NCBI GenBank assembly: GCA_041661765.1
Contig: JBAZTV010000002.1
Location: 74,212 to 138,211, forward strand
DNA from: Candidatus Shapirobacteria bacterium
GTDB taxonomy: Bacteria; Patescibacteriota; Microgenomatia; UBA12405
Direction of reading: 5' to 3'
DNA: 64,000 nucleotides
In this document: positions 1-64,000 of the stretch, in pieces
How positions within the stretch are numbered: position 1 is the stretch's first letter
How the letters are laid out: every line of letters starts with the position of its first letter
Program-made: the position numbers and the translations under genes
Notes under the pieces: generated by a model
Database searches by the model: none
Told to the model about the DNA's origin: nothing
The model's input: only the letters and a program-made list of their open reading frames with translations

Positions 1-1
1 C

Positions 2-394
2 GTTGACCCTATCCATCAAAAAATATATTCTACTGAAACTGGTTATCTTTCCGATTGGACCTCCGGGTGGGGAATCAAAGAATCAGCAGATTTTCTAAAA
101 CAAAGATCACAAGTTGCTAATGTAATTGTTGGCACTGAAGGTGCTTTTGGTACTCTTCCCGACGGTCTTCAAATCTATTGCAATAAAATTCCTCGATTAA
201 CGATAATTGGTGAAGGTTTAGGTTTTTCCGAATTACCAGTAAATCTAATTGATGCTAAAAATCATGGCGATGAAGTTTATTTATTAATTAATAAATCTCG
301 TCTCAAAATAAACTCAAATCAATTGAATCAATTAGAACTAATAAAATCATTTGATAAACCAAACAATGATCAGTTGCTTTTGTATAAAATTTAA
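2..394 (+). CDS. C-terminal fragment (5'-truncated at the window edge) of a membrane glycosyltransferase-like protein. Its soluble C-terminal domain resembles that of the ArnT/PMT-like paralog at 12014-13615.
   Basis: Frame 2 is open from the window edge to TAA at 392-394. The segment VIVGTEGAFGTLPDG is comparable to VLVGVCGTWGVPEGS in the 12014-13615 product. The six-frame track missed it because the start lies outside the window. Confidence 0.45.
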   Translation, partial: VDPIHQKIYSTETGYLSDWTSGWGIKESADFLKQRSQVANVIVGTEGAFGTLPDGLQIYCNKIPRLTIIGEGLGFSELPVNLIDAKNHGDEVYLLINKSRLKINSNQLNQLELIKSFDKPNNDQLLLYKI

Positions 395-416
395 AAAGCT
401 ACTGTACAATATTATT

Positions 417-1655
417 ATGGTAAAAATCAGTAAAAAAATAATGATTCCGCTCGTGATTGGTATCGTCATACGTATTTTTTTAATGGCTTTTACATATCAT
501 CCAGATCTTGCTGGTCAAAGCTTGTCTTCTTACTTTTGGGGATTTAAAAATGTAACCAATGTTTATGAACATCTTCTCTCCCTTCCGCCAGACCATCCTT
601 TAGTCAGAAACTTTGGTGTGAATGATATTTTTATTTATCCGCCATTAACTTATTTCACTCTCGGCACTTTTCAAAAAATTTTTGCTTTCACCGGATTAGG
701 TAATTTTTTAGAAACTGTTATGTCAGGCACTAACATATATAGTATACCTGGGCTCTCCTGGTATCTTTTTATTTTAAAATTTCCATATCTTTTTTTTGAT
801 TTAGCTGTTGCTTTTTTATTATATAAATATTTTAATAATCCTCGTCAAAAATATTTAGCTTTTATTCTTTGGCTTTTTAACCCAGTTACTTTGTATGCCA
901 CTTTTTGTATGGGTGTATTCGATATAATCCCTGTATTTTTTACCGTTTTATCGGCCTATTTTCTAAAAAAAGAAAAATTGTCTTTTTCTGCTCTTTCTAT
1001 CGGTTTTGGTATTGCTTTTAAAATGTACCCTCTCTTTTTGTTGCCATTTGTTATTTTTAAAGCAAATAAGTGGTCTCAGCGAATCAAATTATTAATCATT
1101 TCTTTTCTTCCTGTAATTATTACCAACCTTCCATTCATTTTTTCCTCAGCCTATCGATATATGGTTTTTAGCCCAAAGAGTCAAAAAATGCTTCATATGG
1201 AATGGATGCTTTCTGGTGCCGAAGGTTTATTTCCTTTTCTTTTAATTTTAATCATGCTTTATCTTTTATCACAAAATAAACTACTACGACCAAAATTTTA
1301 TATTTCTTACTTTTTTGTTATGTTTTTACTTCTCTTCTCGGTTACTCATTTTCATCCACAGTGGTTTATTTGGATCACGCCGTTTTTAATTATTGAATTA
1401 ATAAACTATCGCTTCAAAGAAGCTTGGATATACTTAGGATTATTATTTATTTACATTTTTATAGTTTTTACCTTCGAGAATTCTCTTTCAATTGGCTTAT
1501 TTGCACCACTCGACCCATCCCTGGCTTCTTTTGAAGGCACTCAATCGATTATTACTAAAGCCACTGATATTAATCAATTAAAAAGTTATTTTCGTAGCAT
1601 ATTCGCCGGAATATCAATTTATTTAGCCTTTACTCATCTTAAAAAAAGTGCTTAA
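417..1655 (+). CDS. Polytopic membrane protein, GT-C-like (DUF2029/GT87-like?). Family A; paralog of 14057-15238.
   Basis: ATG at 417. The track start at 351 is TTG and overlaps the upstream stop. About 10 hydrophobic helices. Shared motifs with 14057-15238: IRIFLMAFTYHPDL vs IRLLVMPFFYHPDI; FKMYPLFLLPF vs LKMYPIMFLPF; NFHPQW in both. Confidence 0.75.
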   Translation: MVKISKKIMIPLVIGIVIRIFLMAFTYHPDLAGQSLSSYFWGFKNVTNVYEHLLSLPPDHPLVRNFGVNDIFIYPPLTYFTLGTFQKIFAFTGLGNFLETVMSGTNIYSIPGLSWYLFILKFPYLFFDLAVAFLLYKYFNNPRQKYLAFILWLFNPVTLYATFCMGVFDIIPVFFTVLSAYFLKKEKLSFSALSIGFGIAFKMYPLFLLPFVIFKANKWSQRIKLLIISFLPVIITNLPFIFSSAYRYMVFSPKSQKMLHMEWMLSGAEGLFPFLLILIMLYLLSQNKLLRPKFYISYFFVMFLLLFSVTHFHPQWFIWITPFLIIELINYRFKEAWIYLGLLFIYIFIVFTFENSLSIGLFAPLDPSLASFEGTQSIITKATDINQLKSYFRSIFAGISIYLAFTHLKKSA

Positions 1656-3372
1656 AAAAAAGTTTTTATTACCGGTTTTATTATTAATTTTAACTATTCC
1701 TGCTTTTTTCTTTTTTTTAAAACCCGGATCTTTATATTGGAATATGCACGACGATATGCAAATGATTCGTCAATTAGAATTTGAGAAATGCTTAAAAGAC
1801 GGTCAAATTCCATGTCGTTGGACTCCAGATTTAGGTTTTGGTTACGGCTACCCATTATTTAATTTTTATCCTCCATTCCCAAATATCGTTGGTCAAGTTT
1901 TTAGAACTTTTTCTTTTTCCTTTACCCAAAGTATTAAATTTACCGCCGTTGTCCAATTTATTTTATCTGCATTATTTATGTATATTTTGGCTTCATCTCT
2001 CTTTGGTAAATTGGGAGGTTTTGTAGCCGCTCTTTTTTATACTTATGTTCCATATCATGCCTTAAATATTTATGTTCGAGGTGCTATGAACGAGGCCTGG
2101 GCTGCTGTTTTCTTTCCTTTAATTTTTTATTTTGCCAGAAAAATAGTTTTAAAACCTAAATCTAACGATATTATTGGTTTAGGTGTTTCTTTTGCCTTTC
2201 TTTTACTTTCTCATAATCCCATGGTTTTAACATTTACTCCTATTCTTTTTGTTTGGGTTCTGTTTTTGTTTTGGCAAACCTATGGGCTTAATTTTAAAAA
2301 AATGATACCTATTTTTATTAAACTAGGTATTTCTGGAGTTTTAAGCGCTTCATTAGCCGCCTTTTTTACTCTTCCACTTCTTTTCGAAACTAAATTTATC
2401 CAAGTTGAATCTATGTTTCAAGGATATTATTCTTTTTCTGCCCATTTTGTTAGTTTAAAACAAATGTTTTTAAGTAATTATTGGAACGATGGTGGTTCTG
2501 TGTGGGGTCCAAACGACACCATGTCTTTTATGATTGGTTTCACCCATTGGGTGTTAGCGGTTCTGATTAGTTTTTATTTTATTATCACTTCTATTAAAAA
2601 CAAAAAAATTAATAAAAAACTTTTGCTTCCAACTCTGTTAATATTAATGGCTTTTGGAACCGCCTTTATGGCTCACGAAAAATCTACTTTTATTTGGCAA
2701 ATTTTCACTCCTCTCCAAAAAATTCAATTTCCATGGAGATTTTTAAACCACACAGCTTTTTTACTTTCTTTATCAGCTGGAATTTTGCCATATATCTGCC
2801 AAAAGATTTTTCCAAAAAAATTTGCTTTAATTCCAACTATTTTGATTTTAATTATTCTTTTTGCCACTAATATCTCTCATTTTTATCCAGTCCATAGTGG
2901 TCCAGTTACCGATGCTGAAAAATTTTCTGGATCAAGTTGGGAACGTCAAATTTCTGCTAGTATTTACGATTATTTACCAAAAACAGCATCATCTGCCGCT
3001 AAATCAGTTGCCATTCCCTATATTGACAATATTAATCCTAACGAAGCATTGATTAATATGTCCGGTCAGAAAAAGGGGACAGATTGGCTATTTTTTAATT
3101 TATTTTTAAATCAAGATGCCAAGGTTACTATTTCTCAATTAGCTTTTCCTAATTTTGAAATCACTGATAAAGGTCAAAAAATAGATTATGAAATTGAACC
3201 AGAACTTGGTCGTATGGTTGTCAATTTAAAAAATGGCGATCATCAAATTTATGTAAAATTAAAAAACACCCCCATCAGGACTATTTCGAATTATATTTCT
3301 CTTTTTGCCTGGTTAGGATTAATATTTTATTTGTTTAACCCTTTATGGAAGAAATTGATCTTCAAGAAATAA
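1648..3372 (+). CDS. Large polytopic membrane protein, uncharacterised family B (GT-C-like?). N-terminal TM, then conserved DDM...GQIPCRW...GFGYGYPLF motif.
   Basis: GTG start at 1648; the first in-frame ATG is already past TM1. Paralogous to 17554-19194 and 19191-20876 (GQIP(C/P)RW, G(F/Y)G(Y/F)GYPLF, PWRFL motifs). 12+ TM segments plus a C-terminal soluble domain. Confidence 0.75.
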   Translation: MLKKKFLLPVLLLILTIPAFFFFLKPGSLYWNMHDDMQMIRQLEFEKCLKDGQIPCRWTPDLGFGYGYPLFNFYPPFPNIVGQVFRTFSFSFTQSIKFTAVVQFILSALFMYILASSLFGKLGGFVAALFYTYVPYHALNIYVRGAMNEAWAAVFFPLIFYFARKIVLKPKSNDIIGLGVSFAFLLLSHNPMVLTFTPILFVWVLFLFWQTYGLNFKKMIPIFIKLGISGVLSASLAAFFTLPLLFETKFIQVESMFQGYYSFSAHFVSLKQMFLSNYWNDGGSVWGPNDTMSFMIGFTHWVLAVLISFYFIITSIKNKKINKKLLLPTLLILMAFGTAFMAHEKSTFIWQIFTPLQKIQFPWRFLNHTAFLLSLSAGILPYICQKIFPKKFALIPTILILIILFATNISHFYPVHSGPVTDAEKFSGSSWERQISASIYDYLPKTASSAAKSVAIPYIDNINPNEALINMSGQKKGTDWLFFNLFLNQDAKVTISQLAFPNFEITDKGQKIDYEIEPELGRMVVNLKNGDHQIYVKLKNTPIRTISNYISLFAWLGLIFYLFNPLWKKLIFKK

Positions 3373-4799
3373 AAAACAAAACCACAAAAAATGTTTTATT
3401 TCTTTCATTAAGGAATATTGGTATTCAGGCAATTTCTGTAATCGGTTTTTTTCTTCTAACTATTTTATTAGGCGTTGGCGAAGTCGGCCTTTTTGCTATT
3501 GTTGCTGAATCTGTCAGTATCTTAGGTTATTTTTCCGACCTCGGTTTAGCCGCTGCTTTAATTCAAAAAAAAGATGAAGTTAAAAAAGAAGAATTGCAAA
3601 CAACTTTTACTATTCAGCAGATTTTAGTTGTCATTTCTTTAATTGTTACTTATTTTATTTTTACTAAATTTAGTCAGAATAAAGGATATGGCCCTCAAGA
3701 ATTTTGGATTTTTATTTCTCTTTGTTTTTCTTTTGTTTGTGCTTCACTCAAAACTATTCCTTCCGTTCTTCTCGAAAGAAAACTTAATTTCAAATTAATT
3801 TCCACTGTCGATATTGTTGAAAATGCTTGTTTTTATGGTTTCGCTGTTCTTTTCGCCTTTCTAGGTTTTGGTGTTTATTCTTATGCTTTTGCCACGTTTA
3901 TTCGAAGTCTTTTAGGGCTAATTATTATTTACAGATATAGTTTTTGGCCAATTGGTTTTTCCTTTCATTGGGAATCAGCCAAATCACTTTTTAAATACGG
4001 TATTCCCTTTCAGCTAAATTCTTTTATTGCTATGATTAAAGATCGTCTATCAAATTTATTAGTTGCCGGTATTATTGGTCGCACCGATTTTGGTATTCTT
4101 TCTTGGGCTCAAAAAGGTCCAAGAATTCCTTTAAGTTTTATGGATGCTATTATGAGGGTTACTTTTCCTACCTTTGCTCGCCTTCAAGACCATAAAGAAA
4201 TTTTAAAAAAATCACTTGAGAAAAGTCTTTACTTTATTGCTCTTGTTGTATTTCCCATGACTGTCGGAATTGCTCTAATTGCTCCGGACATAATTAATTT
4301 GATTCCCAATTATAAAAAATGGTCACCGGCCATTTTTCCTCTTTATTTTTATACCATTAGTGTTGTTATTGCCTCAATTACAACTCCATTAACCAATGCT
4401 TTTAATGCCATTGGTAAAATTACTCTCACCACTAAATTTATGATCATGTGGACTGTTTTAACTTTGTTTTTTTATCCCCTTTTAAGTATTAAATTTGGCT
4501 ACACTGGTACTGCTTACGCTGTTTTAATTGTTAGTCTCAGTTCTTTTATCGTTTGGTTTATGGCTCAAAAAGTTTTTGACATTCACATTATTAAAACTAT
4601 TTCTAATCCCGCCATTGCTACTATTTTAATGATTGGTCCTTGTTTAATGTTTCAATTTTTAAATTTAAGTAGTTTAACCAATATTATCGGTAAAATTTTA
4701 ATTTCAGTTTTAGTCTACGGTTTTTACACCTTTTTATTCTCCAAAGATGAAATTATTTGGTTTTGGCGCCAACTCTCATGTTTAAAAACAAAAAAATAA
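3345..4799 (+). CDS. MOP-superfamily polysaccharide/oligosaccharide flippase (Wzx-like, Polysacc_synt).
   Basis: 484 aa with about 12-14 TM. The N-terminal NVLFLSLRNIGIQAISVIGFFLLTILLG...GLFAIVAESVSILGYFSDLGLAAALIQ is typical of Wzx/RfbX flippases. Confidence 0.8.
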   Translation: MEEIDLQEIKNKTTKNVLFLSLRNIGIQAISVIGFFLLTILLGVGEVGLFAIVAESVSILGYFSDLGLAAALIQKKDEVKKEELQTTFTIQQILVVISLIVTYFIFTKFSQNKGYGPQEFWIFISLCFSFVCASLKTIPSVLLERKLNFKLISTVDIVENACFYGFAVLFAFLGFGVYSYAFATFIRSLLGLIIIYRYSFWPIGFSFHWESAKSLFKYGIPFQLNSFIAMIKDRLSNLLVAGIIGRTDFGILSWAQKGPRIPLSFMDAIMRVTFPTFARLQDHKEILKKSLEKSLYFIALVVFPMTVGIALIAPDIINLIPNYKKWSPAIFPLYFYTISVVIASITTPLTNAFNAIGKITLTTKFMIMWTVLTLFFYPLLSIKFGYTGTAYAVLIVSLSSFIVWFMAQKVFDIHIIKTISNPAIATILMIGPCLMFQFLNLSSLTNIIGKILISVLVYGFYTFLFSKDEIIWFWRQLSCLKTKK

Positions 4800-6466
4800 A
4801 AAAAATATCTGTTATTGTAATTGTCTTAAGCACAATTTTATTCTCCCTAACCATGTTTAGAAGTGGTTTAAAATATCAATTTGGGCTAGGTTTTTGGGGC
4901 CCAAATGGTCACGATGCCATTTGGCACTTAAGTTTAATTAATCAACTAAAACAACAAATTCCGCCTCAAAATCCAATATATTCTGGTTCTATTTTACAAA
5001 ATTATCATTGGGGTTTTGATTTTTTAGTCGCAGTTATTTCTAATATAACCACTATTGATTCAAGTTTTCTTTATTTTCAAATACTGCCTATTATTTTTTC
5101 TTTACTGATTGGGTTTTTATCTTTTAAACTTGCTTTTTTAATTACCAAAAATAATATTACCAGTATTTTTTTTGTTTTATTAAATTATTTTGCCGGTTCT
5201 TTTGGTTGGATTTACACTCTTCTTAAAAATCATCAAATTGAAGGGGAGTCACTTTTTTGGTCAATGCAGTCAGTATCAACTCTTCTAAATCCACCCTTCG
5301 CTTTATCTTTAATAGTAATTTTGTTTGGCTTAATTCTTTGGTTTAAATATCATTCTTCAAATTCAGTTAAAATAGCTGTTTTAATCGGTCTGGTCTTTTC
5401 TCTATTAAGCGGTATTAAGGTCTATGCCGGAATTTTAGTTGGATTAGCACTCTCCTTTTACTGGCTTTATAATGCGATTCGTTCCAAAAAAATTTTTGGT
5501 TTTAATTTTATTATTTGCCTAATTATGGGTTTAACTTCACTTTTAATTCTCCTTGGCTTAGGTGTTTTAAAAGGTGATCAATTATTAGAATTTAAACCAC
5601 TTTGGTTTACTCATTCTATGATTGAATCTCTTGATAAATTTTATTTACCCAAACTAGCCTCATTCAGATTCAATCAAACCAATATTCTAATTTCTGCAAT
5701 TTTAGAGATTGGACTGGTTTTTATTTTTTTAATTGGTAACCTTGGTACCAGGTTTTTGGGCTTTCTCTTCCTTTTTTCCAAGAAAATTAAAAAAGAAATT
5801 AATGATTTTGATAAATTAATTATTTTTATTTTTATTTTTTCCTTTTTAATTCCCCTCCTTTTTGTTCAAAAGGGGACCGCTTGGAACACTATTCAGTTTT
5901 TTTATTATTTTCTCTTTTTTACCAATTTTTATTTCGCCCAATTTCTATCAAAACTCTGGTCAAAACATAAAGCTTTAGTTTCAATTTTATTATTAATTTC
6001 TTGTCTTACCAGTTTTAGTACTTTAAAGGATTATTTTGGTAATCCACCTCCAAGTTGTCTCCCTAACTCTGAAATTGAAGCTTTAAATTTTTTGAAAAAT
6101 CAAAACGACGGTTTTGTTTTAACTTATCCTTATAATAAATATAAAAAAGATAAAATGACCACCCCTATTCCTTTGTATGCTTATGAAACTACTGCCTATG
6201 TTTCCGCCTTCAGTGGTAAACAAACATTTTTAGAAGATGAAATGAATTTAGATATTACTGGTTTTGATTGGCAACAGAGACGTGATGAAGAAGAAAAATT
6301 TTTTAAAAGTACTGACCAATTTTTCGCTCGTGGTTTTCTTATCAACAATAACATTAGTTACATTTACTTAATCAGTGATCAAAATTTTTCCTTAAGTACA
6401 TTTGATCTCCAAATTAACGAGATTTTTAATAATAGCCAAGTTAGGATTTACAAAGTCCAAAGGTGA
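4778..6466 (+). CDS. Polytopic membrane protein, divergent member of family B (GT-C-like?).
   Basis: ATG at 4778; the track start at 4757 is TTG. N-terminal TM followed by GPNGHDAIWHL...LKQQIPPQNP...YHWGF. This echoes the HDDM...GQIPCRW...GFGYGYP motif of 1648-3372. Many TM segments. Confidence 0.7.
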   Translation: MFKNKKIKKISVIVIVLSTILFSLTMFRSGLKYQFGLGFWGPNGHDAIWHLSLINQLKQQIPPQNPIYSGSILQNYHWGFDFLVAVISNITTIDSSFLYFQILPIIFSLLIGFLSFKLAFLITKNNITSIFFVLLNYFAGSFGWIYTLLKNHQIEGESLFWSMQSVSTLLNPPFALSLIVILFGLILWFKYHSSNSVKIAVLIGLVFSLLSGIKVYAGILVGLALSFYWLYNAIRSKKIFGFNFIICLIMGLTSLLILLGLGVLKGDQLLEFKPLWFTHSMIESLDKFYLPKLASFRFNQTNILISAILEIGLVFIFLIGNLGTRFLGFLFLFSKKIKKEINDFDKLIIFIFIFSFLIPLLFVQKGTAWNTIQFFYYFLFFTNFYFAQFLSKLWSKHKALVSILLLISCLTSFSTLKDYFGNPPPSCLPNSEIEALNFLKNQNDGFVLTYPYNKYKKDKMTTPIPLYAYETTAYVSAFSGKQTFLEDEMNLDITGFDWQQRRDEEEKFFKSTDQFFARGFLINNNISYIYLISDQNFSLSTFDLQINEIFNNSQVRIYKVQR

Positions 6467-6485
6467 TAAAATAAGACATTCAATT

Positions 6486-7421
6486 ATGAAAAATAAACCT
6501 AATATTTCGGTCGTCATTAATGTTCGAAATGAAGCCGAAGCTCTAAATAAATGTCTCCGTTCCATTAAAAACCTAGCCGATGAAATAATCGTTGTCGATA
6601 TGAATTCTACCGATGGCAGTCATGAAATTGCTAAAGAAGCTGGAGCTCAAGTTTTTTCCTATCGTCCAATGAAATTTGTCGAACCAGCTAGAAATTTTGC
6701 CATTTCCAAGGCTACTGGCAAATGGATCTTACTTCTTGATCCTGATGAATTTTTAAACAAAACCCTCAAAACTGAGTTACTTACTATTACCAAAAGAACC
6801 GATGTTGATTTTGTTAAAATTCCTCGCAAAAATATTATTTTTGGAAAATGGATTCGTCATTCTAACAGTTGGCCTGATTATTTAATTCGCTTTTTCAAAA
6901 AGGGCGCTGTCACTTGGAAAAAAGAAATTCACAGTCAGCCAACAACCAAAGGCAATTGTATAACTCTTTTAGATTCTGAAAAAATGGCTATCCAACACAA
7001 TAATTACACTAGCATCAGTCAATTTATCACTCGAGCCCTTCGTTATAGTGGAATTCAAGCAGATGAATTATCTGCTCAAAATTACAAAATTAAAACCAGT
7101 GATTTTATTTTGAAACCAATTCAGGAATTTAATAGCCGTTTTTTCTTTGCCGAAGGTTACAAAGATGGTTTCCACGGTTTAATTTTTTCTCTTCTTCAAG
7201 CTTTTTCTATTGTTCTAATCTATGTCAGACTTTGGGAAAAACAAGGTTGCCAAGAAAAATCCATTACCAAAGAATCTTTTGTTTCTACTAGTCAAGAAAC
7301 TACTTTCGAATATGATTTTTGGTTTAATAAATATTTCAAAAACGAATATTCTACTAATTTTTTCAAAAGATTTTTACTTAAAATTCGCCTAACTTTAAGT
7401 TATCTAACTAAAAACTTTTAG
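6486..7421 (+). CDS. Glycosyltransferase family 2 (LPS-core type, DEIIVVD class).
   Basis: ATG at 6486; the track start at 6402 overlaps the upstream gene. ISVVINVRNEAEALNKCLRSI...ADEIIVVDMNSTDGSHEIAKE...LLDPDEF. C-terminal VRLWEK motif shared with 8334-9122 and 25813-26640. Confidence 0.8.
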   Translation: MKNKPNISVVINVRNEAEALNKCLRSIKNLADEIIVVDMNSTDGSHEIAKEAGAQVFSYRPMKFVEPARNFAISKATGKWILLLDPDEFLNKTLKTELLTITKRTDVDFVKIPRKNIIFGKWIRHSNSWPDYLIRFFKKGAVTWKKEIHSQPTTKGNCITLLDSEKMAIQHNNYTSISQFITRALRYSGIQADELSAQNYKIKTSDFILKPIQEFNSRFFFAEGYKDGFHGLIFSLLQAFSIVLIYVRLWEKQGCQEKSITKESFVSTSQETTFEYDFWFNKYFKNEYSTNFFKRFLLKIRLTLSYLTKNF

Positions 7422-7425
7422 TTTT

Positions 7426-8334
7426 ATGGAAAAAATTGCCATCATTGTTTTAAACTGGAAACAACCCAAGCTTACTATAGAGACCATTAATTCCATTCTT
7501 AAGATTAAGCATAGTTCATTTGATTATGAAATAATTTTAATCGACAATGGTTCTCCAGATGATTCTATTAAAATTTTTAATCAAGAATACAAAAATAATA
7601 AATTAATAAAAATTTTAAACACCAAATCCAATCTTGGCTATACTGGTGGTAATAATTTTGGTATCAGCTATGCTCTTAAAAATAATTTTGATTTTATTGT
7701 CCTTTTAAATAACGATGTCTTAGTCGATCCAAATTTTATAGATGAATTATTAAAAGAATCGGCCAATTACGACCTCCTCGGCCCTAAAATTTATTTTGCT
7801 CCTGGTTTTGAATTTCATAAAGATCGCTATCAAAAAAAAGATTTAGGCAAAGTTATTTGGTCAATGGGTGGTCAAATGGATTGGGATAATATCTATGGTA
7901 GTAATATTAGTATTGATGAAATTGATCATGGCCAATTCAAAAAAATCATAAATAAAGTTGATTTTATTAGCGGTTGTTGTTTAATGGCCAGTCGCCAAGT
8001 TTTCCAAAAAATTGGAAAATTAGATGAGAATTATTTTATGTATCTTGAAGATGTTGATTTTTGTCAGCGTGCCAAAAATGCTGGTTTTAAAATGGCCTGT
8101 ATTCCAAGATCAATTATTTGGCATGTGAATTCCGGTTCAACTAGTGGTCCAGGAGATTTACAAAATTACTTTATAACCAGAAATAGAATTTATTTTGCCT
8201 ATAAATACGCCAAAATAAGAACAAAATTTGCCATCTTTAGAGAATCTCTAAAAATATTATTTAGTAAATCAAAATGGCAAAAACAGGCTATTATAGACAT
8301 TTATACTAATAAGATGAATAAGGGGAGCTGGTAA
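7426..8334 (+). CDS. Glycosyltransferase family 2 (rhamnosyltransferase/WbbL-like).
   Basis: IAIIVLNWKQPKLTIETINS...IILIDNGSPDDS...LLNNDVLV...YLEDVDFCQRA. Classic GT2 DXD and ED motifs. Confidence 0.85.
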   Translation: MEKIAIIVLNWKQPKLTIETINSILKIKHSSFDYEIILIDNGSPDDSIKIFNQEYKNNKLIKILNTKSNLGYTGGNNFGISYALKNNFDFIVLLNNDVLVDPNFIDELLKESANYDLLGPKIYFAPGFEFHKDRYQKKDLGKVIWSMGGQMDWDNIYGSNISIDEIDHGQFKKIINKVDFISGCCLMASRQVFQKIGKLDENYFMYLEDVDFCQRAKNAGFKMACIPRSIIWHVNSGSTSGPGDLQNYFITRNRIYFAYKYAKIRTKFAIFRESLKILFSKSKWQKQAIIDIYTNKMNKGSW

Positions 8335-9122
8335 TGACCATAAAAAATCTTTCCATTATCATTTTAGCTGGCAACGAAGAGAAAATGATTGTTAATTGTC
8401 TCAAATCTTGTAATTGGACTGATGAAATTATTCTTGTCGCTGCCAATTCCACTGATAATACTGTTAATCTTGCCAGAAAAACCATTCCCGCAATAAAAAT
8501 AATCAAAACAATTGATGAATATAATAAAAAATTTTCTAAATGGCGTAATTTAGGTTTTAATAATGCCTCTAAAGATTGGGTTATATATATCGATGCCGAC
8601 GAAAGAATTACTCCAAAACTAAAACAAGAAATCATAAAAAAAATAAATATTAAAAATAACCCGATTTCCCATTACGCCATTCCTCGAGCCAATCATTATC
8701 TAGGCCAAAGAGTCCGATATGGCGGTTCTTATCCAGATTATGTTAAACGTCTCTATTGTAAAAAATATTTTAAAGGCTACCAAGGCATTCTTCATGAAGA
8801 ACCTATCGTTGACGGCCCTCTAGGACATTTAAAATCCGACCTTTTACACTACACCCACCGTGATCTCACTTCAATGGTCAACAAAACTTTAGTTTGGACT
8901 GATATGGAAGCCCAAGCTCTTTTTCAAAATAATCATCCACCTGTCGTTTGGTGGCGTTTCATTAGAATGATGTTAACCAAAATTTGGGAAAGACTAATAG
9001 TTCAAAAAATGTGGCGGGACGGCACTGTTGGTTGGATTTCTGTTTTATTTGAAACTTTTGATACTTTTTTAATCTACGCCCGCCTTTGGGAAATTCAACA
9101 AAAACAAAACAAGCAGATTTAA
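8334..9122 (+). CDS. Glycosyltransferase family 2 (LPS-core type). Paralog of 6486-7421 and 25813-26640.
   Basis: The ATG overlaps the upstream TAA by 1 bp. LSIIILAGNEEKMIVNCLKS...TDEIILVAANSTDNT...YIDADE. C-terminal ARLWEIQ. Confidence 0.8.
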   Translation: MTIKNLSIIILAGNEEKMIVNCLKSCNWTDEIILVAANSTDNTVNLARKTIPAIKIIKTIDEYNKKFSKWRNLGFNNASKDWVIYIDADERITPKLKQEIIKKINIKNNPISHYAIPRANHYLGQRVRYGGSYPDYVKRLYCKKYFKGYQGILHEEPIVDGPLGHLKSDLLHYTHRDLTSMVNKTLVWTDMEAQALFQNNHPPVVWWRFIRMMLTKIWERLIVQKMWRDGTVGWISVLFETFDTFLIYARLWEIQQKQNKQI

Positions 9123-9138
9123 TGCTATTATAAATTTG

Positions 9139-10320
9139 ATGGTAAAAAGAGTTGCAATCTACGATCCCTATTTAGATACATTAGGTGGTGGCGAAAGATA
9201 TTGCCTAACAGTTGCTGAAATTTTATTAAAACATGGTTATAAAGTTGATTTATTTTGGTCTGGTGATCAAAAATTAATAGAAAAAGCCACCAAAAGATTT
9301 TCTTTAAAATTAGATGGTTTAAATTTAGTTAAAGATGTTTTTCAAATAAAACCAAAACAAATTGATTTTCTTGAAGAAGAACAAGACTTATCCAAATTTA
9401 TTAATAGATCTCTTAATCCTCAAAAAATCCATAAAAAATTTATTAATTTTATTAATAAATTAAAAACTACCAGCAAATACGACATTTTATTTTATTTAGG
9501 CGATGGTAGTATTCCTATTGTTTTTGCCAAACAAAACCTTCTTCACATCCAAGTTCCTTTTTCCGACAATCAAAATATTGTAAATAAGATAATTAACAAT
9601 TCAAAATTACTGTTATTTTCAAAAATAATTTGTAATTCTCAATTCACTGCCAAATTCTATCAAGACAGTCTTCCTTCCAAAATTAATATCATTTACCCGC
9701 CAGTTGATATTGATAAATTCGAACCATCAGATGATAAAAAGAATTTCATTTTATCAGTTGGTCGTTTTGATAATATTTTAAATGCCAAAAAGCAAGACAT
9801 TTTAATCGATGCTTTTAAAAAATTATTTGAAGAAGAAAAAGTAGCTAATTGGAGATTAATATTAGCCGGTGGCAGTCTTACTAATCCTGACGAAAATTCT
9901 TACTTAAAATATTTAAAAGAAAAAGCTTCCGGATTGCCAATTGAATTTATAATTAATCCAAGCTTTGATGATTTAAAAGAAATTTATTCAAAATCAAAAA
10001 TATATTGGCATGCTGCCGGATTTGATATTGACGAAACGACTCATCCAGAAAACACTGAACATTTTGGCATGACTGTTGTTGAAGCTATGGCTTCAGGTTT
10101 GGTCCCTGTTGTAATTGCTAAAGGTGGTATTCCCGAAATTATTTCCGATGGTGTCGATGGATATTTATGGACAATCATCGATGAATTAGTCTTTAAAACC
10201 AAAAGTTTAATAGAATCGCCAGACGATTTAAAAAGAATGTCAAAAAAAGCTATCGGTAAATGTCAAAAATTTTCAAAGGATAATTTTGAAAAAGATTTAC
10301 TTAATTTAATTAAAAATTAA
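9139..10320 (+). CDS. Glycosyltransferase family 4 (GT-B fold, glycos_transf_1).
   Basis: ATG at 9139; the track start at 9136 is TTG. C-terminal EHFGMTVVEAMASGLVPVVIAKGGIPEII is the GT4 E-X7-E region. Confidence 0.85.
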   Translation: MVKRVAIYDPYLDTLGGGERYCLTVAEILLKHGYKVDLFWSGDQKLIEKATKRFSLKLDGLNLVKDVFQIKPKQIDFLEEEQDLSKFINRSLNPQKIHKKFINFINKLKTTSKYDILFYLGDGSIPIVFAKQNLLHIQVPFSDNQNIVNKIINNSKLLLFSKIICNSQFTAKFYQDSLPSKINIIYPPVDIDKFEPSDDKKNFILSVGRFDNILNAKKQDILIDAFKKLFEEEKVANWRLILAGGSLTNPDENSYLKYLKEKASGLPIEFIINPSFDDLKEIYSKSKIYWHAAGFDIDETTHPENTEHFGMTVVEAMASGLVPVVIAKGGIPEIISDGVDGYLWTIIDELVFKTKSLIESPDDLKRMSKKAIGKCQKFSKDNFEKDLLNLIKN

Positions 10321-10321
10321 T

Positions 10322-11200
10322 ATGAAAATATCGGTCATTATCACTAATTGGAATGGATTAGATTTACTTAAAAAAAATTTAGAACAGGTAATTAAAATGA
10401 GCCCTGAAGCCCAAGAAATTATTGTTGCTGACGACGCTTCCTCTGATAAAAGTGTTCATTATATAAAAGAGCTTCAAAAAAAATATTCTAAACTAAAATT
10501 AATTACTCATAAAAACAACCTAGGATTCGGTAAAAATTCAAATAATGCCATCTTTAAAAGTAAAGGTGATTTTGTCGTTATGTTAAATAGCGATATTTTT
10601 CCTCATCAAGATTACATAAAAAACGCCCTCCATCATTTTTCCAATCCAAAAGTTTTTGGTGTTGGTTTTGCTGAATTAGGTAATGAAAATTGGGCTAGGA
10701 TTTTTTGGCAAAATGGCTATCTTCAGCACGAACCCGGAAAAGATATTAAAAAAACTCATATCACTGGTTGGCTTTCTGGTGGTGGTTCAATTGTCAGAAA
10801 AGATTTATTTCAAAAATTAGGTGGTTTTGATAAAGTTTACGAACCATTTTATTGCGAAGATTTAGATCTTGGTCTCAGAGCTTGGAAATCGGGATATACA
10901 CTTTTATGGGAACCAAAATGTATTGTTGAACATCGTCATGAATCGACTATGTCTAAATTTTCTAAAAGCCTTTTAAATTATGTCAAAGAAAGAAATCGCC
11001 TTTTGTCTGTTTGGAGAAATATCGACGATCCAAAATTTCTTTCAATTAATAAACTTGCCATGATCGGCCGAGTTTTATCTGGCCCCAATTATATAAAAAT
11101 TATTCGCGCCGCCAAAAAACAAATTAAAAAATCAGCACCACCGATTGTTTTTCCAAAACTAACCGATCAAGAAATTTTTAAACTTTTTTCCGATAATTAA
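10322..11200 (+). CDS. Glycosyltransferase family 2.
   Basis: ISVIITNWNGLDLLKKNL...IIVADDASSDKS...MLNSDIF...YCEDLDLGLRA. Confidence 0.85.
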   Translation: MKISVIITNWNGLDLLKKNLEQVIKMSPEAQEIIVADDASSDKSVHYIKELQKKYSKLKLITHKNNLGFGKNSNNAIFKSKGDFVVMLNSDIFPHQDYIKNALHHFSNPKVFGVGFAELGNENWARIFWQNGYLQHEPGKDIKKTHITGWLSGGGSIVRKDLFQKLGGFDKVYEPFYCEDLDLGLRAWKSGYTLLWEPKCIVEHRHESTMSKFSKSLLNYVKERNRLLSVWRNIDDPKFLSINKLAMIGRVLSGPNYIKIIRAAKKQIKKSAPPIVFPKLTDQEIFKLFSDN

Positions 11201-11201
11201 A

Positions 11202-12017
11202 ATGAAGTTATCTATTATTATAATTACTTGGAATACTGCCAAAATAACTCAAAAATGTGTTCAGACAATTAATAAATTTCTAGACAATCCGGAAATTATT
11301 ATTGTCGACAATGGCTCTAAAGATAATACAGTTGAACTTCTTTCTCGAGAAAAAAATGTCAAAATAATAAAAAATAATTCCAATTTAGGTTTTTCCAAAG
11401 CCAACAATATCGGTTTCCAATACACTTCGAATGAATATATTCTTTTTATGAATTCTGATATCGAATTAATCAATGATTCTATTAATGATTTACTAAATTA
11501 CTTTAAAGACAAAAATAATATTGGTATTATTGGTCCAAAATTTTTAAATCCAGATCTCACTGTCCAATCATCAGTTTTCCCTAAGCAATCAGCCTTAAAT
11601 GCCTTTAAAGAATTTTTTTTATTTAAAAAAAATTCTTATTCAAAATATACTCCAAAAACCAATAACCCCATCAAAGTTTGGGCTATTTCTGGTGGTTGTA
11701 TTCTTACTCGAAAATCATTTTTTGAATCCATTGGTGGCTGGAATGAAAAATATTTTTTTTATTTTGAAGATTTAGACCTTTGTCGAAAAATAAATAAAAT
11801 TGGTAAAGACGTAATCTATTTTCCCAAATGTCAAATCATTCATCGTCATGGCGCTAGCGGTGTCAAATTAGCCGATTTTTCTAATCAATGGCGTCGTTTA
11901 ATACCCGGCAGTAAAAAATACCATGGTCTTTTTAAACACTATCTAATCAACTCAATCCTTTGGTCTGGTCAGAAATGGCAAAAAATATTTTCAAAAATAA
12001 ATTCTAAAGCAAATTAA
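11202..12017 (+). CDS. Glycosyltransferase family 2.
   Basis: LSIIIITWNTAKITQKCVQTI...IIIVDNGSKDNT...FMNSDIEL...YFEDLDLCRKI. Confidence 0.85.
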   Translation: MKLSIIIITWNTAKITQKCVQTINKFLDNPEIIIVDNGSKDNTVELLSREKNVKIIKNNSNLGFSKANNIGFQYTSNEYILFMNSDIELINDSINDLLNYFKDKNNIGIIGPKFLNPDLTVQSSVFPKQSALNAFKEFFLFKKNSYSKYTPKTNNPIKVWAISGGCILTRKSFFESIGGWNEKYFFYFEDLDLCRKINKIGKDVIYFPKCQIIHRHGASGVKLADFSNQWRRLIPGSKKYHGLFKHYLINSILWSGQKWQKIFSKINSKAN

Positions 12018-13615
12018 TTTACCAATAAATTAGGAACTTCCAAAAAATAATTTTTTGTTATTCCTTTGTATCTATCAAATTGATAGATTTTTTTCACTCC
12101 CACCTCCAAAAGTTTTTCAACCGCCTTATCATCACCAGCCACAAATAAATATCTAACAGTATTGCTTTCATCTCCTATTCCAAAATCTAATCTCCAACAC
12201 AAACTATCCTTTTTAATCCACCATTTATCACATTTATTATTTTCTAATGGTTTACTAGAAAGAATCTCATTTACATTAATAATTTCTGATTTGAGTCCAG
12301 CTTCTCTTAATAAAATCGATGATCCCTCTGGTACACCCCAAGTTCCACAAACACCAACTAATACTTTCGATTTATCTTTATTGTCAAAATATTTAATTAC
12401 TTCAGGCAAACCTAAAGCCGTCAACCCTGAAGATACAAAATAAGATTGATCATCTTTGGCATATATTGCTTTTTCTGGATTAAAGACCAACAAACAACTT
12501 TGTCCTAAAACTAAAACCATCAATAAACAAACAAACATGTCAATTTTTTTGTTCTTAAATGACAACAAAAAATCAACTCCAAAAACTGCAATCGCCAACA
12601 TTATTGGATAAGTAGCATAAATATATCTAGAAGCCATAACCTTACCAGATAAACAAATAGCCGCAGTTACAAAAACCCAATAAAATAACAACCATAAAAA
12701 TTTACGATTTTCTTTCGTAAAAATTAATTTAAATGTTCCAATCAAAACAAAAATCATTAAACCAGATAAGTATGCTCCCCAATATTGAAGAAGCAAATTT
12801 GAATAATTAAAAGCTGACAGGGGATTATCTATTAATCTTTTTATTATTTCTTGAGGTGAATATATCATCAATTTTTCCTTTTCTGCGATAGAACTCCATA
12901 AAATATGACCTCCAACTCTAAAACAGCTAATTACCTCTTTATAAAAAAACATCAAAATGATTAAACCCAAAGACATTAAAAAAATATTTTTAAATTTTTT
13001 ATTTTTTAAATAACCAATTACCCAAAAAGAGGCAATCATTAAATAAGTTACAAAAAATAATCTAGTAGTTGTTTTCGTTGCATAAGCAAACCCTAAAGAA
13101 ATTCCAGAAAATAACATACAAGCAATAAATTTTATTATTTTTCTTCTATTTTTTTCATCTAATATTTTTTTAGACAACACCAAAAACATTAAAGATAAAC
13201 TAGTAAAAGCCATTAATAAACTATCAGACAGAGCCATTCTTTCAACCAAAAAACCATAAGGGGCTATTAAAAATAGAAATAAATATATAATTGATTTTCT
13301 TAAATTAAAATATTTAGAAAAAATAATCATCCAACAAACCGCCGTCACCAAACCAGCAAATAAAGAGATTAGTCTTCCAGACAGTAAATAATTATTAATA
13401 AATGGCCCAAACGCCGATATCATCCAAAAAAATAGAGGAGTTTTTCCATCTTGAAGACTCAAATAAGCAAAATCTTTTGATTGATGAATCAAATCAGCCC
13501 AAGAAATATAAATACCTTCATCTAAATATAAAGGTGATTTTAAAATAAAAGAAAATCTCAAAACTAACAGCAAAACTACCAAAAGTGGAATAAAAATTTT
13601 GTTAATATTAGTCAC
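12014..13615 (-). CDS. GT-C membrane glycosyltransferase, ArnT/PMT-like (GT39/GT83-type), with a C-terminal soluble domain.
   Basis: GTG start at 13615, with an in-frame stop immediately upstream. First-loop acidic motif YLDEGIYISWADLIHQSKDF...DGKTPLFFW, as in the D-E loop of ArnT/PMT enzymes. About 11 TM. Convergent 4-bp stop overlap with 11202-12017. Confidence 0.75.
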   Translation of the reverse strand: MTNINKIFIPLLVVLLLVLRFSFILKSPLYLDEGIYISWADLIHQSKDFAYLSLQDGKTPLFFWMISAFGPFINNYLLSGRLISLFAGLVTAVCWMIIFSKYFNLRKSIIYLFLFLIAPYGFLVERMALSDSLLMAFTSLSLMFLVLSKKILDEKNRRKIIKFIACMLFSGISLGFAYATKTTTRLFFVTYLMIASFWVIGYLKNKKFKNIFLMSLGLIILMFFYKEVISCFRVGGHILWSSIAEKEKLMIYSPQEIIKRLIDNPLSAFNYSNLLLQYWGAYLSGLMIFVLIGTFKLIFTKENRKFLWLLFYWVFVTAAICLSGKVMASRYIYATYPIMLAIAVFGVDFLLSFKNKKIDMFVCLLMVLVLGQSCLLVFNPEKAIYAKDDQSYFVSSGLTALGLPEVIKYFDNKDKSKVLVGVCGTWGVPEGSSILLREAGLKSEIINVNEILSSKPLENNKCDKWWIKKDSLCWRLDFGIGDESNTVRYLFVAGDDKAVEKLLEVGVKKIYQFDRYKGITKNYFLEVPNLLVN

Positions 13616-13637
13616 TTCAAAATGATATCATATATTA

Positions 13638-14051
13638 ATGAATCACAGAGTTGTATTCTTCTTATGTATTCTTTTAATAGTGGGTTGGGTATTTTATTTC
13701 AAATTAAAACCAAATAATTTTTCTCTGCTTTTAAATTTTAAACAACCCACACCAGTTTCTCCTGTCTATTATTTAAAAACAACCAGAGAACAAATACAAT
13801 CCTTATTCATTATGGGCAACAGAGATTCATCTGAATGGAATTTTACCTTATCTCAAAAAAGAGCCCTAGAATCCCAAATACTTTGTGACCATAAATTGTC
13901 AGATTTAGGAAATAAACAATTATCACTGGCTCAAAAATATTATAAAACTGGAACATCTTATTTAAACAATCTTATTGATAAAATTGATACCAACTATCTA
14001 TCACAAGAAAAGGAAAAAACTGAAAATTTGATAAAAAATACTTGTAAATAA
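13638..14051 (+). CDS. Hypothetical small membrane-anchored protein (one N-terminal TM).
   Basis: 137-aa ORF with a clean ATG. It fills the gap between flanking genes and has no motif I recognise. Confidence 0.5.
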   Translation: MNHRVVFFLCILLIVGWVFYFKLKPNNFSLLLNFKQPTPVSPVYYLKTTREQIQSLFIMGNRDSSEWNFTLSQKRALESQILCDHKLSDLGNKQLSLAQKYYKTGTSYLNNLIDKIDTNYLSQEKEKTENLIKNTCK

Positions 14052-14056
14052 ATAAT

Positions 14057-15238
14057 ATGAAAAAAGTTTTTTTATTAGCCATTCTAATCCGGCTTTTAGT
14101 CATGCCTTTTTTTTATCACCCCGACATAAAATCTCAACATTTTCATTTTCAATTCTTTTCCCAAGGAGTTTTCAATATTTACGATTATTTAGACCAAAAT
14201 AAATCCACTCTAGGATACAAAGATACTTTTAATTATTTACCTTTAACCTACTACACTTTTGGACTCACTCAAGCCATCTCTAGACCGTTTTTAGGTAATA
14301 ATTTTTATCAATGGATTAATGATTGGGGAATAACCCAAAATGATTATTCCAATATGGTCTTTTTTATGTTGATATTAAAAATTCCCTATTTAATTTTTGA
14401 TTTATTAATCGGTTTTCTTTTATACAAAATATATCAAAATAAAAAAGTCTTATATTTTTGGCTTTTTAATCCAATTTCTATTTATTTAATCTATACTTTA
14501 GGTAATTTTGACATCATTCCGACATTTTTAACCCTTCTGGCTTTTTATTTTATAAAAAACAATAAGCAGTTAGCCTCATATCTTAGTATTGGTATAGCCA
14601 TTGCTCTCAAAATGTACCCCATCATGTTTTTACCTTTTTTATTTTTCTACGACAAAAAAAATATGTTCAAAAATATTAAATATGCTGTTTTTTCTTTAGC
14701 TCCTTTGTTTTTAAGCATTCTTCCATTTTTAAAACAAAAAAGTTTTTATGATTCATTTTTTGGTTCCGGACTCACTCAAAAAATTCTCGAATATAAATTC
14801 GCGGGTCTATCAATTTTCCCTATGATTTTTATTTTAATATTAATTGCCTACTTTTTTTCTAAATCAAAATATAAATTTGAAATTGCCATTTTGCAAACAT
14901 TTTTAATTTTTATCGGGTTAGTTAATTTTCATCCTCAATGGATTATGTGGTTTCTTCCTTTTATAATTATTTTTTTTATAAATTCAAAAATAAAAAACAA
15001 AATCTTTTTCACAATATTTTTTGCACTTATATTCGCTTATATTATTTTGTTTAATGATAATTATCTAACTTGGGGACATTTAATACCTATTGATTCAAAT
15101 TTTATTAACTTAACTTCACCCTATCAACTAATCGACTTAAGAACCTCAATTAATCCCTCCATTGTTCAAAAAAACATTCATAATTTACTTTTACTATTCG
15201 GTATTGTTGGATCATATTACTATGGCAAAAATAAGTAA
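14057..15238 (+). CDS. Polytopic membrane protein, family A (DUF2029/GT87-like?). Paralog of 417-1655.
   Basis: See 417-1655: YHPD, KMYP...LPF and FHPQW motifs; about 10 TM. Confidence 0.75.
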   Translation: MKKVFLLAILIRLLVMPFFYHPDIKSQHFHFQFFSQGVFNIYDYLDQNKSTLGYKDTFNYLPLTYYTFGLTQAISRPFLGNNFYQWINDWGITQNDYSNMVFFMLILKIPYLIFDLLIGFLLYKIYQNKKVLYFWLFNPISIYLIYTLGNFDIIPTFLTLLAFYFIKNNKQLASYLSIGIAIALKMYPIMFLPFLFFYDKKNMFKNIKYAVFSLAPLFLSILPFLKQKSFYDSFFGSGLTQKILEYKFAGLSIFPMIFILILIAYFFSKSKYKFEIAILQTFLIFIGLVNFHPQWIMWFLPFIIIFFINSKIKNKIFFTIFFALIFAYIILFNDNYLTWGHLIPIDSNFINLTSPYQLIDLRTSINPSIVQKNIHNLLLLFGIVGSYYYGKNK

Positions 15239-15824
15239 ATTATTAATTTTAGTCATCATTGAAATATTTTTTTTAGGATTATTATTTGTAATCTTATCTA
15301 CTATTTTTATTTGGGAACGACCAGGAGTTTCCCAAACATCATTTGAAAAAAATTTACCCCTAGATGTCAATCATTCTTATACCCAATCTATTATTTCCGA
15401 CAGAAACAATTTAAATTCCGTTTCTGTTTTACTAAAGAATCCTGGCTTGCAAAGTAGAGATATCGTTTATATAGAAATCCAAAATAATAATAAAGAAACA
15501 CTCAGATCTTTTAGTATTTCTGGTCGTGGTGTAAAAGATCCTGGTTGGTTAAATTTTAAATTTCCACCACTAAATTCAAAAAAAGGTGATATTTTTCTTT
15601 TAAAAATTAGTAGTAATAGTCAAAAAGATAATCTTCTTTATGTTTATGGTGATCAAAATACTCAAAATATTAATTTCAAAACCACTTTCACCGCTGAAAA
15701 TATAAAAGAATCGTTCAAGGACAATTTAAATCAACAAATAGCTAATTTTCAATCAAGAAATATTTTTCAAACCGTTTTTTATTTATTCTTAATTTTCCTA
15801 GTCGATATTCTTATCTTAATTTAA
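15222..15824 (+). CDS. Hypothetical bitopic membrane protein (N- and C-terminal TM with a central extracytoplasmic domain).
   Basis: ATG at 15222. The track start at 15162 is TTG and overlaps the upstream gene by 77 bp in another frame. No recognisable motif. Confidence 0.5.
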   Translation: MAKISKLLILVIIEIFFLGLLFVILSTIFIWERPGVSQTSFEKNLPLDVNHSYTQSIISDRNNLNSVSVLLKNPGLQSRDIVYIEIQNNNKETLRSFSISGRGVKDPGWLNFKFPPLNSKKGDIFLLKISSNSQKDNLLYVYGDQNTQNINFKTTFTAENIKESFKDNLNQQIANFQSRNIFQTVFYLFLIFLVDILILI

Positions 15825-15847
15825 GATAAGATATTAAATATCTTAAA

Positions 15848-17590
15848 ATGAAAAATAAATCGATTATTTTTAAAATTTCCCTGGCTATTCTTCTTGTTTT
15901 CTCTTTATTTCTTTATTTATACAAAAACACCACAATTCCACCTTCTTTATATTCAGACGAAGCCGATATTAATTACCAAGCCTTTATTTTTAATAAATAT
16001 CACACCGATTATTACGGCAATAAATTTCCTATTCATTTTCATTCATATTCTGACTGGCAACCATCTTTTTTTATTTATTCAGTTGCTTTAACTCAAAAAA
16101 TAATCGGCCACACTGATTCTTCAGTCAGAATTCCAGCGGCTGTTTTTGGAACTTTAACAGTTCTGGTTTTTTGTCTAATTATCAAACTTTTATTAAACAG
16201 TAATATTTGGTCAATTATCGGCGGATTTTTGCTGACCATTTCTCCCTGGCTTTTTCACTACAGTCGTACTGGTTTTGCTGTAACTAATATGCTTTCTTTA
16301 ACCCTTTTAGGTATTTATTTTTGGATAAAATTTATTAAAAATAATCAAGTCAAAAATCTTTTTATTTCCATTATTTCTTTTTCTCTGCTAACTTATTCCT
16401 ATAGTACCGCTAAATTACATCTAATTTTTATTTTTTTAACCCTTTATTTAATTTGGTTTAAAATTATCAATAAAATTTCTCTCAAAAATAAATTAATTAC
16501 CATTTTTTTAGTAATTTTAATTTGTTTACCAGTATTTTCAGACACCCTCAAAGGTCGTGCCGGCTATCGTTTTTCCTACATTAACATTTTTAGCGATCCA
16601 ACAATTAGTAAAACTGTTGATTATTCTCGTCAAGAGGATTCTGCTATGGTTTATGGCCCTCAAATAGGTCTTAAACCTCTATTTATTTCTAAAATTTTTT
16701 ATAACAAACCAGTTCAGTGTTTAGAAATGTTTACTAAAAATTATTTTTCTTCCTTTTCAACCGATTTTCTCTTTTTAAAAGGCGACGGTAATCTACGACA
16801 AGGTATTCAAACCGTTGGTAATTTATTATTTCCTGATTTCTTTTTAATTATCATTGGAATTTCTATAGTTTTCGTCAAAAAATCATCAAATAGTAAATTT
16901 TATCTATTTTTCCTAATCAACTTAATTCTCTCTCCAATTCCATTTGCTTTAACTCGCGATTCTCTCTATCCTCATGCCACTCGTCTAATCTTGATGCTAC
17001 CGTTTTTAATTTTCTTTTCCATTCTTGGACTTAAACAAATTTTTGAAATTACTAAATCCAAATTTTTAATTGCTTTTATTCTATTTTTGTATGTAATCTG
17101 CTTCGGTCGATTTATCCACCAATATTATTTTCATTATCCAAACATTTCTGCTCGTGATTGGCATTATGGAATGAAACAAGCCATTATCAAAGTTCAAAAT
17201 AAAAATTATCAAAAAATCTATTTTATTAATTCTTATGAGCCATTTACTCCTTTCTTTTTAAATTATATTGAATATCTACCATTAAAACAAAATATTTCTC
17301 CTGCTTTATCATTAGTTTCTGAAAACAATCAATTTTTTACTGGTATGCAGGCTGATAACACATATTATCTCGGCAATATTGAATGGTCTGTTTTGTTTAA
17401 TAATCCTCCTTCAAATGCTCTTTTTATTATTCCCAATCAGGACTTAATTAGAGCTCAAAACAGTCTTAACGATTACAATAAAAATCATCAAGACAAAATT
17501 AATTTTAATCAAATAGATAAAGTCTCTAAAAAATATACTGAACAAGAAGAATTTTATTTAGTCACTTTTGATCTAGCAAAAACTAAATAG
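15848..17590 (+). CDS. GT-C membrane glycosyltransferase, ArnT/PMT-like.
   Basis: YSDEADINYQAFIFNKYHTDYYGNKFP in the first extracytoplasmic loop. About 12 TM plus a C-terminal soluble domain. Paralogous to 20910, 22570 and 24194. Confidence 0.75.
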   Translation: MKNKSIIFKISLAILLVFSLFLYLYKNTTIPPSLYSDEADINYQAFIFNKYHTDYYGNKFPIHFHSYSDWQPSFFIYSVALTQKIIGHTDSSVRIPAAVFGTLTVLVFCLIIKLLLNSNIWSIIGGFLLTISPWLFHYSRTGFAVTNMLSLTLLGIYFWIKFIKNNQVKNLFISIISFSLLTYSYSTAKLHLIFIFLTLYLIWFKIINKISLKNKLITIFLVILICLPVFSDTLKGRAGYRFSYINIFSDPTISKTVDYSRQEDSAMVYGPQIGLKPLFISKIFYNKPVQCLEMFTKNYFSSFSTDFLFLKGDGNLRQGIQTVGNLLFPDFFLIIIGISIVFVKKSSNSKFYLFFLINLILSPIPFALTRDSLYPHATRLILMLPFLIFFSILGLKQIFEITKSKFLIAFILFLYVICFGRFIHQYYFHYPNISARDWHYGMKQAIIKVQNKNYQKIYFINSYEPFTPFFLNYIEYLPLKQNISPALSLVSENNQFFTGMQADNTYYLGNIEWSVLFNNPPSNALFIIPNQDLIRAQNSLNDYNKNHQDKINFNQIDKVSKKYTEQEEFYLVTFDLAKTK

Positions 17591-19194
17591 AAACAAAAAA
17601 TTATTGTTGATAATGTTATTAAATCCAATATTTTATTTAAAATAGTTTCTTCATACTTAATTGTAATTTCATGTTTTCCATTTGGCACCAAAAATTGAAT
17701 TTGACCATAAGGTTTACTTGCTATTAAATTTAATTTTTCACCATCAATAAATCCTTTCCATCCAGGAAAATAATATTTATTATAATTTAAAACCAATTCA
17801 GACTCAGAATCTGTTATAAATTTTGTCTCCAAGCTATTAACCAAAGTTATATTTTCAATCGCTTCACTGACTGGATAAACTCGGTCATAAATCTGAGTCG
17901 GTCTAATTTCAGTAGTTTTTGGTAATCGTAAATATTCTTCTTGAAGAGTGAGATACTCCTCACTTGGAGTCGGAACTGGAATATAACGATTAATATAATA
18001 ACTATCATCTCTATTTAAAAAATCATGTGGCCTAAAACGGGGTGTGTTTATAACCATAGAAACCATAATAATTATCACCGCCAATATATTTGAGTATTTA
18101 AAGTTTTTAATTAAAATAACTAGTAACGACGAAGCAAAAACAATCATAGTTAAAAATCGCCAGGGAAATTGAAAATAAGCAATAAGCGGAATATGTTCCC
18201 AAAACCAATAAGACCTAAAGTTCATCATAAACACTGAAACTACAACCAAAAATAAACTCCAAATTGATATTTTTTTAATTTTTAAAGAAATTTTAGAAAA
18301 ACGAAAAATTATAAAAATCGTCGCTACTATTAAAACTATCAAATTAATTTCTCCAACAAAAAAAGACATTCCATCATAAGGCCCAGGCACCGACGCTCCA
18401 TATCCCCAAAAAGGAGTTATTAGTTGTTTTAATGTCGGAAAATGATCAAAAAAATTAAAAACCGTACTATATTTCATTAAATTACTTTCCAAAAGAGCTG
18501 GTAACCAAAAATATATACTCCCTATTAATCCCAAGAAAAACAAAAAGAAAAACTCTTTTATTTTTTCCTTCTTCATAACTAAAAGTGCAAATAATAAAGC
18601 AAATGGAATAAACATATAAGAAACAATATTGTGAGTCAAGATCAATGCTGTTATTGATAACCCCCCAATTCCTACCCACTTAAAATTCTCCTTTTTACTT
18701 TTTACTTCAGCTAATCTAATTAAAGAAAATATTATTAATGGTAAAAACACAAAAGCCAAAGACTCGCCCAATGCTCCTCTGTCATAAATATCAGTTGAGC
18801 GATATGGAGTATAAATATAAAGCACTGCTGCCGCCATACCCACAAATTTTCCTGATAAATGTCTTGCTAAAAAATACATTGTAATCGCGGAAATTAATAA
18901 ACTAAAGATAAAAACAGCTTTGATACTATATACAAAATTCAATCCTAATAAATGAAATATTTCACCTAAGTAATAGGGGAGTGGAAATATAAAGTTAAAT
19001 AAAGGATAACCAAACCCAAAACTCAAATCAGACACATATCTAGGTGGTATCTGTCCTTCGGTAACAGCTTGATCCATTTGCTGCAACCAAGCAATGTGCA
19101 TGTCATCAGATGCTCCAAAAAAACCAGGCCTTATTAAGGCCAACATCGCAGGAACTACTAATAAAACCAATATTAATAATTCTTTTATTTTCAT
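17554..19194 (-). CDS. Polytopic membrane protein, family B (GT-C-like?).
   Basis: ASDDMHIAWLQQMDQAVTEGQIPPRYVSDLSFGFGYPLFNF...FQFPWRFL. Paralog of 1648-3372 and 19191-20876. Its 3' end overlaps 15848-17590 convergently by 37 bp. Confidence 0.75.
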   Translation of the reverse strand: MKIKELLILVLLVVPAMLALIRPGFFGASDDMHIAWLQQMDQAVTEGQIPPRYVSDLSFGFGYPLFNFIFPLPYYLGEIFHLLGLNFVYSIKAVFIFSLLISAITMYFLARHLSGKFVGMAAAVLYIYTPYRSTDIYDRGALGESLAFVFLPLIIFSLIRLAEVKSKKENFKWVGIGGLSITALILTHNIVSYMFIPFALLFALLVMKKEKIKEFFFLFFLGLIGSIYFWLPALLESNLMKYSTVFNFFDHFPTLKQLITPFWGYGASVPGPYDGMSFFVGEINLIVLIVATIFIIFRFSKISLKIKKISIWSLFLVVVSVFMMNFRSYWFWEHIPLIAYFQFPWRFLTMIVFASSLLVILIKNFKYSNILAVIIIMVSMVINTPRFRPHDFLNRDDSYYINRYIPVPTPSEEYLTLQEEYLRLPKTTEIRPTQIYDRVYPVSEAIENITLVNSLETKFITDSESELVLNYNKYYFPGWKGFIDGEKLNLIASKPYGQIQFLVPNGKHEITIKYEETILNKILDLITLSTIIFCFYLVFARSKVTK

Positions 19195-20876
19195 AATAAA
19201 TATTTTTTCTTACTAAAAAAAATTATAATCATACTTATTAATGTTAACAAACTTAAGATATCTCCTATTTGCCTCGGAATAGTTTTTTCCAGTTTAACAA
19301 TTATTTGATGCGAACCTTTATTCAAGTTGAAACTTATTTGTCCAAAACAAAAATCTTGGTTACTGCAATCATTATGGTTAAAAGAAACTGGCAAATTATC
19401 AACAGTCACTTTCATTCCCGGAAAATCAAATATAGGTAATCTTATTTTGGTAACATCACTATCCACATTTATTTCCCCAGTCTGGTAATTACTCCCTTTT
19501 TTGTAATTTTTTACCTCTGCTTTTCCCTCAGTAATTTCCGGAACTTCAGGTGCTTTATAATTTGGCGGTAAAACAGCATTACTTGGTAAATAATCAAAAA
19601 TACTTGCGGTTTGTTGTTTTAAAAATTCTTGACCAGTTAATAATTGCTGATCATTAATCTCTATCCACTTCTGTGGTTTGAAGAAATTTCCATATAAGCA
19701 AAATAATAATAAAACTGTCACTACCATTATTATTTTTTTACCCTTACTACTAAAATAATTAATTGCATATCCAGATAATAATGATAAAAGAAAAGCATTA
19801 ACCACTAAAAATCTCCAAGGAAATTGGAACATAGCCATAAAACCAAAACTTTCCCAAATAAATGCCGATCTTTGATGAATTAGAAAAATAGTTAACAAAC
19901 TTATTCCAGCCAAAACCAAAATAATAATACTATTTTTCTTAGATTTTTTATAATTTTTTATGGCTAAAATTACTCCTATTAAAGATAGTATCCAATGTAT
20001 TTGTCCTACTGAAAGCGATAAATCATCACCTGGGCCCAATTGAGATGAACCATATCCCCAATGATTTGAAATAAATAATTGATATAAATTTACAAAATGT
20101 TGTCGATAATCAAAATAACCACCAGTCATACTATCGAGATGGATATAACCTCTTTCAAAAATTAAAGGCACTATAAAAAATGAAGCCAATCCTGCTCCAA
20201 TTAAAAAGGCCCACAAAATTTTCCATAATTTTTTAATATTTTTTTCTTGTATTAATAAAACAAGTATCCATATTCCTAATATTGGAAAAAACGCCACAGA
20301 CATTAAATTATGCGTCACAAATAAACTAAAAATTGCCAAACCAAAATATAAAACATTATTTTTACCTAAACCTTTAATAATTCGATACGAAAATAAAAAC
20401 AAAAATGGGAATATTGCTAAAGATAAAAATTCACCCAACGACCCTCTTACATAAACTTGAACTGCTCTTACTGGAGCATAAACATACAACAAAGAACCAG
20501 TAAGTGCGACTATTGAATTAGTAAATAAAGTAGACAGTAACCAAAACATTCCTATTCCAGATATTATGAAACCTAGTATAAAAAGTATTTTTACTGAGTC
20601 AATATATTGAAATCCTAAATTATGAAAAACAGTTCCTAAATAATAAGGACCAGGTGAATAATATAAAAACAACGGATACCCAAAACCATACCCCATATCA
20701 GGCACCCAACGGCAAGGTATTTGACCATCCTCAAAACATTTCTCCATTTCATAAATTCGAAAATATTGCATACTATCCTGAATATTATGAATTCCTGGTT
20801 TAAGAATTGTCACAAAAGCTGGAATCGTAAATAAAACTACAGCTAATAGCCAAATACAACGTTTCATATTAATCAT
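19191..20876 (-). CDS. Polytopic membrane protein, family B (GT-C-like?).
   Basis: IQDSMQYFRIYEMEKCFEDGQIPCRWVPDMGYGFGYPLFLYY...FQFPWRFL. The 4-bp overlap with 17554-19194 suggests translational coupling. Confidence 0.75.
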   Translation of the reverse strand: MINMKRCIWLLAVVLFTIPAFVTILKPGIHNIQDSMQYFRIYEMEKCFEDGQIPCRWVPDMGYGFGYPLFLYYSPGPYYLGTVFHNLGFQYIDSVKILFILGFIISGIGMFWLLSTLFTNSIVALTGSLLYVYAPVRAVQVYVRGSLGEFLSLAIFPFLFLFSYRIIKGLGKNNVLYFGLAIFSLFVTHNLMSVAFFPILGIWILVLLIQEKNIKKLWKILWAFLIGAGLASFFIVPLIFERGYIHLDSMTGGYFDYRQHFVNLYQLFISNHWGYGSSQLGPGDDLSLSVGQIHWILSLIGVILAIKNYKKSKKNSIIILVLAGISLLTIFLIHQRSAFIWESFGFMAMFQFPWRFLVVNAFLLSLLSGYAINYFSSKGKKIIMVVTVLLLFCLYGNFFKPQKWIEINDQQLLTGQEFLKQQTASIFDYLPSNAVLPPNYKAPEVPEITEGKAEVKNYKKGSNYQTGEINVDSDVTKIRLPIFDFPGMKVTVDNLPVSFNHNDCSNQDFCFGQISFNLNKGSHQIIVKLEKTIPRQIGDILSLLTLISMIIIFFSKKKYLL

Positions 20877-20909
20877 TATAGCTTAATTAAATGTTAACAT
20901 TATACAAAC

Positions 20910-22586
20910 ATGTCTAAGTTCTACACGATTATTTTTGGATTCATTTTAGTCATTGGATTACTAACTCGTTTTATTAATTTAGATAAATTTCCAGTTGCCC
21001 TAAATTGGGATGAAATTAGTCATGGTTACAACGCCTACAGTTTAATTAATACTGGTAAAGATCAATGGTCAACATCTTGGCCCATTTTTAACTTCCGAGC
21101 CTACGGCGATTATCCCACTATTCTCAATATGTATCTTTCCATGCCTTTTATTTATTTTTTCGGTCTCAACGAATGGACAGTTCGAATTGTTTCTGCCTTT
21201 TGTGGCTTTGGCTTAATTATTATCGCTTTTTTCTTAGGTCAAGAAATTTTTAAAAACAAGAAAAAATCTCTTTTATTAATGTTATTAGTCGTACTATCTC
21301 CTTGGACATTTTTTCCATCGCGCGGTGTTTTTCAGTCAACAGTTGCTCAATTTTTTTTCTCTCTCGGACTTTTATTTTTAATCAAAGCCATCAAAAAAAT
21401 AAAATTTCTTCCACTCGGGATTTTCTTTTTTTCTATTTCTACCTACGCCTATCACAATACTAAAATTGTCGTTCCAATTTTACTTTTAACTTACTTCCTT
21501 ATTTTCTTTAAAGAGATTAAACAAAAAATTTCAAAACATAAAAATTTTTTTACAATCAGTTTATTAGTTCTTTCCATTTTAGTAATCCCTCAATTAATCA
21601 ACACTTTTAATAAAGAAGCTCAAGCCCGAAGTCGCTGGGTTTTTATTATTAATCCAGCATCTATTAATGAAATTGAAAATAATCGTAATATTTATCAAGG
21701 CAGTCAATTAGTCGCCAAACTAAAATATAATCGAGTTACTCTTTTTAGCACTACCGTTTTCAAAAATTATTTAGATTTTGTTAATCCTAAAATTTTATTT
21801 TTCAACAGCACTCAAAACTTTCAATTTAATATCCCCAACACTGGCGTTCTTTATTCTGTTTACTTACCGTTCTTTTACATCGGCCTAATAATTTTAATTT
21901 TAAAATCCATAAAAAAAAGCTCCCCTGAAAATAAAAAATATATTTTTCTTAATTTTTGGTTTTTAATCGGTCTAATCCCCGCAGTTATCACAATCGGTGA
22001 TTTTCCTATTATTCGGGCCATGACAATTTTGCCGCTTCCTCAAATCTTTATAGTTTATGGTTTTTTTAAAACCATTTCCTTTTTAAAAAATTCCAAAACA
22101 AAAACAATTTTTACTATTTTATTTTTAATAATTCTAATTATTCAATCATTTTCATATTTCAAAAATTATTTTAACGACTATTCCCAAAATTATTCTAGTT
22201 CTTGGCAGTACGGGTATAAAGAAACTGTCAATTATATAAAAGAAAATTATAATAGTTACGATCAAATTATTTTTACTAAAAAATATGGCGAAGCCCATGA
22301 ATTTGTTTTATTTTATTGGCCATGGAACCCAAAATCTTACCAAAACGACCCAAATTTAAATTGGGATTTCCATGCCGATTGGTATTGGGTAAATGCATTT
22401 GATAAATTTAAATTTATCAATGATTGGGAAATCAAAAAAGAAACTGAAAAGTTAGATAAAAAAACCCTTTTAATCACCTCTCCAGGCAATTATAATAAAA
22501 GCAATAGCGCATTAATCAAAACCGTTTATTTTCTCAACCAAACACCGGCTTTTGATATTTTAAGCATCAATGATCAAAAACAATAA
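20910..22586 (+). CDS. GT-C membrane glycosyltransferase, ArnT/PMT-like. First of a tandem triplet.
   Basis: NWDEISHGYNAYSLINTGKDQWSTSWPIFNFRAYGDYP...RIVSAF. Confidence 0.8.
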   Translation: MSKFYTIIFGFILVIGLLTRFINLDKFPVALNWDEISHGYNAYSLINTGKDQWSTSWPIFNFRAYGDYPTILNMYLSMPFIYFFGLNEWTVRIVSAFCGFGLIIIAFFLGQEIFKNKKKSLLLMLLVVLSPWTFFPSRGVFQSTVAQFFFSLGLLFLIKAIKKIKFLPLGIFFFSISTYAYHNTKIVVPILLLTYFLIFFKEIKQKISKHKNFFTISLLVLSILVIPQLINTFNKEAQARSRWVFIINPASINEIENNRNIYQGSQLVAKLKYNRVTLFSTTVFKNYLDFVNPKILFFNSTQNFQFNIPNTGVLYSVYLPFFYIGLIILILKSIKKSSPENKKYIFLNFWFLIGLIPAVITIGDFPIIRAMTILPLPQIFIVYGFFKTISFLKNSKTKTIFTILFLIILIIQSFSYFKNYFNDYSQNYSSSWQYGYKETVNYIKENYNSYDQIIFTKKYGEAHEFVLFYWPWNPKSYQNDPNLNWDFHADWYWVNAFDKFKFINDWEIKKETEKLDKKTLLITSPGNYNKSNSALIKTVYFLNQTPAFDILSINDQKQ

Positions 22587-24210
22587 ACTTTTTCTAATAA
22601 TTATTTTTTTAATTGCCTTTTTCTTAAGGTTTTACAAGGTAGGGGAATATCCAACTTTTCTTTGGGATGAAGCTTCACTCGGTTACAATGCCTATTCAAT
22701 TATTGAAACTGGTAAAGACGAATATGGCCAAACTTTACCAATTATTTTTAAATCATTTGGCGACTATAAACCTGGTCTTTATGTTTATTTAGCCATTCCA
22801 TTTATTAAAATTTTTGGACTAACAACCACCACTACTCGTTTACCGTCAATAATTTTAGGTTCTCTTCTGCCAATTCTAATCTACTTTCTAATTAAAGAAA
22901 TCAACCCCAAAGCCCACAAGACCGCTATTTTTGCCGCTCTTATTACTGTCTTCAATCCTTATTCAATTCATTTTTCTCGTGGCGCCTGGGAAAGTAATGT
23001 CTTAACTTTTGAATTAGTATTGGCTTCTTTTCTCTTTTTTAAATACATCAACAAAAAAAATGATAAATATCTTTTTTGGTCCGCAATTATTTTTGGTTTG
23101 ACACTTTTTACTTATCAGGCCGGAAAAATGATCAGTCTTTTTTTGATCGTTATTTTATTTTTAATCAATTTCAAAATAGTCAACAAAAAAAATATCAAAA
23201 GTTTATTTTTAAATTTTATTTTACCCCTTCTGATTTTTTCAGCCCCCATAGTTTATGGCTTATTTTTCGGAAGTAATGCCAATCGCTTAAAAGTCGTCAG
23301 TCTTTTTTCTTATCCTCGCTCCGCTCAAGAGTCCAATATTATCATTAATGAAAGTAACCAATTAGATTATGAAATTTTCCATAATCACACTTCTTTTTTT
23401 GGTCGCGGATTTTTACTTCGCTATTTTAATCATTTTTCGCCCAAATTCTTAGCCTTTGAAGGTGATTGGCAAAATCCTCGACAATCAGCTCCTTATATTG
23501 GTGTAATTCTTTATCCAAGTTTAATTTTTCTAATCTTAGGTATATTTTTTGCCTTAAGTCGCCCAAAAATTGACAAAATTAATATTTTCTTCTTACTCTG
23601 GCTTTTAATTGCCCCAATTCCTGCCGCTCTTACTCGCGACACTGTTCAAGGCCTTCGTTCTATGTCTTTTTCCATTCCTTTAATTTATTTTATTTCTCTT
23701 GGTATTTATTTCATCGTCAACAAATATAAAAATATTTTTCTCTATTGCTTGATTTTTGGTGCTTATTTACTTTCTTTCATTTATTACAGTGACCTTTATT
23801 TGAATCACATGATTAAAAAAAGTCCCGATGATTTTCTTTATGGCTATCAACAATCAATGGAATATTTGGTCAAAAATCAAAATAAATTTCAAAACATTAT
23901 CATGAGTGATTATTACGGCCAAGCATATATTTTTTATCTTTTCTATTCAAAATATCCGCCACAATCTTATCAGCAACAAGCTAAACTAATCGAAAATTTA
24001 TCAGGTGACACCGGCAAAATCGAGCAAATTGATAATATTAAATTTACCACTCCTGACTATAATTCAATCAAAAATCAACCCAACACATTAGCAATTTTTA
24101 ATTACAACGAAATTTATCGCCAATTTATCGATAAATCCAATAATTTTAAAGACTTCTTACCATTAAGCCCAATCAATAATATTTCCACTTTTTATGCTTA
24201 CCAAAATTAA
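22570..24210 (+). CDS. GT-C membrane glycosyltransferase, ArnT/PMT-like. Second of the tandem triplet.
   Basis: LWDEASLGYNAYSIIETGKDEYGQTLPIIFKSFGDYKPGLYVYLAIPFIKIFGL. Overlaps neighbours by 17 bp. Confidence 0.8.
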   Translation: MIKNNKLFLIIIFLIAFFLRFYKVGEYPTFLWDEASLGYNAYSIIETGKDEYGQTLPIIFKSFGDYKPGLYVYLAIPFIKIFGLTTTTTRLPSIILGSLLPILIYFLIKEINPKAHKTAIFAALITVFNPYSIHFSRGAWESNVLTFELVLASFLFFKYINKKNDKYLFWSAIIFGLTLFTYQAGKMISLFLIVILFLINFKIVNKKNIKSLFLNFILPLLIFSAPIVYGLFFGSNANRLKVVSLFSYPRSAQESNIIINESNQLDYEIFHNHTSFFGRGFLLRYFNHFSPKFLAFEGDWQNPRQSAPYIGVILYPSLIFLILGIFFALSRPKIDKINIFFLLWLLIAPIPAALTRDTVQGLRSMSFSIPLIYFISLGIYFIVNKYKNIFLYCLIFGAYLLSFIYYSDLYLNHMIKKSPDDFLYGYQQSMEYLVKNQNKFQNIIMSDYYGQAYIFYLFYSKYPPQSYQQQAKLIENLSGDTGKIEQIDNIKFTTPDYNSIKNQPNTLAIFNYNEIYRQFIDKSNNFKDFLPLSPINNISTFYAYQN

Positions 24211-25816
24211 TAAATTACCATTAATAATTATTCTTATCGTTGCCATTTTAATTCGTTTTATTAATATTGGCTCCATGCCATCACTTAATGCCGACGAGGC
24301 TGCTCTCGGTTACAATGCCTACTCCCTTATCGAAACCGGTAAAGACGAACACGGCATCTCTTGGCCTCTTCATTTTAAATCATTTGGGGATTACAAACCG
24401 GGCGGCTATGTATATTTAGCCATACCTTTCGTCAAAATTTTTGGCCTCACACCATTGGCTGTCAGATTGCCAAATTTGATACTTTCTATATTAACTATCC
24501 TTTTTTTATACAAATTAATTTTCCTTTTATCAAAAAATAATAAACTAGCAGTTTTAACTGCTGCTGTTTTAACTTTTTCACCATGGCACATTCATTTTAG
24601 TCGCGGCGCCTGGGAATCTTCCGCAGCCCTCTCTTTTATTATAATTGGCACCTATTTTTTCTTCAAATCAATCAAAGAAAAATTTTTATTAAATTTTAAT
24701 TTGTTTGTTGTTCTTTATGTTTTATCACTTTACATTTATCATTCAGCTCGTCTAATTGCTCCACTTTTAGCATTAACTTTGATTGTTCTTTATTTCAAAA
24801 ATTTAATTAAAAAATTCCCTCAAATTTTAATTCCTCTTTTTATTGGTGTTCTTTTGGCCATACCGGTAACTTATTCCTTTTTACAAAATGGAGGAACCGC
24901 CCGTATCGGTGGTGTTGGCTTAACTGCCGATCAAGGCCCAATTTGGCGTGCTAACGAGCTTTTAAATCATCATAATAATGTCAAATTAATTAATCGCATC
25001 ATGCACAACAAAAGATTTCTTTATTTAATTTCTTGGAGTCAAAAATATACTTCTCATTTTGATTTAAATTTTTTAGCTATTAATGGCGACGAAGTCCCTC
25101 GTTCTAAAGTTCCCGAAATGGGTCAAATTTATTTAATTGAGTTGCCCTTTCTTTTTCTCGGTCTCATTTTTCTTCTCAAATCTACGATCTATGATCGACG
25201 ATCTAAAATCTTTCTTATTGCCTTTTTATTAATCGCCCCAATTGCTTCATCCTTAACCTATCAAGCACCATCCGCCCTCAGAGCCCTTTCTATGGTTGTT
25301 CCCTTATCAATTTTAATTGCTCTTGGAATTTACTCTTTCTTTTCTTTTTTTAAAAATAAAAATATTTTAAAGGTAATTTCCATCATATTCATTACTATCT
25401 ATGGATATTTTGTCACCTATTATTTTGATGCTTATTTTGTTCATTATCCTAAAAGATACCCTTATGCCTGGGAATATGGCTTTGATCAATTAGTCCCTTA
25501 TTTGGAAAGTCAAAAAAATAATTACGACAAAGTTTACGTCACCGACAAATATGACCAACCATATATTTTATTTTTATTTTTTTCTAAATATCCGCCAGAA
25601 AAAATTCAACAAGAAATAAAACTAACTTCCCCTGATCAATATGGTTTTTCTACTGTCCTAAATTTCGATAAATACATTTTTCAAAAAATTGAATGGGGTA
25701 AGATTCCTCCAAATTCACTAGTTGTAACCAGTGATGAATTAGTTCCACTTGAACCTTTTAAAATTATTAATTTCCCAAATGGACAACCAGGGTTTAAAAT
25801 CTATTCAAAACAATGA
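24194..25816 (+). CDS. GT-C membrane glycosyltransferase, ArnT/PMT-like. Third of the tandem triplet.
   Basis: NADEAALGYNAYSLIETGKDEHGISWPLHFKSFGDYKPGGYVYLAIPFVKIFGL. About 60-70% identical to 22570-24210 in this loop. Confidence 0.8.
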   Translation: MLTKINKLPLIIILIVAILIRFINIGSMPSLNADEAALGYNAYSLIETGKDEHGISWPLHFKSFGDYKPGGYVYLAIPFVKIFGLTPLAVRLPNLILSILTILFLYKLIFLLSKNNKLAVLTAAVLTFSPWHIHFSRGAWESSAALSFIIIGTYFFFKSIKEKFLLNFNLFVVLYVLSLYIYHSARLIAPLLALTLIVLYFKNLIKKFPQILIPLFIGVLLAIPVTYSFLQNGGTARIGGVGLTADQGPIWRANELLNHHNNVKLINRIMHNKRFLYLISWSQKYTSHFDLNFLAINGDEVPRSKVPEMGQIYLIELPFLFLGLIFLLKSTIYDRRSKIFLIAFLLIAPIASSLTYQAPSALRALSMVVPLSILIALGIYSFFSFFKNKNILKVISIIFITIYGYFVTYYFDAYFVHYPKRYPYAWEYGFDQLVPYLESQKNNYDKVYVTDKYDQPYILFLFFSKYPPEKIQQEIKLTSPDQYGFSTVLNFDKYIFQKIEWGKIPPNSLVVTSDELVPLEPFKIINFPNGQPGFKIYSKQ

Positions 25817-26640
25817 AAAATTCAAAAAGAACCATTTCAGTAGCTATTGCCACTTATAATGAAGAAAACAATATTGAGCGATGTTTAAACGCCGTGTCTG
25901 ACTGGGTCGACGAAATAATCATTGTCGATGGTAATTCTCAGGATAAAACCATCGAGGTTGCCTCTAAATTTAAAAAGGTCAAAATAATAAAAACCACCAA
26001 CAAACCAATTTTTCATATCAATAAAAATATTGCTATTGACGCTTGTACTAGTGATTGGATTCTTCAACTCGATGCTGATGAAATTGTCACCCCGGAGCTC
26101 AAAAAAGAAATCATTTCGTATTTAGAAAAAAATATCGATGATGTTAAACAAAATGGTTTTTGGATTCCAAGGAAAAATTATTTTCTCGGTGCTTTTTTAA
26201 AAAAAGGCGGTCAATATCCCGACCCCACCATTAGATTTTATAAAAAAGGAAAAGGACGTCTTCCGTGTGTCGATGTCCATGAACAAGCCGAAATAGAAGG
26301 GGCTGTGGGTTGGCTTAAAAATGATTTAGAACATTACGCCGACACTTCTTTTTCCAAATATCTTCTTCGCCATAATCGTTACACCACACTTTTAGCCCAA
26401 GAATTACAAGAGAAAAAAACAAAAATAAATTTTATAAATTTTATAAATTTTTACCTTTATAAACCGACCTGGTGGTTTTTAAAAACTTTTTTTCGTCACC
26501 GTGGCTATGTTGACGGCTTTCCTGGTTTTGTTTTTTCTTTCTATTCCGCCTTAAGATTCCCAATTTTTTACACTAAATATTGGGAATTGGTCAAAACCAA
26601 TCGTCAAATCGACTTAAAAAATGATTGGGATAAAAAATAA
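25813..26640 (+). CDS. Glycosyltransferase family 2 (LPS-core type). Paralog of 6486 and 8334.
   Basis: ISVAIATYNEENNIERCLNAVSDWVDEIIIVDGNSQDKT...LDADE. C-terminal YWELVK. Confidence 0.8.
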   Translation: MKNSKRTISVAIATYNEENNIERCLNAVSDWVDEIIIVDGNSQDKTIEVASKFKKVKIIKTTNKPIFHINKNIAIDACTSDWILQLDADEIVTPELKKEIISYLEKNIDDVKQNGFWIPRKNYFLGAFLKKGGQYPDPTIRFYKKGKGRLPCVDVHEQAEIEGAVGWLKNDLEHYADTSFSKYLLRHNRYTTLLAQELQEKKTKINFINFINFYLYKPTWWFLKTFFRHRGYVDGFPGFVFSFYSALRFPIFYTKYWELVKTNRQIDLKNDWDKK

Positions 26641-27720
26641 ATGGATAAAAAAATAAAAATCGCCATTGATATTTCTCCAACTCAAGATGGAAATGCTGTT
26701 CGTGGTGTTGGATACTACACATCAAATTTAGTTTCCGCCCTTCAAAAAGAAATTAAAAATAACCCAGATTATAAAAACTATCAAATTGATCTAATTAAAA
26801 ATATCAACGATCTATTGTCTACAACCTATAACCTAATTCACTATCCCTATTTCGATCCTTTTAAAACGACTTTGCCTAAAAAAACTGAAATACCCACTAT
26901 TGTCACCGTTCACGATCTTATTCCTATTCAATTCAAAAGTCATTTTCCGGTCGGCATTAAAGGCAACATTAAGTGGCTTTTACAAAAAAAACGTCTTTTA
27001 AAAGTCGATAAAATTTTAACTGTTTCTCATTACTCTAAAAACATTATTAACAGAATCACTAAATATAAATTAAACGATATTTTTGTCACCTATTTGGCCG
27101 CCGATAAAAATTTTAAAGTTTCATCCGATTCAAAAAAATTAAAAGAAATCAAAGATAAATACAAGCTTCCGTCAAAATTTATCCTATTTATTGGAGATAT
27201 TAATTGGAATAAAAATATTCCAACATTAGTCAAAACCTGTTCAAAACTAAATTATCCATTAGTAATTGTTGGCTCTGCTGCTACCAAAAAAGATGTTCCA
27301 AATCATCCTTGGACTCAAGATCTTCTTTGGCTTCAATCGCAAAAATCTTCAAATTTAATTTTCACCGGTTTTGTTCCAGATGAAGAACTTCCTTTTATTT
27401 ATAATCTAGCCACCGTCTATTGCCAACCATCTTTTGCTGAAGGTTTTGGTCTGCCATTAATTCAAGCCATGCAATCCGGTTGTCCTGTGGCATACAGTCA
27501 AGATTCTTGCCTAGATGAAATTATGGACTCCAATGGTCTTAAATTTGATCCCCATTCTCCAAAAAAATTAGAAAAAGTTTTAAAAAAATTTTGGAATAAT
27601 CAAAATATAAGACAAAAATATGCTAAACTTGGGCTAATCCGCGCCAAGAATTTTAATTGGCAAAACACTGCTCTTCAAACACTTACCCTTTATAATTTGG
27701 TGTTATCAAATGAAAAATAG
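26641..27720 (+). CDS. Glycosyltransferase family 4 (glycos_transf_1).
   Basis: FAEGFGLPLIQAMQSGCPVAYSQDSCLDEI (E-X7-E region). N-terminal acceptor domain. Confidence 0.85.
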   Translation: MDKKIKIAIDISPTQDGNAVRGVGYYTSNLVSALQKEIKNNPDYKNYQIDLIKNINDLLSTTYNLIHYPYFDPFKTTLPKKTEIPTIVTVHDLIPIQFKSHFPVGIKGNIKWLLQKKRLLKVDKILTVSHYSKNIINRITKYKLNDIFVTYLAADKNFKVSSDSKKLKEIKDKYKLPSKFILFIGDINWNKNIPTLVKTCSKLNYPLVIVGSAATKKDVPNHPWTQDLLWLQSQKSSNLIFTGFVPDEELPFIYNLATVYCQPSFAEGFGLPLIQAMQSGCPVAYSQDSCLDEIMDSNGLKFDPHSPKKLEKVLKKFWNNQNIRQKYAKLGLIRAKNFNWQNTALQTLTLYNLVLSNEK

Positions 27721-28513
27721 TAATCATTTTCTATCGGTCATAATCCCTATCTATAAACAAGAAAAAACCATTAAAAAAGATCTTCAAACCATAAACGAAA
27801 CTCTCAAACAAATTCGTTACAACTACGAAATTATCGCCGTTGTTGATGGTACTTCGATTGATAAATCACTTAAAGAAATCAAAAAATTAAAATTAAAAAA
27901 CCTAAAGGCTTTTGGTTACAAAACTAACCATGGTAAAGGCTATGCGGTTCGTTATGGCATGGCCAAAACCCAAGGCGATTACATTGCCTTTATTGATTCC
28001 GGCATGGAAATCGACCCTAATGGGATTTCTTTAGTATTAGAACACATGGAATGGTACAACGCCGATATAATAGTTGCTTCCAAGCGTCACCCAGCATCAA
28101 TGGTAAATTACCCATTAGATAGGAGAATTATTAGTTTTGGTGCCCATATTATTTCCAAATTTTTATTAGGAATTAATGTTCACGATACTCAAGCCGGATT
28201 AAAAATTTTCAAACGACCAGTTTTAATAAAAGTTCTTCCACGCCTTCTAGTCAAAAACTATGCTTTTGATCTAGAAATTTTATCGGTTGCTAATAAATTA
28301 GGATTTACTAAAATTTACGAAGCCCCAATTAAATTAAATTACGACTTTAAAAGTTTAACTCACGCCACTGGTCTTAAAACTATTTATAGTTGTCTTATGG
28401 AAGCTCTCGCTGTTTTTTATAGACTCAAAATTCTAAATTATTACGACGATAAAAATAAAAGAAAATGGGTTTACGATCCAGAATTAGAAATGAGAATTAA
28501 TACTGGAAAATAA
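27710..28513 (+). CDS. GT2 polyprenyl-phosphate glycosyltransferase (DPM1/GtrB-like, soluble form).
   Basis: FLSVIIPIYKQEKTIKKDL...IIAVVDGTSIDKS...FIDSGMEIDPNGI...HDTQAGLKIF. No C-terminal TM pair. Confidence 0.65.
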   Translation: MKNSNHFLSVIIPIYKQEKTIKKDLQTINETLKQIRYNYEIIAVVDGTSIDKSLKEIKKLKLKNLKAFGYKTNHGKGYAVRYGMAKTQGDYIAFIDSGMEIDPNGISLVLEHMEWYNADIIVASKRHPASMVNYPLDRRIISFGAHIISKFLLGINVHDTQAGLKIFKRPVLIKVLPRLLVKNYAFDLEILSVANKLGFTKIYEAPIKLNYDFKSLTHATGLKTIYSCLMEALAVFYRLKILNYYDDKNKRKWVYDPELEMRINTGK

Positions 28514-28515
28514 TT

Positions 28516-29487
28516 ATGAAAACTCCTATCTTTTCGATTATTATTCCAGTCCGACAAATCAATCCTTATCTAAAAGAAACTTTATTAAAATTAAAAAAAC
28601 AATCAGTTAAGAATTTTGAAGTATTAGTCATAACCGACGAAATTTCTGGATCAGCCAATCCTTCAGAAAAAAGAAATCTCGGCACTAAAACAGCTAAAGG
28701 GGATTATTTGGTTTTTTTTGACGACGATTCTTTTCCAAGTAAAAATTATTTTAAAAACGCTTTTAAATTAATCACCAAAAATCCCACTTTTGCCGCTTTT
28801 TGTGGTCCATGTATTACCCCACCCAAAGATAATTTATATCAAAAAGCCTCTGGTCTAGTTTGGTCTAGTTGGTTTGGTAGTGGCGGTGCTGGTGTTTATC
28901 GAAACAGTGTTCAAAAAACCCGTTTTGTTGATGATTATCCTTCTGTTAATCTCATTGTCAAAAAAAGTGATTTTAATTTAGCTGGTGGTTTTGACAGTTC
29001 TTATTGGCCCGGCGAAGATACTGTTCTTTGTTTAAAATTAGTCAAAAAACTTAATAAAAAAATTTATTATCACCCATCTTTAATTGTTTACCACCATCGT
29101 CGTTCAGTAATTATTCCCCATCTCCAACAAATTACTCGTTACGCCATCCAGCGTGGTTTTTTTGTCAAAAAATTTCCAGAAACCAGTCGAAAAATTGGTT
29201 ATTTTATTCCCAGCATATTTACTCTCTATATTATTTTAATAACAATTTTTCCATTAAATTTTTTATTTAAACTACCATTATATTTATATTTATCAATATT
29301 ATTTTTTACTTTTTTAAAATTTATTTTTCAAAAAAACAATCCCAAAGTTTCATTTTTAGCTGTAATTTCCATACCTCTTACTCATCTTTACTACGGTATA
29401 CTATTCCTACATGGCTTATTCAAAAAAGAAGTTACATTTAAACCTCACAACTTCGATCCACAAACCGGAAAATACATCGGTGGTTAA
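28516..29487 (+). CDS. Glycosyltransferase family 2 with C-terminal transmembrane segments.
   Basis: IFSIIIPVRQINPYLKETL...FFDDDSFP. Three or four C-terminal hydrophobic helices. Confidence 0.8.
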   Translation: MKTPIFSIIIPVRQINPYLKETLLKLKKQSVKNFEVLVITDEISGSANPSEKRNLGTKTAKGDYLVFFDDDSFPSKNYFKNAFKLITKNPTFAAFCGPCITPPKDNLYQKASGLVWSSWFGSGGAGVYRNSVQKTRFVDDYPSVNLIVKKSDFNLAGGFDSSYWPGEDTVLCLKLVKKLNKKIYYHPSLIVYHHRRSVIIPHLQQITRYAIQRGFFVKKFPETSRKIGYFIPSIFTLYIILITIFPLNFLFKLPLYLYLSILFFTFLKFIFQKNNPKVSFLAVISIPLTHLYYGILFLHGLFKKEVTFKPHNFDPQTGKYIGG

Positions 29488-30910
29488 ATCAGTTTCAATT
29501 TCCTATCCGCCATTAGAATCTAAAAAAGGCACTCCTTTTTTATCCCAAAATCGTCAATTTCAATGGACAAATACTGGAAATGTAATTTATCCAATTATTC
29601 CTGCCTATGCCGCCACTTTGTTAAAAAGTAAAGATTTAAAAATTTTTTGGGATGATGCCATTGCTCAAAATTTAACCTATAAAGAATGGTTTAAGCAGTT
29701 TCAAAAAAACAAACCTGATTTAATTGCTATTGAGACTAAAACCCCAGTCGTCAAAAAACATTGGCAAATTATCAATCAAATAAAAAAAGAATGTAAATGG
29801 AAACCGATTATCGTTTTAATGGGTGATCATGTCAGCGCTCTTCCAGAAGAATCAACCAAAAACTCAAAAGTCGATTTTGTTTTAATTGGTGGCGATTATG
29901 ATTTTTTATTAGATGAATTAATCGAATTAATTAATCAAGGTAAAACTCCAAAAAACAAGATTTTTAAACTTCAAAAAGGTCACGATTTAAATTCCTTGCC
30001 AATTATTGATCGACAACTAACTCAATGGCAACTTTATGCTTACAATAATACTAATTATAAATATAAGCCAGGATCATACATCATGTCAGGCCGTGACTGT
30101 TGGTGGGGAAAATGTACTTTTTGTTCTTGGACAACTCTTTTTCCAGGTAAAAACTTTCGCCATTTTTCTATCGAACACACTTTAAAAGAAATTGAAAATC
30201 TTGTTTATAATTTTGGTATCAAAGAAATTTTTGATGATTCAGGAACTCTTCCTATCGGCCCTTGGTTAAAAGAATTATGTCAGGCTTTAATTAGTCGCGG
30301 TCTAAATAAAAAAGTAAAAATCGGCTGTAATATGCGTTTTGGTGCACTTTCTTTGTCAGAATATAAATTAATGCACCAGGCCGGCTTTCGTTTCATTCTA
30401 TATGGTCTTGAATCCGCCAATCAATCAACTCTCAATTTTATAAATAAAAATGAAAAAACCTCTGATGCTCTAAAAACTCTAAAAATTGCTAAGGCTGCCA
30501 AACTCGAACCACACATCACCGTCATAATTGGGTATCCCAATGAAACTCTGGAAGACGCTCAAAAAACTTTAAATTTAGCCAGAAAAATTTTTAAAGACGG
30601 TTTAGCTGACAGTCTTCAAGCCACTATTTTAATTCCTTACCCTGGCACCCCACTTTTTAAATATTGTCAGGAAAATAATTTACTTTTAACCAATAATTGG
30701 GATGATTTTGATATGCGTCAACCGGTGATTAAAACGCCGATTTCTTCCGCTCATCAATTAAAATTAGTTCAGGGTCTATTCAAAGGCATTCTCACTCCCA
30801 AATTTATTTTAAAAAAAATAATTTCTATTCGATCTACAAAAGATATTCGACATCTTTCCAATTACGCTTTTAAATATCTTAAAAAATTAAAAGATTTTTC
30901 TAAAAAATGA
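29411..30910 (+). CDS. Cobalamin-binding (class B) radical-SAM enzyme with a non-canonical CX4CX2C cluster motif.
   Basis: N-terminal B12-binding-like Rossmann region (KPIIVLMGDHVSALPEE), then GRDCWWGKCTFCSW at 30098-30124. Homologous in layout to 36576-38090. An alternative GTG start at 29480 would cut the overlap with the upstream gene from 77 to 8 bp. Confidence 0.8.
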   Translation: MAYSKKKLHLNLTTSIHKPENTSVVKSVSISYPPLESKKGTPFLSQNRQFQWTNTGNVIYPIIPAYAATLLKSKDLKIFWDDAIAQNLTYKEWFKQFQKNKPDLIAIETKTPVVKKHWQIINQIKKECKWKPIIVLMGDHVSALPEESTKNSKVDFVLIGGDYDFLLDELIELINQGKTPKNKIFKLQKGHDLNSLPIIDRQLTQWQLYAYNNTNYKYKPGSYIMSGRDCWWGKCTFCSWTTLFPGKNFRHFSIEHTLKEIENLVYNFGIKEIFDDSGTLPIGPWLKELCQALISRGLNKKVKIGCNMRFGALSLSEYKLMHQAGFRFILYGLESANQSTLNFINKNEKTSDALKTLKIAKAAKLEPHITVIIGYPNETLEDAQKTLNLARKIFKDGLADSLQATILIPYPGTPLFKYCQENNLLLTNNWDDFDMRQPVIKTPISSAHQLKLVQGLFKGILTPKFILKKIISIRSTKDIRHLSNYAFKYLKKLKDFSKK

Positions 30911-31509
30911 AAAATTACGATTGGTTCCATTTAATGGAAACATATAAAAACATAGTAAGACCAAATTTTATAGTTCTAGAAATTGGAGCCTCTACTATCG
31001 ATAGAACTAATGAAATAGCAAAATATTGCCAAAAATTAATTGGAGTTGAATATTTAAATGAAAGACTACTTAAAAACCACAATAATATTCACTACCAATT
31101 AGGTGATTGGCAAAAATTAACTAAAGTAATTCCCCAAAACAGTATTGATTTAGCAATTAGTAGTCATACTATAGAACATATACCAAACGATATTAAAGCA
31201 CTAAACAAACTCTATTCGGTCTTAAAACCAAACAGTTATGCAATTTTAAACACCCCAAACAGAAAAAGATTGGTTAGACAGATAATTGAACTATTTACTA
31301 ACGAAAGACAGTTTCCGTATTGGGAACATATTCGTGAATATACTGAAGACGATTTAATTAAATTAATTAAAAAAACTAAATTTAAAGAATATAAAATAAC
31401 TCCAGTTTGTTTTGGTATTCATGGAGGTAATATTAAGTTTTACCTTAAAAAAGTGCCAAAACATTTTAGAAAATTTTCTAATTTTTGGGAAATAGTTTTA
31501 AAAAAATAA
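30907..31509 (+). CDS. Class I SAM-dependent methyltransferase.
   Basis: FIVLEIGASTIDRT (motif I), LAISSHTIEHIPND, LKPNSYAIL. 4-bp overlap with the upstream gene. Confidence 0.7.
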   Translation: MKNYDWFHLMETYKNIVRPNFIVLEIGASTIDRTNEIAKYCQKLIGVEYLNERLLKNHNNIHYQLGDWQKLTKVIPQNSIDLAISSHTIEHIPNDIKALNKLYSVLKPNSYAILNTPNRKRLVRQIIELFTNERQFPYWEHIREYTEDDLIKLIKKTKFKEYKITPVCFGIHGGNIKFYLKKVPKHFRKFSNFWEIVLKK

Positions 31510-31510
31510 T

Positions 31511-32521
31511 ATGACTCAAGTTTCTTTTATTATTCCTACTCTTAACGCTGCTTCTGTTTTAGAAACCAGTCTTAAATCTATTAAAAAACAAAACCTAAAA
31601 AATTACGAAATTATCATAATCGATGGAGGTTCCACTGACAATACTATAAAAATAGCCAAAAAATATCACGCCAAAATTTTAAAAAATCCTCTCAAAACAG
31701 CCGAAGCTGGTAAAGCAGTTGGTGTTCAAAAAGCCATTGGTAAATACATCGCCTTAATTGACTCAGACAATATTCTTCCCACTAAAAATTGGCTCCAAAC
31801 AAATATTGATATTTTAGAAAAAAATTCCCAATTAATTGGTACTGAGCCAATTCGTTTTACTTATCGCCTCAAGGCTGGTTTTATTGAAAGATATTCTGCT
31901 CTTATTGGTGTAAATGATCCTTATGCTTTTGTTTCTGGTGTTTATGATCGTCAAAATTACATCAATTTTAAATGGACAGGCCTTAAAATAGATCAAATCG
32001 ATAAAAATCAATATATTAAAATTACCTTAAAACCAGATTCTCCAATTCCTACTATTGGCGCCAACGGCACTATTTTTAGAACTGATTTTTTAAAAAACAA
32101 TCTAAAATCAGATTATCTTTTTGATATCGATATTCTTGCCGACTATTTAAATAAAAATAAAAAACCAATTTACTTTGCCAAAGTAAAACAGGGGATTATT
32201 CATACTTTTTGTGAATCATCAATTAAAAAATTTATCCGCAAACAAAATCGCCGAATAACCGATTATTTTTATTATAAAAACTACCGTCAATTTAATTGGA
32301 GCCAAACAAATAAATCAGGAACTTTAAAATTTACTTTTTATACAATTTTAATTATTCCCGTTCTTTTGGATACTTTTCGGGGTTTCATACACAAACCAGA
32401 CATCGCCTGGTTTTTCCATCCATTAGCTTGTTTTATGACTTTATATTTATATAGTATAAACACCATTAAAAATAAATTTGGTTTATTAAAACAAATTGAT
32501 AGATCCCAATGGCATCAATAA
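31511..32521 (+). CDS. Glycosyltransferase family 2.
   Basis: VSFIIPTLNAASVLETSLKSIKKQ...YEIIIIDGGSTDNT...LIDSDN. Confidence 0.8.
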   Translation: MTQVSFIIPTLNAASVLETSLKSIKKQNLKNYEIIIIDGGSTDNTIKIAKKYHAKILKNPLKTAEAGKAVGVQKAIGKYIALIDSDNILPTKNWLQTNIDILEKNSQLIGTEPIRFTYRLKAGFIERYSALIGVNDPYAFVSGVYDRQNYINFKWTGLKIDQIDKNQYIKITLKPDSPIPTIGANGTIFRTDFLKNNLKSDYLFDIDILADYLNKNKKPIYFAKVKQGIIHTFCESSIKKFIRKQNRRITDYFYYKNYRQFNWSQTNKSGTLKFTFYTILIIPVLLDTFRGFIHKPDIAWFFHPLACFMTLYLYSINTIKNKFGLLKQIDRSQWHQ

Positions 32522-32522
32522 A

Positions 32523-33518
32523 ATGAAAAAATACTCCTTTACTATTTTCATACCAGTTTATAACGGCGCCAAAACCATCAAAAAAACTCTTTTAAGTGTG
32601 TTCAGTCAAGATTATTCTAATTTTAAAGTTATTATTCAAGACAACAATTCTACCGACAATACTATAGATGTGGTTAAATCTTTTAACCATTCTAAAATTA
32701 AAATTTTTAAAAATAAAACTAGTTTAGGGTATAATGGCAATCTTAACGCTGGTATTAAAAATTGTCATGACGATATTGTTTTGCTTTTAGCTGCTGACGA
32801 TATTTTATCCAAAAATGCATTATCTCTTTATAATAAAGCCTTTAATTTATCAAAAAATATCGGCGCTGTCACTAGACCATATTTTTGGTTCGAGAAAGAT
32901 ATTGATATACCAGTTAGGACTAAAAAACAGTTAAATTCCAAAAAAGACACAATAGTCAAAATTACAGACAATCCCAAAAAAGTAATTCGCGTTTTTGAAA
33001 CTCTCGATCAACTTTCTGGTTTAGCCATGAAATTAAAATATATAGATATATTGTTTGGAAAAGAAGACTGGATAAGTCATGCTTATCCTTTTGTCTCAAT
33101 TTTTACTAAACATCCCATTGTTTATTTAAAAGATTACACAACAGCTGTATATATTGGTTCTAGTGCCACCAGATCTAATATATATCAAAAATCACCAATA
33201 TCTTGCTGGATTAATATGTTAAATTTGACTATTACTAGATCAAATCAACAAATAATTAAGAAAAAAATAATTAAAGATTTTATTGCCACTAACTATATTG
33301 GAATTCTTCAAATAAAAAATTATGGCAGCTGTTTATCTTTATATCGTGAAATATACTTTTTATTAAAATATAGACCAATAAACATTCTTAATTTTAAATT
33401 TTGGTTATTTACACTATTTACTGTTTTTACTCCAAAATTTATATCTAAAAATTTAACTGATTGGATAAAAGAAAAAATAAATTCAAAATTGATAAACCAA
33501 ATTTCTTTTCCTAAATAA
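32523..33518 (+). CDS. Glycosyltransferase family 2.
   Basis: ATG at 32523; the track start at 32496 is TTG. FTIFIPVYNGAKTIKKTLLSVFSQ...KVIIQDNNSTDNT...LLAADD. Confidence 0.8.
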   Translation: MKKYSFTIFIPVYNGAKTIKKTLLSVFSQDYSNFKVIIQDNNSTDNTIDVVKSFNHSKIKIFKNKTSLGYNGNLNAGIKNCHDDIVLLLAADDILSKNALSLYNKAFNLSKNIGAVTRPYFWFEKDIDIPVRTKKQLNSKKDTIVKITDNPKKVIRVFETLDQLSGLAMKLKYIDILFGKEDWISHAYPFVSIFTKHPIVYLKDYTTAVYIGSSATRSNIYQKSPISCWINMLNLTITRSNQQIIKKKIIKDFIATNYIGILQIKNYGSCLSLYREIYFLLKYRPINILNFKFWLFTLFTVFTPKFISKNLTDWIKEKINSKLINQISFPK

Positions 33519-33521
33519 TGT

Positions 33522-34445
33522 CTATTTTTTAGCTACCGCTAGACCCATCGGCCAAAACTGTTTAAAATTAACTGCTATCCATCTAAATATTGGTCTTATC
33601 TTTTTTGGTAAAAAATCAAGCATTATTGGGCATTCTAATCTTTTAATAAAAACACTTTTAAAACCAGCTTTCAAGTGCATTTTTTCTAATTTTTTTACTG
33701 GAAACGACATTTCGTAACCAAAAACCATATATTTCTCTTTAAGAAATTTAATATGAACAAATTCTGCAACTTGTTTTAAAATCGGAAAATCTGGAATATT
33801 ACCCCATATCTGTCGATATGTTAAAGAACCAATATTTAATATTGGAACAGCGTTAATTACTACCCCTTTTTTTGAAGTTACTCTAAATAATTCTCGAAGA
33901 CATTCTTCTGTTTTTTGAAAATGTTCTATCACTCCACCACCATAAATCAAATTCACAGACTTATTTTTTAAAGGAATTTTAAAAACATCACCATGAATTA
34001 AAATAAAATTTTTAATTCCTTGGTCTTTTAGCATTTGTCTCGCTATCTTTAATCCTTTTAGTGAAAAATCAATACCTATCACTAACTTACATTTTTTGGC
34101 TAATATTTGACCAAGAAAAAATGATCCACACCCAATTTCTAAATAAATCGTCTCTTTGTTTAATTTAGACTCCCTTTCTATTTGTCCGCCCCCGTTTATT
34201 AAATAATTTTTTCTTACATCTTCATATTCTTTTAAATAACTTTTTTTTTCTTGCCATTTTTTATAAAAATACTCCCATTTTTTATGACTTAATATTTTTT
34301 CCTCACTTAATTTTGGCAACGTTCTCAATATTTCATCACGATAATCGTATTTTAAACCACATTTTAAACAAATTAACATATCTTTTTTTTGTACCAATTC
34401 ACCTCCACAGTTACTGCATTCAAGAATATCTATAAACTCTTTCAT
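33522..34445 (-). CDS. Class I SAM-dependent methyltransferase with an N-terminal Trm112-like zinc ribbon.
   Basis: CSNCGGELVQKKDMLICLKCGLKY (Cys4), then YLEIGCGSFFLG...LVIGIDFS. It is the only minus-strand gene in a 20-kb run of plus-strand genes. Confidence 0.75.
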   Translation of the reverse strand: MKEFIDILECSNCGGELVQKKDMLICLKCGLKYDYRDEILRTLPKLSEEKILSHKKWEYFYKKWQEKKSYLKEYEDVRKNYLINGGGQIERESKLNKETIYLEIGCGSFFLGQILAKKCKLVIGIDFSLKGLKIARQMLKDQGIKNFILIHGDVFKIPLKNKSVNLIYGGGVIEHFQKTEECLRELFRVTSKKGVVINAVPILNIGSLTYRQIWGNIPDFPILKQVAEFVHIKFLKEKYMVFGYEMSFPVKKLEKMHLKAGFKSVFIKRLECPIMLDFLPKKIRPIFRWIAVNFKQFWPMGLAVAKK

Positions 34446-34478
34446 CCTTTATAATATAACAATAATCTTTTAATTTAT

Positions 34479-35378
34479 ATGGGATTAACAGCACCGTCAC
34501 TAAAATTCATTTTACTTTTAAATAAAAAATATAAATTTAAAGGTCCACTTTTAACATACGGTAATCAAGATATATATGCCGACCTCAAAACAATTAAAAA
34601 ATGGACAAAAGAATATAAATTACCTAATATTTCCTCCAAAAAATATTATAAAAGCAGTAGTTTGGATTTGAAACAAATTAATCCAGAATCGAAAAATTTT
34701 GTTCATGCTAAAACATTTTTTAAACAAATTGGAATCAAGGAAAGTAATTATTACGATGTTGATAAATTTGATTTTGATAAACCTAAAATTATTCACGATT
34801 TAGAAAAACCCTTTGATAAAAAATACAATAATTTTTTTAATCTTATCATTGATTCTGGTACCATGGAACATATTTTTGATATTAAATCGGTAATGGTAAA
34901 CACTGTTAAAATAACTAAACTAGGTGGCTATGTTTTATATATGATTCCGGCCAATAATTTTTTAAATCATGGTTTTTATCAAATATCACCTACTTTTTTT
35001 TATGATTTTTATACCGCTAATGGATTTAAAATTATTGAGTCCTACATCACTGAAGCAAAACCAACTTGTATCCGTTTTCACAAATATAATCAAAAATTAA
35101 CAAATGAAACATTTTTTAATCCTTTTTCTCGTCTTGGATCAGTATTCTTAGTTAAAAAAATAAAAAATATTAAAAATATCAAAAGTCCAACCCAATTTGC
35201 TTATTCAAACGTTATTGACTCTATACAAAAGAAAAAACAAATAAAACATTTTGATAAGTTTACAAATAAATTAAGAAGAATGGTGCCTTTTAAATATCAT
35301 GGTTTATTTTATATTCCTTGGATAATTTATAAAATTATTTCCACTAAAAAAAATTATTTTGATTTAAGTTTTAAATGA
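34479..35378 (+). CDS. Methyltransferase-like protein (class I MTase fold probable).
   Basis: LIIDSGTMEHIFDIKSVMVNTVKITKLGGYVLYMIP resembles the motif II/III region of class I MTases. I did not see the glycine-rich motif I. Confidence 0.5.
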   Translation: MGLTAPSLKFILLLNKKYKFKGPLLTYGNQDIYADLKTIKKWTKEYKLPNISSKKYYKSSSLDLKQINPESKNFVHAKTFFKQIGIKESNYYDVDKFDFDKPKIIHDLEKPFDKKYNNFFNLIIDSGTMEHIFDIKSVMVNTVKITKLGGYVLYMIPANNFLNHGFYQISPTFFYDFYTANGFKIIESYITEAKPTCIRFHKYNQKLTNETFFNPFSRLGSVFLVKKIKNIKNIKSPTQFAYSNVIDSIQKKKQIKHFDKFTNKLRRMVPFKYHGLFYIPWIIYKIISTKKNYFDLSFK

Positions 35379-36592
35379 AAGATAAAATTCTCTTTATTTC
35401 ATTCTATAATTTTGGTTACGGTGGTTTGAGTGGTGGTGACAGAATATTTATAGAATTAATCAATGGATGGAAAGAAAAAATATCAGTGGGGATAATGGGC
35501 ACAAAAGAATGTTTGAAAACTTTTCAAAAATATCACAATACAAAAAACATTGAAACCTTCATACTTAATTCAAAATTGTCTTTTTCTAAAAAAATAAATA
35601 ATATCCATTATTTACTACACTCAATAAATTGTACATTTTTAAGTATAAAATCTATTTTTAGATATAAAAAATCTATTTCAAAATATAAATATATTTATTC
35701 CGCATCAGATTTTTACCCAGATACTATCCCTGCGTTTTTAATAAAACTATTTTTTAAAGACAAAATATGGATAGCATCATTTTATCTTTTCGCTCCAAAA
35801 CCCTGGCAAAAAAATAATCCATATAAAACATCTTTTTCTAGATTTATTACAGGAACCCTTTATTGGCTTACTCAGAAATTAACTTTTTTTATCGTTTATT
35901 ATTTTGCTGACTATGTTTTTGTTACTTCTAAACCAGATGTGGCAAAATTTATCTCTTCTAAAAGAAATAAGAATAAAATAATAATTATTAAAGGCGGAGT
36001 AGATACTGCTCCATCCAAAAATTTTATTCAAAAAACAAATAATTTTAAATATTTAGCAGTTTTTATTGGTCGTCTTCATCATCAAAAAGGAGTTCTCGAA
36101 CTTATAGACATTTGGAAAAATGTATACCAACTTCTACCATCGGCCAAATTAGCCATAATAGGTAATGGTCAGTTAATTAAAGACGTTAAATATAAAATAT
36201 TAAAAAATAAATTAAAAAATAATATTGAATTGTTTGGGTTTCTAGATGGTAAAGAAAAATTTAATATTTTTAAAACATCAAGGATTGTTGTTCATCCAGC
36301 AATCTATGATAGTGGTGGAATGGCGGCCGCAGAAGCAATGGCATGGGGACTACCAGGTGTTTCTTTTGATCTAAAAGCATTAAAAACATATTACCCTAAA
36401 GGTATGGTAAAAACCAAATGTTTTGATCTTCAAGAATTTGCTAAAAATATAATTAAACTTTCTCAAAATCAAACCTATTATAAAAAAATGTCTGAAGAGG
36501 CAAAAAATCTAATTGAAACAAAATGGTCTTGGAAAATAAGGTGTCAAGAAATTTATAATCAAGTATTTATATTAAATGAAAAAAAAATTTGA
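35375..36592 (+). CDS. Glycosyltransferase family 4 (glycos_transf_1).
   Basis: C-terminal GGMAAAEAMAWGLPGVSFD (E-X7-E region) and LAVFIGRLHHQKG. Confidence 0.75.
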   Translation: MKDKILFISFYNFGYGGLSGGDRIFIELINGWKEKISVGIMGTKECLKTFQKYHNTKNIETFILNSKLSFSKKINNIHYLLHSINCTFLSIKSIFRYKKSISKYKYIYSASDFYPDTIPAFLIKLFFKDKIWIASFYLFAPKPWQKNNPYKTSFSRFITGTLYWLTQKLTFFIVYYFADYVFVTSKPDVAKFISSKRNKNKIIIIKGGVDTAPSKNFIQKTNNFKYLAVFIGRLHHQKGVLELIDIWKNVYQLLPSAKLAIIGNGQLIKDVKYKILKNKLKNNIELFGFLDGKEKFNIFKTSRIVVHPAIYDSGGMAAAEAMAWGLPGVSFDLKALKTYYPKGMVKTKCFDLQEFAKNIIKLSQNQTYYKKMSEEAKNLIETKWSWKIRCQEIYNQVFILNEKKI

Positions 36593-38090
36593 CATAGTTC
36601 TTTTATCTCCACCATCCCGAAGTTTTAATCACTATCGTCCTCCTATGGCTTTAATTTATTTAGCTGGATATCTTAAACATAATAATTTATCATGCAAAAT
36701 TATTGATGTTACTGAAAAGACAGTTATTCGTAATAAAAAATTTTTTGATCAAATTAATAAACACCGCCAATCCATAGAAGACGAAATAATAAAACAAATT
36801 AAAAATAATCCGACCAATATATATGGCATAACTTGTTATACGCCAGAATATTTTGAAGTTCTTGATTTAGCTAAAAAAATAAAAGAGATTAACCCAAAAG
36901 CTACCATTATAGTTGGCGGGATTCATCCAACTCTATATCCAAATGAATTATTTGAAGAAAAGAATACCCCTGTAGATTTTGAAGTAATAGGGGAAGGGGA
37001 AGAAACACTTTTTGAATTATTAACTGCAATTAAAAACAAAATAAATGATTTTTCTAAAATTAAAGGAATAGCATATTTAAATAAAGATAAAATTGTGAAC
37101 AATCCACTTCGTCCTCTCCAAGAAAATCTCGATTGTATATCTTTCGCTGATTACGATCAAATAGATATGGAGTATTATTCAAATGCTTCACCTTATTCTA
37201 TTCGTGGTTGTTTCCTTAGATCAGCCTACCTCCTCGCTACAAGAGGTTGTCCATCCGCTTGTACTTTTTGTGTTGCCAAGAAACTTCGTAATTATAATGG
37301 TGGCGGTAAATATACTCGAGTTCGATCAGCTAAAAACCTAATTAAAGAAATTAAGCATTTATATAAAAAATACCAAATTGATAGTTTTTATTTTATTGAT
37401 GATCTTTTTACTATTAACCAAAATAATGTTGAAGAATTTTGTCACCTTCTCAAAAAAGAAAAACTCCATTTGCTTTGGGGTTGTTCATCTAAGGTTTCTA
37501 CTCTTAATGAAAATTTACTAAAAAAAATGTCTCAATCTGGTTGTATTCAAATTGACTTTGGTATCGAACGTGGCTCTAATAAAGCATTAAATGATATTAA
37601 AAAAGGTATTTCAATAGAAATGATCTCTAAAGTTTTTAATCTCTGTCATAAATTTCATATTAGAACATTTGCTAATTTTTTAGTCAATCTTCCTAATGAA
37701 ACAAAAAAAGATTTAAATGATATTACTAATTTTGCCAAAAAAATAAAACCTGATATCGTTAGTATTAATGTTTTTACTCCATATCCTGGTACTGAAATTT
37801 ATGACCAAAGTTCTTATAAATTTACTAAAGATGAGTACCAAACATTAACCTATGCTTCCATTCTAATTAAGAAATCACCAGAAAAATTTCGTTTTTCAAA
37901 ACATAAAATTGACATTCTATCCTGGGCCAATTCAAAAAACAATGAATTCAACCGCCTTTTACCTAATATTATTTTTCATCTAAGTCCTCGATATTTATCA
38001 ATTATTATTAAATCAAAAAGAAAATTAAATTATTTTAGTCAATTTAAATTTTTAATCCAAGAATTAATTAATCAAAAATATTCAAATTAA
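36576..38090 (+). CDS. Cobalamin-binding (class B) radical-SAM enzyme.
   Basis: N-terminal B12-binding-like domain (ATIIVGGIHPT), canonical RGCPSACTFCV (CX3CX2C), GG motif (YNGGGK). Confidence 0.85.
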   Translation: MKKKFDIVLLSPPSRSFNHYRPPMALIYLAGYLKHNNLSCKIIDVTEKTVIRNKKFFDQINKHRQSIEDEIIKQIKNNPTNIYGITCYTPEYFEVLDLAKKIKEINPKATIIVGGIHPTLYPNELFEEKNTPVDFEVIGEGEETLFELLTAIKNKINDFSKIKGIAYLNKDKIVNNPLRPLQENLDCISFADYDQIDMEYYSNASPYSIRGCFLRSAYLLATRGCPSACTFCVAKKLRNYNGGGKYTRVRSAKNLIKEIKHLYKKYQIDSFYFIDDLFTINQNNVEEFCHLLKKEKLHLLWGCSSKVSTLNENLLKKMSQSGCIQIDFGIERGSNKALNDIKKGISIEMISKVFNLCHKFHIRTFANFLVNLPNETKKDLNDITNFAKKIKPDIVSINVFTPYPGTEIYDQSSYKFTKDEYQTLTYASILIKKSPEKFRFSKHKIDILSWANSKNNEFNRLLPNIIFHLSPRYLSIIIKSKRKLNYFSQFKFLIQELINQKYSN

Positions 38091-38091
38091 A

Positions 38092-38970
38092 ATGAAATAT
38101 TGCCGACTTTGTAATAGTAAAAATATTATCAAATCTTTTTTGTCACCAGACACACATGGTCGACACTTAAATAATAATAATTGTTACCAAATGTATTATT
38201 GCAATTCATGTACCGCTTTTTTTCTCGGCAAAGAAGAAACAAAATCAAATTATTTTTCACTATCTTATCCACCAAATTACTATTCAACCAGCTCATTTTT
38301 TTCTAAATTCATAATGTCAATTTTTGGATTATTTAGTCAAAAAAAACATTTGATTATTTCACGTCATTTTTCCAAAAAAACAAAAATTAAAATTCTTGAT
38401 ATAGGATGTTGCCGAGGCGAATTTTTAAATGGTTTACCATCAAATCGTTTTAAAAAATTTGGCGTAGAAATTAATCCTCAAGTCGCCAAAATTGCCTCTT
38501 TATCAGGACTTAATATAATCACTGGTGACATTAATCAAATTGACTTTAAAACTAAAAAATTTGATTGTATTACTATGTGGCATGTTTTTGAACATTTACC
38601 CAATCCTTCAAAAACTATTCAACAAATATCAAAAATTTTAAAACCAAATGGTTTATTAATTTTTACTGTTCCAAATTCTAACTCAATTGGTTTTAAATAT
38701 GGTCATAAAAATTTTTTTCATCTAGATTCTCCTCGACACTTATTCATTCCAAATGAAAAATCTCTTGAAAAACTTCTTCAACAATCAGATCTTACAAAAA
38801 TTACATTTAAAAATCCATTTCTCGAATATCCGTTAGATCTTTTTTGGTCTATCCGTAAATCAAATATAAAATATATTATATACCCATTTTATCTCATTTT
38901 TAAAATATTCAGTCCTGAATTACTCCAAGTCACCGCAACAAAACCTGCTAAATTAAATAAAACAAAATAA
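38092..38970 (+). CDS. Class I SAM-dependent methyltransferase with an N-terminal zinc ribbon.
   Basis: CRLCNS...CNSCTAFF (Cys4), then ILDIGCCRGEFL, WHVFEHLPNP, LKPNGLLIFTVPN. Confidence 0.8.
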   Translation: MKYCRLCNSKNIIKSFLSPDTHGRHLNNNNCYQMYYCNSCTAFFLGKEETKSNYFSLSYPPNYYSTSSFFSKFIMSIFGLFSQKKHLIISRHFSKKTKIKILDIGCCRGEFLNGLPSNRFKKFGVEINPQVAKIASLSGLNIITGDINQIDFKTKKFDCITMWHVFEHLPNPSKTIQQISKILKPNGLLIFTVPNSNSIGFKYGHKNFFHLDSPRHLFIPNEKSLEKLLQQSDLTKITFKNPFLEYPLDLFWSIRKSNIKYIIYPFYLIFKIFSPELLQVTATKPAKLNKTK

Positions 38971-39004
38971 TCTTTAACCACCTGAAATTTCAAACTGCTT
39001 TCAT

Positions 39005-40783
39005 TTATTTCTTAACAGTAGTTTGATTTGTTTTTAATTGAGTTAAAAGATCAATAGCCTGAGTCCAACCTGGATTAACCTTAATCAACTGTTCTAAAAT
39101 AGAAACTGCCTGTTCCGTCTGACCCATATTAACATAAACCACAGCTGCAGCGTAATAAACTTGCGGATCATTGGGTCTAATTGTATTTAGTTTATTTAAA
39201 TGATTTATTGCTGAATTGAAATTTTTTTCAGTTAAATCAATTTGCAATAAACTATAATAACTTTGATACAAATTAGGTCCATAAGACAAAGCCGTTTCAT
39301 AACTATCTCTAGCTAAATCATATCTTCCAATTTTATAAAAAATATTAGCCCGATTATGATATGCGTCAGCATAATTTGACTTTACTGTTACTGATTGAGT
39401 AAAACCTCTTATTGAAAATAAATACTGTTTTATCTTCTCTTCATCAGTAGTTTCTAATTGTGCTAATTTATCATAATCATCTCCAATATTATTCCAAGCG
39501 TTGTGACTATTTGGTGACACCTGACAAGTATTAACCCATAAATTATGATTAGTCTGCCAATCAACGTTTCTTAAAAATGTTCTTATACTATAAAAAGACA
39601 TTAAAAAAGCAAGTAAAATTATCGCAATATAAACATTCTTTTTATAAATTTTTTCAAAAATTATTGCCAAAAATAAACAAAAACCTAAGCTTCCTAAAAA
39701 TACATATCTTTCTGCAACCAACCAACTAACCTTTACTGGAGCCATAGACGGAGCAGTTGCCGCAAAAATAAAAGCTAATGCAAAAAAAATTTTTTTATCT
39801 TTAAAATAAAAATAAATTACAGCTATCAAATAAGACAAGGTTATTAACCAATTTAACCAAGTAGGTAGAACATACATCGTATGATATAAAGTTAAATCAA
39901 CTGGAATAAACACTAATTGAAGATACTTAGCTATTGATGTTGGATACTGAAAAAACGGATCATAAAAAATTCCACCATAGCCGTTATAACCAGAATTAAC
40001 ACTATTAATTCTAGATACTATATTAGGCCAAATCAGACAAGCCAAAGCTAATAAAACAATTATCATTATTGGCCAATATCTGAATACTTTTATTTTTTTA
40101 ATACTTATATTCTTTAAAATTAAATATATAGGTATTATCAAAAACAATAAAAAAGGTCTGGGTTTATCGTTTAAAAAACTCAAAATAAAAGGAATTATTA
40201 CCCCTAATAAATACCAATTTTTATTTGTTTCTACATACTTTATAAAAAAAATCATTGATACTAATAAATAAAAAGCAATAAATAAATACCCCTTACCAGA
40301 TATCCACGACACCGCTTCAACGTGTACCGGTAAAACAGCGAATATTAATAAAGCTACAATACTTATTCTTTTGTCAAATAAAGAATACAAAAACAAAAAA
40401 GCCAGCCAACACACTGAAATATATAATAAAAGACTAAAAAAATGATATGCCAAAGGTGTTACACCAAAAACATTAGCTATTAATGAATTAATAAAATAAG
40501 TTGAAGAAAAACCATTTAAAGCATATTTTGAAGTTGTCAATTCAGAGTTATTTAATATCGTTGCATAGTCGTCCGATACAAAATCACCATGCAAAGAATT
40601 AAAATACAAAACAAATATTCCCAAAGACAAAAACAATAAAAATTTCCAATTCTCTTTTAATATTTGCCTTATTCCTTTTACATGTTCAATATCAGTTGTT
40701 TCCATCAAAGTTACTGTTTCGATTCTCCTTAATTTTTTAGCTTTTTTCTGCGACATATCTAATATTTTAACAAGTCCCCTCAT
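39005..40783 (-). CDS. Polytopic membrane protein with a C-terminal TPR-repeat domain (TMTC / PMT_2-TPR-like putative glycosyltransferase).
   Basis: About 12 TM followed by TPR-like repeats (AWNNIGDDYDKL..., YADAYHNRANIFYKIGRYDLARDSYETAL, NDPQVYYAAAVVYVNMGQTEQAVSILEQLIKVNP). The start may instead be the ATG at 40756 (MSQKK). Confidence 0.75.
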   Translation of the reverse strand: MRGLVKILDMSQKKAKKLRRIETVTLMETTDIEHVKGIRQILKENWKFLLFLSLGIFVLYFNSLHGDFVSDDYATILNNSELTTSKYALNGFSSTYFINSLIANVFGVTPLAYHFFSLLLYISVCWLAFLFLYSLFDKRISIVALLIFAVLPVHVEAVSWISGKGYLFIAFYLLVSMIFFIKYVETNKNWYLLGVIIPFILSFLNDKPRPFLLFLIIPIYLILKNISIKKIKVFRYWPIMIIVLLALACLIWPNIVSRINSVNSGYNGYGGIFYDPFFQYPTSIAKYLQLVFIPVDLTLYHTMYVLPTWLNWLITLSYLIAVIYFYFKDKKIFFALAFIFAATAPSMAPVKVSWLVAERYVFLGSLGFCLFLAIIFEKIYKKNVYIAIILLAFLMSFYSIRTFLRNVDWQTNHNLWVNTCQVSPNSHNAWNNIGDDYDKLAQLETTDEEKIKQYLFSIRGFTQSVTVKSNYADAYHNRANIFYKIGRYDLARDSYETALSYGPNLYQSYYSLLQIDLTEKNFNSAINHLNKLNTIRPNDPQVYYAAAVVYVNMGQTEQAVSILEQLIKVNPGWTQAIDLLTQLKTNQTTVKK

Positions 40784-40803
40784 TTCCTCAAGGGAGGGGA
40801 TTT
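40772..40803 (-). other. 10-bp-stem hairpin (AAGTCCCCTC / GAGGGGATTT, one G-U pair). Lies between the YvcK-like gene and the TM-TPR gene and spans the annotated ATG (40783) of the latter.
   Basis: Directly visible. No clear U-tract follows on the minus strand. It is either a weak terminator for 40814-41800, or a structure sequestering the first ATG; the true start could be the ATG at 40756. Confidence 0.35.
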
Positions 40804-40813
40804 AAGGGTAGGT

Positions 40814-41800
40814 TTAAATCTCTAAAGTCTTAAACAATTCTCCTAATTTCTCCTCACTGTGTCTCAATCTCATATTTTTTTCTTCAATTTTAGCCAAATC
40901 AACTGCAATTGTTTTAATCTCACTACTTTCAGCCATTTTTACTAAATTAGCATGTTCCAATTCATAAAAATAAAAAATTTTTTCTAACATTTTTTTATCC
41001 AAATTAGTAAGGTCAACCATCACTACTAAGTCAAAAGGGGATTCATTTTTTAAATATTTTTTAAATATTTCAACATAATCTAATTGTGTTGCTTCTTTTG
41101 CCTCGTTTGCCATTGAAAAAATATTGACAAAAAATATTTTTTTAGCGTTACTGTCATTAAAAGCTTTCGCCATACCTTCTGGTAAAAAATTTGGCAAAGA
41201 TGAACCATAAGTTGTCCCAGGAGCAACCATGATTAAATCTGCTTTTTTAACAGCTTCTATTGCCTTTTCATTAGCCTCAACTACTGGATTAAGCCAAATC
41301 TCATCTATTTTATCTGATGACATTTTTAAATCATCAATAAAATTTTCACCCTCATACTCTTTTCCAGAAATCGTTCTAAAACAAACATTAGATGGTTTTA
41401 AAGACACTGGAATCACTTCACCGGCCAATTTTGCTCCAGTCAATTTACAAAATAAATCATCTATTTCTCCTAAACCGCCTTCTTTCTCCGATAAGAATTG
41501 AAAAAAAGTATTACCAAAATTTCGACCCCGACCATCACGATATCTCAACATTTCCTCCCAACTTTCTTTTTGCTCTCCATCAACCCATAAAGAAATTAAT
41601 GATCGCCAATAATCAGAAAAAGCTAGTATTTTTCCTCTCTCGTCAGTTTTGATTCTTCCAGTATCACCACCACTATCAAAAGTTGTCACAATCGATTTAA
41701 TATTTTCAAATCCAGACCCAACTAAAGCCTTATTTACAATCGGCATCCCAGATCCACCACCAATTGTACAAATCTTCAGATTTTTATTCATAAACATCAT
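40814..41800 (-). CDS. YvcK/CofD-family protein (UPF0052; gluconeogenesis-factor / 2-phospho-L-lactate-transferase-like).
   Basis: ICTIGGGSGMPIVNKAL...TTFDSGGDTGRI matches the GGGxG...DSGG signature of this family. Confidence 0.8.
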   Translation of the reverse strand: MMFMNKNLKICTIGGGSGMPIVNKALVGSGFENIKSIVTTFDSGGDTGRIKTDERGKILAFSDYWRSLISLWVDGEQKESWEEMLRYRDGRGRNFGNTFFQFLSEKEGGLGEIDDLFCKLTGAKLAGEVIPVSLKPSNVCFRTISGKEYEGENFIDDLKMSSDKIDEIWLNPVVEANEKAIEAVKKADLIMVAPGTTYGSSLPNFLPEGMAKAFNDSNAKKIFFVNIFSMANEAKEATQLDYVEIFKKYLKNESPFDLVVMVDLTNLDKKMLEKIFYFYELEHANLVKMAESSEIKTIAVDLAKIEEKNMRLRHSEEKLGELFKTLEI

Positions 41801-41834
41801 TATACTTTAAAAAAAGTATAAAATTGATAAACTG

Positions 41835-42905
41835 ATGCACATGGGTCTAATAAGACTTTTACTCGCCATTTCAGTTATAACAGCTCACTCCAATCCTATT
41901 TTTGGTTTTAATTTTATTGGTGGTCAAATAGCTGTTGAAATTTTCTTCATGATTTCCGGCTTCTACATGGCCTTAATTTTAACCGAAAAATACAACAAAA
42001 AATCAGATTATAGATTATTCATTAGTAATCGTTTTTTAAAAATTTATCCAACCTACTGGCTTATTTTAATTTTGTGTTTTATCTATCGATTGGTTTTGTC
42101 TCATTTTAACCCAAATTCTCCTGATATTTTTGCTTTTTTTAATTCAAATTATCATTTAAATCCTTTTAGTTTCCTATTTTTATTAATCCCCAATTTCACT
42201 ATTTTTGGATTAGATTTAGGTTTGTTTCTTGGTCTTAATTTAACCACTGGAGCACTCTTTTTTACTTCAAATTTTCATCAATTTTTTCCACCACTTTATG
42301 ATTTCAACTTAATTGTTCAAGCTTGGACTCTTAGTTTAGAGTTAATGTTTTATCTCTTGGCTCCATTCCTAAATCTTCTCAAAAATAAATATTTACTATT
42401 AATAATGTCATTAAGTTTTGGACTAAGACTATTTCTTTATAACCTAGGTTTAAATCATGATCCTTGGACTTATCGCTTTTTCCCCACTGAATTAATTTTC
42501 TTTTTATCAGGAATAATTATGTACCGATTTTACCGATATATAAAAACTAAAGATTTCAAAAAAATATCTATCTTCTGTTTCTTTTTTTATTTTTCATTTT
42601 TATTTTACTATCACTTTTTACCCCACGAACGAACCAAACAATTAATTATTTTTCTTTTTAGTTTTATTTTTATTCCTTTTATTTTTAATTTATTTAAAAA
42701 TAATAAAATCGACCGATTTGTCGGAGAACTTTCCTTTCCTGTCTATTTATTGCATTTTTTAATAATTGATATTTTTACCCACTTTACCAACTTACCACAT
42801 CAATTTTTAAGTTTAATTACTACTATCGTTTCTATTATTTTTTCTATTTTTATTTTAAAACTTATTATTAATCCTATAAATAATTTCCGCCAATCACGAA
42901 TTTAA
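41835..42905 (+). CDS. Acyltransferase family 3 (OafA/WecH-like membrane O-acyltransferase).
   Basis: IRLLLAISVITAHS...GGQIAVEIFFMISGFYMA. About 10 TM. Confidence 0.8.
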   Translation: MHMGLIRLLLAISVITAHSNPIFGFNFIGGQIAVEIFFMISGFYMALILTEKYNKKSDYRLFISNRFLKIYPTYWLILILCFIYRLVLSHFNPNSPDIFAFFNSNYHLNPFSFLFLLIPNFTIFGLDLGLFLGLNLTTGALFFTSNFHQFFPPLYDFNLIVQAWTLSLELMFYLLAPFLNLLKNKYLLLIMSLSFGLRLFLYNLGLNHDPWTYRFFPTELIFFLSGIIMYRFYRYIKTKDFKKISIFCFFFYFSFLFYYHFLPHERTKQLIIFLFSFIFIPFIFNLFKNNKIDRFVGELSFPVYLLHFLIIDIFTHFTNLPHQFLSLITTIVSIIFSIFILKLIINPINNFRQSRI

Positions 42906-42922
42906 TTTGATAAACTATTCTT

Positions 42923-43723
42923 ATGTTTCAACTCGTTTCTGAAATAAAAGCAATTTATAAATGGCGCGAATTACTTTGGCAAATGGTTAGCCGTGAAGTT
43001 AAAGCTCGTTATAAACAATCAATTTTGGGCTATTTTTGGGTAATTCTAAATCCGTTGGCTCAAATGTTAGTTATGTCTTTTGCTTTTTCAATCATCATGC
43101 GTATTCCAACTAATTCTACAGAAAATATTCCTTACTCCATTTTTCTTTTTGTAGCTTTATTACCCTGGACTCTTTTTGCCAATTCCCTCGGATCAGCCGC
43201 AGCCACATTAGTCAGCGCTGGCAGTTTAATAACTAAAATTTATTTTCCTCGCACAATCCTAGTATTAGCCACCATCATTGCTAAAATAATCGATTTTCTT
43301 TTTTCTACCTCAATATTAATTATTTATATGATTATTTATCACATTCCCGTAAATATAAATATTTTATGGATAATTCCAATTTTCTTTATCCAACAAATAT
43401 TCACACTTGGACTTTCTCTATTCTTTGCCGCAGCCAATTTGCTTTATCGCGACATTCAATATCTCTTAAGCTTAATTCTAACTCTTTGGATGTATTTAAC
43501 CCCGATTATTTATCCAGCCGATATTATTCCTGACAAATTTAGATTTTTGTTTCAACTCAATCCAATGTCTGTAATTGTAAACGCTTATCGTCAAGTTCTC
43601 TTAGGGGGAGGAGTCCCTAAATATTCCAGTCTAATTATTGCTTTTATAGTTTCTTTTATCATTCTATTAGTTGGTCTTTCTTATTTTAAATCACGCGAAA
43701 AAATATTCGCCGATAATATTTAA
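42923..43723 (+). CDS. ABC-2 type exporter permease (Wzm/TagG/KpsM-like).
   Basis: YKWRELLWQMVSREVKARYKQSILGYFWVILNPLAQMLVMSFAF. Six TM. Confidence 0.85.
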   Translation: MFQLVSEIKAIYKWRELLWQMVSREVKARYKQSILGYFWVILNPLAQMLVMSFAFSIIMRIPTNSTENIPYSIFLFVALLPWTLFANSLGSAAATLVSAGSLITKIYFPRTILVLATIIAKIIDFLFSTSILIIYMIIYHIPVNINILWIIPIFFIQQIFTLGLSLFFAAANLLYRDIQYLLSLILTLWMYLTPIIYPADIIPDKFRFLFQLNPMSVIVNAYRQVLLGGGVPKYSSLIIAFIVSFIILLVGLSYFKSREKIFADNI

Positions 43724-43727
43724 ATCT

Positions 43728-44165
43728 ATGATTAAATATAAATTTTGGTCAAACTATAAACATTCTTCTTCCGATATTGAATCTATAAATTATCTTTTAA
43801 CTCTTCTCACTCAAAATCCAAATAAAATAACTGCCACACAATTAAACGAAATTTCTAAAAACTCTCATATTCTTTTGGCTCTCGATAAAAACAATAAAAT
43901 TATAGGCATGGCCACTTTGGCTCTAATCAATATTACTGTCGGCAAATCTGGCCGAATTGAAGATGTTGTCGTTGATGATAAATTTAGAGGGCAGGGGATT
44001 GGAACCACTTTAATTAAAAAATTGATTACTAAAGCCAAAAAACTTCATCTTAAAAAGATAGATTTAACCAGTAATCCTAAAAGGATTGAAGCCAATAAAT
44101 TATATCTAAATCTAAATTTCTTCAAATACGAAACTAACGTTTATCGAATGAAATTTGAAAAATAA
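43728..44165 (+). CDS. GNAT-family N-acetyltransferase.
   Basis: ATG at 43728; the track start at 43671 overlaps the upstream gene. VDDKFRGQGIGTTLIKKLI is GNAT motif A. Confidence 0.75.
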   Translation: MIKYKFWSNYKHSSSDIESINYLLTLLTQNPNKITATQLNEISKNSHILLALDKNNKIIGMATLALINITVGKSGRIEDVVVDDKFRGQGIGTTLIKKLITKAKKLHLKKIDLTSNPKRIEANKLYLNLNFFKYETNVYRMKFEK

Positions 44166-44247
44166 CGGTAATATTGATAAAATCGCACTGTTCAAGGTAA
44201 ATAGCCCTTTAAAAAATTGAAGGAAATAACGAAAGGTGTGTGTTTGA

Positions 44248-44871
44248 ATGAAAAAGTTTTTAGCTGGTGTTTTATTTGCAGTAATATTTTGCAGTACTGG
44301 TTTTTTTATAGGAATTCCAAAAGTAATCAACAATAACCCAATATTTAAAATCATTGAGAAAATGATTACCCCAGATCCAGTCAAAGTTGTACCCGACACA
44401 ACAGTTTTAGCTGCAGAAATTCAACAATTAGCAAAAATAGAAACTGCTTCCTTTGTTCTCAAAAACAAAAAATTCTATAGTACTAGAGATAACGACAGAT
44501 TTTGGGGAATTCTTGGTGAAAATTTAGAATTAATCGCTAGTTGCAAAGTTACTGCTGGTATTGATCTTAGCAATATCACTGATGATAATTTTGAAATTCT
44601 TAAAAATCAAACAATAAAAATCAGACTGCCTAAAGCAAAAATTTTCGATGTCATAATCACTGCTTCTAGTGTTCCCAGTAGAACCAAAGGCCTTTTAGCC
44701 ACAGTTGATAAAGATATGGAAAGTAACACTAAAGATTATGCTCAAAATTATTTTTTAGAACAAGCCTTAAATTCAGATTTATTAGATCAAGCCAATCAAA
44801 ACGCCCAAAATAGAATCCAAAATTTAGCCAAAAAACTCAAATTTACGACTGTTGTTTTCACCCAAATATAA
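44248..44871 (+). CDS. Membrane-anchored/exported protein of unknown function (DUF4230-like?).
   Basis: N-terminal TM (FLAGVLFAVIFCSTGFFIG). Preceded by AAAGG 8 nt upstream. The family assignment is tentative. Confidence 0.55.
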   Translation: MKKFLAGVLFAVIFCSTGFFIGIPKVINNNPIFKIIEKMITPDPVKVVPDTTVLAAEIQQLAKIETASFVLKNKKFYSTRDNDRFWGILGENLELIASCKVTAGIDLSNITDDNFEILKNQTIKIRLPKAKIFDVIITASSVPSRTKGLLATVDKDMESNTKDYAQNYFLEQALNSDLLDQANQNAQNRIQNLAKKLKFTTVVFTQI

Positions 44872-44902
44872 AGAACCTTCAATTAATACTTATTTACCAA
44901 CG

Positions 44903-44943
44903 GCATGGAGTTAATTAAGAATTTATTCTTATTACCTCCATGC
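44903..44943 (+). terminator. Nested stem-loop in the largest intergenic gap. 8-bp outer stem GCATGGAG/CTCCATGC enclosing an inner 7-bp stem TAAGAAT/ATTCTTA.
   Basis: Directly visible palindromes, 31 nt downstream of the 44248-44871 stop. There is no U-tract after it, so it could equally be a processing or regulatory structure. Confidence 0.35.
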
Positions 44944-44959
44944 ATACTCATACTCTAAC

Positions 44960-44988
44960 TAGCCATAAACCCCATCTCAATATATAAT
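44960..44988 (+). promoter_or_regulatory. Putative sigma70-like promoter for the NYN-domain gene (TAGCCA - 17 nt - TATATAAT).
   Basis: Extended -10 TATATAAT at 44981-44988 and a weak -35 TAGCCA at 44960-44965. The ATG at 44999 implies a very short leader. Confidence 0.3.
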
Positions 44989-44998
44989 CAATTAATAA

Positions 44999-45544
44999 AT
45001 GAAATCCGGTAATAAAAAGCTTCAAAATTTTAATTCTCAAATTTACGCTTTTATCGATAGTCAAAATCTTAACTTAGGAACTCAATTGAATGGTTGGAAA
45101 CTGGATTTTGGTAAATTTAGAATGTATTTACTTACTAAATTTAAAGTAAAAAAAACATATCTTTTTATTGGTTATATTGAAGGAAATTCAAATTTATATA
45201 GATATTTACAAGAAGTTGGTTATATTTTAATTTTTAAACACGTTTTAGAAATTAAAAAAGATAACAAAACTACAGTTAAGGGTAATGTCGATGCCGAATT
45301 AGTACTACACACTATGATTCAATATCCAAACTATAACCAAGCAATAATTGTTTCAGGAGATGGTGATTTTTATTGTCTTGTAGAATATTTAGAAAAAAAT
45401 AATAAATTAGCAAAAATTATCGTTCCAAATCAAAAGTACTCATCATTATTAAGAAAATATGCAAAATATATTTTCCCATTAAAACCTGCCAAAGAAAAAT
45501 TAGAAATTAAAAAAGAAAAAGAGAGGCATTCCCGCGGGAAATAA
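44999..45544 (+). CDS. NYN-domain protein (LabA-like PIN-fold putative RNase).
   Basis: IYAFIDSQNL...GNVDAELVLHTM...IVSGDGDF matches NYN/LabA catalytic-Asp signatures. Confidence 0.75.
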   Translation: MKSGNKKLQNFNSQIYAFIDSQNLNLGTQLNGWKLDFGKFRMYLLTKFKVKKTYLFIGYIEGNSNLYRYLQEVGYILIFKHVLEIKKDNKTTVKGNVDAELVLHTMIQYPNYNQAIIVSGDGDFYCLVEYLEKNNKLAKIIVPNQKYSSLLRKYAKYIFPLKPAKEKLEIKKEKERHSRGK

Positions 45545-45599
45545 GATTGCCCTTTGGTAGTCCTCTCATCGTGATAAGCTATTATACCAATAATAAACT

Positions 45600-46355
45600 A
45601 TGAATAGTCAATCAAAATTTCCAGATCAAATCGTCATTAAATTTGATCACGTCACTAAAAAATTTAGCCAATTAAGCCAAAAAACCTTTAAAGAATTTAT
45701 TCCCGCCTTAATCCGCGGCGAACAAACTACTGAAAGTTTTACTGCCTTAAACAATATAAGTTTCGAAATTGAAAGAGGAGAGACAGTTGGAATTATCGGT
45801 CCCAATGGTAGTGGTAAATCAACCATATTAAAGCTCATTGCCGGTGTTATGTCGCCAAATTCAGGAACGATTACAGTTAAAGGTAAAATTTCTCCCTTAA
45901 TCGAACTTGGTGCTGGTTTCCACCCAGAATTAACCGGAAGTGAAAATATTTATCTCAACGGTGCCATTCTTGGATTAAAACGTAAAGAAATTGATAAAAA
46001 TTTTCAATCGATTGTTGATTTTGCTGAATTACAAGAATTTATAAATCAACCAATTAAACATTATTCTTCCGGCATGTACATGCGTCTCGCCTTTGCAGTT
46101 GCTATTCATGTCCATCCGGAAATTTTAATTGTTGACGAAATTCTCTCTGTCGGCGATCAAGCTTTTCAAGAAAAATGTTTCGCCAAAATGGAAGAATTCA
46201 AAAAATCAAAAGATGTCACCATTATTTTTGTCTCACACAGCCTTGATCAAGTAGAAAAATTTTGCACTCGTGCTTTATATTTAAACGAACACCAAATTCA
46301 ATTCGACGGTAAAGTTAAAAAAGCAATTGAAAAATATGAAAAAACCTCTAATTAG
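45600..46355 (+). CDS. ABC exporter ATP-binding protein (Wzt/TagH/KpsT-like, short form without a C-terminal carbohydrate-binding domain).
   Basis: Walker A GIIGPNGSGKST, signature YSSGMYMRLAFAVA, Walker B ILIVDE, H-loop FVSHS. Confidence 0.9.
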   Translation: MNSQSKFPDQIVIKFDHVTKKFSQLSQKTFKEFIPALIRGEQTTESFTALNNISFEIERGETVGIIGPNGSGKSTILKLIAGVMSPNSGTITVKGKISPLIELGAGFHPELTGSENIYLNGAILGLKRKEIDKNFQSIVDFAELQEFINQPIKHYSSGMYMRLAFAVAIHVHPEILIVDEILSVGDQAFQEKCFAKMEEFKKSKDVTIIFVSHSLDQVEKFCTRALYLNEHQIQFDGKVKKAIEKYEKTSN

Positions 46356-47547
46356 TATTATTTTAATAAGCTACAAAAACTATCGCTATATTTATGAAGC
46401 GTTAGATTCCATTTTGTGCCAAGATTATCTCAACATAGAAATAATTATTAGCAACGACGGTTCAGATGATTTTGATCAAAAAAGTGTTAATCAATATCTA
46501 ACAAAAAACAAAAAACAAAACATAAAAAATTTTATTATTAATAATAATAAAAAAAATATCGGAACGGTCAAAAACGTTAACAAGGCCATAAAATTATCAA
46601 AAGGTAAATATATAACTATATTTGCCGCAGATGACACTCTTTATAATAGTCAGGTTGTCACTAAGTTTATAAACTCGTTCAACACTTTACCAAAAAATGA
46701 ATTAATTGTAACCTCACAAGTCGACATGTACGATGTAAGACTCAAAAAAATTATACAGCCATTTATTTCTGAAACAAATAAAGAAAAAATTAGAAAATTA
46801 ACACCAAAAAAATTATTTGCAGAAATGTCAACACAATGTATTCTCCCTGGTTCTGGCACTTGTTACAAAAGAGAGATTTTTAAAAAATACGGTTATTTCG
46901 ACGAAAAATATGTTTTAGTAGAAGACTATTCTTCTGCATTAAGACTATCCAGGTTAGGTGTTAAGTATAATTATTTTGATTTTATTTCAATTAAACACCG
47001 TGACGGAGGAATTAGTCATGGAAACATTATTGGAGACACTTCAGCTATAAGTAAATATGATTTAGATATTTTTAATATATTCAAATTTGAGGTTTTACCA
47101 TATTTAAATTTATTAAATGAAAGACAAAAAAAAGAATTCATAAAAAAATATAAAGATATTGAATGGAAATATTCATATAACTATAAATATAAAAATGGGA
47201 CAAAGATACAACGAAGAAAGTTCGTTATAGAAAATTTTAATATCATCTCGTATAGTTTTTTCAAAAACATTTTTAATGATATCTCTGATCAAGTCAAAGG
47301 AAAAAAATTTATGTTATTTCTCATTGGATTAATTCTTTTAACTATTTATAGTTTTAATGTTGATTTTGGCTCAAGTTTTTTCTCCATTTTTAGTATAGAA
47401 AAAAACCCAGACTGGTCTAATTCTATAAATAAAACAATAGGTTTCTTAGGCTTATTTATAGTAACTTTAAGTATAACTATGACTATTTTTTTATTTTCTA
47501 AAAAATATGCAATTCAAATATATAAATTTATTAAATTTATATTCTAA
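46336..47547 (+). CDS. Glycosyltransferase family 2 with a C-terminal membrane region.
   Basis: ATG at 46336; the track start at 46327 is TTG. ISIILISYKNYRYIYEALDSILCQ...IEIIISNDGSDD...FAADD. Two or three C-terminal TM. Confidence 0.8.
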   Translation: MKKPLISIILISYKNYRYIYEALDSILCQDYLNIEIIISNDGSDDFDQKSVNQYLTKNKKQNIKNFIINNNKKNIGTVKNVNKAIKLSKGKYITIFAADDTLYNSQVVTKFINSFNTLPKNELIVTSQVDMYDVRLKKIIQPFISETNKEKIRKLTPKKLFAEMSTQCILPGSGTCYKREIFKKYGYFDEKYVLVEDYSSALRLSRLGVKYNYFDFISIKHRDGGISHGNIIGDTSAISKYDLDIFNIFKFEVLPYLNLLNERQKKEFIKKYKDIEWKYSYNYKYKNGTKIQRRKFVIENFNIISYSFFKNIFNDISDQVKGKKFMLFLIGLILLTIYSFNVDFGSSFFSIFSIEKNPDWSNSINKTIGFLGLFIVTLSITMTIFLFSKKYAIQIYKFIKFIF

Positions 47548-47551
47548 TTTA

Positions 47552-49015
47552 ATGATTCTAAAACGAGCAGTTAATAATTTGGTAAAAAAAATTCCTCCAA
47601 TAAAAAAACTCATTATTGAGAAAAACACATTAATTGAAGAAAAGAATAATTTAATTGAAGAAAAGAATAATTTAATTGAAGAAAAGAATAATTTAATTGA
47701 AGAAAAGAATAATTTAATTGAAGAAAAGAATAATTTAAATAATATTAATATTAAATTAATAGAAGAAAAAGAAACATTAAAACACGAACTATTTGAACTT
47801 AATCAAATTAGATATCAAATAGTAATACAAAAACTTCAAAAGAAAATTAAACAAAAACAAAAAATAAATGTCATATTTATAGTTATTCACAGTTCAGTTT
47901 GGCAATATGATGATTTATATAAAAAATACAGTAATGATAAAAAATACAACCCAATAATAATTGTTGCACCATACATTCTTTGTAAAAAGGATGAAATGAT
48001 AGAAGAAATGAATAAAAGTTATTCTTATTTTAAGAATAAAAATTACAGCGTGTTAAAAACGTATAATAAAACAAATCTTTTTTCAGACATAAAAACAGAA
48101 TTACAACCCGATATAATATTTTTTACAAACCCACATAAAATTACAAATGACAAATATTATATTAATAATTTTTACAAAGACACTCTAACTTGTTATGTAC
48201 CTTACGGAATCATGTCTGCCAATATAGAAAAAAACCAATATAACCAAGAATTTCACAATCTAACATGGAAAAACTTTTATGAAACGGAAATACATAAAAA
48301 AATAGCAGAAAAATATGCTGATAACAAAGGAGTGAATGTTTTAGTTACAGGTTACCCAAAATGCGATATTTTTTTAAACAGAAAATATAAAGCAAAAAAT
48401 GTTTGGAAAAAAACTGACAAAAATTTAAAAAAAATAATTTGGGCACCCCATCACACTATTGAAAATAATGAAAAAGAATTAGGATATTCAAATTTTTTAG
48501 AATATCATCAAATAATGTTAGATATCGCCAAAAAATATCAAAATAAAATCCAAATAGCCTTTAAACCACATCCAATTTTATTGACTAAACTCAAAACACA
48601 TCCTGATTGGGGAGAGAGAAAAATCCATGATTATTGCGAAAAATGGAAAAATGAAAAAAACACTCAATTAGAACTTGATGAATACACTGATTTGTTTTTA
48701 TCATCAGACGGTATGATTCTCGATAGTGTTTCATTTATTGCAGAATATATGTTTATAAACAAACCAGCTTTGTTTATGATCAAAGACAATACTATTAACA
48801 ATAAATTTAACATTTTTGGCTCAATTGCTTATAACCTTTTATACAAATCACAAAACAAAAATGATTTAATTAATTTTATTGAAACAGTAATTTTAAAAGA
48901 AAAAGATGAAAGAAAAGAACAACGAGAAAAATTTCTTAATCAATATTTAATACCACCAAATAATCATAATGCTACAGATAATATTTATTCATTTATAAAC
49001 AATTATTTAAAATGA
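47552..49015 (+). CDS. TagB/TagF-like CDP-alcohol phosphotransferase (Glyphos_transf) with an N-terminal coiled coil containing (IEEKNNL)x5.
   Basis: ATG at 47552, clean after the upstream stop at 47547. C-terminal VLVTGYPKCDIFL (cf. GYPRND) and FLSSDGMILDSVSFIAEYMFINKPALF. Confidence 0.7.
   Translation: MILKRAVNNLVKKIPPIKKLIIEKNTLIEEKNNLIEEKNNLIEEKNNLIEEKNNLIEEKNNLNNINIKLIEEKETLKHELFELNQIRYQIVIQKLQKKIKQKQKINVIFIVIHSSVWQYDDLYKKYSNDKKYNPIIIVAPYILCKKDEMIEEMNKSYSYFKNKNYSVLKTYNKTNLFSDIKTELQPDIIFFTNPHKITNDKYYINNFYKDTLTCYVPYGIMSANIEKNQYNQEFHNLTWKNFYETEIHKKIAEKYADNKGVNVLVTGYPKCDIFLNRKYKAKNVWKKTDKNLKKIIWAPHHTIENNEKELGYSNFLEYHQIMLDIAKKYQNKIQIAFKPHPILLTKLKTHPDWGERKIHDYCEKWKNEKNTQLELDEYTDLFLSSDGMILDSVSFIAEYMFINKPALFMIKDNTINNKFNIFGSIAYNLLYKSQNKNDLINFIETVILKEKDERKEQREKFLNQYLIPPNNHNATDNIYSFINNYLK
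47612..47737 (+). repeat. In-frame perfect tandem repeat, 21-bp unit attgaagaaaagaataattta x5 plus a degenerate leading copy. Encodes (IEEKNNL)n.
   Basis: Directly visible. Units at 47633-47653, 47654-47674, 47675-47695, 47696-47716 and 47717-47737 are identical. Confidence 0.95.
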
Positions 49016-49611
49016 CAAAATTCATCTTCGATTTAGACGGAACAGTAACATCACAAGAAACATTACCTTTAATATCAAAGCATTTCAATATATCAAAAGA
49101 AATAAATAAAATAACAAAAGAAACTATCCAAGGTAATATTCCTTTCGTTGAAAGCTTCATAAAACGAGTCCATATTTTAGGGAAACTACCAGTTGATGAA
49201 ATTTGTGAATTACTTGAAAAAACTGAATTGTACCCTCAAATAATTTGTTTTATAAAAAAAAATAAAAAGAATTGTGTAATAGCCACAGGAAATTTAGATT
49301 GTTGGGTTGAAAAACTTGTTAAAAAAATTGGATGCCTTTCATACACTTCCAATGCCAACGTAGAGAATAATCACGTTACTAAAATAACACAAATTATTAA
49401 AAAAGAAGATATTGTTAAACAATATAAAAATTTAGGAGAAAAAGTTGTATTTATTGGCGACGGAAACAATGACATGGAGGCCATGAGACTCGCAGATGTT
49501 TCAATTGCTTGTGGTTTAACTCATAAACCAGCCAAAAGTATACTTACTATAACCGATTATTTAGTTTTTAATGAGGAGGCACTATGTCGACAACTAAATC
49601 AGTTATTATAA
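49012..49611 (+). CDS. HAD-superfamily phosphatase, phosphoserine-phosphatase (SerB)-like.
   Basis: FIFDLDGTVTSQE (motif I DxDGT), IGDGNNDMEAM (motif IV). Confidence 0.75.
   Translation: MTKFIFDLDGTVTSQETLPLISKHFNISKEINKITKETIQGNIPFVESFIKRVHILGKLPVDEICELLEKTELYPQIICFIKKNKKNCVIATGNLDCWVEKLVKKIGCLSYTSNANVENNHVTKITQIIKKEDIVKQYKNLGEKVVFIGDGNNDMEAMRLADVSIACGLTHKPAKSILTITDYLVFNEEALCRQLNQLL
49573..49579 (+). promoter_or_regulatory. Strong Shine-Dalgarno sequence GAGGAGG, 5 nt upstream of the ATG at 49584.
   Basis: aatGAGGAGGcactATG. This is the strongest RBS in the window; it lies inside the 3' end of the HAD gene. Confidence 0.5.
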
Positions 49612-50225
49612 GTTGTGCCGGAATAGGTTCAAGGCTCGGCTTAGGTCAAACTAAAGCTTTAATCGATATTGCTGGAAAATCTCTAATTCGTTGGCAATTA
49701 GAACTATTGGATAGTATAAAAGATATAAGAATTGTTGTTGGATATCAATCTAATGATGTTATTAAAGAAGTTTTAAAAATCAGAAAAGATGCAATTTTTA
49801 TCTACAATCATAATTATTTTGAAACAAAAACAGGTGCTAGTTTTTATTTAGGATCAAAAGACGCAAATGAATATGTTATAGAATGGGATGGTGATTTACT
49901 TGTGCATCCTGAAGATGTTAAAAAATGTTTACAAATGGATCAGGAATATATTGGTTACAGTGACAAAGTTTCTGATGAATCTGTTTATGTTAAAACAAAC
50001 AATGAAGGGGATGTTTTAAGTTTTTCAAGAGAAAACGGTGATTACGAATGGACAGGTCCAGCATGTATTAGAAAGAATAAAGTTAAATATACATCTGGTA
50101 ATGTTTTCAATCAACTTGAAGAATATTTACCAATGAAAGGATTAAAAATACGAGCACAAGATATTGATACTTACGATGACTACAAAAAAGCGATAGAATT
50201 TATTAAAAGTTGGCAAAAAAAATAA
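49584..50225 (+). CDS. LicC-like nucleotidyltransferase (CTP:phospho-alcohol / sugar-phosphate cytidylyltransferase).
   Basis: VIISCAGIGSRLGLGQTKALIDIAGKSLIRWQLELL...RIVVGY parallels LicC AAGLGTRL...PKAL...PLIEYQIEFL...IVGY. Confidence 0.7.
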   Translation: MSTTKSVIISCAGIGSRLGLGQTKALIDIAGKSLIRWQLELLDSIKDIRIVVGYQSNDVIKEVLKIRKDAIFIYNHNYFETKTGASFYLGSKDANEYVIEWDGDLLVHPEDVKKCLQMDQEYIGYSDKVSDESVYVKTNNEGDVLSFSRENGDYEWTGPACIRKNKVKYTSGNVFNQLEEYLPMKGLKIRAQDIDTYDDYKKAIEFIKSWQKK

Positions 50226-50227
50226 TA

Positions 50228-50944
50228 ATGAATGTACTTTTTTTAGATCAATTTAAAAAAAAATATTTCAATTTAATATTGAAATACCCCTTCATTGTAA
50301 ATTATATCGCAAATAAACAATCACAAAACTACTGGATAAACCAAAAAAATTGGCGTGTAAAAGACATTTTTTATAAAAGAGCAATCAAACAAGAACAATT
50401 TCTTAAAAAAAACTTCATTCCCCTCCTTAATAAAAATTCTATTATTTGTGATCTTGCTTGTGCTTGTGGCGATTTTGCTTTTATTGTGGCTCCATTTGTT
50501 AAAAAAATTGAAGGATTCGATTTATCTTCTAAAATGGTTAAATTAGCAAATAAAACGGCAAGAGATAAAAAAATCAACAATACTCATTTTTATGAAGCTA
50601 ATATCAATAACTATTTCTTTAAAAGAAAATATGACCACTTTATGTGTTTAGGTCTTTTTACATATATCTTTAACAATAAAGATGCTAATAATATTATTAA
50701 AAAAATTTCAGATTCTATTAAAATAAACGGTTATTTAGTCATAAAAGACACCTTAACAACAGAAAAAAATAACATAATCCATCTCGTATTTAATGATCCA
50801 TATTCAGCAAATTACAGATCCAAAAAAGAATATCTTAAACTATTTAAAGAAAAAAACTTTTCTTTTATTAAAGAAACAAAACTATCAAAAGGAAACGATG
50901 ATCGTTTTTTTAGTTATTGTGCAATTTTTCAAAAAACAAAATGA
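50228..50944 (+). CDS. Class I SAM-dependent methyltransferase.
   Basis: ATG at 50228; the track start at 50210 is TTG. ICDLACACGDFAFIV (motif I), EGFDLSSKMV, INGYLVIKD. Confidence 0.65.
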   Translation: MNVLFLDQFKKKYFNLILKYPFIVNYIANKQSQNYWINQKNWRVKDIFYKRAIKQEQFLKKNFIPLLNKNSIICDLACACGDFAFIVAPFVKKIEGFDLSSKMVKLANKTARDKKINNTHFYEANINNYFFKRKYDHFMCLGLFTYIFNNKDANNIIKKISDSIKINGYLVIKDTLTTEKNNIIHLVFNDPYSANYRSKKEYLKLFKEKNFSFIKETKLSKGNDDRFFSYCAIFQKTK

Positions 50945-51657
50945 AAAAAAATGAAGTTATAGGAATAATTGGTGGAGCAGGTGTTGCAGCCACTAATAAA
51001 TTAAATGAACTTATTGAAAATATTTTTACTCTAAATGGCGCCTTTAGAGACATGCATCATCCTGAAATTATTATTTATCAAGCCACAAAAGCACCTTCAA
51101 GAAGTATGTATCTTGAAGGCAAAGGGGAATCATTTATTAGTGATTACATTAAAATTGGTAAAAAACTTAAAAGTGCGGGTGCTACAACTCTTTGTATGAG
51201 TTGCAACACAGCTCATTATGCTATAGACGAAATTCAAAATGAAGTTGGTTTGCCTTTTATCAATCTAATTGAAGAGGTTGTTTCCGAAATTAAAAACACA
51301 AATCAAAAAAAAATTGGACTAATTGCTTCAGATGGATGTTTAATGGGTAAGGTTTACGAAAAATATTTTGATAAAATTTATCCTGAAGCTAAAATCATTT
51401 ACCCAGACAAAATTTTTCAGCAAGAAGTAACTAGGGGAATTTGCAATATTAAAAATATCAACAGGTTTAAAGAAGACTCCAGTCTAGACAGACCAAAAAA
51501 TATTTTTACCAATGTGAGTAAACATCTAATTAAAAAAAATGCCGACATAATTTTAATCGGATGTACTGATATAAGAGTAGATTATTTTAATCAAAACTCT
51601 GTTGATTCATTAGAAGTTTTAGCAAAAAAAATTTATCAAAAAACATATGAAAAATAA
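50941..51657 (+). CDS. Asp/Glu/hydantoin-racemase-family enzyme (aspartate-racemase-like).
   Basis: VIGIIGGAGVAAT, GKGE, MSCNTAHYAIDEIQ and IILIGCTDI match the two catalytic-Cys motifs (CNTAH / GCTE) of aspartate racemases. Confidence 0.75.
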   Translation: MKKNEVIGIIGGAGVAATNKLNELIENIFTLNGAFRDMHHPEIIIYQATKAPSRSMYLEGKGESFISDYIKIGKKLKSAGATTLCMSCNTAHYAIDEIQNEVGLPFINLIEEVVSEIKNTNQKKIGLIASDGCLMGKVYEKYFDKIYPEAKIIYPDKIFQQEVTRGICNIKNINRFKEDSSLDRPKNIFTNVSKHLIKKNADIILIGCTDIRVDYFNQNSVDSLEVLAKKIYQKTYEK

Positions 51658-52285
51658 CGATGCTTTAATTTTTTTTAAAAATATGTCAAAAAACAAATCG
51701 CTTAACCCCAATTCACTTAAATTGGCAAAAAATAGTGATTTTTCTACAATCGATGCTAAATTTATTTTAAGTCACACAAATAAAAATACAAAAATTCTCG
51801 ATCTAGGAAGTGGAAGTGGTCTTGTTATTAATAAAATTAATGACAAAGTAAAACATATTTTAGCTGTTGAACCTTTTGTTGAATTTACAAAATATATAAA
51901 CACAAACACTAATATTACTATTATAAATAAAGATATCTTAAATTTTAAAACGAACGAACTTTTTGACTTGGTTACAATGTTCGCTGTTGTTCAATATTTT
52001 AATCAAGACGAAATCGTAAAAATTTACACCAAATACAAAAATAATTTAAAAACCAATGGCAAATTAATAATAAAAGGCCAATTTGGAGTAGAGGATGATG
52101 TCATAATTTCTGGTTATTCAGATGAACTAAAAACTAATTATTATTCACAATATCGTCACTTAAATAAAGAAATCGATATTTTAAGAAAAATAGGATATAA
52201 AAATATCGAAGTAGTAGATATATATCCACCAGAGTGCAATCGTTGGAAGAATACCCATTTCTATGCAATAATTGCAGAAAAATAG
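51647..52285 (+). CDS. Class I SAM-dependent methyltransferase.
   Basis: ILDLGSGSGLVINKI (motif I), ILAVEPF, GKLIIKG. Confidence 0.7.
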   Translation: MKNNDALIFFKNMSKNKSLNPNSLKLAKNSDFSTIDAKFILSHTNKNTKILDLGSGSGLVINKINDKVKHILAVEPFVEFTKYINTNTNITIINKDILNFKTNELFDLVTMFAVVQYFNQDEIVKIYTKYKNNLKTNGKLIIKGQFGVEDDVIISGYSDELKTNYYSQYRHLNKEIDILRKIGYKNIEVVDIYPPECNRWKNTHFYAIIAEK

Positions 52286-52304
52286 TGATAAAATTCATTA
52301 AGAT

Positions 52305-53402
52305 ATGATCAAATTTCTAGATCTTTATAAAATAAACCAACAATACAGAAAAGAAATAAATAAAGCCATTAATCAAGTTTTAGACTCCGGCTATTATATT
52401 TTAGGTCAAGAAGTTAAAAACTTTGAAACAAATTTTGCTAATTGTATTGGAACAAAATATTGTATTGGCACCGCCAATGGACTAGAAGCGCTCACATTAA
52501 TTTTAATGGCCTATAAGGAATTAAATATCCTAAAAGATAATGATGAAATAATTGTTCCAGCCAATACTTTTATAGCCTCAATTTTAGCTATCTCTCAAAA
52601 TAATCTAACTCCAGTTTTGGTCGAACCAGATATAAATACATACAATATTAATCCTGATCTTATTGAAGAAAAAATAACCAAAAAAACAAAAGCTATTATG
52701 ATAGTCCACTTATATGGCCAAACTGTAGAAATGGACAAAATTTGGAAATTAGCCAAAAAATATAATTTAAAAATTATAGAAGATTCGGCACAAGCTCATG
52801 GATCAAAATATAAAAATAAAATGGTCGGAAACCTTGGTGATGCTTCTGGTTTTAGTTTCTATCCGGGAAAAAATTTAGGAGCCATTGGAGATGCTGGCGC
52901 AATTACAACCAATGATAAAAAATTAGCCGACACAATTAGGGCAATTGCTAATTATGGTTCTTCTGAAAAATATGTGAACATTTATAAAGGAATAAACAGT
53001 CGACTCGACGAAATTCAAGCTGCAATTCTTAATATAAAACTTAAATATTTGGATTCCGATAATAATAAAAGACGCATTGTTGCTAAATATTATTTGGACA
53101 ATATTAAAAATCAGAAAATAACTTTACCAAATATAACCGATTTCAATGAGCATAATTTTTACGTCTTTGTAATCAGAACAAAAAATAGAAATCAATTGCA
53201 AAAATATTTAGAAAATAATGGAATTGGATCCTTAATTCATTATCCAATTCCACCCCATAAACAACAAGCATATAAAGAATGGAATAAATTAAATTTACCA
53301 ATTACAGAGCAAATTCACAATGAAATTCTAAGCATCCCCATTAGTCCAGTTTTGACCCAAAATGAAGTGAAAAAAATCGTAAAAGTCTTAAACAATTTTT
53401 AA
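52305..53402 (+). CDS. DegT/DnrJ/EryC1/StrS-family PLP-dependent sugar aminotransferase (FdtB/QdtB-like).
   Basis: [62 protein letters not shown]...[10 protein letters not shown]. Confidence 0.85.
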
Positions 53403-53405
53403 AAT

Positions 53406-53858
53406 TTATTTTTGTTTTGCAGGATTACCAACAACTATCAAACCAGGTAAAACATCTACAACAACTACACTTCCAGCTCCTACCATAGAACCTTCACCGA
53501 TAGTTACTCCAGGTAAAATAGTAGCATTTGCACCAATTGAAGCACCCTTTTTAATTAAAATCCTTTCTTTTTTCCAATTTTTGTTTCCAGACTTTGGATA
53601 TCTATCATTACAAAAAGTCACATTTGGTCCAACAAAAACATCATCTTCAATTGTAATCCCATCCCAAATTTGAACCCCAGATTTAATAGTTACATTATTC
53701 CCAATTACAACTTCATTCTCAATAAAACAATGCGAACAAATATTACAATCATTACCTATTTTTGCATCAGGTAATACAACACAAAATTGCCAAATTCTTG
53801 TACGCTCACCAATTTTTTTACTATCAACAATTGCAGTAGGGTGAATATAAATATCCAT
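53406..53858 (-). CDS. Left-handed beta-helix (hexapeptide-repeat) sugar N-acetyltransferase (FdtC/QdtC/WxcM-N-like).
   Basis: Repeating [LIV]G-x4 hexapeptides: [67 protein letters not shown]. Confidence 0.8.
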
Positions 53859-53860
53859 AA

Positions 53861-54265
53861 TTATTTTATTAATTCTTCAAAAAATGTATCATCGGGAGAC
53901 CATTCAGTGTCAGTATAATTTAATAGTGAAGCTTTTTTACTTAAATTTCTAAAAGAATGAGCTATATTTGGACCAATCTCCAATCTTGTATATTTATCTG
54001 ATTTACTATCTATAATAATTCTAACTATTTCACCAGTTTTCATATCTTTCAAAACTACTTCTACTTTTCCAGTTACCAATCCAAACCATTCTCTCCATTT
54101 TTTATGATAATGATTACCTCTAACGACATTGGACTTACCAAAAGTAACAAAATATATCTGCCCAAATTCCTTAAATTCTTTTTTTAAATCTGAATCTCTT
54201 AAAAAGACTACTAAATGACCTCTTTTGTCATCATGTTTTTCAATAAAATCAATTTTATAATCCAT
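53861..54265 (-). CDS. FdtA/WxcM-C-like cupin: dTDP-4-keto-6-deoxyhexose 3,4-ketoisomerase.
   Basis: ATG at 54265 (MDYKIDF); the track start at 54331 is further upstream and probably non-[13 protein letters not shown]...[28 protein letters not shown] matches the FdtA RG..H.HKK pattern. Confidence 0.75.
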
Positions 54266-54314
54266 AACACTTCCATTATAGCAATAATGATAAAATTCAT
54301 AAACAAATAGACAT

Positions 54315-55880
54315 ATGAAAAAGAAAATCATCTCTTTCCTAAATAAATACTGGATTTTACTGTCATTTTTATCAATTTTTACAATCTACATACTACCGGT
54401 TTGTTTTCAAAACAACAATAATTTAAACCTAGTTTCCGCTGAACATATTGATAGTGGTTCTATCCTCGGCAGTATCATGCAAATGAATAGCAAAAATACA
54501 CCAAACTCTTTTTATAATCAAAATATTCCATACCACACCGGCTTTTATGGCTACCCCTACAATAGTATTGTATTTTGGAGCTTCAAATTCGAAAAAATAT
54601 TTTTCAGATCATATGCCAACATTAATTTTTATATTTTTCCATTAATTGCAAAATTATTAAATTTTATTTTTGCTTCATTTTCAATAATATATCTGTATCA
54701 ACTATCAAGAAAAATCCTAAAATATAATCTATCAAGAATTTTATTACTTTCGCTTTTCATAATTTTCCCCGAATATCTTCATTACGTTTTTCATATTAAG
54801 CCAGATATTTTAGGTTTATTATTTTCAATAATATCCCTAAATTACTTATATGATTATTTACAAAATTCTAAAAATAATAAAAATATAATTAAAGCCAATG
54901 TTTTTGGCGGACTATCTATTTTGTGCAAACAACCACACATATTTATAATTTTCCCTTTATTAATAGGGTTCGTTTCTTCTTTAAAAGGTAACCTAAAAGA
55001 AAAACTTTCCATTTTTTTTAAAACATATTTATACTCTGGAATAATTTTTCTATTTTTATTTTTTATTATTCACCCCTATGCCTTCCTGGAACTAAAAGCA
55101 TTTTTAGCAAGACAAATATTGATGACAAGTATGACATCCGCCAGTTATATCGATAATATTAACTTTTGGTTGCCAACATTTATCGGGGATCCATTACTCT
55201 TTATCTTTGTATTCACTCCATTTATTTTTATATTATTAAATTTATTTAAAAAGTTTCGCAATAAAACAACACTATTTTTGTTATTAATTTCAACATATAT
55301 TATTAGTTATCTTTTATGGTTAACCCTAAAAGTTGGCCCAATGCGATTTATTCATTACTTAATTCCGGTTTTTCCTTTTTCAATTTTAATTTTTTCTTAC
55401 ATTTTTGACTTTTTTTTCAATAAAACATTTTGCTCAAAATCTAAAATCAACCAAATATTTTATCTAACTATTTTTATAACGGTTTTTTTATTATCAGTAA
55501 AAACCATCAACTATACAATTATTAAAACCAAAAATATTATACAATCGCCCTATGATTTTCAAAAAACAGAAACATACAAAGCCACCAAAAAGTTTGAAAA
55601 AGAATTCAGTAATGAGCAATTAAATAAAAAAACAATAATTTACTCGATATCCTTACCAGTAAACGATACCCTATATGAAAATTCTATCAACACTTGGCAG
55701 GTTAATGAAAAAGTTGTTAATGAATTAAAACCGGAATATCTTTTCATTGATTTCACTGTTTATTGGGAAAAACCATATGAATATTGGGAAAAAATTGCTA
55801 AACAAAACGAATTGAACAAAGAAATGTTGTTTATAGACAATTTTGATAAAGAAAAAAATATAGTTCTTTTCTACAAATAA
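54315..55880 (+). CDS. Polytopic membrane protein, possibly a distant family B member (GFYGYPYN motif).
   Basis: 521 aa with 12+ TM. AEHIDSGSILGSIMQMN...NIPYHTGFYGYPYN echoes HDDM...GQIP...GFGYGYPLF. Divergent from 53861-54265, with only 49 bp between them. Confidence 0.6.
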   Translation: MKKKIISFLNKYWILLSFLSIFTIYILPVCFQNNNNLNLVSAEHIDSGSILGSIMQMNSKNTPNSFYNQNIPYHTGFYGYPYNSIVFWSFKFEKIFFRSYANINFYIFPLIAKLLNFIFASFSIIYLYQLSRKILKYNLSRILLLSLFIIFPEYLHYVFHIKPDILGLLFSIISLNYLYDYLQNSKNNKNIIKANVFGGLSILCKQPHIFIIFPLLIGFVSSLKGNLKEKLSIFFKTYLYSGIIFLFLFFIIHPYAFLELKAFLARQILMTSMTSASYIDNINFWLPTFIGDPLLFIFVFTPFIFILLNLFKKFRNKTTLFLLLISTYIISYLLWLTLKVGPMRFIHYLIPVFPFSILIFSYIFDFFFNKTFCSKSKINQIFYLTIFITVFLLSVKTINYTIIKTKNIIQSPYDFQKTETYKATKKFEKEFSNEQLNKKTIIYSISLPVNDTLYENSINTWQVNEKVVNELKPEYLFIDFTVYWEKPYEYWEKIAKQNELNKEMLFIDNFDKEKNIVLFYK

Positions 55881-55920
55881 CTGATTTTAATAAAAATAAA
55901 ATTAATCCAATAAATAAAAT

Positions 55921-57189
55921 TTATATTTTAGGATTTATCGTTATATTTTTTAAAAAACCATTTAAAACTCTTTTTATATAATCCATCCTTTCTTTATTAA
56001 TTCCTGGCCAAACACCCAACCAAAAAGCATTATTCATAATAATATCCGACTCTTTCATTTCTCCAACGATCCTAAAATTATCTCTAATTTTTATATAAGC
56101 TGGATGACGAAGCAAATTTCCTGCAAAAACATTTCTTGTTCCTATTTTATTTTTTTCTAAATATTCAGTTAATTCATTCCTTGTAAATGGAGCATCTTTT
56201 TTTACTACTAATGGAAACCCAAAAGGGGACAAGTCCACTTTTTCATCCTCTCTCATCAGGGTAAAATATTTTTCATATTTATTAAAAAAATTATATAAAA
56301 TCTTATAGTTCTCTTGTCTTTTCTTAATAAATTTTGGCAATTTTTTTAATTGAGCCAATCCAATTGCTGCCTGAAAATCAGTTAATTTTAAATTATATCC
56401 TACCTCAGAATAAATATATTTATGGTCGTAACCATAAGGTAATTCTCCTAACTGCCATTTAAATCGATTTTTACAAGAATCATCTTTGCCAGTTCCACAC
56501 CAACAATCTCTACCCCAATCCCTAAAACGTCTAATTGATTTATTAATTAATGGATCGTTGGTAATAATCGCTCCACCTTCACCCATGGTAATATGATGAG
56601 CTGGATAAAAACTAAAAGTTGCAATATGACCAAAAGTACCTAAAATTTTACCATCATACTTTGACCCTAAAGCGTCACAACAGTCTTCAATTAACCACAA
56701 ATCATATTTTTTAACCAACTTCATAATTTCTGTAAGATCAAAAGGTTTTCCTAAAGTATGAGCAATCATTATTAATTTAGTTTTATTGGTTATTGCCGCT
56801 TCAATTTTCTTTGGGTCAATATTAAGAGTGTCTGCCTCGGCATCAATAAACACCGGTTTCAAACCATGCTGAATTCCCGGATTTACAGTTGTTGGAAAAG
56901 ATACAGGAGTAGTTATAAATTCATCTCCTACTTTAAGCCTCTTCTCACCAAAAATATCTGATGTCAGCGCCGCTAATGCTACTAAATTTGCCGAAGATCC
57001 AGAATTAACTAATGATACAAATTTAATTCCTAAATATTTTTTAAACTCTTCTTCAAATTTTAAAGCGAATTCTCCCTCTGTCCACCAACCATCTTTCGCT
57101 ACTTTTATAGCATTATTAATTTCTTCCTTATCAAAAACTTTACCAGAAACTGGTATATAACTTTCACCTGGTGTAAATTTTTTATTCAT
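55921..57189 (-). CDS. RfbH/DdhC(E1)/ColD-like PLP/PMP-dependent NDP-4-keto-6-deoxyhexose 3-dehydrase.
   Basis: GKVFDKEEINNAIKVAKDGWWTEGEFALKFEEEFKKYLGIKFVSLVNSGSSANLVALAAL matches the RfbH N-terminal region closely. 422 aa. Confidence 0.8.
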   Translation of the reverse strand: MNKKFTPGESYIPVSGKVFDKEEINNAIKVAKDGWWTEGEFALKFEEEFKKYLGIKFVSLVNSGSSANLVALAALTSDIFGEKRLKVGDEFITTPVSFPTTVNPGIQHGLKPVFIDAEADTLNIDPKKIEAAITNKTKLIMIAHTLGKPFDLTEIMKLVKKYDLWLIEDCCDALGSKYDGKILGTFGHIATFSFYPAHHITMGEGGAIITNDPLINKSIRRFRDWGRDCWCGTGKDDSCKNRFKWQLGELPYGYDHKYIYSEVGYNLKLTDFQAAIGLAQLKKLPKFIKKRQENYKILYNFFNKYEKYFTLMREDEKVDLSPFGFPLVVKKDAPFTRNELTEYLEKNKIGTRNVFAGNLLRHPAYIKIRDNFRIVGEMKESDIIMNNAFWLGVWPGINKERMDYIKRVLNGFLKNITINPKI

Positions 57190-57199
57190 AAAATTAATT

Positions 57200-58141
57200 T
57201 TAAAAATTTAATTTTTCATCAACAATATAAACAGGTCTATTTTTTGTTTCTTCAACTATTACCTGAACATATTTACCTATTATACTCAATGCCATTAAAT
57301 TTAATCCACCAAAAAACACCACCGCTAACATAATTGGAATTGATGCATTAATTGGATTGCCAAAAACAAATACTGTAAATAAATACCCAATAATAAACAA
57401 AAATGAAAGTATTGTTAAAATAAAACCAAAATAAACAATCAAATCTAAAGGAAGATAAGAAAAGCCAAAAATTCCTCTTTCTGAATGTTTTAAATAATCA
57501 AAAAAACCACCATAAGAGCTTTTGCCATTTTTTCTATCGCACCTTTGGTAGGAAACGAAAGTTTTTTTAAAACCAACCCAAATACTTAACCCTCTACCAA
57601 ACCGAAATTTTTCTGGAAGAGATCTTATAGCAGTAACTATTTTTTTATCATATAATCCAAAACCAGAAACATTAACAGGTATATCGATATTAGATATTCT
57701 TCTAAATAATCCATAAAATGACTTTCTCATTAAAGTCATAAAATAAGAATTATCACTTGCCTTCTCGTATTGAGCCAACACTAGATCGTATTTATTTTCC
57801 CATTGTTTTATTAATTTTGGTATTAATTCAGGTGGATCTTGCAAATCACAAGGTAACATTATCAAAGCATCTAATTCTTCATTCGCAAAATCCATAACTG
57901 CCTGGCTAGAAGCTTCTGGCCCAAAATTTCTGGATAAAAAAACTCCTCTTACTTTTTTATCTCTCTTTATAAGAGTACTTATTTTTTCTCTAGTCTTATC
58001 AATACTTCCATTATCAACAAACAAAAAACTAAATTCGTAATTTTTAATTTTACTAATTATTTCTATAGTCTTTTCATACATTTCCAAAACATTTTTTTCT
58101 TCATTAAAACATGGAATACCAATAACTATTTTTTTATTCAT
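57200..58141 (-). CDS. GT2 polyprenyl-phosphate glycosyltransferase (GtrB/ArnC/DPM1-like) with two C-terminal TM helices.
   Basis: IVIGIPCFNEEKNVLEMY...FLFVDNGSIDKT...DLQDPPELIP, plus a C-terminal TM pair. Confidence 0.85.
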   Translation of the reverse strand: MNKKIVIGIPCFNEEKNVLEMYEKTIEIISKIKNYEFSFLFVDNGSIDKTREKISTLIKRDKKVRGVFLSRNFGPEASSQAVMDFANEELDALIMLPCDLQDPPELIPKLIKQWENKYDLVLAQYEKASDNSYFMTLMRKSFYGLFRRISNIDIPVNVSGFGLYDKKIVTAIRSLPEKFRFGRGLSIWVGFKKTFVSYQRCDRKNGKSSYGGFFDYLKHSERGIFGFSYLPLDLIVYFGFILTILSFLFIIGYLFTVFVFGNPINASIPIMLAVVFFGGLNLMALSIIGKYVQVIVEETKNRPVYIVDEKLNF

Positions 58142-59024
58142 TCTTGATTAATAAATTAGGATTAATAATTGATTTATTAGATAAATAATATCTATATAAA
58201 TCTTTTATAGCTACTTCTATTTTTGTCAATTTTAAATTTTTAATTTCTTTTTTAAGAAGATCATTATTTGAAGTATATTCTTTATTTAGACCATTTTGTT
58301 TTACAATTATTGGTAAAGAATAATTATCCAATTTATTAATTTCTTTTGCTAATTCAAGCAAACTATATTTATTACCACTTCCAACATTAAAAAATTTTTC
58401 TTTTAGATCATTCTTAATAAAATATTCTATTATTTTCATAAAATCATCAATGTAAACATAATCAAATTTACAATCCCGAATCAAAGTTAAAGGCATTTTA
58501 TAGATATATTTGCAAAGTAAATTAGAAATAAATTTAATTGTAAAATCTTCATATTTTCCAAAAACTCCAAAAATTCTCAAACAATAAATATTAGTTGAAT
58601 TTTCAATATACTTTGAACAAACATATTTATAAAAACCATAATCATCACTAGGAATATTCAAACCAAAATCTGATTCTTTTACATTTATAATATCTTTCGA
58701 TTTACCATATTCAGCCCCAGAACCAAAATGAATCATTTTTTTAAAATAGTTTTTGTTTTTTACAATATTAAAAAACATTTTTAAATTATTTTTAATCGAA
58801 TCATTCAAAACCATACTATTTCTCAATCCACCAATATTGGCTGTATGAATTACTACGTCTATCTTATTTTTTTTAAAAAAATTATCAACTGCCACTGTAT
58901 CCAAAAGATCCAACTCTTTATGCGAAGGACTTAAAATTTTATACTTATCCTTAAAACATTCAACAAAATTTCTCCCAATAAATCCCGTTCCACCAGTTAA
59001 AAAAATTGTTTCAATTTTATTCAT
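58134..59024 (-). CDS. NAD(P)-dependent sugar epimerase/dehydratase/reductase (extended SDR).
   Basis: IFLTGGTGFIGRNFVE (GxxGxxG), catalytic YGFYKYVCSK (YxxxK). Confidence 0.8.
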   Translation of the reverse strand: MNKIETIFLTGGTGFIGRNFVECFKDKYKILSPSHKELDLLDTVAVDNFFKKNKIDVVIHTANIGGLRNSMVLNDSIKNNLKMFFNIVKNKNYFKKMIHFGSGAEYGKSKDIINVKESDFGLNIPSDDYGFYKYVCSKYIENSTNIYCLRIFGVFGKYEDFTIKFISNLLCKYIYKMPLTLIRDCKFDYVYIDDFMKIIEYFIKNDLKEKFFNVGSGNKYSLLELAKEINKLDNYSLPIIVKQNGLNKEYTSNNDLLKKEIKNLKLTKIEVAIKDLYRYYLSNKSIINPNLLIKNE

Positions 59025-59071
59025 CTACTGAGTATATCAAAATAAAATATCTTGTTATAATAATCCTACCA

Positions 59072-59962
59072 ATGTCAAAAGAAAAAAGTATTAAAAAAAC
59101 AAATATTGCCATAATTGGATCAGGAAACATCGGATGTGACCTTTTAATTAAAATTAATAGATCGAAAGTTTTAAAATGTAATAGATTTATCGGGCAAAAT
59201 AAAGATTCAGATGGTTTACAAATGGCAAAATCATTGGGAATAAACACTTCGTTTGATTCAATTAATGAAATAATTAAAAATCCCGATTGCTGCGATATTG
59301 TATTTGATGCTACATCTGCAGATGCTCATAAAATTCACGCCCCAATACTTAAAAAACTCAATAAATTTACTATAGATATGACTCCATCAAGAATAGGAAA
59401 AATGTGTGTGCCATATTTAAATTTAGATGAATGTTTAAAAGAAAAAAACGTAAATATGATCACTTGTGGAGGACAAGCAACCACACCAATAATATCAACA
59501 ATAATGAAAGTTCATCCTGAAACAAAATATGTAGAAATTGTATCCAGTATTTCATCAAAATCTGCCGGAATTGGAACCAGAAATAACATTGATGAATACA
59601 CCCAAACAACTAGCGATGCAATAAAAATTTTAGGAGGAGCACCAAAATCAAAAGCCATAATTATTCTAAACCCTGCTGAACCTCCAATATTAATGCACAA
59701 TACTATTTTTGCCCAAATAGAAAACCCTAATATTGCAAAATTAGAAAAAGAAATTAATTTAACAGTTAATGAAATTCAAAAATATATACCAGGGTATAAA
59801 TTAACACTAGGCCCAGTTTTTGAAAATAATCGATTAACAGTAATGATAGAAGTTACTGGGCAAGGAGATTTTTTGCCTATTTATGCTGGTAATTTAGATA
59901 TTATAAATTGTGCCGCAATCACGGTAGCTGAAAACTATGCAAAAAAATATCTTAATAATTGA
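59072..59962 (+). CDS. Acetaldehyde dehydrogenase (acylating), DmpF/MhpF-like.
   Basis: ATG at 59072; the track start at 59006 is TTG. IAIIGSGNIGCDLLIKINRS...SDGLQMAKSLGI...VFDATSADAHKIHAP...IDMTPSRIGKMCVPYLNLDE tracks DmpF nearly motif for motif. Confidence 0.8.
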   Translation: MSKEKSIKKTNIAIIGSGNIGCDLLIKINRSKVLKCNRFIGQNKDSDGLQMAKSLGINTSFDSINEIIKNPDCCDIVFDATSADAHKIHAPILKKLNKFTIDMTPSRIGKMCVPYLNLDECLKEKNVNMITCGGQATTPIISTIMKVHPETKYVEIVSSISSKSAGIGTRNNIDEYTQTTSDAIKILGGAPKSKAIIILNPAEPPILMHNTIFAQIENPNIAKLEKEINLTVNEIQKYIPGYKLTLGPVFENNRLTVMIEVTGQGDFLPIYAGNLDIINCAAITVAENYAKKYLNN

Positions 59963-60983
59963 TTCAACACTAAGAGATGGCTCTCACGCTATGAGTCATC
60001 AATTTACAGCTCAAAATATTTCTGATTATGCCAAAGGTGCAGAATTAGCGGGAACAAAAATTTTAGTAGTTGGTCATGGAAATGGATTAGGAGCTTCGTC
60101 ATTACAACTAGGACAATCACTTTTAAGTGATAAAAAAATGCTCACCACTGCAAAAAAAGAATTAACAAAAACAAAATTAGCTGTACTCCTTATACCTGGA
60201 TACGGAACAATAAAAGAAAATATTGAACCCGCAATTTCCTATGGCATTGATGTTTTAATAGTCGCTTCACATTGTACTGAAGCTAATATCACCAAACAAC
60301 ACATCCAATATGGATTAAATAAAGGATTAGAAGTATATGGTGTTTTAATGATGTCTCACATGATTTCAGCTGATTTATTACTCAAACAAGCCTTACTCAT
60401 GCAGGAATATGGAGTAAAAGGAGTAATATTGATGGATTCCGCTGGTGCTTATCTTCCAGAAGATGTAACTAAAAAAATATCATCTTTAGTAAAAGGTTTA
60501 AAAATAGAAGTCGGATTTCACGCTCATAATAATTTAGGGTTAGCCATAGCTAATTCTTTAACTGCTATAAAAGCAGGGGCCACAATTTTAGACGTCACGT
60601 CTCGAGGACTTGGAGCAGGCGCAGGAAATTGTCAATTAGAAGTATTGGCTGCCATTCTTCAAAAAATGGATATAAAGACCAATTTAGACTTATACAAATT
60701 AATGGACAACAGTGAAAATATTATTGCCAAATTAATGAAACATCCACAAGTAATAAATAATGTTACTCTCACTAGCGGATTAGCTGGAGTATTTTCCGGA
60801 TTTGCTCCTCATGTAATAAAAGCTGCTAATAGATTTAATGTCGATGCTAGAGATATTCTGATAGAATTAGGAAAAAAGAAAGTAGTTGGTGGGCAAGAAG
60901 ATATAATTATTGACGTAGCTACCTTTTTGAAACAAAAAAAAGATTTAAAAGAAAATAATTGTAATATTGAATCATTACAATAA
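59937..60983 (+). CDS. 4-hydroxy-2-oxovalerate aldolase-like (DmpG/MhpE; HMGL-like TIM barrel).
   Basis: ILIIDSTLRDGSHAMSHQFTAQNISDYAKGAELAGTKILVVGHGNGLGASSLQLG compared with DmpG LYISDVTLRDGSHAIRHQYS...VAHGDGLQGSS. Overlaps the dehydrogenase gene by 26 bp, the same order as dmpFG. Confidence 0.8.
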   Translation: MQKNILIIDSTLRDGSHAMSHQFTAQNISDYAKGAELAGTKILVVGHGNGLGASSLQLGQSLLSDKKMLTTAKKELTKTKLAVLLIPGYGTIKENIEPAISYGIDVLIVASHCTEANITKQHIQYGLNKGLEVYGVLMMSHMISADLLLKQALLMQEYGVKGVILMDSAGAYLPEDVTKKISSLVKGLKIEVGFHAHNNLGLAIANSLTAIKAGATILDVTSRGLGAGAGNCQLEVLAAILQKMDIKTNLDLYKLMDNSENIIAKLMKHPQVINNVTLTSGLAGVFSGFAPHVIKAANRFNVDARDILIELGKKKVVGGQEDIIIDVATFLKQKKDLKENNCNIESLQ

Positions 60984-61004
60984 TTAATAATTTAATAAAA
61001 ATTT

Positions 61005-62780
61005 ATGACTGTCAGTGAATATATAATGGATTTTTTAGTTAGTAAAGGCGCTAATACTATTTTTATGGTAACCGGAGGCCAAGCCATGTGGCTTGACGAT
61101 GCAGTCTGTAAAAATAAAAAAATAAAATATATTTGCACCCACCATGAGCAATCAGCCGGAATGGCTGCCGAGGCTTATGGAAGAATTACAGGTAAAATGG
61201 GGGTTGCTTTAGTTACTGCGGGACCAGCAGCCATAAATGTATTAAATGGAGTCGTCGGAGCATGGACAGATTCATCACCAATGATGGTTATTTCCGGACA
61301 AGCACCTTTAACACATGTTCAATATCAACAAAAAACCAAAATTCGTCAATACGGTATTCAAGGAATAAATATTAAACCATTAGCAGAAAAAGTTGTGAAG
61401 TTTTTTATCACAGTAGATGATCCATCACTGATTAAATATTATTTACAAAAAGCATATTATTTAGCCACTTCAGGAAGAGTAGGACCTGTTTGGATTGATG
61501 TTCCACTTGATATCCAAAATACCACCGTTCCAGAGAAATTTCTAAAAGAATTTATTCCTGAAAAAGAAAACATTAACAATAATGATTTAAAATCCAAAGT
61601 TGCTGAAACTTTAAAACTAATCAAAAATGCTAAGCGCCCAATTATTTTAGCTGGTCAAGGAGTAAGAAATGGAAAAGCTGTCGATAAATTCTACAAACTA
61701 ATCGACGAAATACCCATGCCAGTTTTAACATCAAGATTAGGTATAGATTTAATTAATAGCGATCACAAACTTTATATAGGTAGACCTGGAAATTACGGGG
61801 AAAGATCAGCCCATTTTGCTATTCAAAATTCCGATCTAATTATTGTTTTAGGAAGTCGTTTAGCCACTGCACTGGTTGGCCATAACCCTAAAGATTTTGG
61901 GCGAAATGCTAAAAAAATTGTAGTAGATATCGACGAAGAAGAATTAAATAAACCAGGTGTAGATTTACATCTTAAAATAAACTCTGATATAAAAATTTTC
62001 TTAAACGAATTATTAAGCCAAGCCAAATCAGTTGAATTGCCAAATTTTAAAAATTGGATAGATAAATGCAATGAGTGGAAAATAAAATATCCAGTCGTTT
62101 TGCCTGAATATAAAAAAGAAAAACCAATTAATTCATACTATTTTACTCAAAAATTATCAGAACTAGCCTCTCCAAAAGACATGATTATGGTTGATACTGG
62201 ATCTTGTTTTCATATAGTTTGTCAAACTTGGAAAATTAAAAAAGGACAAAGATTTTTAACAACTGGAGGAATTTCCTCAATGGGTTATTGGGTAGCTGGT
62301 TTAGGTGCATGTGCGGCCAATAATTATAAAAATACTATTGTTATTACTGGAGACGGAAGTTTACAAATGAATATTCAAGAATTTGCCACAATAAAACACA
62401 ATAAATTTCCAATTAAAACCTTTATATTTAACAACAATGGATATTTATTAATTCGACAAACTCAAAAAAACTTTATGGAAGGCAGATTGATGGGTGAAAG
62501 TCCAGAAACAGGAGTTTGGTGTCCAGATTCAATAAAAATTGCCAAAGCTTATGGAATAAAGGCTGTAAAAATAAGTTCTATTGATAATATGGAAAAAAAG
62601 ATAAAAGAAGTATTGGACTATCCAGGGCCAGTCGTTTGTGAAGTCATAACACCACCTTGGCAATTAATAATTCCAAGAACTGCTTCTACTAAAAATGAAG
62701 AAGGGAAATTGATTTCTAAACCATATGAAGATATGTTTCCATTTTTAAGCAAAGAAGAACTTGATTCAAATATTTTATAA
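61005..62780 (+). CDS. Thiamine-diphosphate-dependent enzyme of the acetolactate-synthase/YerE-like family.
   Basis: 591 aa. The N-terminal Pyr domain (MVTGGQAMWLDD...HHEQSAGMAAEAYGRITGKMGVALVTAGPAAINVLNGVVGAWTDSSPMMVISGQ) and the C-terminal PP domain (ITGDGSLQMNIQE) are both present. Confidence 0.85.
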   Translation: MTVSEYIMDFLVSKGANTIFMVTGGQAMWLDDAVCKNKKIKYICTHHEQSAGMAAEAYGRITGKMGVALVTAGPAAINVLNGVVGAWTDSSPMMVISGQAPLTHVQYQQKTKIRQYGIQGINIKPLAEKVVKFFITVDDPSLIKYYLQKAYYLATSGRVGPVWIDVPLDIQNTTVPEKFLKEFIPEKENINNNDLKSKVAETLKLIKNAKRPIILAGQGVRNGKAVDKFYKLIDEIPMPVLTSRLGIDLINSDHKLYIGRPGNYGERSAHFAIQNSDLIIVLGSRLATALVGHNPKDFGRNAKKIVVDIDEEELNKPGVDLHLKINSDIKIFLNELLSQAKSVELPNFKNWIDKCNEWKIKYPVVLPEYKKEKPINSYYFTQKLSELASPKDMIMVDTGSCFHIVCQTWKIKKGQRFLTTGGISSMGYWVAGLGACAANNYKNTIVITGDGSLQMNIQEFATIKHNKFPIKTFIFNNNGYLLIRQTQKNFMEGRLMGESPETGVWCPDSIKIAKAYGIKAVKISSIDNMEKKIKEVLDYPGPVVCEVITPPWQLIIPRTASTKNEEGKLISKPYEDMFPFLSKEELDSNIL

Positions 62781-62845
62781 GTGAAGATCTAAAAGATTAG
62801 AGTTTAGAAGAAAAAATCAAAAATGAATTAAAATAAATTATTTAT

Positions 62846-64000
62846 ATGAATAAAAACATTAAAAATTTAAATGATGAAATTTTTACTTTAAATGCAGAAT
62901 TTAGTGCTGATACAAGAGTAGACAAAATTAATGGAGGAATAGGAATATACCTTGACAACATAGGACAACCTTTTGTTATTCCTATTGTAAAAAAAATCGC
63001 CTCCTCGCTAGATTTTTCAAACTTTAATTACTTACCAATAAGTGGTGATCCAGTCTTTTTAGAAGAATCGTCTAAACTTGTTTTAGGAAATAGTTTATAT
63101 AAAGAATATAAAAACAAAATTATTAAACAGGGAACAGATGGAGGAACAAATGGACTTTTTATTTGGGCAAGTTTAATAAAATTTACAAATCCAAATCCTA
63201 CAATAATAGTTAGTAATCCTACATGGGAAAACCACAAAAAAATCTTCAAACACTGTGGTTTTAATGTTGTTGAATATAATCATATTAATAAATTAGGATT
63301 TTTTGATTTTGAATCTTTCCAAAAAACTATTTCTAAATATCCAGATTCTTTTATTCTTTTTCATGGAGGATCAACTCATAATCCCACAGGTGTAAATCCC
63401 TCAACTGAAGAATGGAAAAAAATATCTCAAATAACCAAAAAAAATAATAATTATGTTTTATTTGATTTTGCTTATTTAGGCTTGGGAGAAAATATAGAAA
63501 AAGACTCTTTTCCAATAAGACATTTTCTTGAAAAGAAAAATAAAATAGCTGTTGTGATTTCATATTCAAAAAATATGACTTTATATCAACATCGGGTCGG
63601 AGTTTTACTTATACCAACACTTAAAATAAAAGCAAAAGAAAACAATGAAACAATCATTAAATATTTATTTAGATTGGTCAATCAAACTCCAACCGCTTTT
63701 GGTGAAATCATAGTAAAAAATGTATTGAGTAACCAAGAATATAAAAAAGAATGGATAAAATCATTATCTGAAATGAATAAAAACATTCAAAAAAGACGTG
63801 AATTATTTAATCAATATACCAACAACCTGTTTTCTGAAGTTGTACACCAAAAAGGCTTGTATAGTTTACTAAAAATCACTCCAAAACAAACAAAAATATT
63901 AAAAAACAAACACGGCATCTATCTTCTTTCCACCGGACGTATTAACTTTGGAGGATTGGCTATTAATAAAATTCCAAAATTAACCGAAGCTATAAATTCT
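62846..64000 (+). CDS. Class I aspartate/aromatic aminotransferase (AspC/TyrB-like), 3'-truncated at the window edge.
   Basis: ATG at 62846, open through 64000. Absent from the ORF track because no stop falls in the window. GIGIYLD, HNPTGVNPSTEEW, FDFAYLGLGE, SYSKNMTLYQHRVG and RINFGGL match AAT family I signatures. Confidence 0.8.
   Translation, partial: MNKNIKNLNDEIFTLNAEFSADTRVDKINGGIGIYLDNIGQPFVIPIVKKIASSLDFSNFNYLPISGDPVFLEESSKLVLGNSLYKEYKNKIIKQGTDGGTNGLFIWASLIKFTNPNPTIIVSNPTWENHKKIFKHCGFNVVEYNHINKLGFFDFESFQKTISKYPDSFILFHGGSTHNPTGVNPSTEEWKKISQITKKNNNYVLFDFAYLGLGENIEKDSFPIRHFLEKKNKIAVVISYSKNMTLYQHRVGVLLIPTLKIKAKENNETIIKYLFRLVNQTPTAFGEIIVKNVLSNQEYKKEWIKSLSEMNKNIQKRRELFNQYTNNLFSEVVHQKGLYSLLKITPKQTKILKNKHGIYLLSTGRINFGGLAINKIPKLTEAINS

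Follow-up and report, generated by a model that had tools for sequence, protein, structure and literature searches.

Two radical-SAM genes, each syntenic with its own glycosyltransferase gene, in a probable surface-glycan tailoring segment of a Candidatus Shapirobacteria bacterium

The host, a member of Candidatus Shapirobacteria (CPR/Patescibacteria), is a tiny, uncultured bacterium, and the nine genes considered here (positions 29411 to 38970) form a segment within a very large cell-surface sugar-polymer island. The window, that is, the whole stretch of DNA analysed, is 64 kb long. A first-pass annotation had read the nine genes as two cobalamin-dependent radical-SAM enzymes and four methyltransferases interleaved with three glycosyltransferases. 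Their order and placement were confirmed, with an open reading frame at every coordinate, and seven of the nine identities stood; the two that are less firm are rSAM1 as a cobalamin-dependent enzyme and the 34479 reading frame as a methyltransferase. Across the nine genes, Pfam recognised three glycosyltransferases, three class I methyltransferases and two radical-SAM proteins. The segment and the flanking genes discussed below are as follows.

26641-27720, plus strand: GT4-type glycosyltransferase (Glycos_transf_1, 82.6 bits), opening the conserved block before rSAM1
27710-28513, plus strand: GT2 glycosyltransferase (Glycos_transf_2, 79 bits), orthologues of which recur upstream of rSAM1
28516-29487, plus strand: membrane-anchored GT2 (Pfam GT2 families) with three C-terminal hydrophobic segments, residues 227-296
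29411-30910, plus strand: rSAM1, radical-SAM protein with a Rossmann-like N-terminal domain and the non-canonical motif Cx4Cx2C (C230, C235, C238)
30907-31509, plus strand: class I SAM methyltransferase, 200 aa (Methyltransf_23, 45.7 bits; Methyltransf_11), its start overlapping the rSAM1 stop by 4 nt
31511-32521, plus strand: GT2 (Glycos_transf_2, 77 bits), the commonest identified downstream neighbour of rSAM1
32496-33518, plus strand: GT2 (Glycos_transf_2, 85.5 bits)
33522-34445, minus strand: class I methyltransferase with an N-terminal 4-Cys Zn ribbon (Methyltransf_31, 60.5 bits; Methyltransf_11, 59.5 bits)
34479-35378, plus strand: protein of an unnamed family of ~300 aa with the degenerate SAM motif GNQD
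35375-36592, plus strand: GT4-type glycosyltransferase (Glycos_transf_1, 89.8 bits), conserved partner of rSAM2
36576-38090, plus strand: rSAM2, class B (cobalamin-type) architecture with the canonical motif C225x3C229x2C232
38092-38970, plus strand: class I methyltransferase with an N-terminal 4-Cys Zn ribbon (Methyltransf_23, 92.3 bits), conserved partner of rSAM2
39005-40783, minus strand: multi-pass membrane GT-C-like protein (PMT_2, 23 bits; C-terminal TPR repeats; ~11 hydrophobic segments)
40814-41800, minus strand: CofD/YvcK-like protein (CofD, 128 bits), a conserved flank, syntenic in related loci
41835-42905, plus strand: acyltransferase-3 membrane protein (Acyl_transf_3, 94.9 bits), syntenic in loci L010 and L044
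42923-43723, plus strand: ABC-2 type transporter permease, Wzm-like (ABC2_membrane, 67.6 bits), syntenic in related loci
45600-46355, plus strand: ABC transporter ATPase (ABC_tran, 88.6 bits)

The window encodes about 14 GT2, 4-5 GT4, about 10 GT-C/PMT_2 and one GT87 glycosyltransferase, together with a Wzx-type flippase, an ABC-2 transporter, an acyltransferase-3, DegT aminotransferases and an FdtA-like isomerase. None of the genes in the window was recognised as an initiating phosphoglycosyl transferase. Since this glycosylation island fills the window and runs on beyond both of its ends, and since each radical-SAM gene is syntenic with a specific glycosyltransferase gene across many loci, the glycan-tailoring role proposed for the segment is supported. 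Genes for cobalamin uptake or remodelling were absent from the window and from ~10 kb on each side of it (~85 kb in total). The tailoring genes vary between conserved flanks: related locus L010 has rSAM1 without rSAM2, L044 has rSAM2 and two further radical-SAM genes without the Zn-ribbon methyltransferase, and in L101 and L104 the GT4 and the methyltransferase occur without rSAM2. As the set of tailoring genes thus differs among close relatives, the nine-gene segment appears to be a decoration segment that varies from strain to strain.

rSAM1 has its most conserved neighbour in the membrane-anchored GT2: 44 of 61 loci carry an orthologue of that gene immediately upstream. The gene falls outside the region delimited by the first-pass annotation, and among curated families its top hit is MftF-like (60.9 bits, below cut-off). 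In many metagenome loci the equivalent place before rSAM1 is taken by an orthologue of the 26641 GT4. Downstream, 19/62 loci carry the 31511 GT2 or a weaker relative after rSAM1, especially those of close relatives, and orthologues of the next GT2 occur in related loci, Omnitrophota included; position 32523, previously given for that gene, is an ATG internal to the 32496-33518 frame and is likely its start. The start of rSAM1 itself is ambiguous, lying either at ATG 29411, with a 77 nt overlap with the upstream gene, or at GTG 29480, with an 8 nt overlap at that gene's stop. Conservation among homologues begins near residue 27 and the AlphaFold pLDDT is <50 at residues 1-20; the true start may be GTG 29480.

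Only one of the two supposed cobalamin-dependent enzymes has the sequence features of class B. In rSAM1 the Radical_SAM domain scores 59 bits, and the B12-binding domain, at 19 bits, falls short of the 32.1 cut-off, although ~40% of the rSAM1 homologues listed have a precomputed match to PF02310. The protein lacks the canonical CxxxCxxC; its Cx4Cx2C motif is invariant in 121 homologues. In rSAM2, Radical_SAM scores 75.6 bits and the B12-binding domain 72 bits; the AlphaFold model (pLDDT 92) finds its best Foldseek matches in TsrM, MgmA, AprD4, OxsB, CysS and TokK.

Orthologues of rSAM2, at 44-83% identity, are spread over many phyla. For synteny we used 24 loci, drawn from different GTDB species, in which the orthologue scored at least 440 bits and the flanks were complete, calling a GT4 orthologue at 200 bits or more. 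The GT4 adjoins rSAM2 in 17 of these loci and is absent there in seven; the 38092 Zn-ribbon methyltransferase gives the same counts (17/24 present, 7/24 absent), and both partners are found together in 13/24. Neither lies beside more distant rSAM2 homologues (0/34 loci), and both are missing beside rSAM2 in the closest relative, L044. Orthologues with one or both partners come from Patescibacteria, Omnitrophota, Planctomycetia, Nitrospina and Methanoperedens, among others. The orthologue lineages also include Firestonebacteria, Kiritimatiellae and Acididesulfobacter, and the contigs are ~100-450 kb long. The Methanoperedens and Kiritimatiellae loci are likewise clusters of glycosyltransferase, methyltransferase, B12-radical-SAM and GT-C genes.

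Three of the four methyltransferases originally proposed (30907, 33522 and 38092) are recognised by Pfam. The first is an occasional accessory gene, with an orthologue in just 2/80 rSAM1 loci. In the fused protein P0154 the C-terminus, joined to rSAM1, is 67% identical to this methyltransferase; this single close fusion may be artefactual, a frameshift having merged two genes that overlap by 4 nt, and P0433 and P0483 are more distant radical-SAM-methyltransferase fusions. The Zn ribbon of the 33522 protein gives weak Trm112p (CxxC...CxxC) and A2L matches, and orthologues occur in L044 and L104; the ribbon cysteines of the 38092 protein (Cys4, 7, 37 and 40) are kept in 97% of 29 orthologues. 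The fourth, at 34479, matches no Pfam or NCBIfam family above threshold. Within its family, 27/34 members match Methyltransf_23 weakly (best E-value 2e-6), and a family profile finds a methyltransferase in PDB (E 0.003), suggesting that the protein probably has a divergent class I methyltransferase fold. Its orthologues follow the Zn-ribbon methyltransferase in Omnitrophota loci L026, L029 and L032.

We propose that the segment is the strain-variable tailoring part of a very large cell-envelope glycan locus and carries two portable glycosyltransferase-radical-SAM units, which probably decorate surface sugars in an uncharacterised way. Together with the mechanism below, in which substrate, cellular location, methyl transfer and cobalamin use are all predicted, this reading has, in our judgement, a slightly better than even chance of being right. 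One unit would consist of the membrane-anchored GT2 and rSAM1, here with the optional 30907 methyltransferase, and the other of the 35375 GT4, rSAM2 and the 38092 Zn-ribbon methyltransferase. In each, the radical-SAM partner would use 5'-deoxyadenosyl-radical chemistry to modify an unactivated carbon of the sugar, while class I methyltransferases would place O- or N-methyl groups on neighbouring positions. The product would leave the cell, probably through the ABC-2 transporter or through the Wzx-type flippase encoded elsewhere in the island, and the many GT-C enzymes would glycosylate it further on the outside. The reaction of rSAM2 would most likely be methylcobalamin-dependent C-methylation, as in GenK, GenD1 and MoeK5; rSAM1 might methylate, or perform an AprD4-like, cobalamin-independent radical dehydration or rearrangement.

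Sugar C-methylating class B enzymes on record include GenK and GenD1 (gentamicin) and MoeK5 (moenomycin) (PMC5461906; PMC12931638). Compared by description, they share with rSAM2 an N-terminal B12-type Rossmann domain and a CxxxCxxC radical-SAM core, and they too act on a growing oligosaccharide alongside glycosyltransferases and class I N/O-methyltransferases (PMC5461906; PMC12931638). However, they belong to actinomycete antibiotic pathways, whereas rSAM2 lies in an envelope glycan island of uncultured small-genome lineages and reaches no curated cut-off. C-methylation by rSAM2 is plausible. Methylated glycans made by glycosyltransferases and class I methyltransferases include the WbdD-terminated, ABC-transporter-dependent O-antigens and the mycobacterial polymethylated polysaccharides. 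The island resembles these in interleaving glycosyltransferases with several class I methyltransferases and in having an ABC-2 exporter nearby, but no WbdD-like kinase, coiled-coil domain or carbohydrate-binding Wzt domain was detected here, and those systems are not known to use radical-SAM enzymes.

The C-methylation put forward at first is not established for either protein. No curated NCBIfam cut-off is reached by rSAM1 or rSAM2, and the top scores belong to non-methylating families: BchE for rSAM2 (187 bits against 481) and HpnJ for rSAM1, aligned nearly end to end (the HpnJ model gives the two proteins 123 and 182 bits against 578). These scores are so far under membership that they neither place the proteins in such clades, which the first-pass annotation had named as counting against it, nor exclude this. 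According to a 2026 review, methylating and non-methylating class B enzymes are indistinguishable by sequence (PMC12931638).

It is possible, if rather unlikely, that one or both radical-SAM enzymes carry out non-methylating sugar chemistry, such as an AprD4-like 1,2-diol dehydration giving a deoxy or keto sugar, an HpnJ- or OxsB-like ring contraction or carbocyclisation, or an epimerisation, all methyl groups then coming from the class I methyltransferases. This fits rSAM1 most strongly, which may not use cobalamin and whose modelled fold is nearest AprD4, the apramycin 1,2-diol dehydratase, which acts on a sugar and binds no cobalamin (PMC12931638; PMC5461906). Both have a cluster loop one residue longer than the canonical form, at different positions (Cx3Cx3C, GCPYPCRFYCP in the alignment, in AprD4), yet the sequences are just 16% identical, the AprD4 family model, whose cut-off is 500 bits, gives rSAM1 35 bits and rSAM2 73 bits, and no counterpart of its reductase AprD3 adjoins. 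HpnJ offers another parallel: after the GT2 HpnI, this BchE-family enzyme of the HpnI-HpnK-HpnJ system remodels the installed sugar, making a cyclitol ether from lipid-linked glucosamine (PMC12324291), and rSAM1 is likewise tied to an upstream membrane GT2. That GT2, however, has no similarity to HpnI, and hopanoid genes are not present. BchE itself is the anaerobic Mg-protoporphyrin monomethyl ester cyclase and there is no tetrapyrrole context here; the BchE name carried by several homologues in JGI annotation is an over-annotation. Against the non-methylating alternative also stand the PF02310 matches among rSAM1 homologues and the fact that natural-product clusters with several B12-radical-SAM paralogues usually encode methylases.

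Action on a lipid, either the polyprenyl carrier or a glycolipid anchor on which the adjacent glycosyltransferases merely build, seems improbable. Parallels would be the hopanoid methylases, ladderane enzymes and archaeal tetraether-modifying radical-SAM enzymes; the conserved partner of rSAM1 has the membrane-anchored GT2 architecture common among lipid glycosyltransferases, and CPR bacteria depend on scavenged lipids. A ladderane-type lipid B12/radical-SAM model scores 79 and 102 bits and HpnR 47 and 102 bits, but the cut-offs are 360-650 bits, neither radical-SAM protein has hydrophobic segments, and the partners of rSAM2, a GT4 and a methyltransferase, are soluble proteins that accompany it in bacteria as well as archaea, two groups with chemically different membrane lipids. 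Modification of a peptide or protein (RiPP-type, or C-methylation like that by MgmA or Mmp10) in a glycosylation setting by chance is very hard to credit: MgmA (PDB 9ccb) ranks among the top matches by sequence and by structure, and the GT-C/PMT_2 enzymes could glycosylate proteins, but the RiPP models score rSAM2 far under cut-off (ApyD 175 against 750 bits, TIGR03975 121.8 against 281.85), Pfam and curated-family profiles detected no RRE, SPASM, peptidase or leader-recognition domain, synteny with specific glycosyltransferases persists across many phyla, and the intergenic spaces, which are 1-34 nt or overlaps, are too small to hold a separate precursor-peptide gene, in agreement with the initial view that no such gene is present and that a RiPP role is unlikely.

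The tailoring segment we favour is bounded on the right by the 39005 GT-C-like gene, a conserved flank found at the equivalent place in L008, L010, L012, L044 and others. Further right, the 42923 ABC-2 permease is, on sequence grounds, a candidate glycan exporter, with the 45600 ATPase as its likely partner. The acyltransferase-3 family, represented between them and the flank, includes sugar O-acyltransferases.

We conclude that the nine-gene segment at 29411-38970 probably has a glycan-tailoring role. All nine open reading frames (ORFs) of the first-pass annotation were found at their coordinates, and the glycosylation context it had proposed extends beyond the segment, as one glycosylation island fills the entire 64 kb window. 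The genes discussed, including a glycosyltransferase just upstream, are as follows.

28516-29487: membrane-anchored GT2 glycosyltransferase
29411-30910: radical-SAM protein, rSAM1
30907: class I SAM methyltransferase
31511 and 32496: two GT2 glycosyltransferases
33522, minus strand: Zn-ribbon methyltransferase
34479: methyltransferase-like ORF
35375: GT4-type glycosyltransferase
36576-38090: radical-SAM protein, rSAM2
38092: Zn-ribbon methyltransferase

Pfam gathering thresholds were passed by the two GT2 genes (31511, 32496), the GT4-type gene, both radical-SAM genes and three class I SAM methyltransferases, the last scoring 45.7 (30907), 60.5 (33522, minus strand) and 92.3 bits (38092) against a methyltransferase cut-off of 27. 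The PDB matches of these three were all of a generic kind. Both Zn-ribbon methyltransferases carry an N-terminal CxxC...CxxC, and the four Zn-ribbon cysteines of 38092 are kept in 97% of 29 orthologues. A fourth methyltransferase had been proposed at 34479, and this assignment is less firm: the Pfam and NCBIfam search returned nothing above threshold, the protein itself scoring 14 bits against the same cut-off of 27. It belongs to a separate family of ~300 aa, in which 27 of 34 members match Methyltransf_23 weakly (best E 2e-6), the family profile gives a weak methyltransferase match in PDB (E 0.003), and a conserved G-N-Q-D occupies the place of SAM motif I. Databases give the genes of this module no more specific names than "hypothetical protein" and "radical SAM protein", or else the mistaken labels "BchE" and "YgiQ". 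In NCBI, identical proteins are assigned to a Candidatus Shapirobacteria MAG, where they lie on a 276 kb contig.

The genes are tightly packed, with intergenic gaps of 1-34 nt or else overlaps, and in the window a class I methyltransferase gene follows each radical-SAM gene within 1-4 nt. The start of rSAM1 is ambiguous: an ATG at 29411 gives a 77-nt overlap with the upstream gene and a GTG at 29480 overlaps just its stop codon. Conservation among rSAM1 homologues begins at about residue 27, and residues 1-20 have AlphaFold pLDDT below 50. The minus-strand methyltransferase gene has plus-strand genes closely on both sides, with convergent stops 3 nt apart (33518-33522) and divergent starts 33 nt apart (34445-34479), so its promoter must sit inside a neighboring gene. 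A scan of 25000-41900 predicted 98 promoters and 8 terminators, with 97.8 and 7.1 expected from shuffled sequence; it carried no operon information. Across 12000-44000 the plus-strand GC skew stays strongly negative (-0.2 to -0.3) and never switches, although most genes lie on the plus strand.

In order to identify the conserved partners of rSAM2, we scanned one genome per GTDB species, obtained 80 loci and used the window proteins to search their ORFs.

Neighbors of rSAM2 homologues in full-flank loci
Orthologues scoring 440 bits or more (44-83% identity): 24 loci; GT4 (35375) orthologue adjacent in 17, Zn-ribbon methyltransferase (38092) orthologue in 17, both in 13
More distant homologues: 34 loci; GT4 in 0, Zn-ribbon methyltransferase in 0, both in 0

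The order within this cassette varies (GT4-rSAM-methyltransferase or GT4-methyltransferase-rSAM), and another B12-rSAM paralogue lies nearby in 21 of the 24 orthologue loci. The orthologues come from Patescibacteria, Omnitrophota, Firestonebacteria, Planctomycetia, Kiritimatiellae, Nitrospina, Acididesulfobacter and Methanoperedens, on contigs of ~100-450 kb. In Methanoperedens the gene order is epimerase, B12-rSAM, GT4, GT4, methyltransferase, B12-rSAM, methyltransferase, GT4, methyltransferase, rSAM2, an unknown protein and a PMT_2/STT3-like protein. In Kiritimatiellae, too, the locus is a glycan cluster. Two shorter loci, L013 (labeled Methanoperedens, 5.9 kb) and L015 (labeled Gammaproteobacteria, 29.6 kb), have a Shapirobacteria-type flank (TPR-GT-C, CofD) or rSAM1/GT2 orthologues at 64-67% identity. 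Both probably stem from CPR bacteria and were misbinned in public MAGs, and the cross-phylum claim therefore rests on the long contigs. A search of viral contigs turned up no rSAM2 relative and thus no sign of a phage-borne cassette. Related glycan clusters with at least four B12-rSAM paralogues occur at L006 (Omnitrophota), L022, L027 and L043, the first of which also encodes a GT9 heptosyltransferase-like gene, a carbamoyltransferase and an SxtJ-like gene.

The neighborhood of rSAM1 was examined in 80 metagenomic loci at 50-90% identity. An orthologue of the 28516-29487 GT2, which has three C-terminal hydrophobic segments, lies directly upstream of rSAM1 in 44 of 61 loci, and the functional unit of rSAM1 therefore starts upstream of the segment as first delimited. 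We considered this GT2 as an HpnI homologue and rejected this in the absence of any HpnI match. The downstream neighbor of rSAM1 is variable, with the 30907 methyltransferase present in only 2 of the 80 loci. In P0154 (700 aa), rSAM1 is fused to an orthologue of 30907 at 67% identity; as a single sequence, this fusion could be a frameshift artefact. Fusions to class I methyltransferase domains are also seen in P0433 and P0483, two B12-rSAM-like proteins that are more distant.

The domain architectures, together with the association of each radical-SAM gene with its own glycosyltransferase, suggest two portable glycosyltransferase-rSAM units, with methyltransferases as optional members, that would decorate a lipid-linked envelope glycan before export. 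The substrate of each radical-SAM enzyme would be the sugar added by its partner glycosyltransferase, and the class I enzymes would perform O- or N-methylation.

The first-pass annotation had taken both radical-SAM enzymes to be cobalamin-dependent. Based on the B12-domain and motif results, this description holds by sequence for rSAM2 only. Pfam detects PF04055 Radical_SAM in rSAM2 at 75.6 bits and PF02310 B12-binding at 72 bits against a cut-off of 32.1, and its canonical CxxxCxxC (C225, C229, C232) is invariant in 121 sequences. At this level rSAM2 is a class B radical-SAM enzyme, with cobalamin use predicted. Its AlphaFold model (pLDDT 92) superposes on TsrM, MgmA, CysS, TokK and OxsB; the best PDB matches are TsrM, MgmA (9ccb), AprD4, OxsB, CysS and TokK, at 14-18% identity. 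A similar fold is seen in AprD4 and ArsL homologues, yet no cobalamin is bound (PMC12931638).

Class B enzymes carry CXXXCXXC (PMC12931638). The cluster motif of rSAM1, RDCWWGxCxFCSW (C230x4C235x2C238), is non-canonical and invariant in 121 homologues; PF04055 scores 59 bits, and PF02310 reaches 19 bits, under the cut-off of 32.1. The Cx4Cx2C spacing is particular to the rSAM1 clade: 12 of 12 rSAM1 orthologues have it, and no other B12-rSAM-like ORF from the same loci has it as its only motif. Across 1.84 billion cluster representatives the motif is practically restricted to the best ~40 matches, with one stray at ranks 61-150; the rSAM1 group is small, with 253 of these representatives at E 1e-30 or better. 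Comparison with the rSAM2 family by hhalign (99.5% probability, 345 columns) indicates a common two-domain plan that includes the N-domain. The closest fold to rSAM1, with the highest similarity found, is that of AprD4, a sugar 1,2-diol dehydratase (PMC5461906) that has a Rossmann-like domain with no cobalamin bound (PMC12931638). In the alignment AprD4 shows GCPYPCRFYCP, a motif that, like that of rSAM1, exceeds the canonical length by one residue. We consider the use of cobalamin by rSAM1 possible but somewhat doubtful. Additional conserved cysteines (C289, C303, C323 and C357 in rSAM2; C290, C306 and C419 in rSAM1) were evaluated as an auxiliary cluster, a reading that we set aside; C303 and C323 of rSAM2 align with AprD4 cysteines, and this alignment suggests that these two occupy core structural positions.

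By analogy with GenK, GenD1 and MoeK5, rSAM2 may catalyze methylcobalamin-dependent C-methylation, a prediction to which we give slightly less than an even chance. Its main rival, which applies especially to rSAM1, is non-methylating radical sugar chemistry, either AprD4-like dehydration or HpnJ/OxsB-like ring remodeling. When we checked for clustering with non-methylating clades, the top models were indeed non-methylating, at scores far from membership, which neither refutes nor clears the first-pass interpretation.

Best NCBIfam models, in bits (curated cut-off)
rSAM2: BchE 187.2 (481), HpnJ 181.7 (578), ApyD 175 (750)
rSAM1: HpnJ 122.7 (578), MJ_1487-type 88 (251), BchE 87.5 (481)

Neither protein reaches any NCBIfam curated cut-off, and the class B models missed by both are those of BchE, HpnJ, HpnR, PhpK, the MCR Gln C-methyltransferase, BzaD, the ladderane-type enzymes and KedN5. 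Both are also under the cut-off of 500 of the AprD4-family model NF033070, at 35.2 (rSAM1) and 73.2 bits (rSAM2). Methylating and non-methylating class B enzymes fall into one largest network group and are inseparable by sequence or structure (PMC12931638).

It is less likely that the radical-SAM enzymes act on a lipid or a peptide, since both are soluble proteins, the partners of rSAM2 are unchanged in bacteria and archaea, and there is neither space nor a domain for RiPP chemistry: the short gaps and overlaps leave no room for a separate precursor-peptide gene, RiPP radical-SAM models stay under their cut-offs (TIGR03975 at 121.8 of 281.85 bits, ApyD at 175 of 750) and no recognition or SPASM domains were detected, in agreement with the earlier view that a RiPP role is unlikely.

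Close relatives keep both flanks of the locus, on the left GT-C genes, GT2, GT4, GT2, GT2, rSAM1 and GT2, and on the right TPR-GT-C, a CofD-like gene, acyltransferase-3 and ABC-2. Between these flanks, L010 is without rSAM2, L044 has rSAM2 and two other radical-SAM genes without the Zn-ribbon methyltransferase, L101 and L104 have the GT4 and methyltransferase without rSAM2, and L008 has an extra B12-rSAM and other methyltransferases. Such flank-bounded variation in gene content resembles the serotype-type variation of surface-glycan loci.

The island surrounding the segment runs at least 10 kb past each end of the window. It holds ~10 GT-C/PMT_2 membrane glycosyltransferases, one GT87, ~14 GT2 and several GT4 genes, together with a Wzx-type flippase, an ABC-2 permease (42923), an ABC ATPase (45600) and an acyltransferase-3, and its nucleotide-sugar enzymes comprise DegT aminotransferases, an FdtA-like isomerase, a hexapeptide acetyltransferase and epimerases. 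Of an ABC-transporter-dependent glycan export pathway, the permease and ATPase are thus present; no initiating phosphoglycosyl transferase (Bac_transf or MraY/WecA type) was detected among window ORFs of at least 120 aa, and no cobalamin uptake or biosynthesis genes were seen in ~85 kb (the window and ~10 kb on each side). The paralogous GT-C genes (PMT_2/PMT-like) and the GT87, an unusually large set for a ~1 Mb genome, lie at 1648-3372, 12014-13615 (minus strand), 14057-15238, 15848-25816 and 39005-40783 (minus strand); six GT-C genes form a near-tandem run. The following gene likely encodes the polyprenyl-phosphate sugar synthase supplying the GT-C enzymes.

57200-58141, minus strand: PgfS/ArnC-like GT2 (PgfS model 208 bits, C-terminal transmembrane segments)

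The same function, of the GtrB/ArnC type, was considered for 31511 and 32496 and found no support, as both are without a strongly hydrophobic segment and their ArnC/dolichyl-phosphate matches are weak. Two DegT aminotransferases, the FdtA-like isomerase (53861-54331, minus strand) and the hexapeptide acetyltransferase (53406-53858, minus strand) at 52305-57189 are the set expected for a 3-acetamido-3,6-dideoxyhexose. Among the nucleotide-sugar genes, 59006-62780 (plus strand) encodes a DmpF-like acetaldehyde dehydrogenase, an HMGL/DmpG-type aldolase and a three-domain TPP enzyme (acetolactate-synthase/YerE-like), which may belong to a branched-chain or higher-carbon sugar pathway.

A broader reading, which we advance tentatively and hold to be rather unlikely in its entirety, is that the GT4, B12-type rSAM and Zn-ribbon methyltransferase cassette and the GT2 and Cx4Cx2C-rSAM pair are horizontally exchanged, uncharacterized glycan-modification systems giving C-alkylated, deoxygenated or carbocyclic envelope sugars in Patescibacteria, Omnitrophota and some archaea, with rSAM1 as the founder of a new cobalamin-independent, AprD4-like sugar-modifying clade. 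If true, radical chemistry would underlie the surface-glycan diversity of these largely host-dependent organisms, together with scavenged cobalamin in the case of rSAM2. Sugar-modifying class B radical-SAM enzymes are already known from antibiotic pathways. What we consider new is that loci for envelope glycans in different phyla and domains repeatedly employ them as a putatively mobile cassette, and also the Cx4Cx2C, AprD4-like rSAM1 clade; the functions given here are predictions throughout. We found no paper joining radical SAM or cobalamin with polysaccharide biosynthesis, Patescibacteria or CPR, and nothing describing this module in the literature on radical SAM or cobalamin with O-antigen or Omnitrophota; neither glycans nor polysaccharides come up in a 2026 review of B12-rSAM enzymes (PMC12931638). 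Synteny defines a three-gene cassette, found from CPR bacteria to Methanoperedens, that is open to expression and assay. If confirmed, the chemistry would account for some of the diversity on the surfaces of ultra-small episymbionts and point to a possible dependence on cobalamin in organisms believed incapable of synthesizing it.

Four unrelated small genes (GNAT, DUF4230, an NYN domain protein and one more) lie between the ABC-2 permease and the probable ATPase at 42923-46355; permease and ATPase are adjacent in L010 and one gene apart in L008. Within the rSAM1 family, P0340, P0343, P0346 and P0348 have 150-440 aa inserted at the position just preceding the third Fe-S cysteine (…CTF/C[FV]xxxT … AN/C[SV]W, with the slash marking each boundary), which looks like an intein with the cluster cysteine as its +1 residue. 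Several very long homologues, among them P0407 (2279 aa), P0455 (1820 aa), P0417 and P0461, contain 2-4 tandem B12-rSAM-like modules each.

Follow-up and report, generated by a model that had tools for sequence, protein, structure and literature searches.

A PF04464-family phosphotransferase from Candidatus Shapirobacteria with a predicted helical stalk built by tandem duplication

The closest described systems are TagF, TarL and TagB (PDB 3l7i-3l7m, 8va1), whose GT-B fold carries the motifs GYPxxD, K-x-H-P and SD..S..EY..KP in the C-terminal subdomain. An amphipathic helix precedes the GT-B domain, a gene for supply of the CDP-activated donor adjoins and export is by an ABC transporter. In TarL the amphipathic helix ahead of the GT-B domain is 35 residues long and binds the membrane, and the GT-B domain of TagF-like enzymes binds the membrane itself (PMC10901376). 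TagF-like enzymes are oligomers, assembled via variable N-terminal domains (PMC10901376). TagF-like domains are also found outside teichoic-acid synthesis, in Cps1B, Cps3D, Cps7D and Bcs3, multi-domain, glycosyltransferase-fused polymerases of ABC-transporter-dependent surface glycans that carry accessory non-catalytic modules. TPR domains occur in TagF-like capsule polymerases of Gram-negative pathogens.

To our knowledge, the coiled-coil rulers of glycan length described so far are those of a few O-antigen terminators of enterobacteria, whose ruler role was established by engineering insertions and deletions. The Yersinia injectisome ruler YscP likewise sets a physical distance through its length, which internal duplications alter. 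WbdD (E. coli O9a and K. pneumoniae O3) and WbbB (K. pneumoniae O12) act in ABC-transporter-dependent glycan assembly and place a long helical or coiled-coil segment between a membrane-proximal end and a distal phospho- or other-cap enzyme, with methyltransferases associated (PMC11231755).

The gene described here lies in a window of 64,000 nucleotides, by which we mean the whole stretch of Candidatus Shapirobacteria DNA that was analysed, and it shares the predicted fold, the motifs, the preceding helix, a probable donor-supply gene and probable transporter export with TagF, TarL and TagB. Its N-terminal subdomain, however, cannot be aligned to that of TarL, no equivalent of the TarL catalytic-base histidine (in W299-H300) could be identified, and its subfamily, unlike TagF and TarL, has invariant WAPHH and CYVPY motifs. 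The protein is without an Ig-like or other globular N-terminal domain such as polymerases have, has a connecting helix of 84 residues (35 in TarL) and is linked to 3-amino-3,6-dideoxyhexose genes rather than to the teichoic-acid linkage-unit pathway. With WbdD and WbbB it has in common the mode of assembly, the long helical segment and the associated methyltransferases. It differs from them in its PF04464 catalytic module, which replaces a kinase/methyltransferase or Kdo transferase, in its reversed orientation with the presumed anchor at the N terminus, in a heptad core that is half polar and in a Wzt without a cap-binding module. Unlike the Cps proteins and Bcs3, it is a single-domain protein whose sole accessory is a repeat-built helix. 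YscP, a secreted ruler of a secretion machine, has no sequence relationship to this enzyme stalk.

The repeat array and its variation

The gene (47552–49015, + strand) encodes a 487-aa PF04464-family phosphotransferase. The start at 47552 agrees with NCBI entry MFA6185094.1 (P0001; 487 aa, 100% identity) and is also kept in the syntenic relative L085, in which DNA similarity reaches window position 47557. A 502-aa alternative from 47507 was discounted, since it would run 41 nt into the upstream gene, has no entry as a called product and does not use the conserved start. The translation contains (LIEEKNN)x5, followed by GYPKCD, WAPHH, KPHP and SSDGMILDSVSFIAEYMFINKP.

TRF finds a single array of 21-bp period at 47630–47738 (+ strand), with 5.2 copies, 100% matches and a score of 218, compared with 65 for the second-best array anywhere in the window. 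The unit ATTGAAGAAAAGAATAATTTA occurs exactly five times, with starts at 47633, 47654, 47675, 47696 and 47717, and encodes (LIEEKNN)x5, equivalent to (IEEKNNL)x5. Each base equals the one 21 positions further on over 88 consecutive bases of the array, and the longest such run outside it is 18 for any period from 6 to 100; a rough estimate puts the chance of the array at ~1e-40 at 28.5% GC. The five identical in-frame units reported in a preliminary description of this DNA are thus confirmed. Older, diverged units extend the array to about eight units at 47603–47769 (+ strand; TRF rows 47603–47727 at 91% and 47629–47769 at 87%), with IEKNTL upstream of the perfect copies and NNINIKL and IEEKETL downstream. 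The ENA contig L003, assembled independently, is 100% identical over window positions 46969–52015 and also has five copies, so that the copy count stands on two short-read assemblies, possibly from related samples.

The identity of the five units points to slipped-strand mispairing or unequal recombination, and the last rounds of duplication would have been very recent. A metagenome scan aimed at close relatives and at variants in copy number gave 234 pattern matches, none of which was confirmed. In a protein collection of about 15 billion sequences, the 90% cluster has two other members, one an identical sequence with a longer start call and the other P0121, with a different N terminus; public data contain no allele that differs in copy number.

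P0121 is the closest relative, and its N-terminal region of 69 aa is of different sequence. Boundaries of the blastn HSPs, together with the comparison of P0001 and P0121, delimit a hypervariable segment at 47558–47813 (+ strand) that has no DNA similarity to the closest relative at L085. The segment spans 256 bp here and 151 bp in L085, and its flanks are 88% and 94% identical. By sequence comparison between close relatives, no other part of the gene varies as much as the stretch that codes for the stalk.

A homologue from Francisella philomiragia (P0076) has a different 21-bp unit in 7.8 copies at the same position. The sequences indicate that this expansion is independent of the one in Shapirobacteria. 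The nearest relative of P0076 is 433 aa long, the usual length in the family, and is 58% identical; a search for Francisella alleles of P0076 returned none nearer than this. Such a recurrence, in which 21-bp units expanded at one position in two lineages that are distant in phylogeny, counts against the array being a neutral product of slippage, accepted by an undemanding linker in an AT-rich genome, with the enzyme working like its short-stalk relatives. So does the presence of the older diverged copies, which indicate that the lengthened helix was retained through several rounds of duplication. The entire same-operon Shapirobacteria-like clade, moreover, keeps an elongated, coiled-coil-like N-terminal region of 69–83 aa, and P0002 and P0121 each have about four canonical a/d heptads. 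A neutral origin would nevertheless accord with the low complexity and A-richness of the unit in a genome of 28.5% GC, with the fact that any 21-bp unit keeps the heptad register automatically and with the closest relative getting by on its different 69 aa. Non-heptad repeats in the same linker, of a 6-aa unit in P0119 and of a ~19-aa unit in two copies in P0160, likewise indicate that the site tolerates insertions. We consider neutrality a possibility worth keeping in view, though an unlikely one. P0119 was also considered as a heptad-repeat or coiled-coil case and rejected, its unit being 6 aa long and containing Pro.

The catalytic domain and its subfamily

The catalytic domain comprises residues 105–487 (47864–49012, + strand), as defined by Pfam, a TarL profile match, the AF2 model and Foldseek. 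These residues match PF04464 with 40.9 bits (cut-off 22.1) and an E-value of 1.6e-10 over profile positions 143–365 of 367, and no other Pfam family is above threshold. The full-length protein has no match in Pfam or NCBIfam scans. Since the PF04464 match, which was anticipated in the preliminary description, appears only with the stalk removed, the repeat conceals the domain from standard Pfam scans, a point of practical consequence for annotation.

A phmmer search of the catalytic part against the PDB returned nothing useful, and a family profile was required to match TarL (8va1) with its motifs in register. GYPKCD (residues 267–272; 48350–48367, + strand) aligns to GVPRTD of TarL, and G267 and D272 are invariant in 71 sequences. 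WAPHH (residues 297–301; 48440–48454, + strand) falls at the position of TarL FAPTF, with W297, P299 and H300 invariant in the family alignment and A298 and H301 nearly so. The invariant KPHP motif (residues 338–341; 48563–48574, + strand) places H340 on TarL H433, the catalytic histidine of that enzyme (PMC10901376), and H340 thus corresponds to the second catalytic histidine of the family (TagF H584). The fourth motif, SSDGMILDSVSFIAEYMFINKP (residues 384–405; 48701–48766, + strand), contains the SSDG...EY...NKP signature and aligns to TarL TDLLISDYSSLIYEYAVFKKP. The catalytic base (TagF H444, TarL H300) is less readily placed. Ungapped extrapolation of the TarL alignment lands near the invariant Y215 and Y218, and the nearly invariant H113, H235 and H248 are other candidates. 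A profile of residues 101–262 gave chance matches only against the PDB, and TagF and TarL chains were absent from them even at E<=10.

The AF2 model of the catalytic domain (pLDDT 94.3) has the two-Rossmann GT-B fold, and Foldseek matches it to TarL 8va1 (E 7e-10) and TagF 3l7m (E 2e-9). UDP-GlcNAc 2-epimerases rank above both. These top ranks, together with an N-terminal subdomain unlike that of TagF and TarL, might suggest some other GT-B enzyme than a CDP-alcohol phosphotransferase, for example a glycosyltransferase for 3-amino-3,6-dideoxyhexose. In 62 of 81 family loci the PF04464 gene has a DegT gene within 6 kb, often as its direct neighbour, and many Flavobacterium loci have no cytidylyltransferase within 8 kb; both observations would also favour such an enzyme. 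The invariance of the nucleotide-side motifs, including the equivalent of TarL H433, and the absence of any second Pfam family make this assignment very improbable, however, as do cytidylyltransferase genes of three kinds close to the PF04464 gene in at least 35 loci. Among the family loci, 20 have TagD-like cytidylyltransferases and 5–7 have PPDK/GATase/NTP sets. On the sequence evidence, the protein is a member of the TagF/TagB (PF04464) family, and the enzyme type is already known.

At least 567 stretches in the species-representative genomes of GTDB match the subfamily to which it belongs. Sequence comparison marks this subfamily out as a large and uncharacterised part of PF04464, linked with 3-amino-3,6-dideoxyhexose loci and with several different CDP-donor cassettes. 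Its members, of about 435 aa, have a common layout of a basic amphipathic N-terminal helix, a Pro break, a connecting helix and the GT-B domain. A typical member, Flavobacterium P0112, has helices at residues 2–11 and 14–44 on either side of the Pro break, giving a connecting helix of 31 residues compared with 84 here. Most family members have the 31-residue helix, including those of L018 and L075, which have ABC transporter genes nearby.

The stalk as a lengthened family helix

The N-terminal residues 1–14 (47552–47593, + strand) form a basic amphipathic helix, MILKRAVNNLVKKI, followed by Pro15-Pro16. AF2 predicts the helix at residues 2–13 and a break at residues 14–16. The helix has a hydrophobic moment of 0.54 and a net charge of +4, and the K and P of the family-wide K...P motif are conserved in the family consensus. 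We presume that this helix is a membrane anchor.

In the AF2 model, the stalk that follows is a single continuous helix of 84 residues (residues 17–100; 47600–47851, + strand), corresponding to 12 heptads and about 12.5 nm, with pLDDT values of 83–97. AF2 renders any isolated repetitive helix straight and confident. The AF2 input alignment is nearly empty across the stalk.

A coiled coil had been proposed for this region, and the proposal holds in part. The heptad register is unbroken over all 12 heptads of residues 17–100, as coiled-coil periodicity demands, and one core position is Leu or Ile in 11 of the 12. The hydrophobic core is incomplete: both a and d are not consistently hydrophobic, with 13 of the 24 a/d positions hydrophobic overall. 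Within the repeat units, Leu occupies one core position and Glu or Lys the second, and Ile adjoins the Leu; the single hydrophobic core position means that this is not a textbook coiled coil. Twelve heptads with Leu at every seventh position could still make the stalk an oligomerisation module, a parallel coiled coil whose length is irrelevant and which replaces the tetramerisation or dimerisation domains at the TarL N terminus or the TPR domains of capsule polymerases. The canonical a/d heptads of P0002 and P0121 and the oligomeric state of TagF-like enzymes are in keeping with this idea. Typical family members are without such a module, though, and the core of the repeat units is half polar, and we find the oligomerisation reading improbable.

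The extent and novelty of the stalk also differ from the preliminary description, which assigned the first ~110 residues to an N-terminal region foreign to described TagF enzymes. Such a region is present, with 104 aa before the first β-strand, and our literature search found no description of a coiled-coil stalk on a TagF-like enzyme. Homologues, however, commonly have an N-terminal extension. The median length of the N-terminal region is 54 aa and the 95th percentile is 82 aa (n=148). Because a helical N-terminal extension is the rule in the subfamily, the stalk is best regarded as a lengthened family helix and no added domain.

Operon context and a candidate role

Immediately upstream, a GT2 glycosyltransferase with a hydrophobic C-terminal tail (46327–47547, + strand; Pfam) ends 4 nt before the stalk gene. 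It is preceded by a Wzm/TagG-like ABC-2 permease (42923–43723, + strand) and a Wzt/TagH-like ABC ATPase (45600–46355, + strand), both assigned from Pfam and NCBIfam. The ATPase is 251 aa long and consists of the nucleotide-binding domain only, with Pfam matches confined to nucleotide-binding and P-loop families (best ABC_tran, residues 50–181). Downstream, a HAD-IB (phosphoserine-phosphatase-like) gene (49012–49611, + strand) overlaps the stop codon of the stalk gene. It is followed by a LicC/IspD-like nucleotidyltransferase (49584–50225, + strand) that matches Pfam NTP_transf_3 and the CTP:phosphocholine cytidylyltransferase of PDB 1jyk (E 2.9e-7) and that probably makes a CDP-activated donor. 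A methyltransferase, an amino-acid racemase and a second methyltransferase (50228–52285, + strand) form a cassette that also accompanies the PF04464 gene in L002, L084 (as fusions) and L087. The region ends with genes for a 3-amino-3,6-dideoxyhexose (52305–54331), encoding a DegT aminotransferase (+ strand), a hexapeptide acetyltransferase and an FdtA-like isomerase (both − strand). The first two have NCBIfam matches, and the FdtA assignment comes from Pfam matches of the orthologous genes in L002 and L086 and from phmmer matches of the window ORF to FdtA in family loci. A compact Wzm-Wzt-GT2-PF04464 operon is present in L087, and the longer order Wzm-Wzt-GT2-PF04464-HAD-NTP-MT is kept in L087, L085 and L002.

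This linkage to dideoxyhexose genes and to several CDP-donor cassettes makes the subfamily look like single-transfer decorating enzymes, and the earlier suggestion of a polyol-phosphate transferase whose stalk may set polymer length goes beyond what the sequence shows. The most likely reaction would be transfer of a single alcohol-phosphate group to a lipid-linked surface glycan, with a CDP-activated compound as donor. The acceptor may contain a 3-acetamido-3,6-dideoxyhexose, and the donor may come from the LicC-like cytidylyltransferase cassette immediately downstream; membrane anchoring, donor and acceptor are all inferred. After cytoplasmic synthesis, the glycan would pass to the neighbouring Wzm/Wzt transporter for export. 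A literature search did not establish PF04464 membership for the C. jejuni MeOPN transferases Cj1421 and Cj1422.

During the history of this gene the connecting helix would have grown from ~31 to 84 residues by repeated in-frame duplication of the 21-bp, one-heptad unit, producing what is modelled as a rigid, polar, heptad-periodic stalk of ~12.5 nm, with ~1 nm per unit. Such a stalk might keep the catalytic domain at a distance from the N-terminal anchor, perhaps also pairing with further copies of itself, and gain or loss of units would then retune the distance between anchor and catalytic domain. The observations that lead to this picture (the repeat, family membership, the predicted helix, its elongation relative to the family, the hypervariable segment and the Francisella expansion) very probably hold when taken together. 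That the stalk acts as a spacer is plausible from the model, with the balance tilting slightly against it; a 12-nm stand-off is hard to reconcile with a GT-B domain that itself binds the membrane. The complete account, of a membrane-associated PF04464 enzyme that makes a single alcohol-phosphate transfer and has a duplication-built helical spacer stalk, we judge to be evenly poised between right and wrong.

By analogy with WbdD and WbbB, the phosphotransferase could instead be a chain terminator carried at the far tip of a coiled coil whose repeat number sets modal chain length, so that a glycan would be capped only once it had grown to a given length. The locus is ABC-transporter dependent, and the layout, in which a long helix lies between an anchor helix and the catalytic domain, resembles that of WbdD. 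Methyltransferases that accompany family members or are fused to them (P0016, Francisella, L075) recall its methyl-phosphate cap, and the L075 member also adjoins a 426-aa Wzt with a C-terminal extension. Natural variation in coiled-coil length has been reported for the methyltransferase genes of E. coli group 3 capsules (PMC13171606). In the window, however, the Wzt lacks the carbohydrate-binding module with which a cap would be recognised, the heptads are without a canonical core and no recruitment site for a polymerase was identified. Most of the family, moreover, is without a long stalk and lies in Wzx-type loci (58 of about 83), which argues that a terminator role is no family trait. We regard a ruler of this type as unlikely.

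More speculatively, the spacer account could extend to a naturally tunable ruler, in which a slippage-prone heptad array sets the membrane distance of a phospho-cap enzyme in steps of ~1 nm and which arose separately in Francisella philomiragia. We think this rather unlikely; were it true, repeat gain and loss would adjust the length or decoration pattern of a surface polymer in an ultra-small CPR bacterium. The catalytic family differs from those of the enterobacterial terminators, and the stalk has visibly been built and rebuilt by heptad-sized tandem duplication. If the stalk is functional, it would provide a naturally occurring range of lengths on which to test the ruler idea beyond Enterobacteria, and the convergent case in culturable Francisella adds to its relevance.

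Pairing of GT2 and PF04464 genes is also found in L085, L087 and L002. In the four loci with a 404-aa GT2 directly before the PF04464 gene, the N-terminal region measures 69–104 aa, and in L086, where FdtA directly precedes it, 54 aa.

Repeat array and stalk segment

The stalk gene (47552–49015, forward strand) encodes a 487-residue PF04464 enzyme whose predicted helical stalk is built from repeats and hypervariable. Tandem Repeats Finder, run on the whole window (28.5% GC), places an array at 47630–47738 with a period of 21, 5.2 copies, 100% identity and a score of 218; the next-best tandem array anywhere in the window scores ≤65. The unit, ATTGAAGAAAAGAATAATTTA, occurs exactly five times (47633–47737), as claimed in the preliminary description. 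Perfect 21-periodicity runs for 88 bases; at periods of 6 to 100, no run elsewhere exceeds 18 bases. A rough chance estimate for the array is ~1e-40. Diverged units lie on both sides of the perfect ones, giving a full array of 47603–47769 in Tandem Repeats Finder. The helix therefore grew over several rounds of lengthening, and the latest is very recent.

The correct start codon is 47552, 4 nt past the upstream stop. A start at 47507 was rejected because relatives keep the spacing of 47552 and DNA similarity to the closest relative, L085 (protein P0121), which has the same operon, reaches up to 47557. Comparison with L085 divides the region into three parts. The ABC ATPase, the GT2 gene and the first two codons of the stalk gene (45610–47557) are 88% identical, and the stalk end and catalytic domain (47814–48472) are 94% identical. 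The stalk-coding segment between them (47558–47813) has no similarity to L085 and measures 256 bp versus 151 bp there; this makes it the gene's hypervariable part. The public collections searched contain no other allele of the stalk protein. L003, an ENA contig assembled independently, matches window positions 46969–52015 exactly and also has five copies. Its bases 1–179 are unrelated to the window, and the junction at 46969, within the GT2 gene, points either to chimerism at the contig end or to a strain-level rearrangement.

A Francisella philomiragia homologue (P0076, 499 aa), 43–45% identical to the stalk protein, has at this position an array built from another 21-bp unit, which encodes LSEQQNK and is present in 7.8 copies of 94% identity; its own closest relative (58% identical) has the usual family length of 433 aa. 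The Francisella array is a convergent case of stalk expansion. Non-heptad repeats are present in the same linker of two further family members, P0119 (6-aa unit) and P0160 (~19-aa unit, two copies). Neutral expansion in a permissive linker is a serious rival to a functional stalk.

Helix layout and proposed role of the stalk

The AlphaFold2 model consists of a helix (residues 2–13), a break at Pro15–Pro16, a single 84-residue helix (17–100) and a GT-B domain from residue 105. The plan is the same in a typical 433-residue member from Flavobacterium cutihirudinis (P0112): helix 2–11, a Pro break, a 31-residue connecting helix (14–44) and GT-B from residue 49. Homologues are not without an N-terminal extension, a situation the preliminary description had considered: among 148 proteins of the family, the stretch ahead of the first strand measures 54 aa at the median, with a 95th percentile of 82 aa, compared with 104 aa in the stalk protein. 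Because of this length distribution and the shared plan, the modelled stalk is a family-wide helix elongated by ~53 residues, 35 of them contributed by the perfect repeats. TarL, the Staphylococcus aureus ribitol-phosphate polymerase, likewise has a helix ahead of its GT-B domain, which is amphipathic, 35 residues long and lies on the membrane (PMC10901376).

The stalk keeps its heptad register through 12 heptads, 11 of which have Leu or Ile at one core position. Within the repeat units, Glu or Lys fills the other core position and Ile adjoins Leu; only 13 of 24 a/d positions in the stalk are hydrophobic. About four canonical heptads occur in the relatives P0002 and P0121. These features give good support to a long polar helix, whereas a stable coiled coil is a possibility. 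The coiled coil predicted earlier survives as a long heptad-periodic helix, without the hydrophobic core at both a and d, and the preliminary description as a whole is upheld in its sequence observation and only partly in its interpretation.

We favor a rigid helical spacer that would separate an N-terminal amphipathic anchor from the catalytic domain, with its length set by slippage-prone heptad units. Such a spacer may self-associate; a stalk purely for oligomerization is less likely. In the most interesting version, the stalk would be a molecular ruler, like those of WbdD and WbbB, serving a capping enzyme of an ABC-transporter pathway. A ruler would fit the general rule that the coiled-coil length of glycan terminators sets chain length (PMC11231755) and the natural length variation reported for coiled-coil regions in Escherichia coli group 3 capsule methyltransferase genes (PMC13171606), but is weakened by a Wzt without a cap-binding module, by the half-polar heptad core and by the absence of the stalk from most of the family.

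Catalytic domain and probable activity

The full-length stalk protein matches no Pfam or NCBIfam model, whereas residues 105–487 alone match the C-terminal half of PF04464 with 40.9 bits (E 1.6e-10; cut-off 22.1 bits); the domain is thus masked by the repeat. A precomputed Pfam hit is likewise lacking for several close relatives. A profile of 71 homologues matches TarL (PDB 8va1) at E 1e-6, and its alignment pairs GYPKCD, WAPHH, KPHP and SSDG...EY...NKP of the stalk protein with GVPRTD, FAPTF, KMHP and TD...EY...KKP of TarL, respectively. H340 in KPHP corresponds to H433, which has a catalytic role in TarL (PMC10901376). The domain match and the aligned motifs support the TagF-like catalytic part proposed earlier, and the sequence comparisons support membership in PF04464 as a divergent subfamily, of which WAPHH and CYVPY are particular, invariant motifs. 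The model (pLDDT 94.3) has a confident GT-B fold. Foldseek retrieves TarL and TagF at ~1e-9 and ranks UDP-GlcNAc 2-epimerases first; a different GT-B activity is less likely. The N-terminal Rossmann subdomain has no detectable sequence similarity to solved structures, and the equivalent of the TagF/TarL catalytic base was therefore not located.

At least 567 tblastn-confirmed subfamily matches occur among GTDB species-representative genomes, those listed including Bacteroidota, CPR, Firmicutes, Synergistaceae, Anaeromyxobacter and others. In a survey of 81 family loci, an FdtB-like DegT aminotransferase lies within 6 kb, often directly adjacent, at 62, a hexapeptide acetyltransferase lies near the PF04464 gene at 33, and a HAD/NTP/MT cassette of the window's type is present at 8–10. 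A Wzx flippase accompanies 58 of ~83 loci in another survey, a TagD-like cytidylyltransferase is found at 20 family loci and a PPDK-like, GATase and NTP_transf_3 set at 5–7. This set comprises enzyme families of the Campylobacter jejuni O-methyl-phosphoramidate route. Methyltransferases are fused to one member (P0016) or adjoin others. TagF-like polymerases carry an extra N-terminal domain (PMC10901376), whereas typical subfamily members have none. On the best reading, the enzyme carries out a single transfer: it would draw on one of several CDP-activated groups to decorate or cap a glycan that contains a 3-amino-3,6-dideoxyhexose.

In distant phyla, genes for a SerB-like HAD, a LicC-like nucleotidyltransferase and one or two methyltransferases, in some cases with an amino-acid racemase, form a cassette that follows the PF04464 gene (window 49012–52285; L002, L004, L007, L008, L012, L015, L017, L020, L086 and L087). 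The best NCBIfam match of the racemase is cysteate racemase, below cut-off, and at L084 it is fused to a methyltransferase. The product of the cassette is probably a CDP-activated donor, methylated and originating from an amino acid or amino alcohol. At L075 (5680–13477, Roseivirga thermotolerans), L014, L028, L054 and L062, the homologue is flanked by the PPDK-like set (a PPDK-like/PEP-utiliser protein, a class-I glutamine amidotransferase and an NTP_transf_3 enzyme) and by a methyltransferase; L075 also has a Wzt of 426 aa whose C-terminal extension is unannotated. Some subfamily members may be phosphoramidate transferases. In two Firmicutes (Lutispora, Clostridiaceae; L010 5628–9182 and L035 5628–9188) the PF04464 module is the C-terminal part of a ~1185-aa ORF, preceded by ~800 unannotated residues, and several Bacteroidales loci (L013, L023–L026) have two or three tandem paralogues.

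Glycan operon and surroundings

The whole 64-kb window is one surface-glycan island. The local operon runs Wzm ... Wzt–GT2–PF04464–HAD (SerB-like)–LicC-like nucleotidyltransferase–methyltransferase–amino-acid racemase–methyltransferase, with DegT, hexapeptide acetyltransferase and FdtA-like genes downstream; L087 has a compact version (Wzm-Wzt-GT2-PF04464-HAD-NTP-MT). An NYN-domain gene (PF01936, 44999–45609) lies between a DUF4230 gene and wzt; this ~600-bp stretch (45007–45609) is missing from the syntenic relative L085, which suggests an insertion into the operon. Ten paralogous membrane glycosyltransferase-like genes (PMT_2, PMT, PTPS_related, GT87) occupy 1648–3372, 12014–25816 and 39005–40783, eight of them as a near-tandem array. 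The remainder contains a Wzx-like flippase, many GT2/GT4 genes, radical-SAM-like genes and methyltransferases. At 55921–62780, RfbH (CDP-6-deoxy-4-hexulose 3-dehydrase, 629 bits) and an epimerase are found with a DmpF-like acetaldehyde dehydrogenase, a DmpG/HMGL-like aldolase and a three-domain TPP enzyme. Together they are reminiscent of a pathway to a branched-chain 3,6-dideoxyhexose of the yersiniose/YerE-like kind.

Follow-up and report, generated by a model that had tools for sequence, protein, structure and literature searches.

Which small molecule would five closely packed genes in a glycan locus activate, and onto what would they transfer it? The window, by which we mean the whole 64-kb stretch of DNA analysed here, is a glycan island in a Candidatus Shapirobacteria genome. 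This organism is a member of the CPR bacteria, which have a reduced metabolism. An ORF check confirmed all five genes on the + strand, encoding a HAD-IB enzyme (49012-49611), a cytidylyltransferase (49584-50225), a class I SAM methyltransferase designated MT1 (50228-50944), a racemase (50941-51657), and a second class I SAM methyltransferase, MT2 (51647-52285). They are co-directional and lie directly behind the gene of a TagF-like GT-B transferase (47552-49015, + strand), which overlaps the HAD gene by 4 nt. The HAD and cytidylyltransferase genes overlap by 28 nt, MT1 and the racemase by 4 nt, and the racemase and MT2 by 11 nt, while a 2-nt gap separates the cytidylyltransferase from MT1. We set the racemase start at ATG 50941 rather than 50917 because its 238-aa product is exactly matched in public assemblies and the 246-aa version is not; the MT1 start was placed at ATG 50228, not 50210.

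The HAD enzyme matches TIGR01488 with 69 bits (cut-off 45), and its score for SerB (TIGR00338, 79.5) lies under the cut-off of 144. It is a full-length homologue of Pseudomonas aeruginosa PA1089 (38% identity over 198 aa, 152 bits), just as the cytidylyltransferase is a full-length homologue of PA1090 (35% identity over 208 aa, 118 bits); both reference sequences come from the b-type flagellin cluster (locus L020). These two proteins are far closer to the window enzymes than the phosphoserine phosphatase (PSP) of Methanocaldococcus jannaschii (28% identity, 67 bits) or LicC (34 bits), a relationship that the preliminary description of this DNA had missed. PA1089 and PA1090, like FtaA and FtaB of Clostridioides difficile, are needed for the phosphodiester-linked N-methylthreonine on flagellin glycans. 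The equivalents of PSP residues D11, D13, E20, F49, R56, K144, D167, and D171 are kept in all members of the HAD family; among them, the catalytic DxD motif and the pair that in PSP holds phosphoserine by its amino and carboxylate groups (E20 and R56) are invariant. FtaA, the HAD enzyme of the Fta system, has been proposed to be a phosphoserine:threonine phosphotransferase, a ThrH-like enzyme that makes phosphothreonine and not a phosphatase (PMC10714395). By analogy, the window HAD enzyme is predicted to be of the FtaA/PA1089 type (SerB/ThrH-like) and to synthesize O-phospho-threonine; the phosphoryl group is proposed to come from phosphoserine.

The cytidylyltransferase carries an NTP_transf_3 domain (PF12804, 32.8 bits), and its sole sequence match in the PDB is LicC (1jyk, E 2.9e-7). 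The structural model (pLDDT 92.3) is most similar to PntC (6pd1, E 6e-15), followed by LicC (1jyk, 5e-12) and IPCT. A grouping with IspD or MobA, which had been put forward as a sign of housekeeping genes, was not found: neither appears among the top 50 structure matches. Relatives of the protein are 60-85% identical across phyla; JGI annotates them as 'choline kinase'. The enzyme is predicted, again by analogy, to be of the FtaB/PA1090 type with a LicC/PntC fold, converting CTP and a phospho-amino acid to a CDP-amino acid and PPi, probably in complex with the HAD enzyme.

The racemase belongs to the Asp/Glu racemase family (PF01177, 8e-20). It exceeds the cut-off of TIGR00035 (120 vs 93) and falls under that of the cysteate racemase CuyB (137 vs 190). 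Alignment with the aspartate racemase of Pyrococcus horikoshii (1jfl, 1e-31) superimposes Cys82 and Cys194. The catalytic motifs CNTAH and GCTD are present, both cysteines are invariant across the family, and the anion-binding Arg and Lys of aspartate racemase are kept. In the related loci examined, the gene order is cytidylyltransferase, racemase, methyltransferase, with the cytidylyltransferase and MT2 flanking the racemase in nearly all of them. In all seven metagenome loci retrieved by a search with the racemase, MT2 lies directly 3' of it, and the cytidylyltransferase directly 5' in all six with upstream sequence (L025 begins at the racemase). The racemase also directly precedes MT2 in Campylobacter lari, Helicobacter, and Anaeromicropila; the cytidylyltransferase is its 5' neighbour in C. 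lari and Anaeromicropila, and in Helicobacter a methyltransferase and a radical SAM gene stand between the two. In addition, there are fusions of the cytidylyltransferase with the racemase (P0371) and of the HAD enzyme with both (P0379). We predict that the protein is a PLP-independent racemase/epimerase of the two-cysteine type that serves this cassette specifically and would invert the C-alpha of an activated or phosphorylated amino acid. This agrees with the earlier proposal that the SerB-like HAD enzyme, like the racemase, indicates a substituent derived from an amino acid, possibly in the D configuration.

MT1 (PF13847, 4e-13) is missing from most cassettes, and its sole clear relative among those surveyed is a 272-aa methyltransferase in the Helicobacter locus L022 (27% over 191 aa). 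It is of an accessory type, probably for a second methylation. MT2 (PF13649, 6e-9) belongs to a coherent family (40-65% identity) found in cassettes with and without the racemase, and forms the C-terminal part of fusions with the cytidylyltransferase or with the HAD-cytidylyltransferase pair in P0364, P0424, P0389, P0394, and others. Compared with PA1088, the two methyltransferases show marginal similarity (26-41 bits; 26 bits for MT2), and the likeness of MT2 to FtaC is by description. MT2 is the usual methyltransferase of the cassette and is predicted to act as a CDP-amino-acid N-methyltransferase, functionally analogous to FtaC/PA1088. The preliminary description, in which the methyltransferases could N-methylate a head group, is most likely right on this point; they travel with the cytidylyltransferase and are fused to it, which speaks against stray rRNA/tRNA methylases.

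The TagF-like protein (487/502 aa) has no Pfam match of its own. Most of its homologues bear PF04464, NCBI names the protein a CDP-glycerol glycerophosphotransferase, and the family profile matches TarL (8va1, E 8.7e-8). Its model (pLDDT 93.1) has a GT-B fold and matches TagF (3l7k), TarL, and UDP-GlcNAc 2-epimerases; the same pair of resemblances, to TagF/TarL and to UDP-GlcNAc 2-epimerase, has been reported for FtaD. Two motifs, KPHP and DS.SF..EY, are invariant. Its similarity to the N-terminal phosphotransferase domain of FgtA is weak (hhalign probability 17%, E 0.0015), and the likeness to FtaD is by description. At the N-terminus is a coiled-coil repeat, (LIEEKNN)n, and a perfect 21-nt tandem repeat of 5.2 copies (47630-47738, + strand; TRF 100% matches, score 218) lies in frame within the 5' part of the gene. 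By analogy with FtaD, the protein is predicted to be a CDP-alcohol-type phosphotransferase that moves a phospho-amino acid from a CDP donor to a sugar hydroxyl. The earlier view of one operon, whose LicC-type cytidylyltransferase supplies the TagF-like transferase encoded next to it with a CDP-activated small molecule as donor, is supported.

Immediately 5' of the TagF-like gene is a GT2 glycosyltransferase with a C-terminal membrane segment (46327-47547, + strand; PF00535, 1.1e-19), which by its position, that held by FgtA/CD0240, is a candidate acceptor-sugar transferase. Downstream of MT2 is a DegT-family sugar aminotransferase (52305-53402, + strand; PF01041, 3e-109), which was probably co-transferred with the cassette; its identity is 64% to the C. 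lari protein (L021), 55% to that of Helicobacter (L022), and 51% to that of Anaeromicropila (L006). Convergent to it are a hexapeptide acetyltransferase (53406-53858, Hexapep match) and an FdtA-like isomerase (53861-54331, FdtA match), suggesting a 3-acetamido-3,6-dideoxyhexose as a possible acceptor of the decoration. A Wzm-like ABC-2 permease (42923-43723, + strand; PF01061, 1.5e-18) and a Wzt/TagH-like ATPase (45600-46355, + strand; PF00005; TagH NCBIfam model 2e-77, under cut-off) are separated by GNAT, DUF4230, and NYN genes, and this Wzm/Wzt-type transporter is the likely export route of the decorated glycan. Teichoic acid, mentioned in the preliminary description, is unsupported as the polymer; the genes lie in a glycan island of the ABC-transporter/Wzx kind, in a CPR bacterium.

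The same gene order occurs in at least 15 independent loci in many phyla (CPR, Bacteroidota, Campylobacterota, Bacillota, Desulfobacterota, and Cyanobacteria-related lineages), all in glycan clusters. The cassette is found in the LOS locus of C. lari, a Helicobacter species, Bacteroidales, Anaeromicropila, and other taxa. In the related loci, the HAD-cytidylyltransferase pair never occurs without a CDP-X phosphotransferase: L008-L010 and L014-L017 have LicD, and L006, L012, L021, and L023, like the window, have a TagF-like protein. The HAD enzyme and the cytidylyltransferase are fused in L014, L016, L018, L026, and many cluster representatives, and HAD-cytidylyltransferase-MT2 and cytidylyltransferase-MT2 fusions occur besides those with the racemase. 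Chance does not account for this arrangement, given the recurring order and the domain fusions.

Taken together, we consider it probable that the module is a glycan decoration system of the FtaABCD/PA1088-PA1091 type for a phosphodiester-linked amino acid, with a built-in racemase and a second methyltransferase. The most likely function of the five genes and the upstream transferase is to link a methylated, probably D-configured amino acid, with threonine as the most likely one, to a surface sugar via a phosphate bridge. The HAD enzyme would use phosphoserine as donor to form an O-phospho-hydroxy-amino acid, most likely O-phospho-L-threonine, which the cytidylyltransferase would join with CTP to a CDP-amino acid. 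The two-cysteine racemase would invert the C-alpha, turning L-Thr into D-allo-Thr, most likely on the CDP-linked or phosphorylated amino acid. MT2, and additionally MT1, would N-methylate the CDP-amino acid with SAM. The TagF-like enzyme would then move the phospho-(N-methyl)amino acid onto a hydroxyl of a glycan built by the neighbouring GT2, which possibly contains a 3-amino-3,6-dideoxyhexose, with release of CMP, and the Wzm/Wzt transporter would export the product. For the HAD enzyme, the cytidylyltransferase, and MT2, racemase-bearing and racemase-free cassettes show the same degree of similarity (about 50-72% identity), whereas the transferase type varies with the presence of the racemase. 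This pattern is consistent with a racemase that acts after the first two steps and a transferase that is stereoselective. Since MT2 is the same with or without the racemase, the latter could also act after methylation or on another substrate.

The same CDP-amino-acid logic might serve serine, homoserine, or another hydroxy amino acid, giving for example phospho-(N-methyl)-D-serine, because the identity to the threonine-specific Pseudomonas enzymes is only about 35-38%. The HAD enzyme retains every phosphoserine-binding residue of SerB-type phosphatases, and the nearest curated models of the racemase act on small acidic amino acids (cysteate racemase, 137 bits, and aspartate racemase). We regard this as unlikely, however. 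O-Phosphoserine and O-phosphohomoserine are central metabolites, so that a dedicated HAD enzyme would be unnecessary, yet nearly all cassettes have one, often as a fusion with the cytidylyltransferase. A role of phosphoserine as phosphoryl donor explains the conserved phosphoserine site equally well, and both characterised homologous systems use threonine.

The preliminary description had suggested a Lic-like route in which a methylated amino-alcohol or a phosphonate (phosphocholine, N-methyl-phosphoethanolamine, or aminoethylphosphonate) is activated as a CDP derivative. On this reading the methyltransferases would act like PEAMT, and the HAD enzyme would be a phosphatase supplying serine. 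The fold of the cytidylyltransferase, nearest to PntC (aminoethylphosphonate) and LicC (phosphocholine), the many relatives paired with LicD, and the JGI name are in its favour. However, Pfam searches of the 58 ORFs of at least 120 aa revealed no choline/ethanolamine kinase, choline transporter, serine/phosphoserine decarboxylase, PEP mutase, phosphonopyruvate decarboxylase, or LicD, and the related cassettes likewise contain none of these kinases, transporters, decarboxylases, or mutases. An achiral amino-alcohol would leave the racemase without a substrate, yet in some organisms the racemase is fused to the cytidylyltransferase, and the direct homology is to PA1089/PA1090. This head group is thus highly improbable. 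The membership of the upstream transferase in the TagF family, normally users of CDP-glycerol or CDP-ribitol, might instead indicate a CDP-2-glycerol/CDP-polyol route like pneumococcal Gtp1-3 and WchX (Gtp2 and Gtp3 taken by description), with the HAD enzyme as a polyol phosphotransferase and the racemase and methyltransferases serving an unrelated modification; CDP-2-glycerol pathways do comprise three dedicated genes and a phosphotransferase (PMC1391919). This is scarcely credible, because no Gtp1-type reductase was found in the window, the HAD enzyme keeps the residues that bind an amino-acid moiety, the racemase and methyltransferase occur fused to the cytidylyltransferase, and there is strong homology to PA1089/PA1090. 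Housekeeping genes (SerB, an IspD/MobA-type enzyme, rRNA/tRNA methylases, and an aspartate racemase for cell-wall D-Asp) adjoining by chance, as weak Pfam matches to IspD, RrnaAD, and GidB might suggest, are effectively refuted by the synteny in glycan clusters and the fusion proteins, with the SerB score under its cut-off and the IspD match confined to the N-terminal nucleotide loop.

The preferred reading, a phosphodiester-linked amino acid, places the module beside two known systems. The PA1089/PA1090-type pathway attaches intact N-methyl- or N,N-dimethyl-threonine through a phosphodiester, and mutants of PA1088-1091 lack Rha-P-N,N-dimethylthreonine (bioRxiv 10.1101/2024.09.23.614423). Detection of the CDP-threonine intermediate is so far limited to C. 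difficile. A preprint on that system (bioRxiv 10.64898/2026.02.12.704994) describes FtaC as an N-methyltransferase of CDP-Thr and FtaD as a TagF-like phosphotransferase; its main text and supplements, as far as examined, do not mention a racemase. We found no description of the module combined with a racemase in the literature searched, as had been anticipated; relative to the described Fta pathway, the racemase is a new element. The overlap of the HAD and cytidylyltransferase genes (25-28 nt) is common to the window and P. aeruginosa, whereas the racemase and the second methyltransferase are additions to the FtaABCD/PA1088-PA1091 type. Unlike those flagellar systems, that of the window is non-flagellar, and this Candidatus Shapirobacteria genome contains no flagellar genes. 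If our assignment is correct, the module would represent a variant, equipped with a racemase, of a pathway that to date has been demonstrated only in flagella, those of C. difficile and P. aeruginosa.

The five open reading frames of the module (49012-52285) all lie on the plus strand and encode, in order, an HAD enzyme, a cytidylyltransferase, a class I methyltransferase (MT1), a racemase and a second class I methyltransferase (MT2, 51647-52285). Pfam and NCBIfam models agree with the domain calls of the preliminary description. The gene of a TagF-like protein (47552-49015, plus strand; 487/502 aa) directly precedes them, and the overlaps at the successive junctions, from TagF-like/HAD to racemase/MT2, are 4, 28, -2, 4 and 11 nt. 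Two start positions were corrected. MT1 begins at ATG 50228, as in the public gene call, and extends to 50944, and the racemase begins at ATG 50941 on the plus strand. The resulting 238-aa racemase is present in public assemblies, in which a 246-aa version from TTG 50917 has no record. The window has a GC content of approximately 28%. In this AT-rich DNA, promoter and terminator scans yielded no more sites than shuffled sequence, and no terminator-like site was found on the plus strand across 45600-53402, where the scan performs no better than chance. An Rfam search of the window gave no match.

The HAD enzyme and the cytidylyltransferase are homologous to two enzymes of flagellin glycosylation in Pseudomonas aeruginosa. 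In blastp comparisons, the HAD aligned with PA1089 over 198 aa with a single gap (152 bits, 38% identity), and the cytidylyltransferase aligned with PA1090 over 208 aa (118 bits, 35% identity). The HAD and cytidylyltransferase genes overlap in both organisms, by 28 nt in the window and by 25 nt in Pseudomonas. A tblastn search of plasmid records with the cytidylyltransferase matched one P. aeruginosa replicon, in which the gene order is flgL, methyltransferase, HAD, NTP transferase, a 1694-aa CDP-glycerol glycerophosphotransferase family protein and B-type fliC. This cluster is PA1088-PA1091, which makes Rha-P-N,N-dimethylthreonine (10.1101/2024.09.23.614423). In the analogous Type A glycan of Clostridioides difficile flagellin, which is the product of cd0240-cd0244, a phosphodiester joins GlcNAc to N-methyl-L-threonine (PMC10714395). 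In the revised model for C. difficile, the PSP/ThrH-like HAD FtaA forms phosphothreonine with phosphoserine as the donor, the LicC-like nucleotidyltransferase FtaB converts it to CDP-threonine, the small class I methyltransferase FtaC N-methylates CDP-threonine, and the TagF-like FtaD moves phospho-N-methylthreonine to the sugar. In a 2026 preprint, methylation of CDP-threonine by FtaC was shown experimentally, and the in vitro reconstitution covers the FtaC and FtaD steps, whereas FtaA and FtaB were not purified (10.64898/2026.02.12.704994).

Among the NCBIfam models, the HAD passes only the HAD-IB subfamily model TIGR01488. It scores 79.5 bits with the SerB equivalog TIGR00338, whose cut-off is 144.15, and only 21 bits with the ThrH model, and its blastp match to the phosphoserine phosphatase (PSP) of M. 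jannaschii is 67 bits at 28% identity. In PSP, the amino and carboxylate groups of phosphoserine are bound by E20 and R56. The catalytic DxD motif and the equivalents of E20 and R56 are kept in all 14 aligned cassette HADs ("cassette" denotes the HAD-cytidylyltransferase pair with its partners), as would be expected if the enzyme binds the phosphate of an amino acid. The window-type HAD shares with SerB and with ThrH, the phosphoserine:homoserine phosphotransferase of P. aeruginosa, the HAD-IB family, the DxD nucleophile and the phosphoserine-binding Glu and Arg, but it differs from them in its model scores and in being always paired with a cytidylyltransferase. These residues are compatible with a phosphoserine-dependent phosphotransferase, as hypothesized for FtaA (PMC10714395), and by analogy the window enzyme would be one too.

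The cytidylyltransferase carries an NTP_transf_3 domain, and its sole sequence match in the PDB is LicC (34 bits). The folds nearest to its model (pLDDT 92.3) are PntC (E = 6e-15), LicC (5e-12) and inositol-phosphate cytidylyltransferases. By the preliminary description's own test, a grouping of the enzyme with IspD or MobA would count against its reading; neither occurs among the best 50 fold matches, so this refutation does not apply. The pneumococcal CDP-2-glycerol pathway (Gtp1-3 and WchX), which was weighed through its literature descriptions, was dropped after the homology to PA1089 and PA1090 was found, and no Gtp1-type reductase adjoins the module.

The preliminary description considered a phosphocholine- or amino-alcohol-type head group. 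The Lic phosphocholine system (LicA kinase, LicC and LicD) and the PntC route for aminoethylphosphonate share with the module the cytidylyltransferase fold and the principle of putting a CDP/CMP-activated small head group on glycans, and LicD is the transferase of many sister cassettes. The window differs from them in lacking a kinase, a choline transporter, phosphonate genes and LicD. Pfam scans of all 58 window ORFs of at least 120 aa detected no LicA choline kinase (APH/choline-kinase) or LicB, and LicD (PF04991) has no match in the window but is present in seven sister cassettes (L008-L010 and L014-L017). Furthermore, the predicted head group of the module would keep an alpha-carboxylate, as an amino acid, and the phospho-donor step would be carried out by the HAD. 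Neither the phosphocholine nor the amino-alcohol version of the head group is therefore supported. The preliminary interpretation is partly supported, in that its broader proposal of a CDP-activated, methylated, amino-acid-derived and possibly D-configured substituent is borne out.

The TagF-like protein itself lies below the Pfam thresholds. Most of its homologues at 45-67% identity among the best 120 matches carry PF04464, the protein itself bears the NCBI name CDP-glycerol glycerophosphotransferase, and its family HMM matched only TarL (8va1, E = 8.7e-8) in the PDB. The AlphaFold model (pLDDT 93.1) has a GT-B fold and matches UDP-GlcNAc 2-epimerases (E ~1e-12), TagF (5e-10) and TarL (7e-10). 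The same double resemblance to TagF and 2-epimerases was reported for CD0244/FtaD of C. difficile (PMC10714395), and together these results uphold the earlier TagF-like label. The family matches the phosphotransferase domain of FgtA weakly (hhalign E = 0.0015, probability 17%). The phosphotransferase of the Fta pathway (FtaD/FgtA domain) is TagF-like and lacks the CDP-AP motif, and the window protein belongs to the TagF superfamily. With TagF, TarL and TarF of wall teichoic acid synthesis it shares the GT-B fold, the PF04464 membership of its homologues and a conserved HP-containing motif. Unlike the genes of those enzymes, it has no adjoining polyol-activating TagD or TarIJ, and its predicted activity is the addition of one phospho-amino acid, not polymerisation. 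A teichoic acid setting, assumed earlier, is unsupported; the module lies in a glycan island with Wzx and Wzm/Wzt. The 5′ part of the TagF-like gene contains a perfect in-frame tandem repeat of 21 nt (47630-47738; 5.2 copies, 100% matches), which encodes (LIEEKNN)n and is identical on two other public contigs of the organism where these cover it. It could form a coiled-coil spacer or a segment of variable copy number.

Of the two methyltransferases, MT2 is a member of a coherent family (40-65% identity) that is usual in cassettes and is fused to the cytidylyltransferase in relatives, and the single clear relative of MT1 is encoded in a Helicobacter locus. The blastp similarity of the window methyltransferases to PA1088 is weak (26-41 bits). 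Sister cassettes of Chitinophagaceae have a PA1088-type methyltransferase (37-38% identity) in the place of MT2. The simplest guess for MT1, by analogy with the dimethylated product of P. aeruginosa, is a second N-methylation. A tblastn search also found an MT2-like methyltransferase (36% identity) on the Bacillus thuringiensis plasmid pYGD36 (NZ_CP019232.1, 10889-11533). Genes of a 5′-nucleotidase-domain protein, an NRPS and an MFS transporter adjoin it, but no HAD or cytidylyltransferase does. It is not part of a cassette and may represent a related enzyme with a different nucleotide-linked substrate.

The racemase passes the amino acid racemase subfamily model TIGR00035 (120.3 bits; cut-off, 93.1). 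Its best curated match is the cysteate racemase CuyB (NF052483) at 137.3 bits, for which the cut-off of 190 is not reached. The cysteines of its CNTAH and GCTD motifs align with Cys82 and Cys194 of the Pyrococcus horikoshii Asp racemase (1jfl), and all 11 family members compared have them. The Arg of the PSR motif and one Lys, which bind anionic groups in the P. horikoshii enzyme, are also kept in the family. The window racemase resembles 1jfl and CuyB in its fold family and in the two catalytic cysteines (CNTAH and GCT(D/E)), but it differs from them in scoring below the CuyB cut-off, in having family-specific insertions (TNKL and NIKN.NRF...) and in being dedicated, and sometimes fused, to a cytidylyltransferase. 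This dedication implies a substrate different from those of Asp and cysteate racemases.

Homologues of the racemase with 56-86% identity occur, among the best 120 matches, in Bacteroidales, Salinivirgaceae, Holosporaceae, Campylobacter lari, C. volucris, a Helicobacter species and Anaeromicropila. In metagenome loci retrieved with the racemase, MT2 is directly downstream in seven of seven, and the cytidylyltransferase is directly upstream in all six that have upstream sequence. The same query against plasmid records (tblastn) gave just Priestia racemases of approximately 30% identity and no cassette. The racemase marks a subset of cassettes, as it is present in about two of the 13 genome loci that were fetched for context via cytidylyltransferase relatives. 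A racemase-specific clade of cytidylyltransferases was not counted as evidence: in a neighbour-joining tree, the enzymes of racemase-carrying cassettes cluster only partially, and the window enzyme groups with that of a racemase-free Pseudothauera locus.

The cytidylyltransferase has relatives of 60-85% identity in very distant taxa; the best 120 matches include Bacteroidales, Spirochaetia, Planctomycetales, a Methanomassiliicoccaceae archaeon, Dysgonomonas termitidis and Anaeromicropila herbilytica. All loci fetched contain the HAD-cytidylyltransferase pair, which is fused in three of them (L014, L016 and L018) and comes with a CDP-X phosphotransferase. In Dysgonomonas, Chitinophagaceae and several Bacteroidales, the latter is a canonical LicD, and in Anaeromicropila and Vampirovibrio it is a TagF-like protein of the window type. 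A search of 1.8 billion cluster representatives with the cytidylyltransferase gave 752 clusters at E<=1e-3, including 76 at E<=1e-30. The best 150 representatives contain fusions of the types HAD-cytidylyltransferase, HAD-cytidylyltransferase-MT2 and cytidylyltransferase-MT2, as well as cytidylyltransferase-racemase (P0371; NTP_transf_3 and Asp_Glu_race) and HAD-cytidylyltransferase-racemase (P0379). These fusion proteins tie all enzyme types of the module into one pathway, and their domain order parallels the known reaction order FtaA, FtaB, FtaC. The HAD-cytidylyltransferase core is 60-72% identical among a CPR bacterium, Bacteroidota, Desulfobacterota, Pseudothauera nasutitermitis (Betaproteobacteria), Vampirovibrio and a Methanomassiliicoccaceae archaeon. 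The high identity of the core, together with the many termite and animal gut sources, suggests recent horizontal spread of the cassette.

A cassette with a racemase is also found in a lipooligosaccharide (LOS) locus, that of C. lari. There, the order is TagF-like, HAD, cytidylyltransferase, racemase, MT2, GT2 and DegT, and heptosyltransferase and lipid A acyltransferase genes lie at the ends of the locus. This complete racemase cassette (within GCA_014977085.1, AAWQBD010000001.1, 58127-78840) is located beside RmlA, RmlB and FdtA genes. In the Helicobacter locus, HAD and cytidylyltransferase genes are followed by those of a methyltransferase, a radical SAM protein, the racemase and MT2. A small radical SAM protein (~261-266 aa) occurs in the racemase cassettes of Anaeromicropila herbilytica (L006, 8577-9377) and Helicobacter sp. 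MIT 21-1697 (L022, 2074-2859); the two proteins are 43% identical to each other, and the window has none. Its presence points to additional chemical versions of the head group. Cassette genes of Campylobacter LOS loci appear in two comparative-genomics papers: an "aspartate racemase" was noted without explanation in C. fetus (PMC4943207), and LOS class XII of C. coli has an unexplained "phosphoserine phosphatase" together with a hypothetical protein and a methyltransferase (10.1101/050328).

Based on the sequence relationships and on published experiments with homologues, it is well supported that the HAD-cytidylyltransferase pair would make a CDP-activated amino acid, that the amino acid would be methylated while CDP-linked, and that the TagF-like enzyme would move the phospho-amino acid to a sugar. 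The amino acid is probably threonine, because both characterized systems use threonine and because phosphoserine and phosphohomoserine, being central metabolites, would need no dedicated HAD. The HAD would then transfer the phosphoryl group of phosphoserine to threonine, and the cytidylyltransferase would convert the resulting phosphothreonine to the CDP-amino acid. We infer from the gene and domain order that the racemase acts after the cytidylyltransferase. The same position is indicated by the HAD, cytidylyltransferase and MT2 proteins, whose similarity between racemase-carrying and racemase-free cassettes matches that within each group. With a racemase present, the product is predicted to deviate from the L configuration of the Fta product, and inversion of L-threonine at C-alpha would give D-allo-threonine. 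MT2, and possibly MT1 for the second N-methylation, would methylate the CDP-linked amino acid before its transfer to the sugar acceptor. The transferase is the TagF-like type of the window or a short divergent LicD in racemase-carrying cassettes, and a canonical LicD or another PF04464 protein in racemase-free ones. Because the transferase type differs in this way, the transferase may be stereoselective. We tentatively propose, with slightly less than even confidence, that the racemase is a so far unrecognized epimerase of a nucleotide-activated or phosphorylated amino acid (e.g., CDP-L-threonine to CDP-D-allo-threonine), and hence that phosphodiester-linked N-methyl-D-amino acids decorate the surface glycans of many lineages. 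A literature search yielded no described structure with phospho-threonine or D-allo-threonine on LPS or LOS, and a racemase is not mentioned in the available main text and supplements of the 2026 Fta preprint (10.64898/2026.02.12.704994).

The whole window reads as glycan biosynthesis. It contains a Wzx-like flippase, a Wzm/Wzt transporter, more than 15 GT2/GT1 genes, unusual-sugar genes, approximately nine paralogous GT-C-like membrane proteins, and radical SAM/methyltransferase pairs. No flagellar genes were found among the 58 Pfam-scanned ORFs of at least 120 aa in the 64-kb window, which indicates that the chemistry is used here, as it is in Campylobacter LOS loci, for something other than flagella. 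The DegT protein beside the module is 51-64% identical to the cassette-adjoining DegT proteins of C. lari (64%), Helicobacter and Anaeromicropila, and genes of an FdtA-like isomerase and an acyltransferase recur near cassettes. The co-occurrence of DegT, FdtA and acyltransferase genes hints at a 3-amino-3,6-dideoxyhexose as the acceptor.

Several other features of the island are worth recording. The GT-C-like proteins (~520-590 aa, multi-pass; 1648-3372, 12014-25816, 39005-40783 and 54315-55880) show weak PMT_2, PMT and PTPS_related matches; one has a TPR tail, and a 521-aa membrane protein without a Pfam match also belongs to the array. They form an unusually dense set of putative lipid-linked-sugar transferases for one island. 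The region 55921-62780 starts with an RfbH-like DegT gene (55921-57189, minus strand), followed by GT2 and epimerase genes and by those of an acylating acetaldehyde dehydrogenase (59006-59962), a DmpG/HMGL-like aldolase (59937-60983) and a TPP enzyme (61005-62780). This set resembles a route that provides the two-carbon branch of a yersiniose-type deoxysugar, which is odd in a CPR genome. Among the glycosyltransferases, a radical SAM enzyme is twice paired with a class I methyltransferase (29411-31509 and 36576-38970). These pairs may C-methylate sugars or modify them by other radical chemistry, and a B12-binding domain is present in one of the radical SAM enzymes. Wzm and Wzt genes are normally adjacent, but here the Wzm permease (42923-43723) is separated from the Wzt ATPase (45600-46355) by GNAT, DUF4230 and NYN-domain genes (43671-45544). 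At the edge of the transporter block, a CofD-family protein (40814-41800, minus strand; PF01933, 5e-37) is probably YvcK-like, and no other F420-related genes were seen in the window.

Evidence that CDP-activated amino acids exist as cellular metabolites dates from 2026 and is confined to the flagellin glycans of one pathogen, with P. aeruginosa as a genetic parallel. The two-enzyme core is widespread beyond flagellar loci, at ~60-85% identity across phyla, in LPS, LOS, capsule and CPR glycan islands, and it pairs with LicD or with TagF-like transferases. The sizeable subset of cassettes with a dedicated racemase predicts D-configured phospho-amino-acid surface epitopes and a new enzyme activity. 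If the epimerase reading is true, the lineages would comprise CPR, Bacteroidales, C. lari, C. fetus and C. coli (LOS), Helicobacter, Clostridia and possibly Methanomassiliicoccales, and the pathway would provide both a new D-amino-acid metabolite in nucleotide-activated form and a glycan decoration of a new class, disseminated by a mobile cassette. A functional hypothesis is now available for the unexplained C. fetus and C. coli class XII genes, and Campylobacter LOS loci are relevant to serotyping, phage and immune recognition, and vaccine design.

Comparison with the two characterized systems illustrates which parts of the pathway are shared. PA1088-PA1091, which acts on the b-type flagellin of PAO1, has full-length homologues of the HAD and the cytidylyltransferase in overlapping genes, and it also includes a class I methyltransferase and a TagF-like phosphotransferase. 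In contrast to the window, it has no racemase, its single methyltransferase is of a subtype other than MT1 and MT2, and its phosphotransferase is fused to a glycosyltransferase (FgtA). It is also embedded in the flagellar regulon beside fliC. The fgtA and ftaABCD genes of C. difficile 630 (cd0240-cd0244), compared by description, encode the same set of enzyme types: a glycosyltransferase, a PSP/ThrH-like HAD, a LicC-like NTP transferase, a small class I methyltransferase and a TagF/2-epimerase-like transferase. The predicted logic of the module is alike, in that a CDP-amino-acid donor would be methylated while CDP-linked. The C. difficile system differs from the window in having no racemase, a single methyltransferase, an L-amino acid product (GlcNAc-3-P-N-methyl-L-threonine) and flagellin O-GlcNAc as the target, and its transferase gene is the last in the order, whereas that of the window is the first. 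What is new relative to FtaAB and PA1089-PA1090 is that the module has a built-in racemase and an additional methyltransferase and that it occurs in a polysaccharide/LOS setting.
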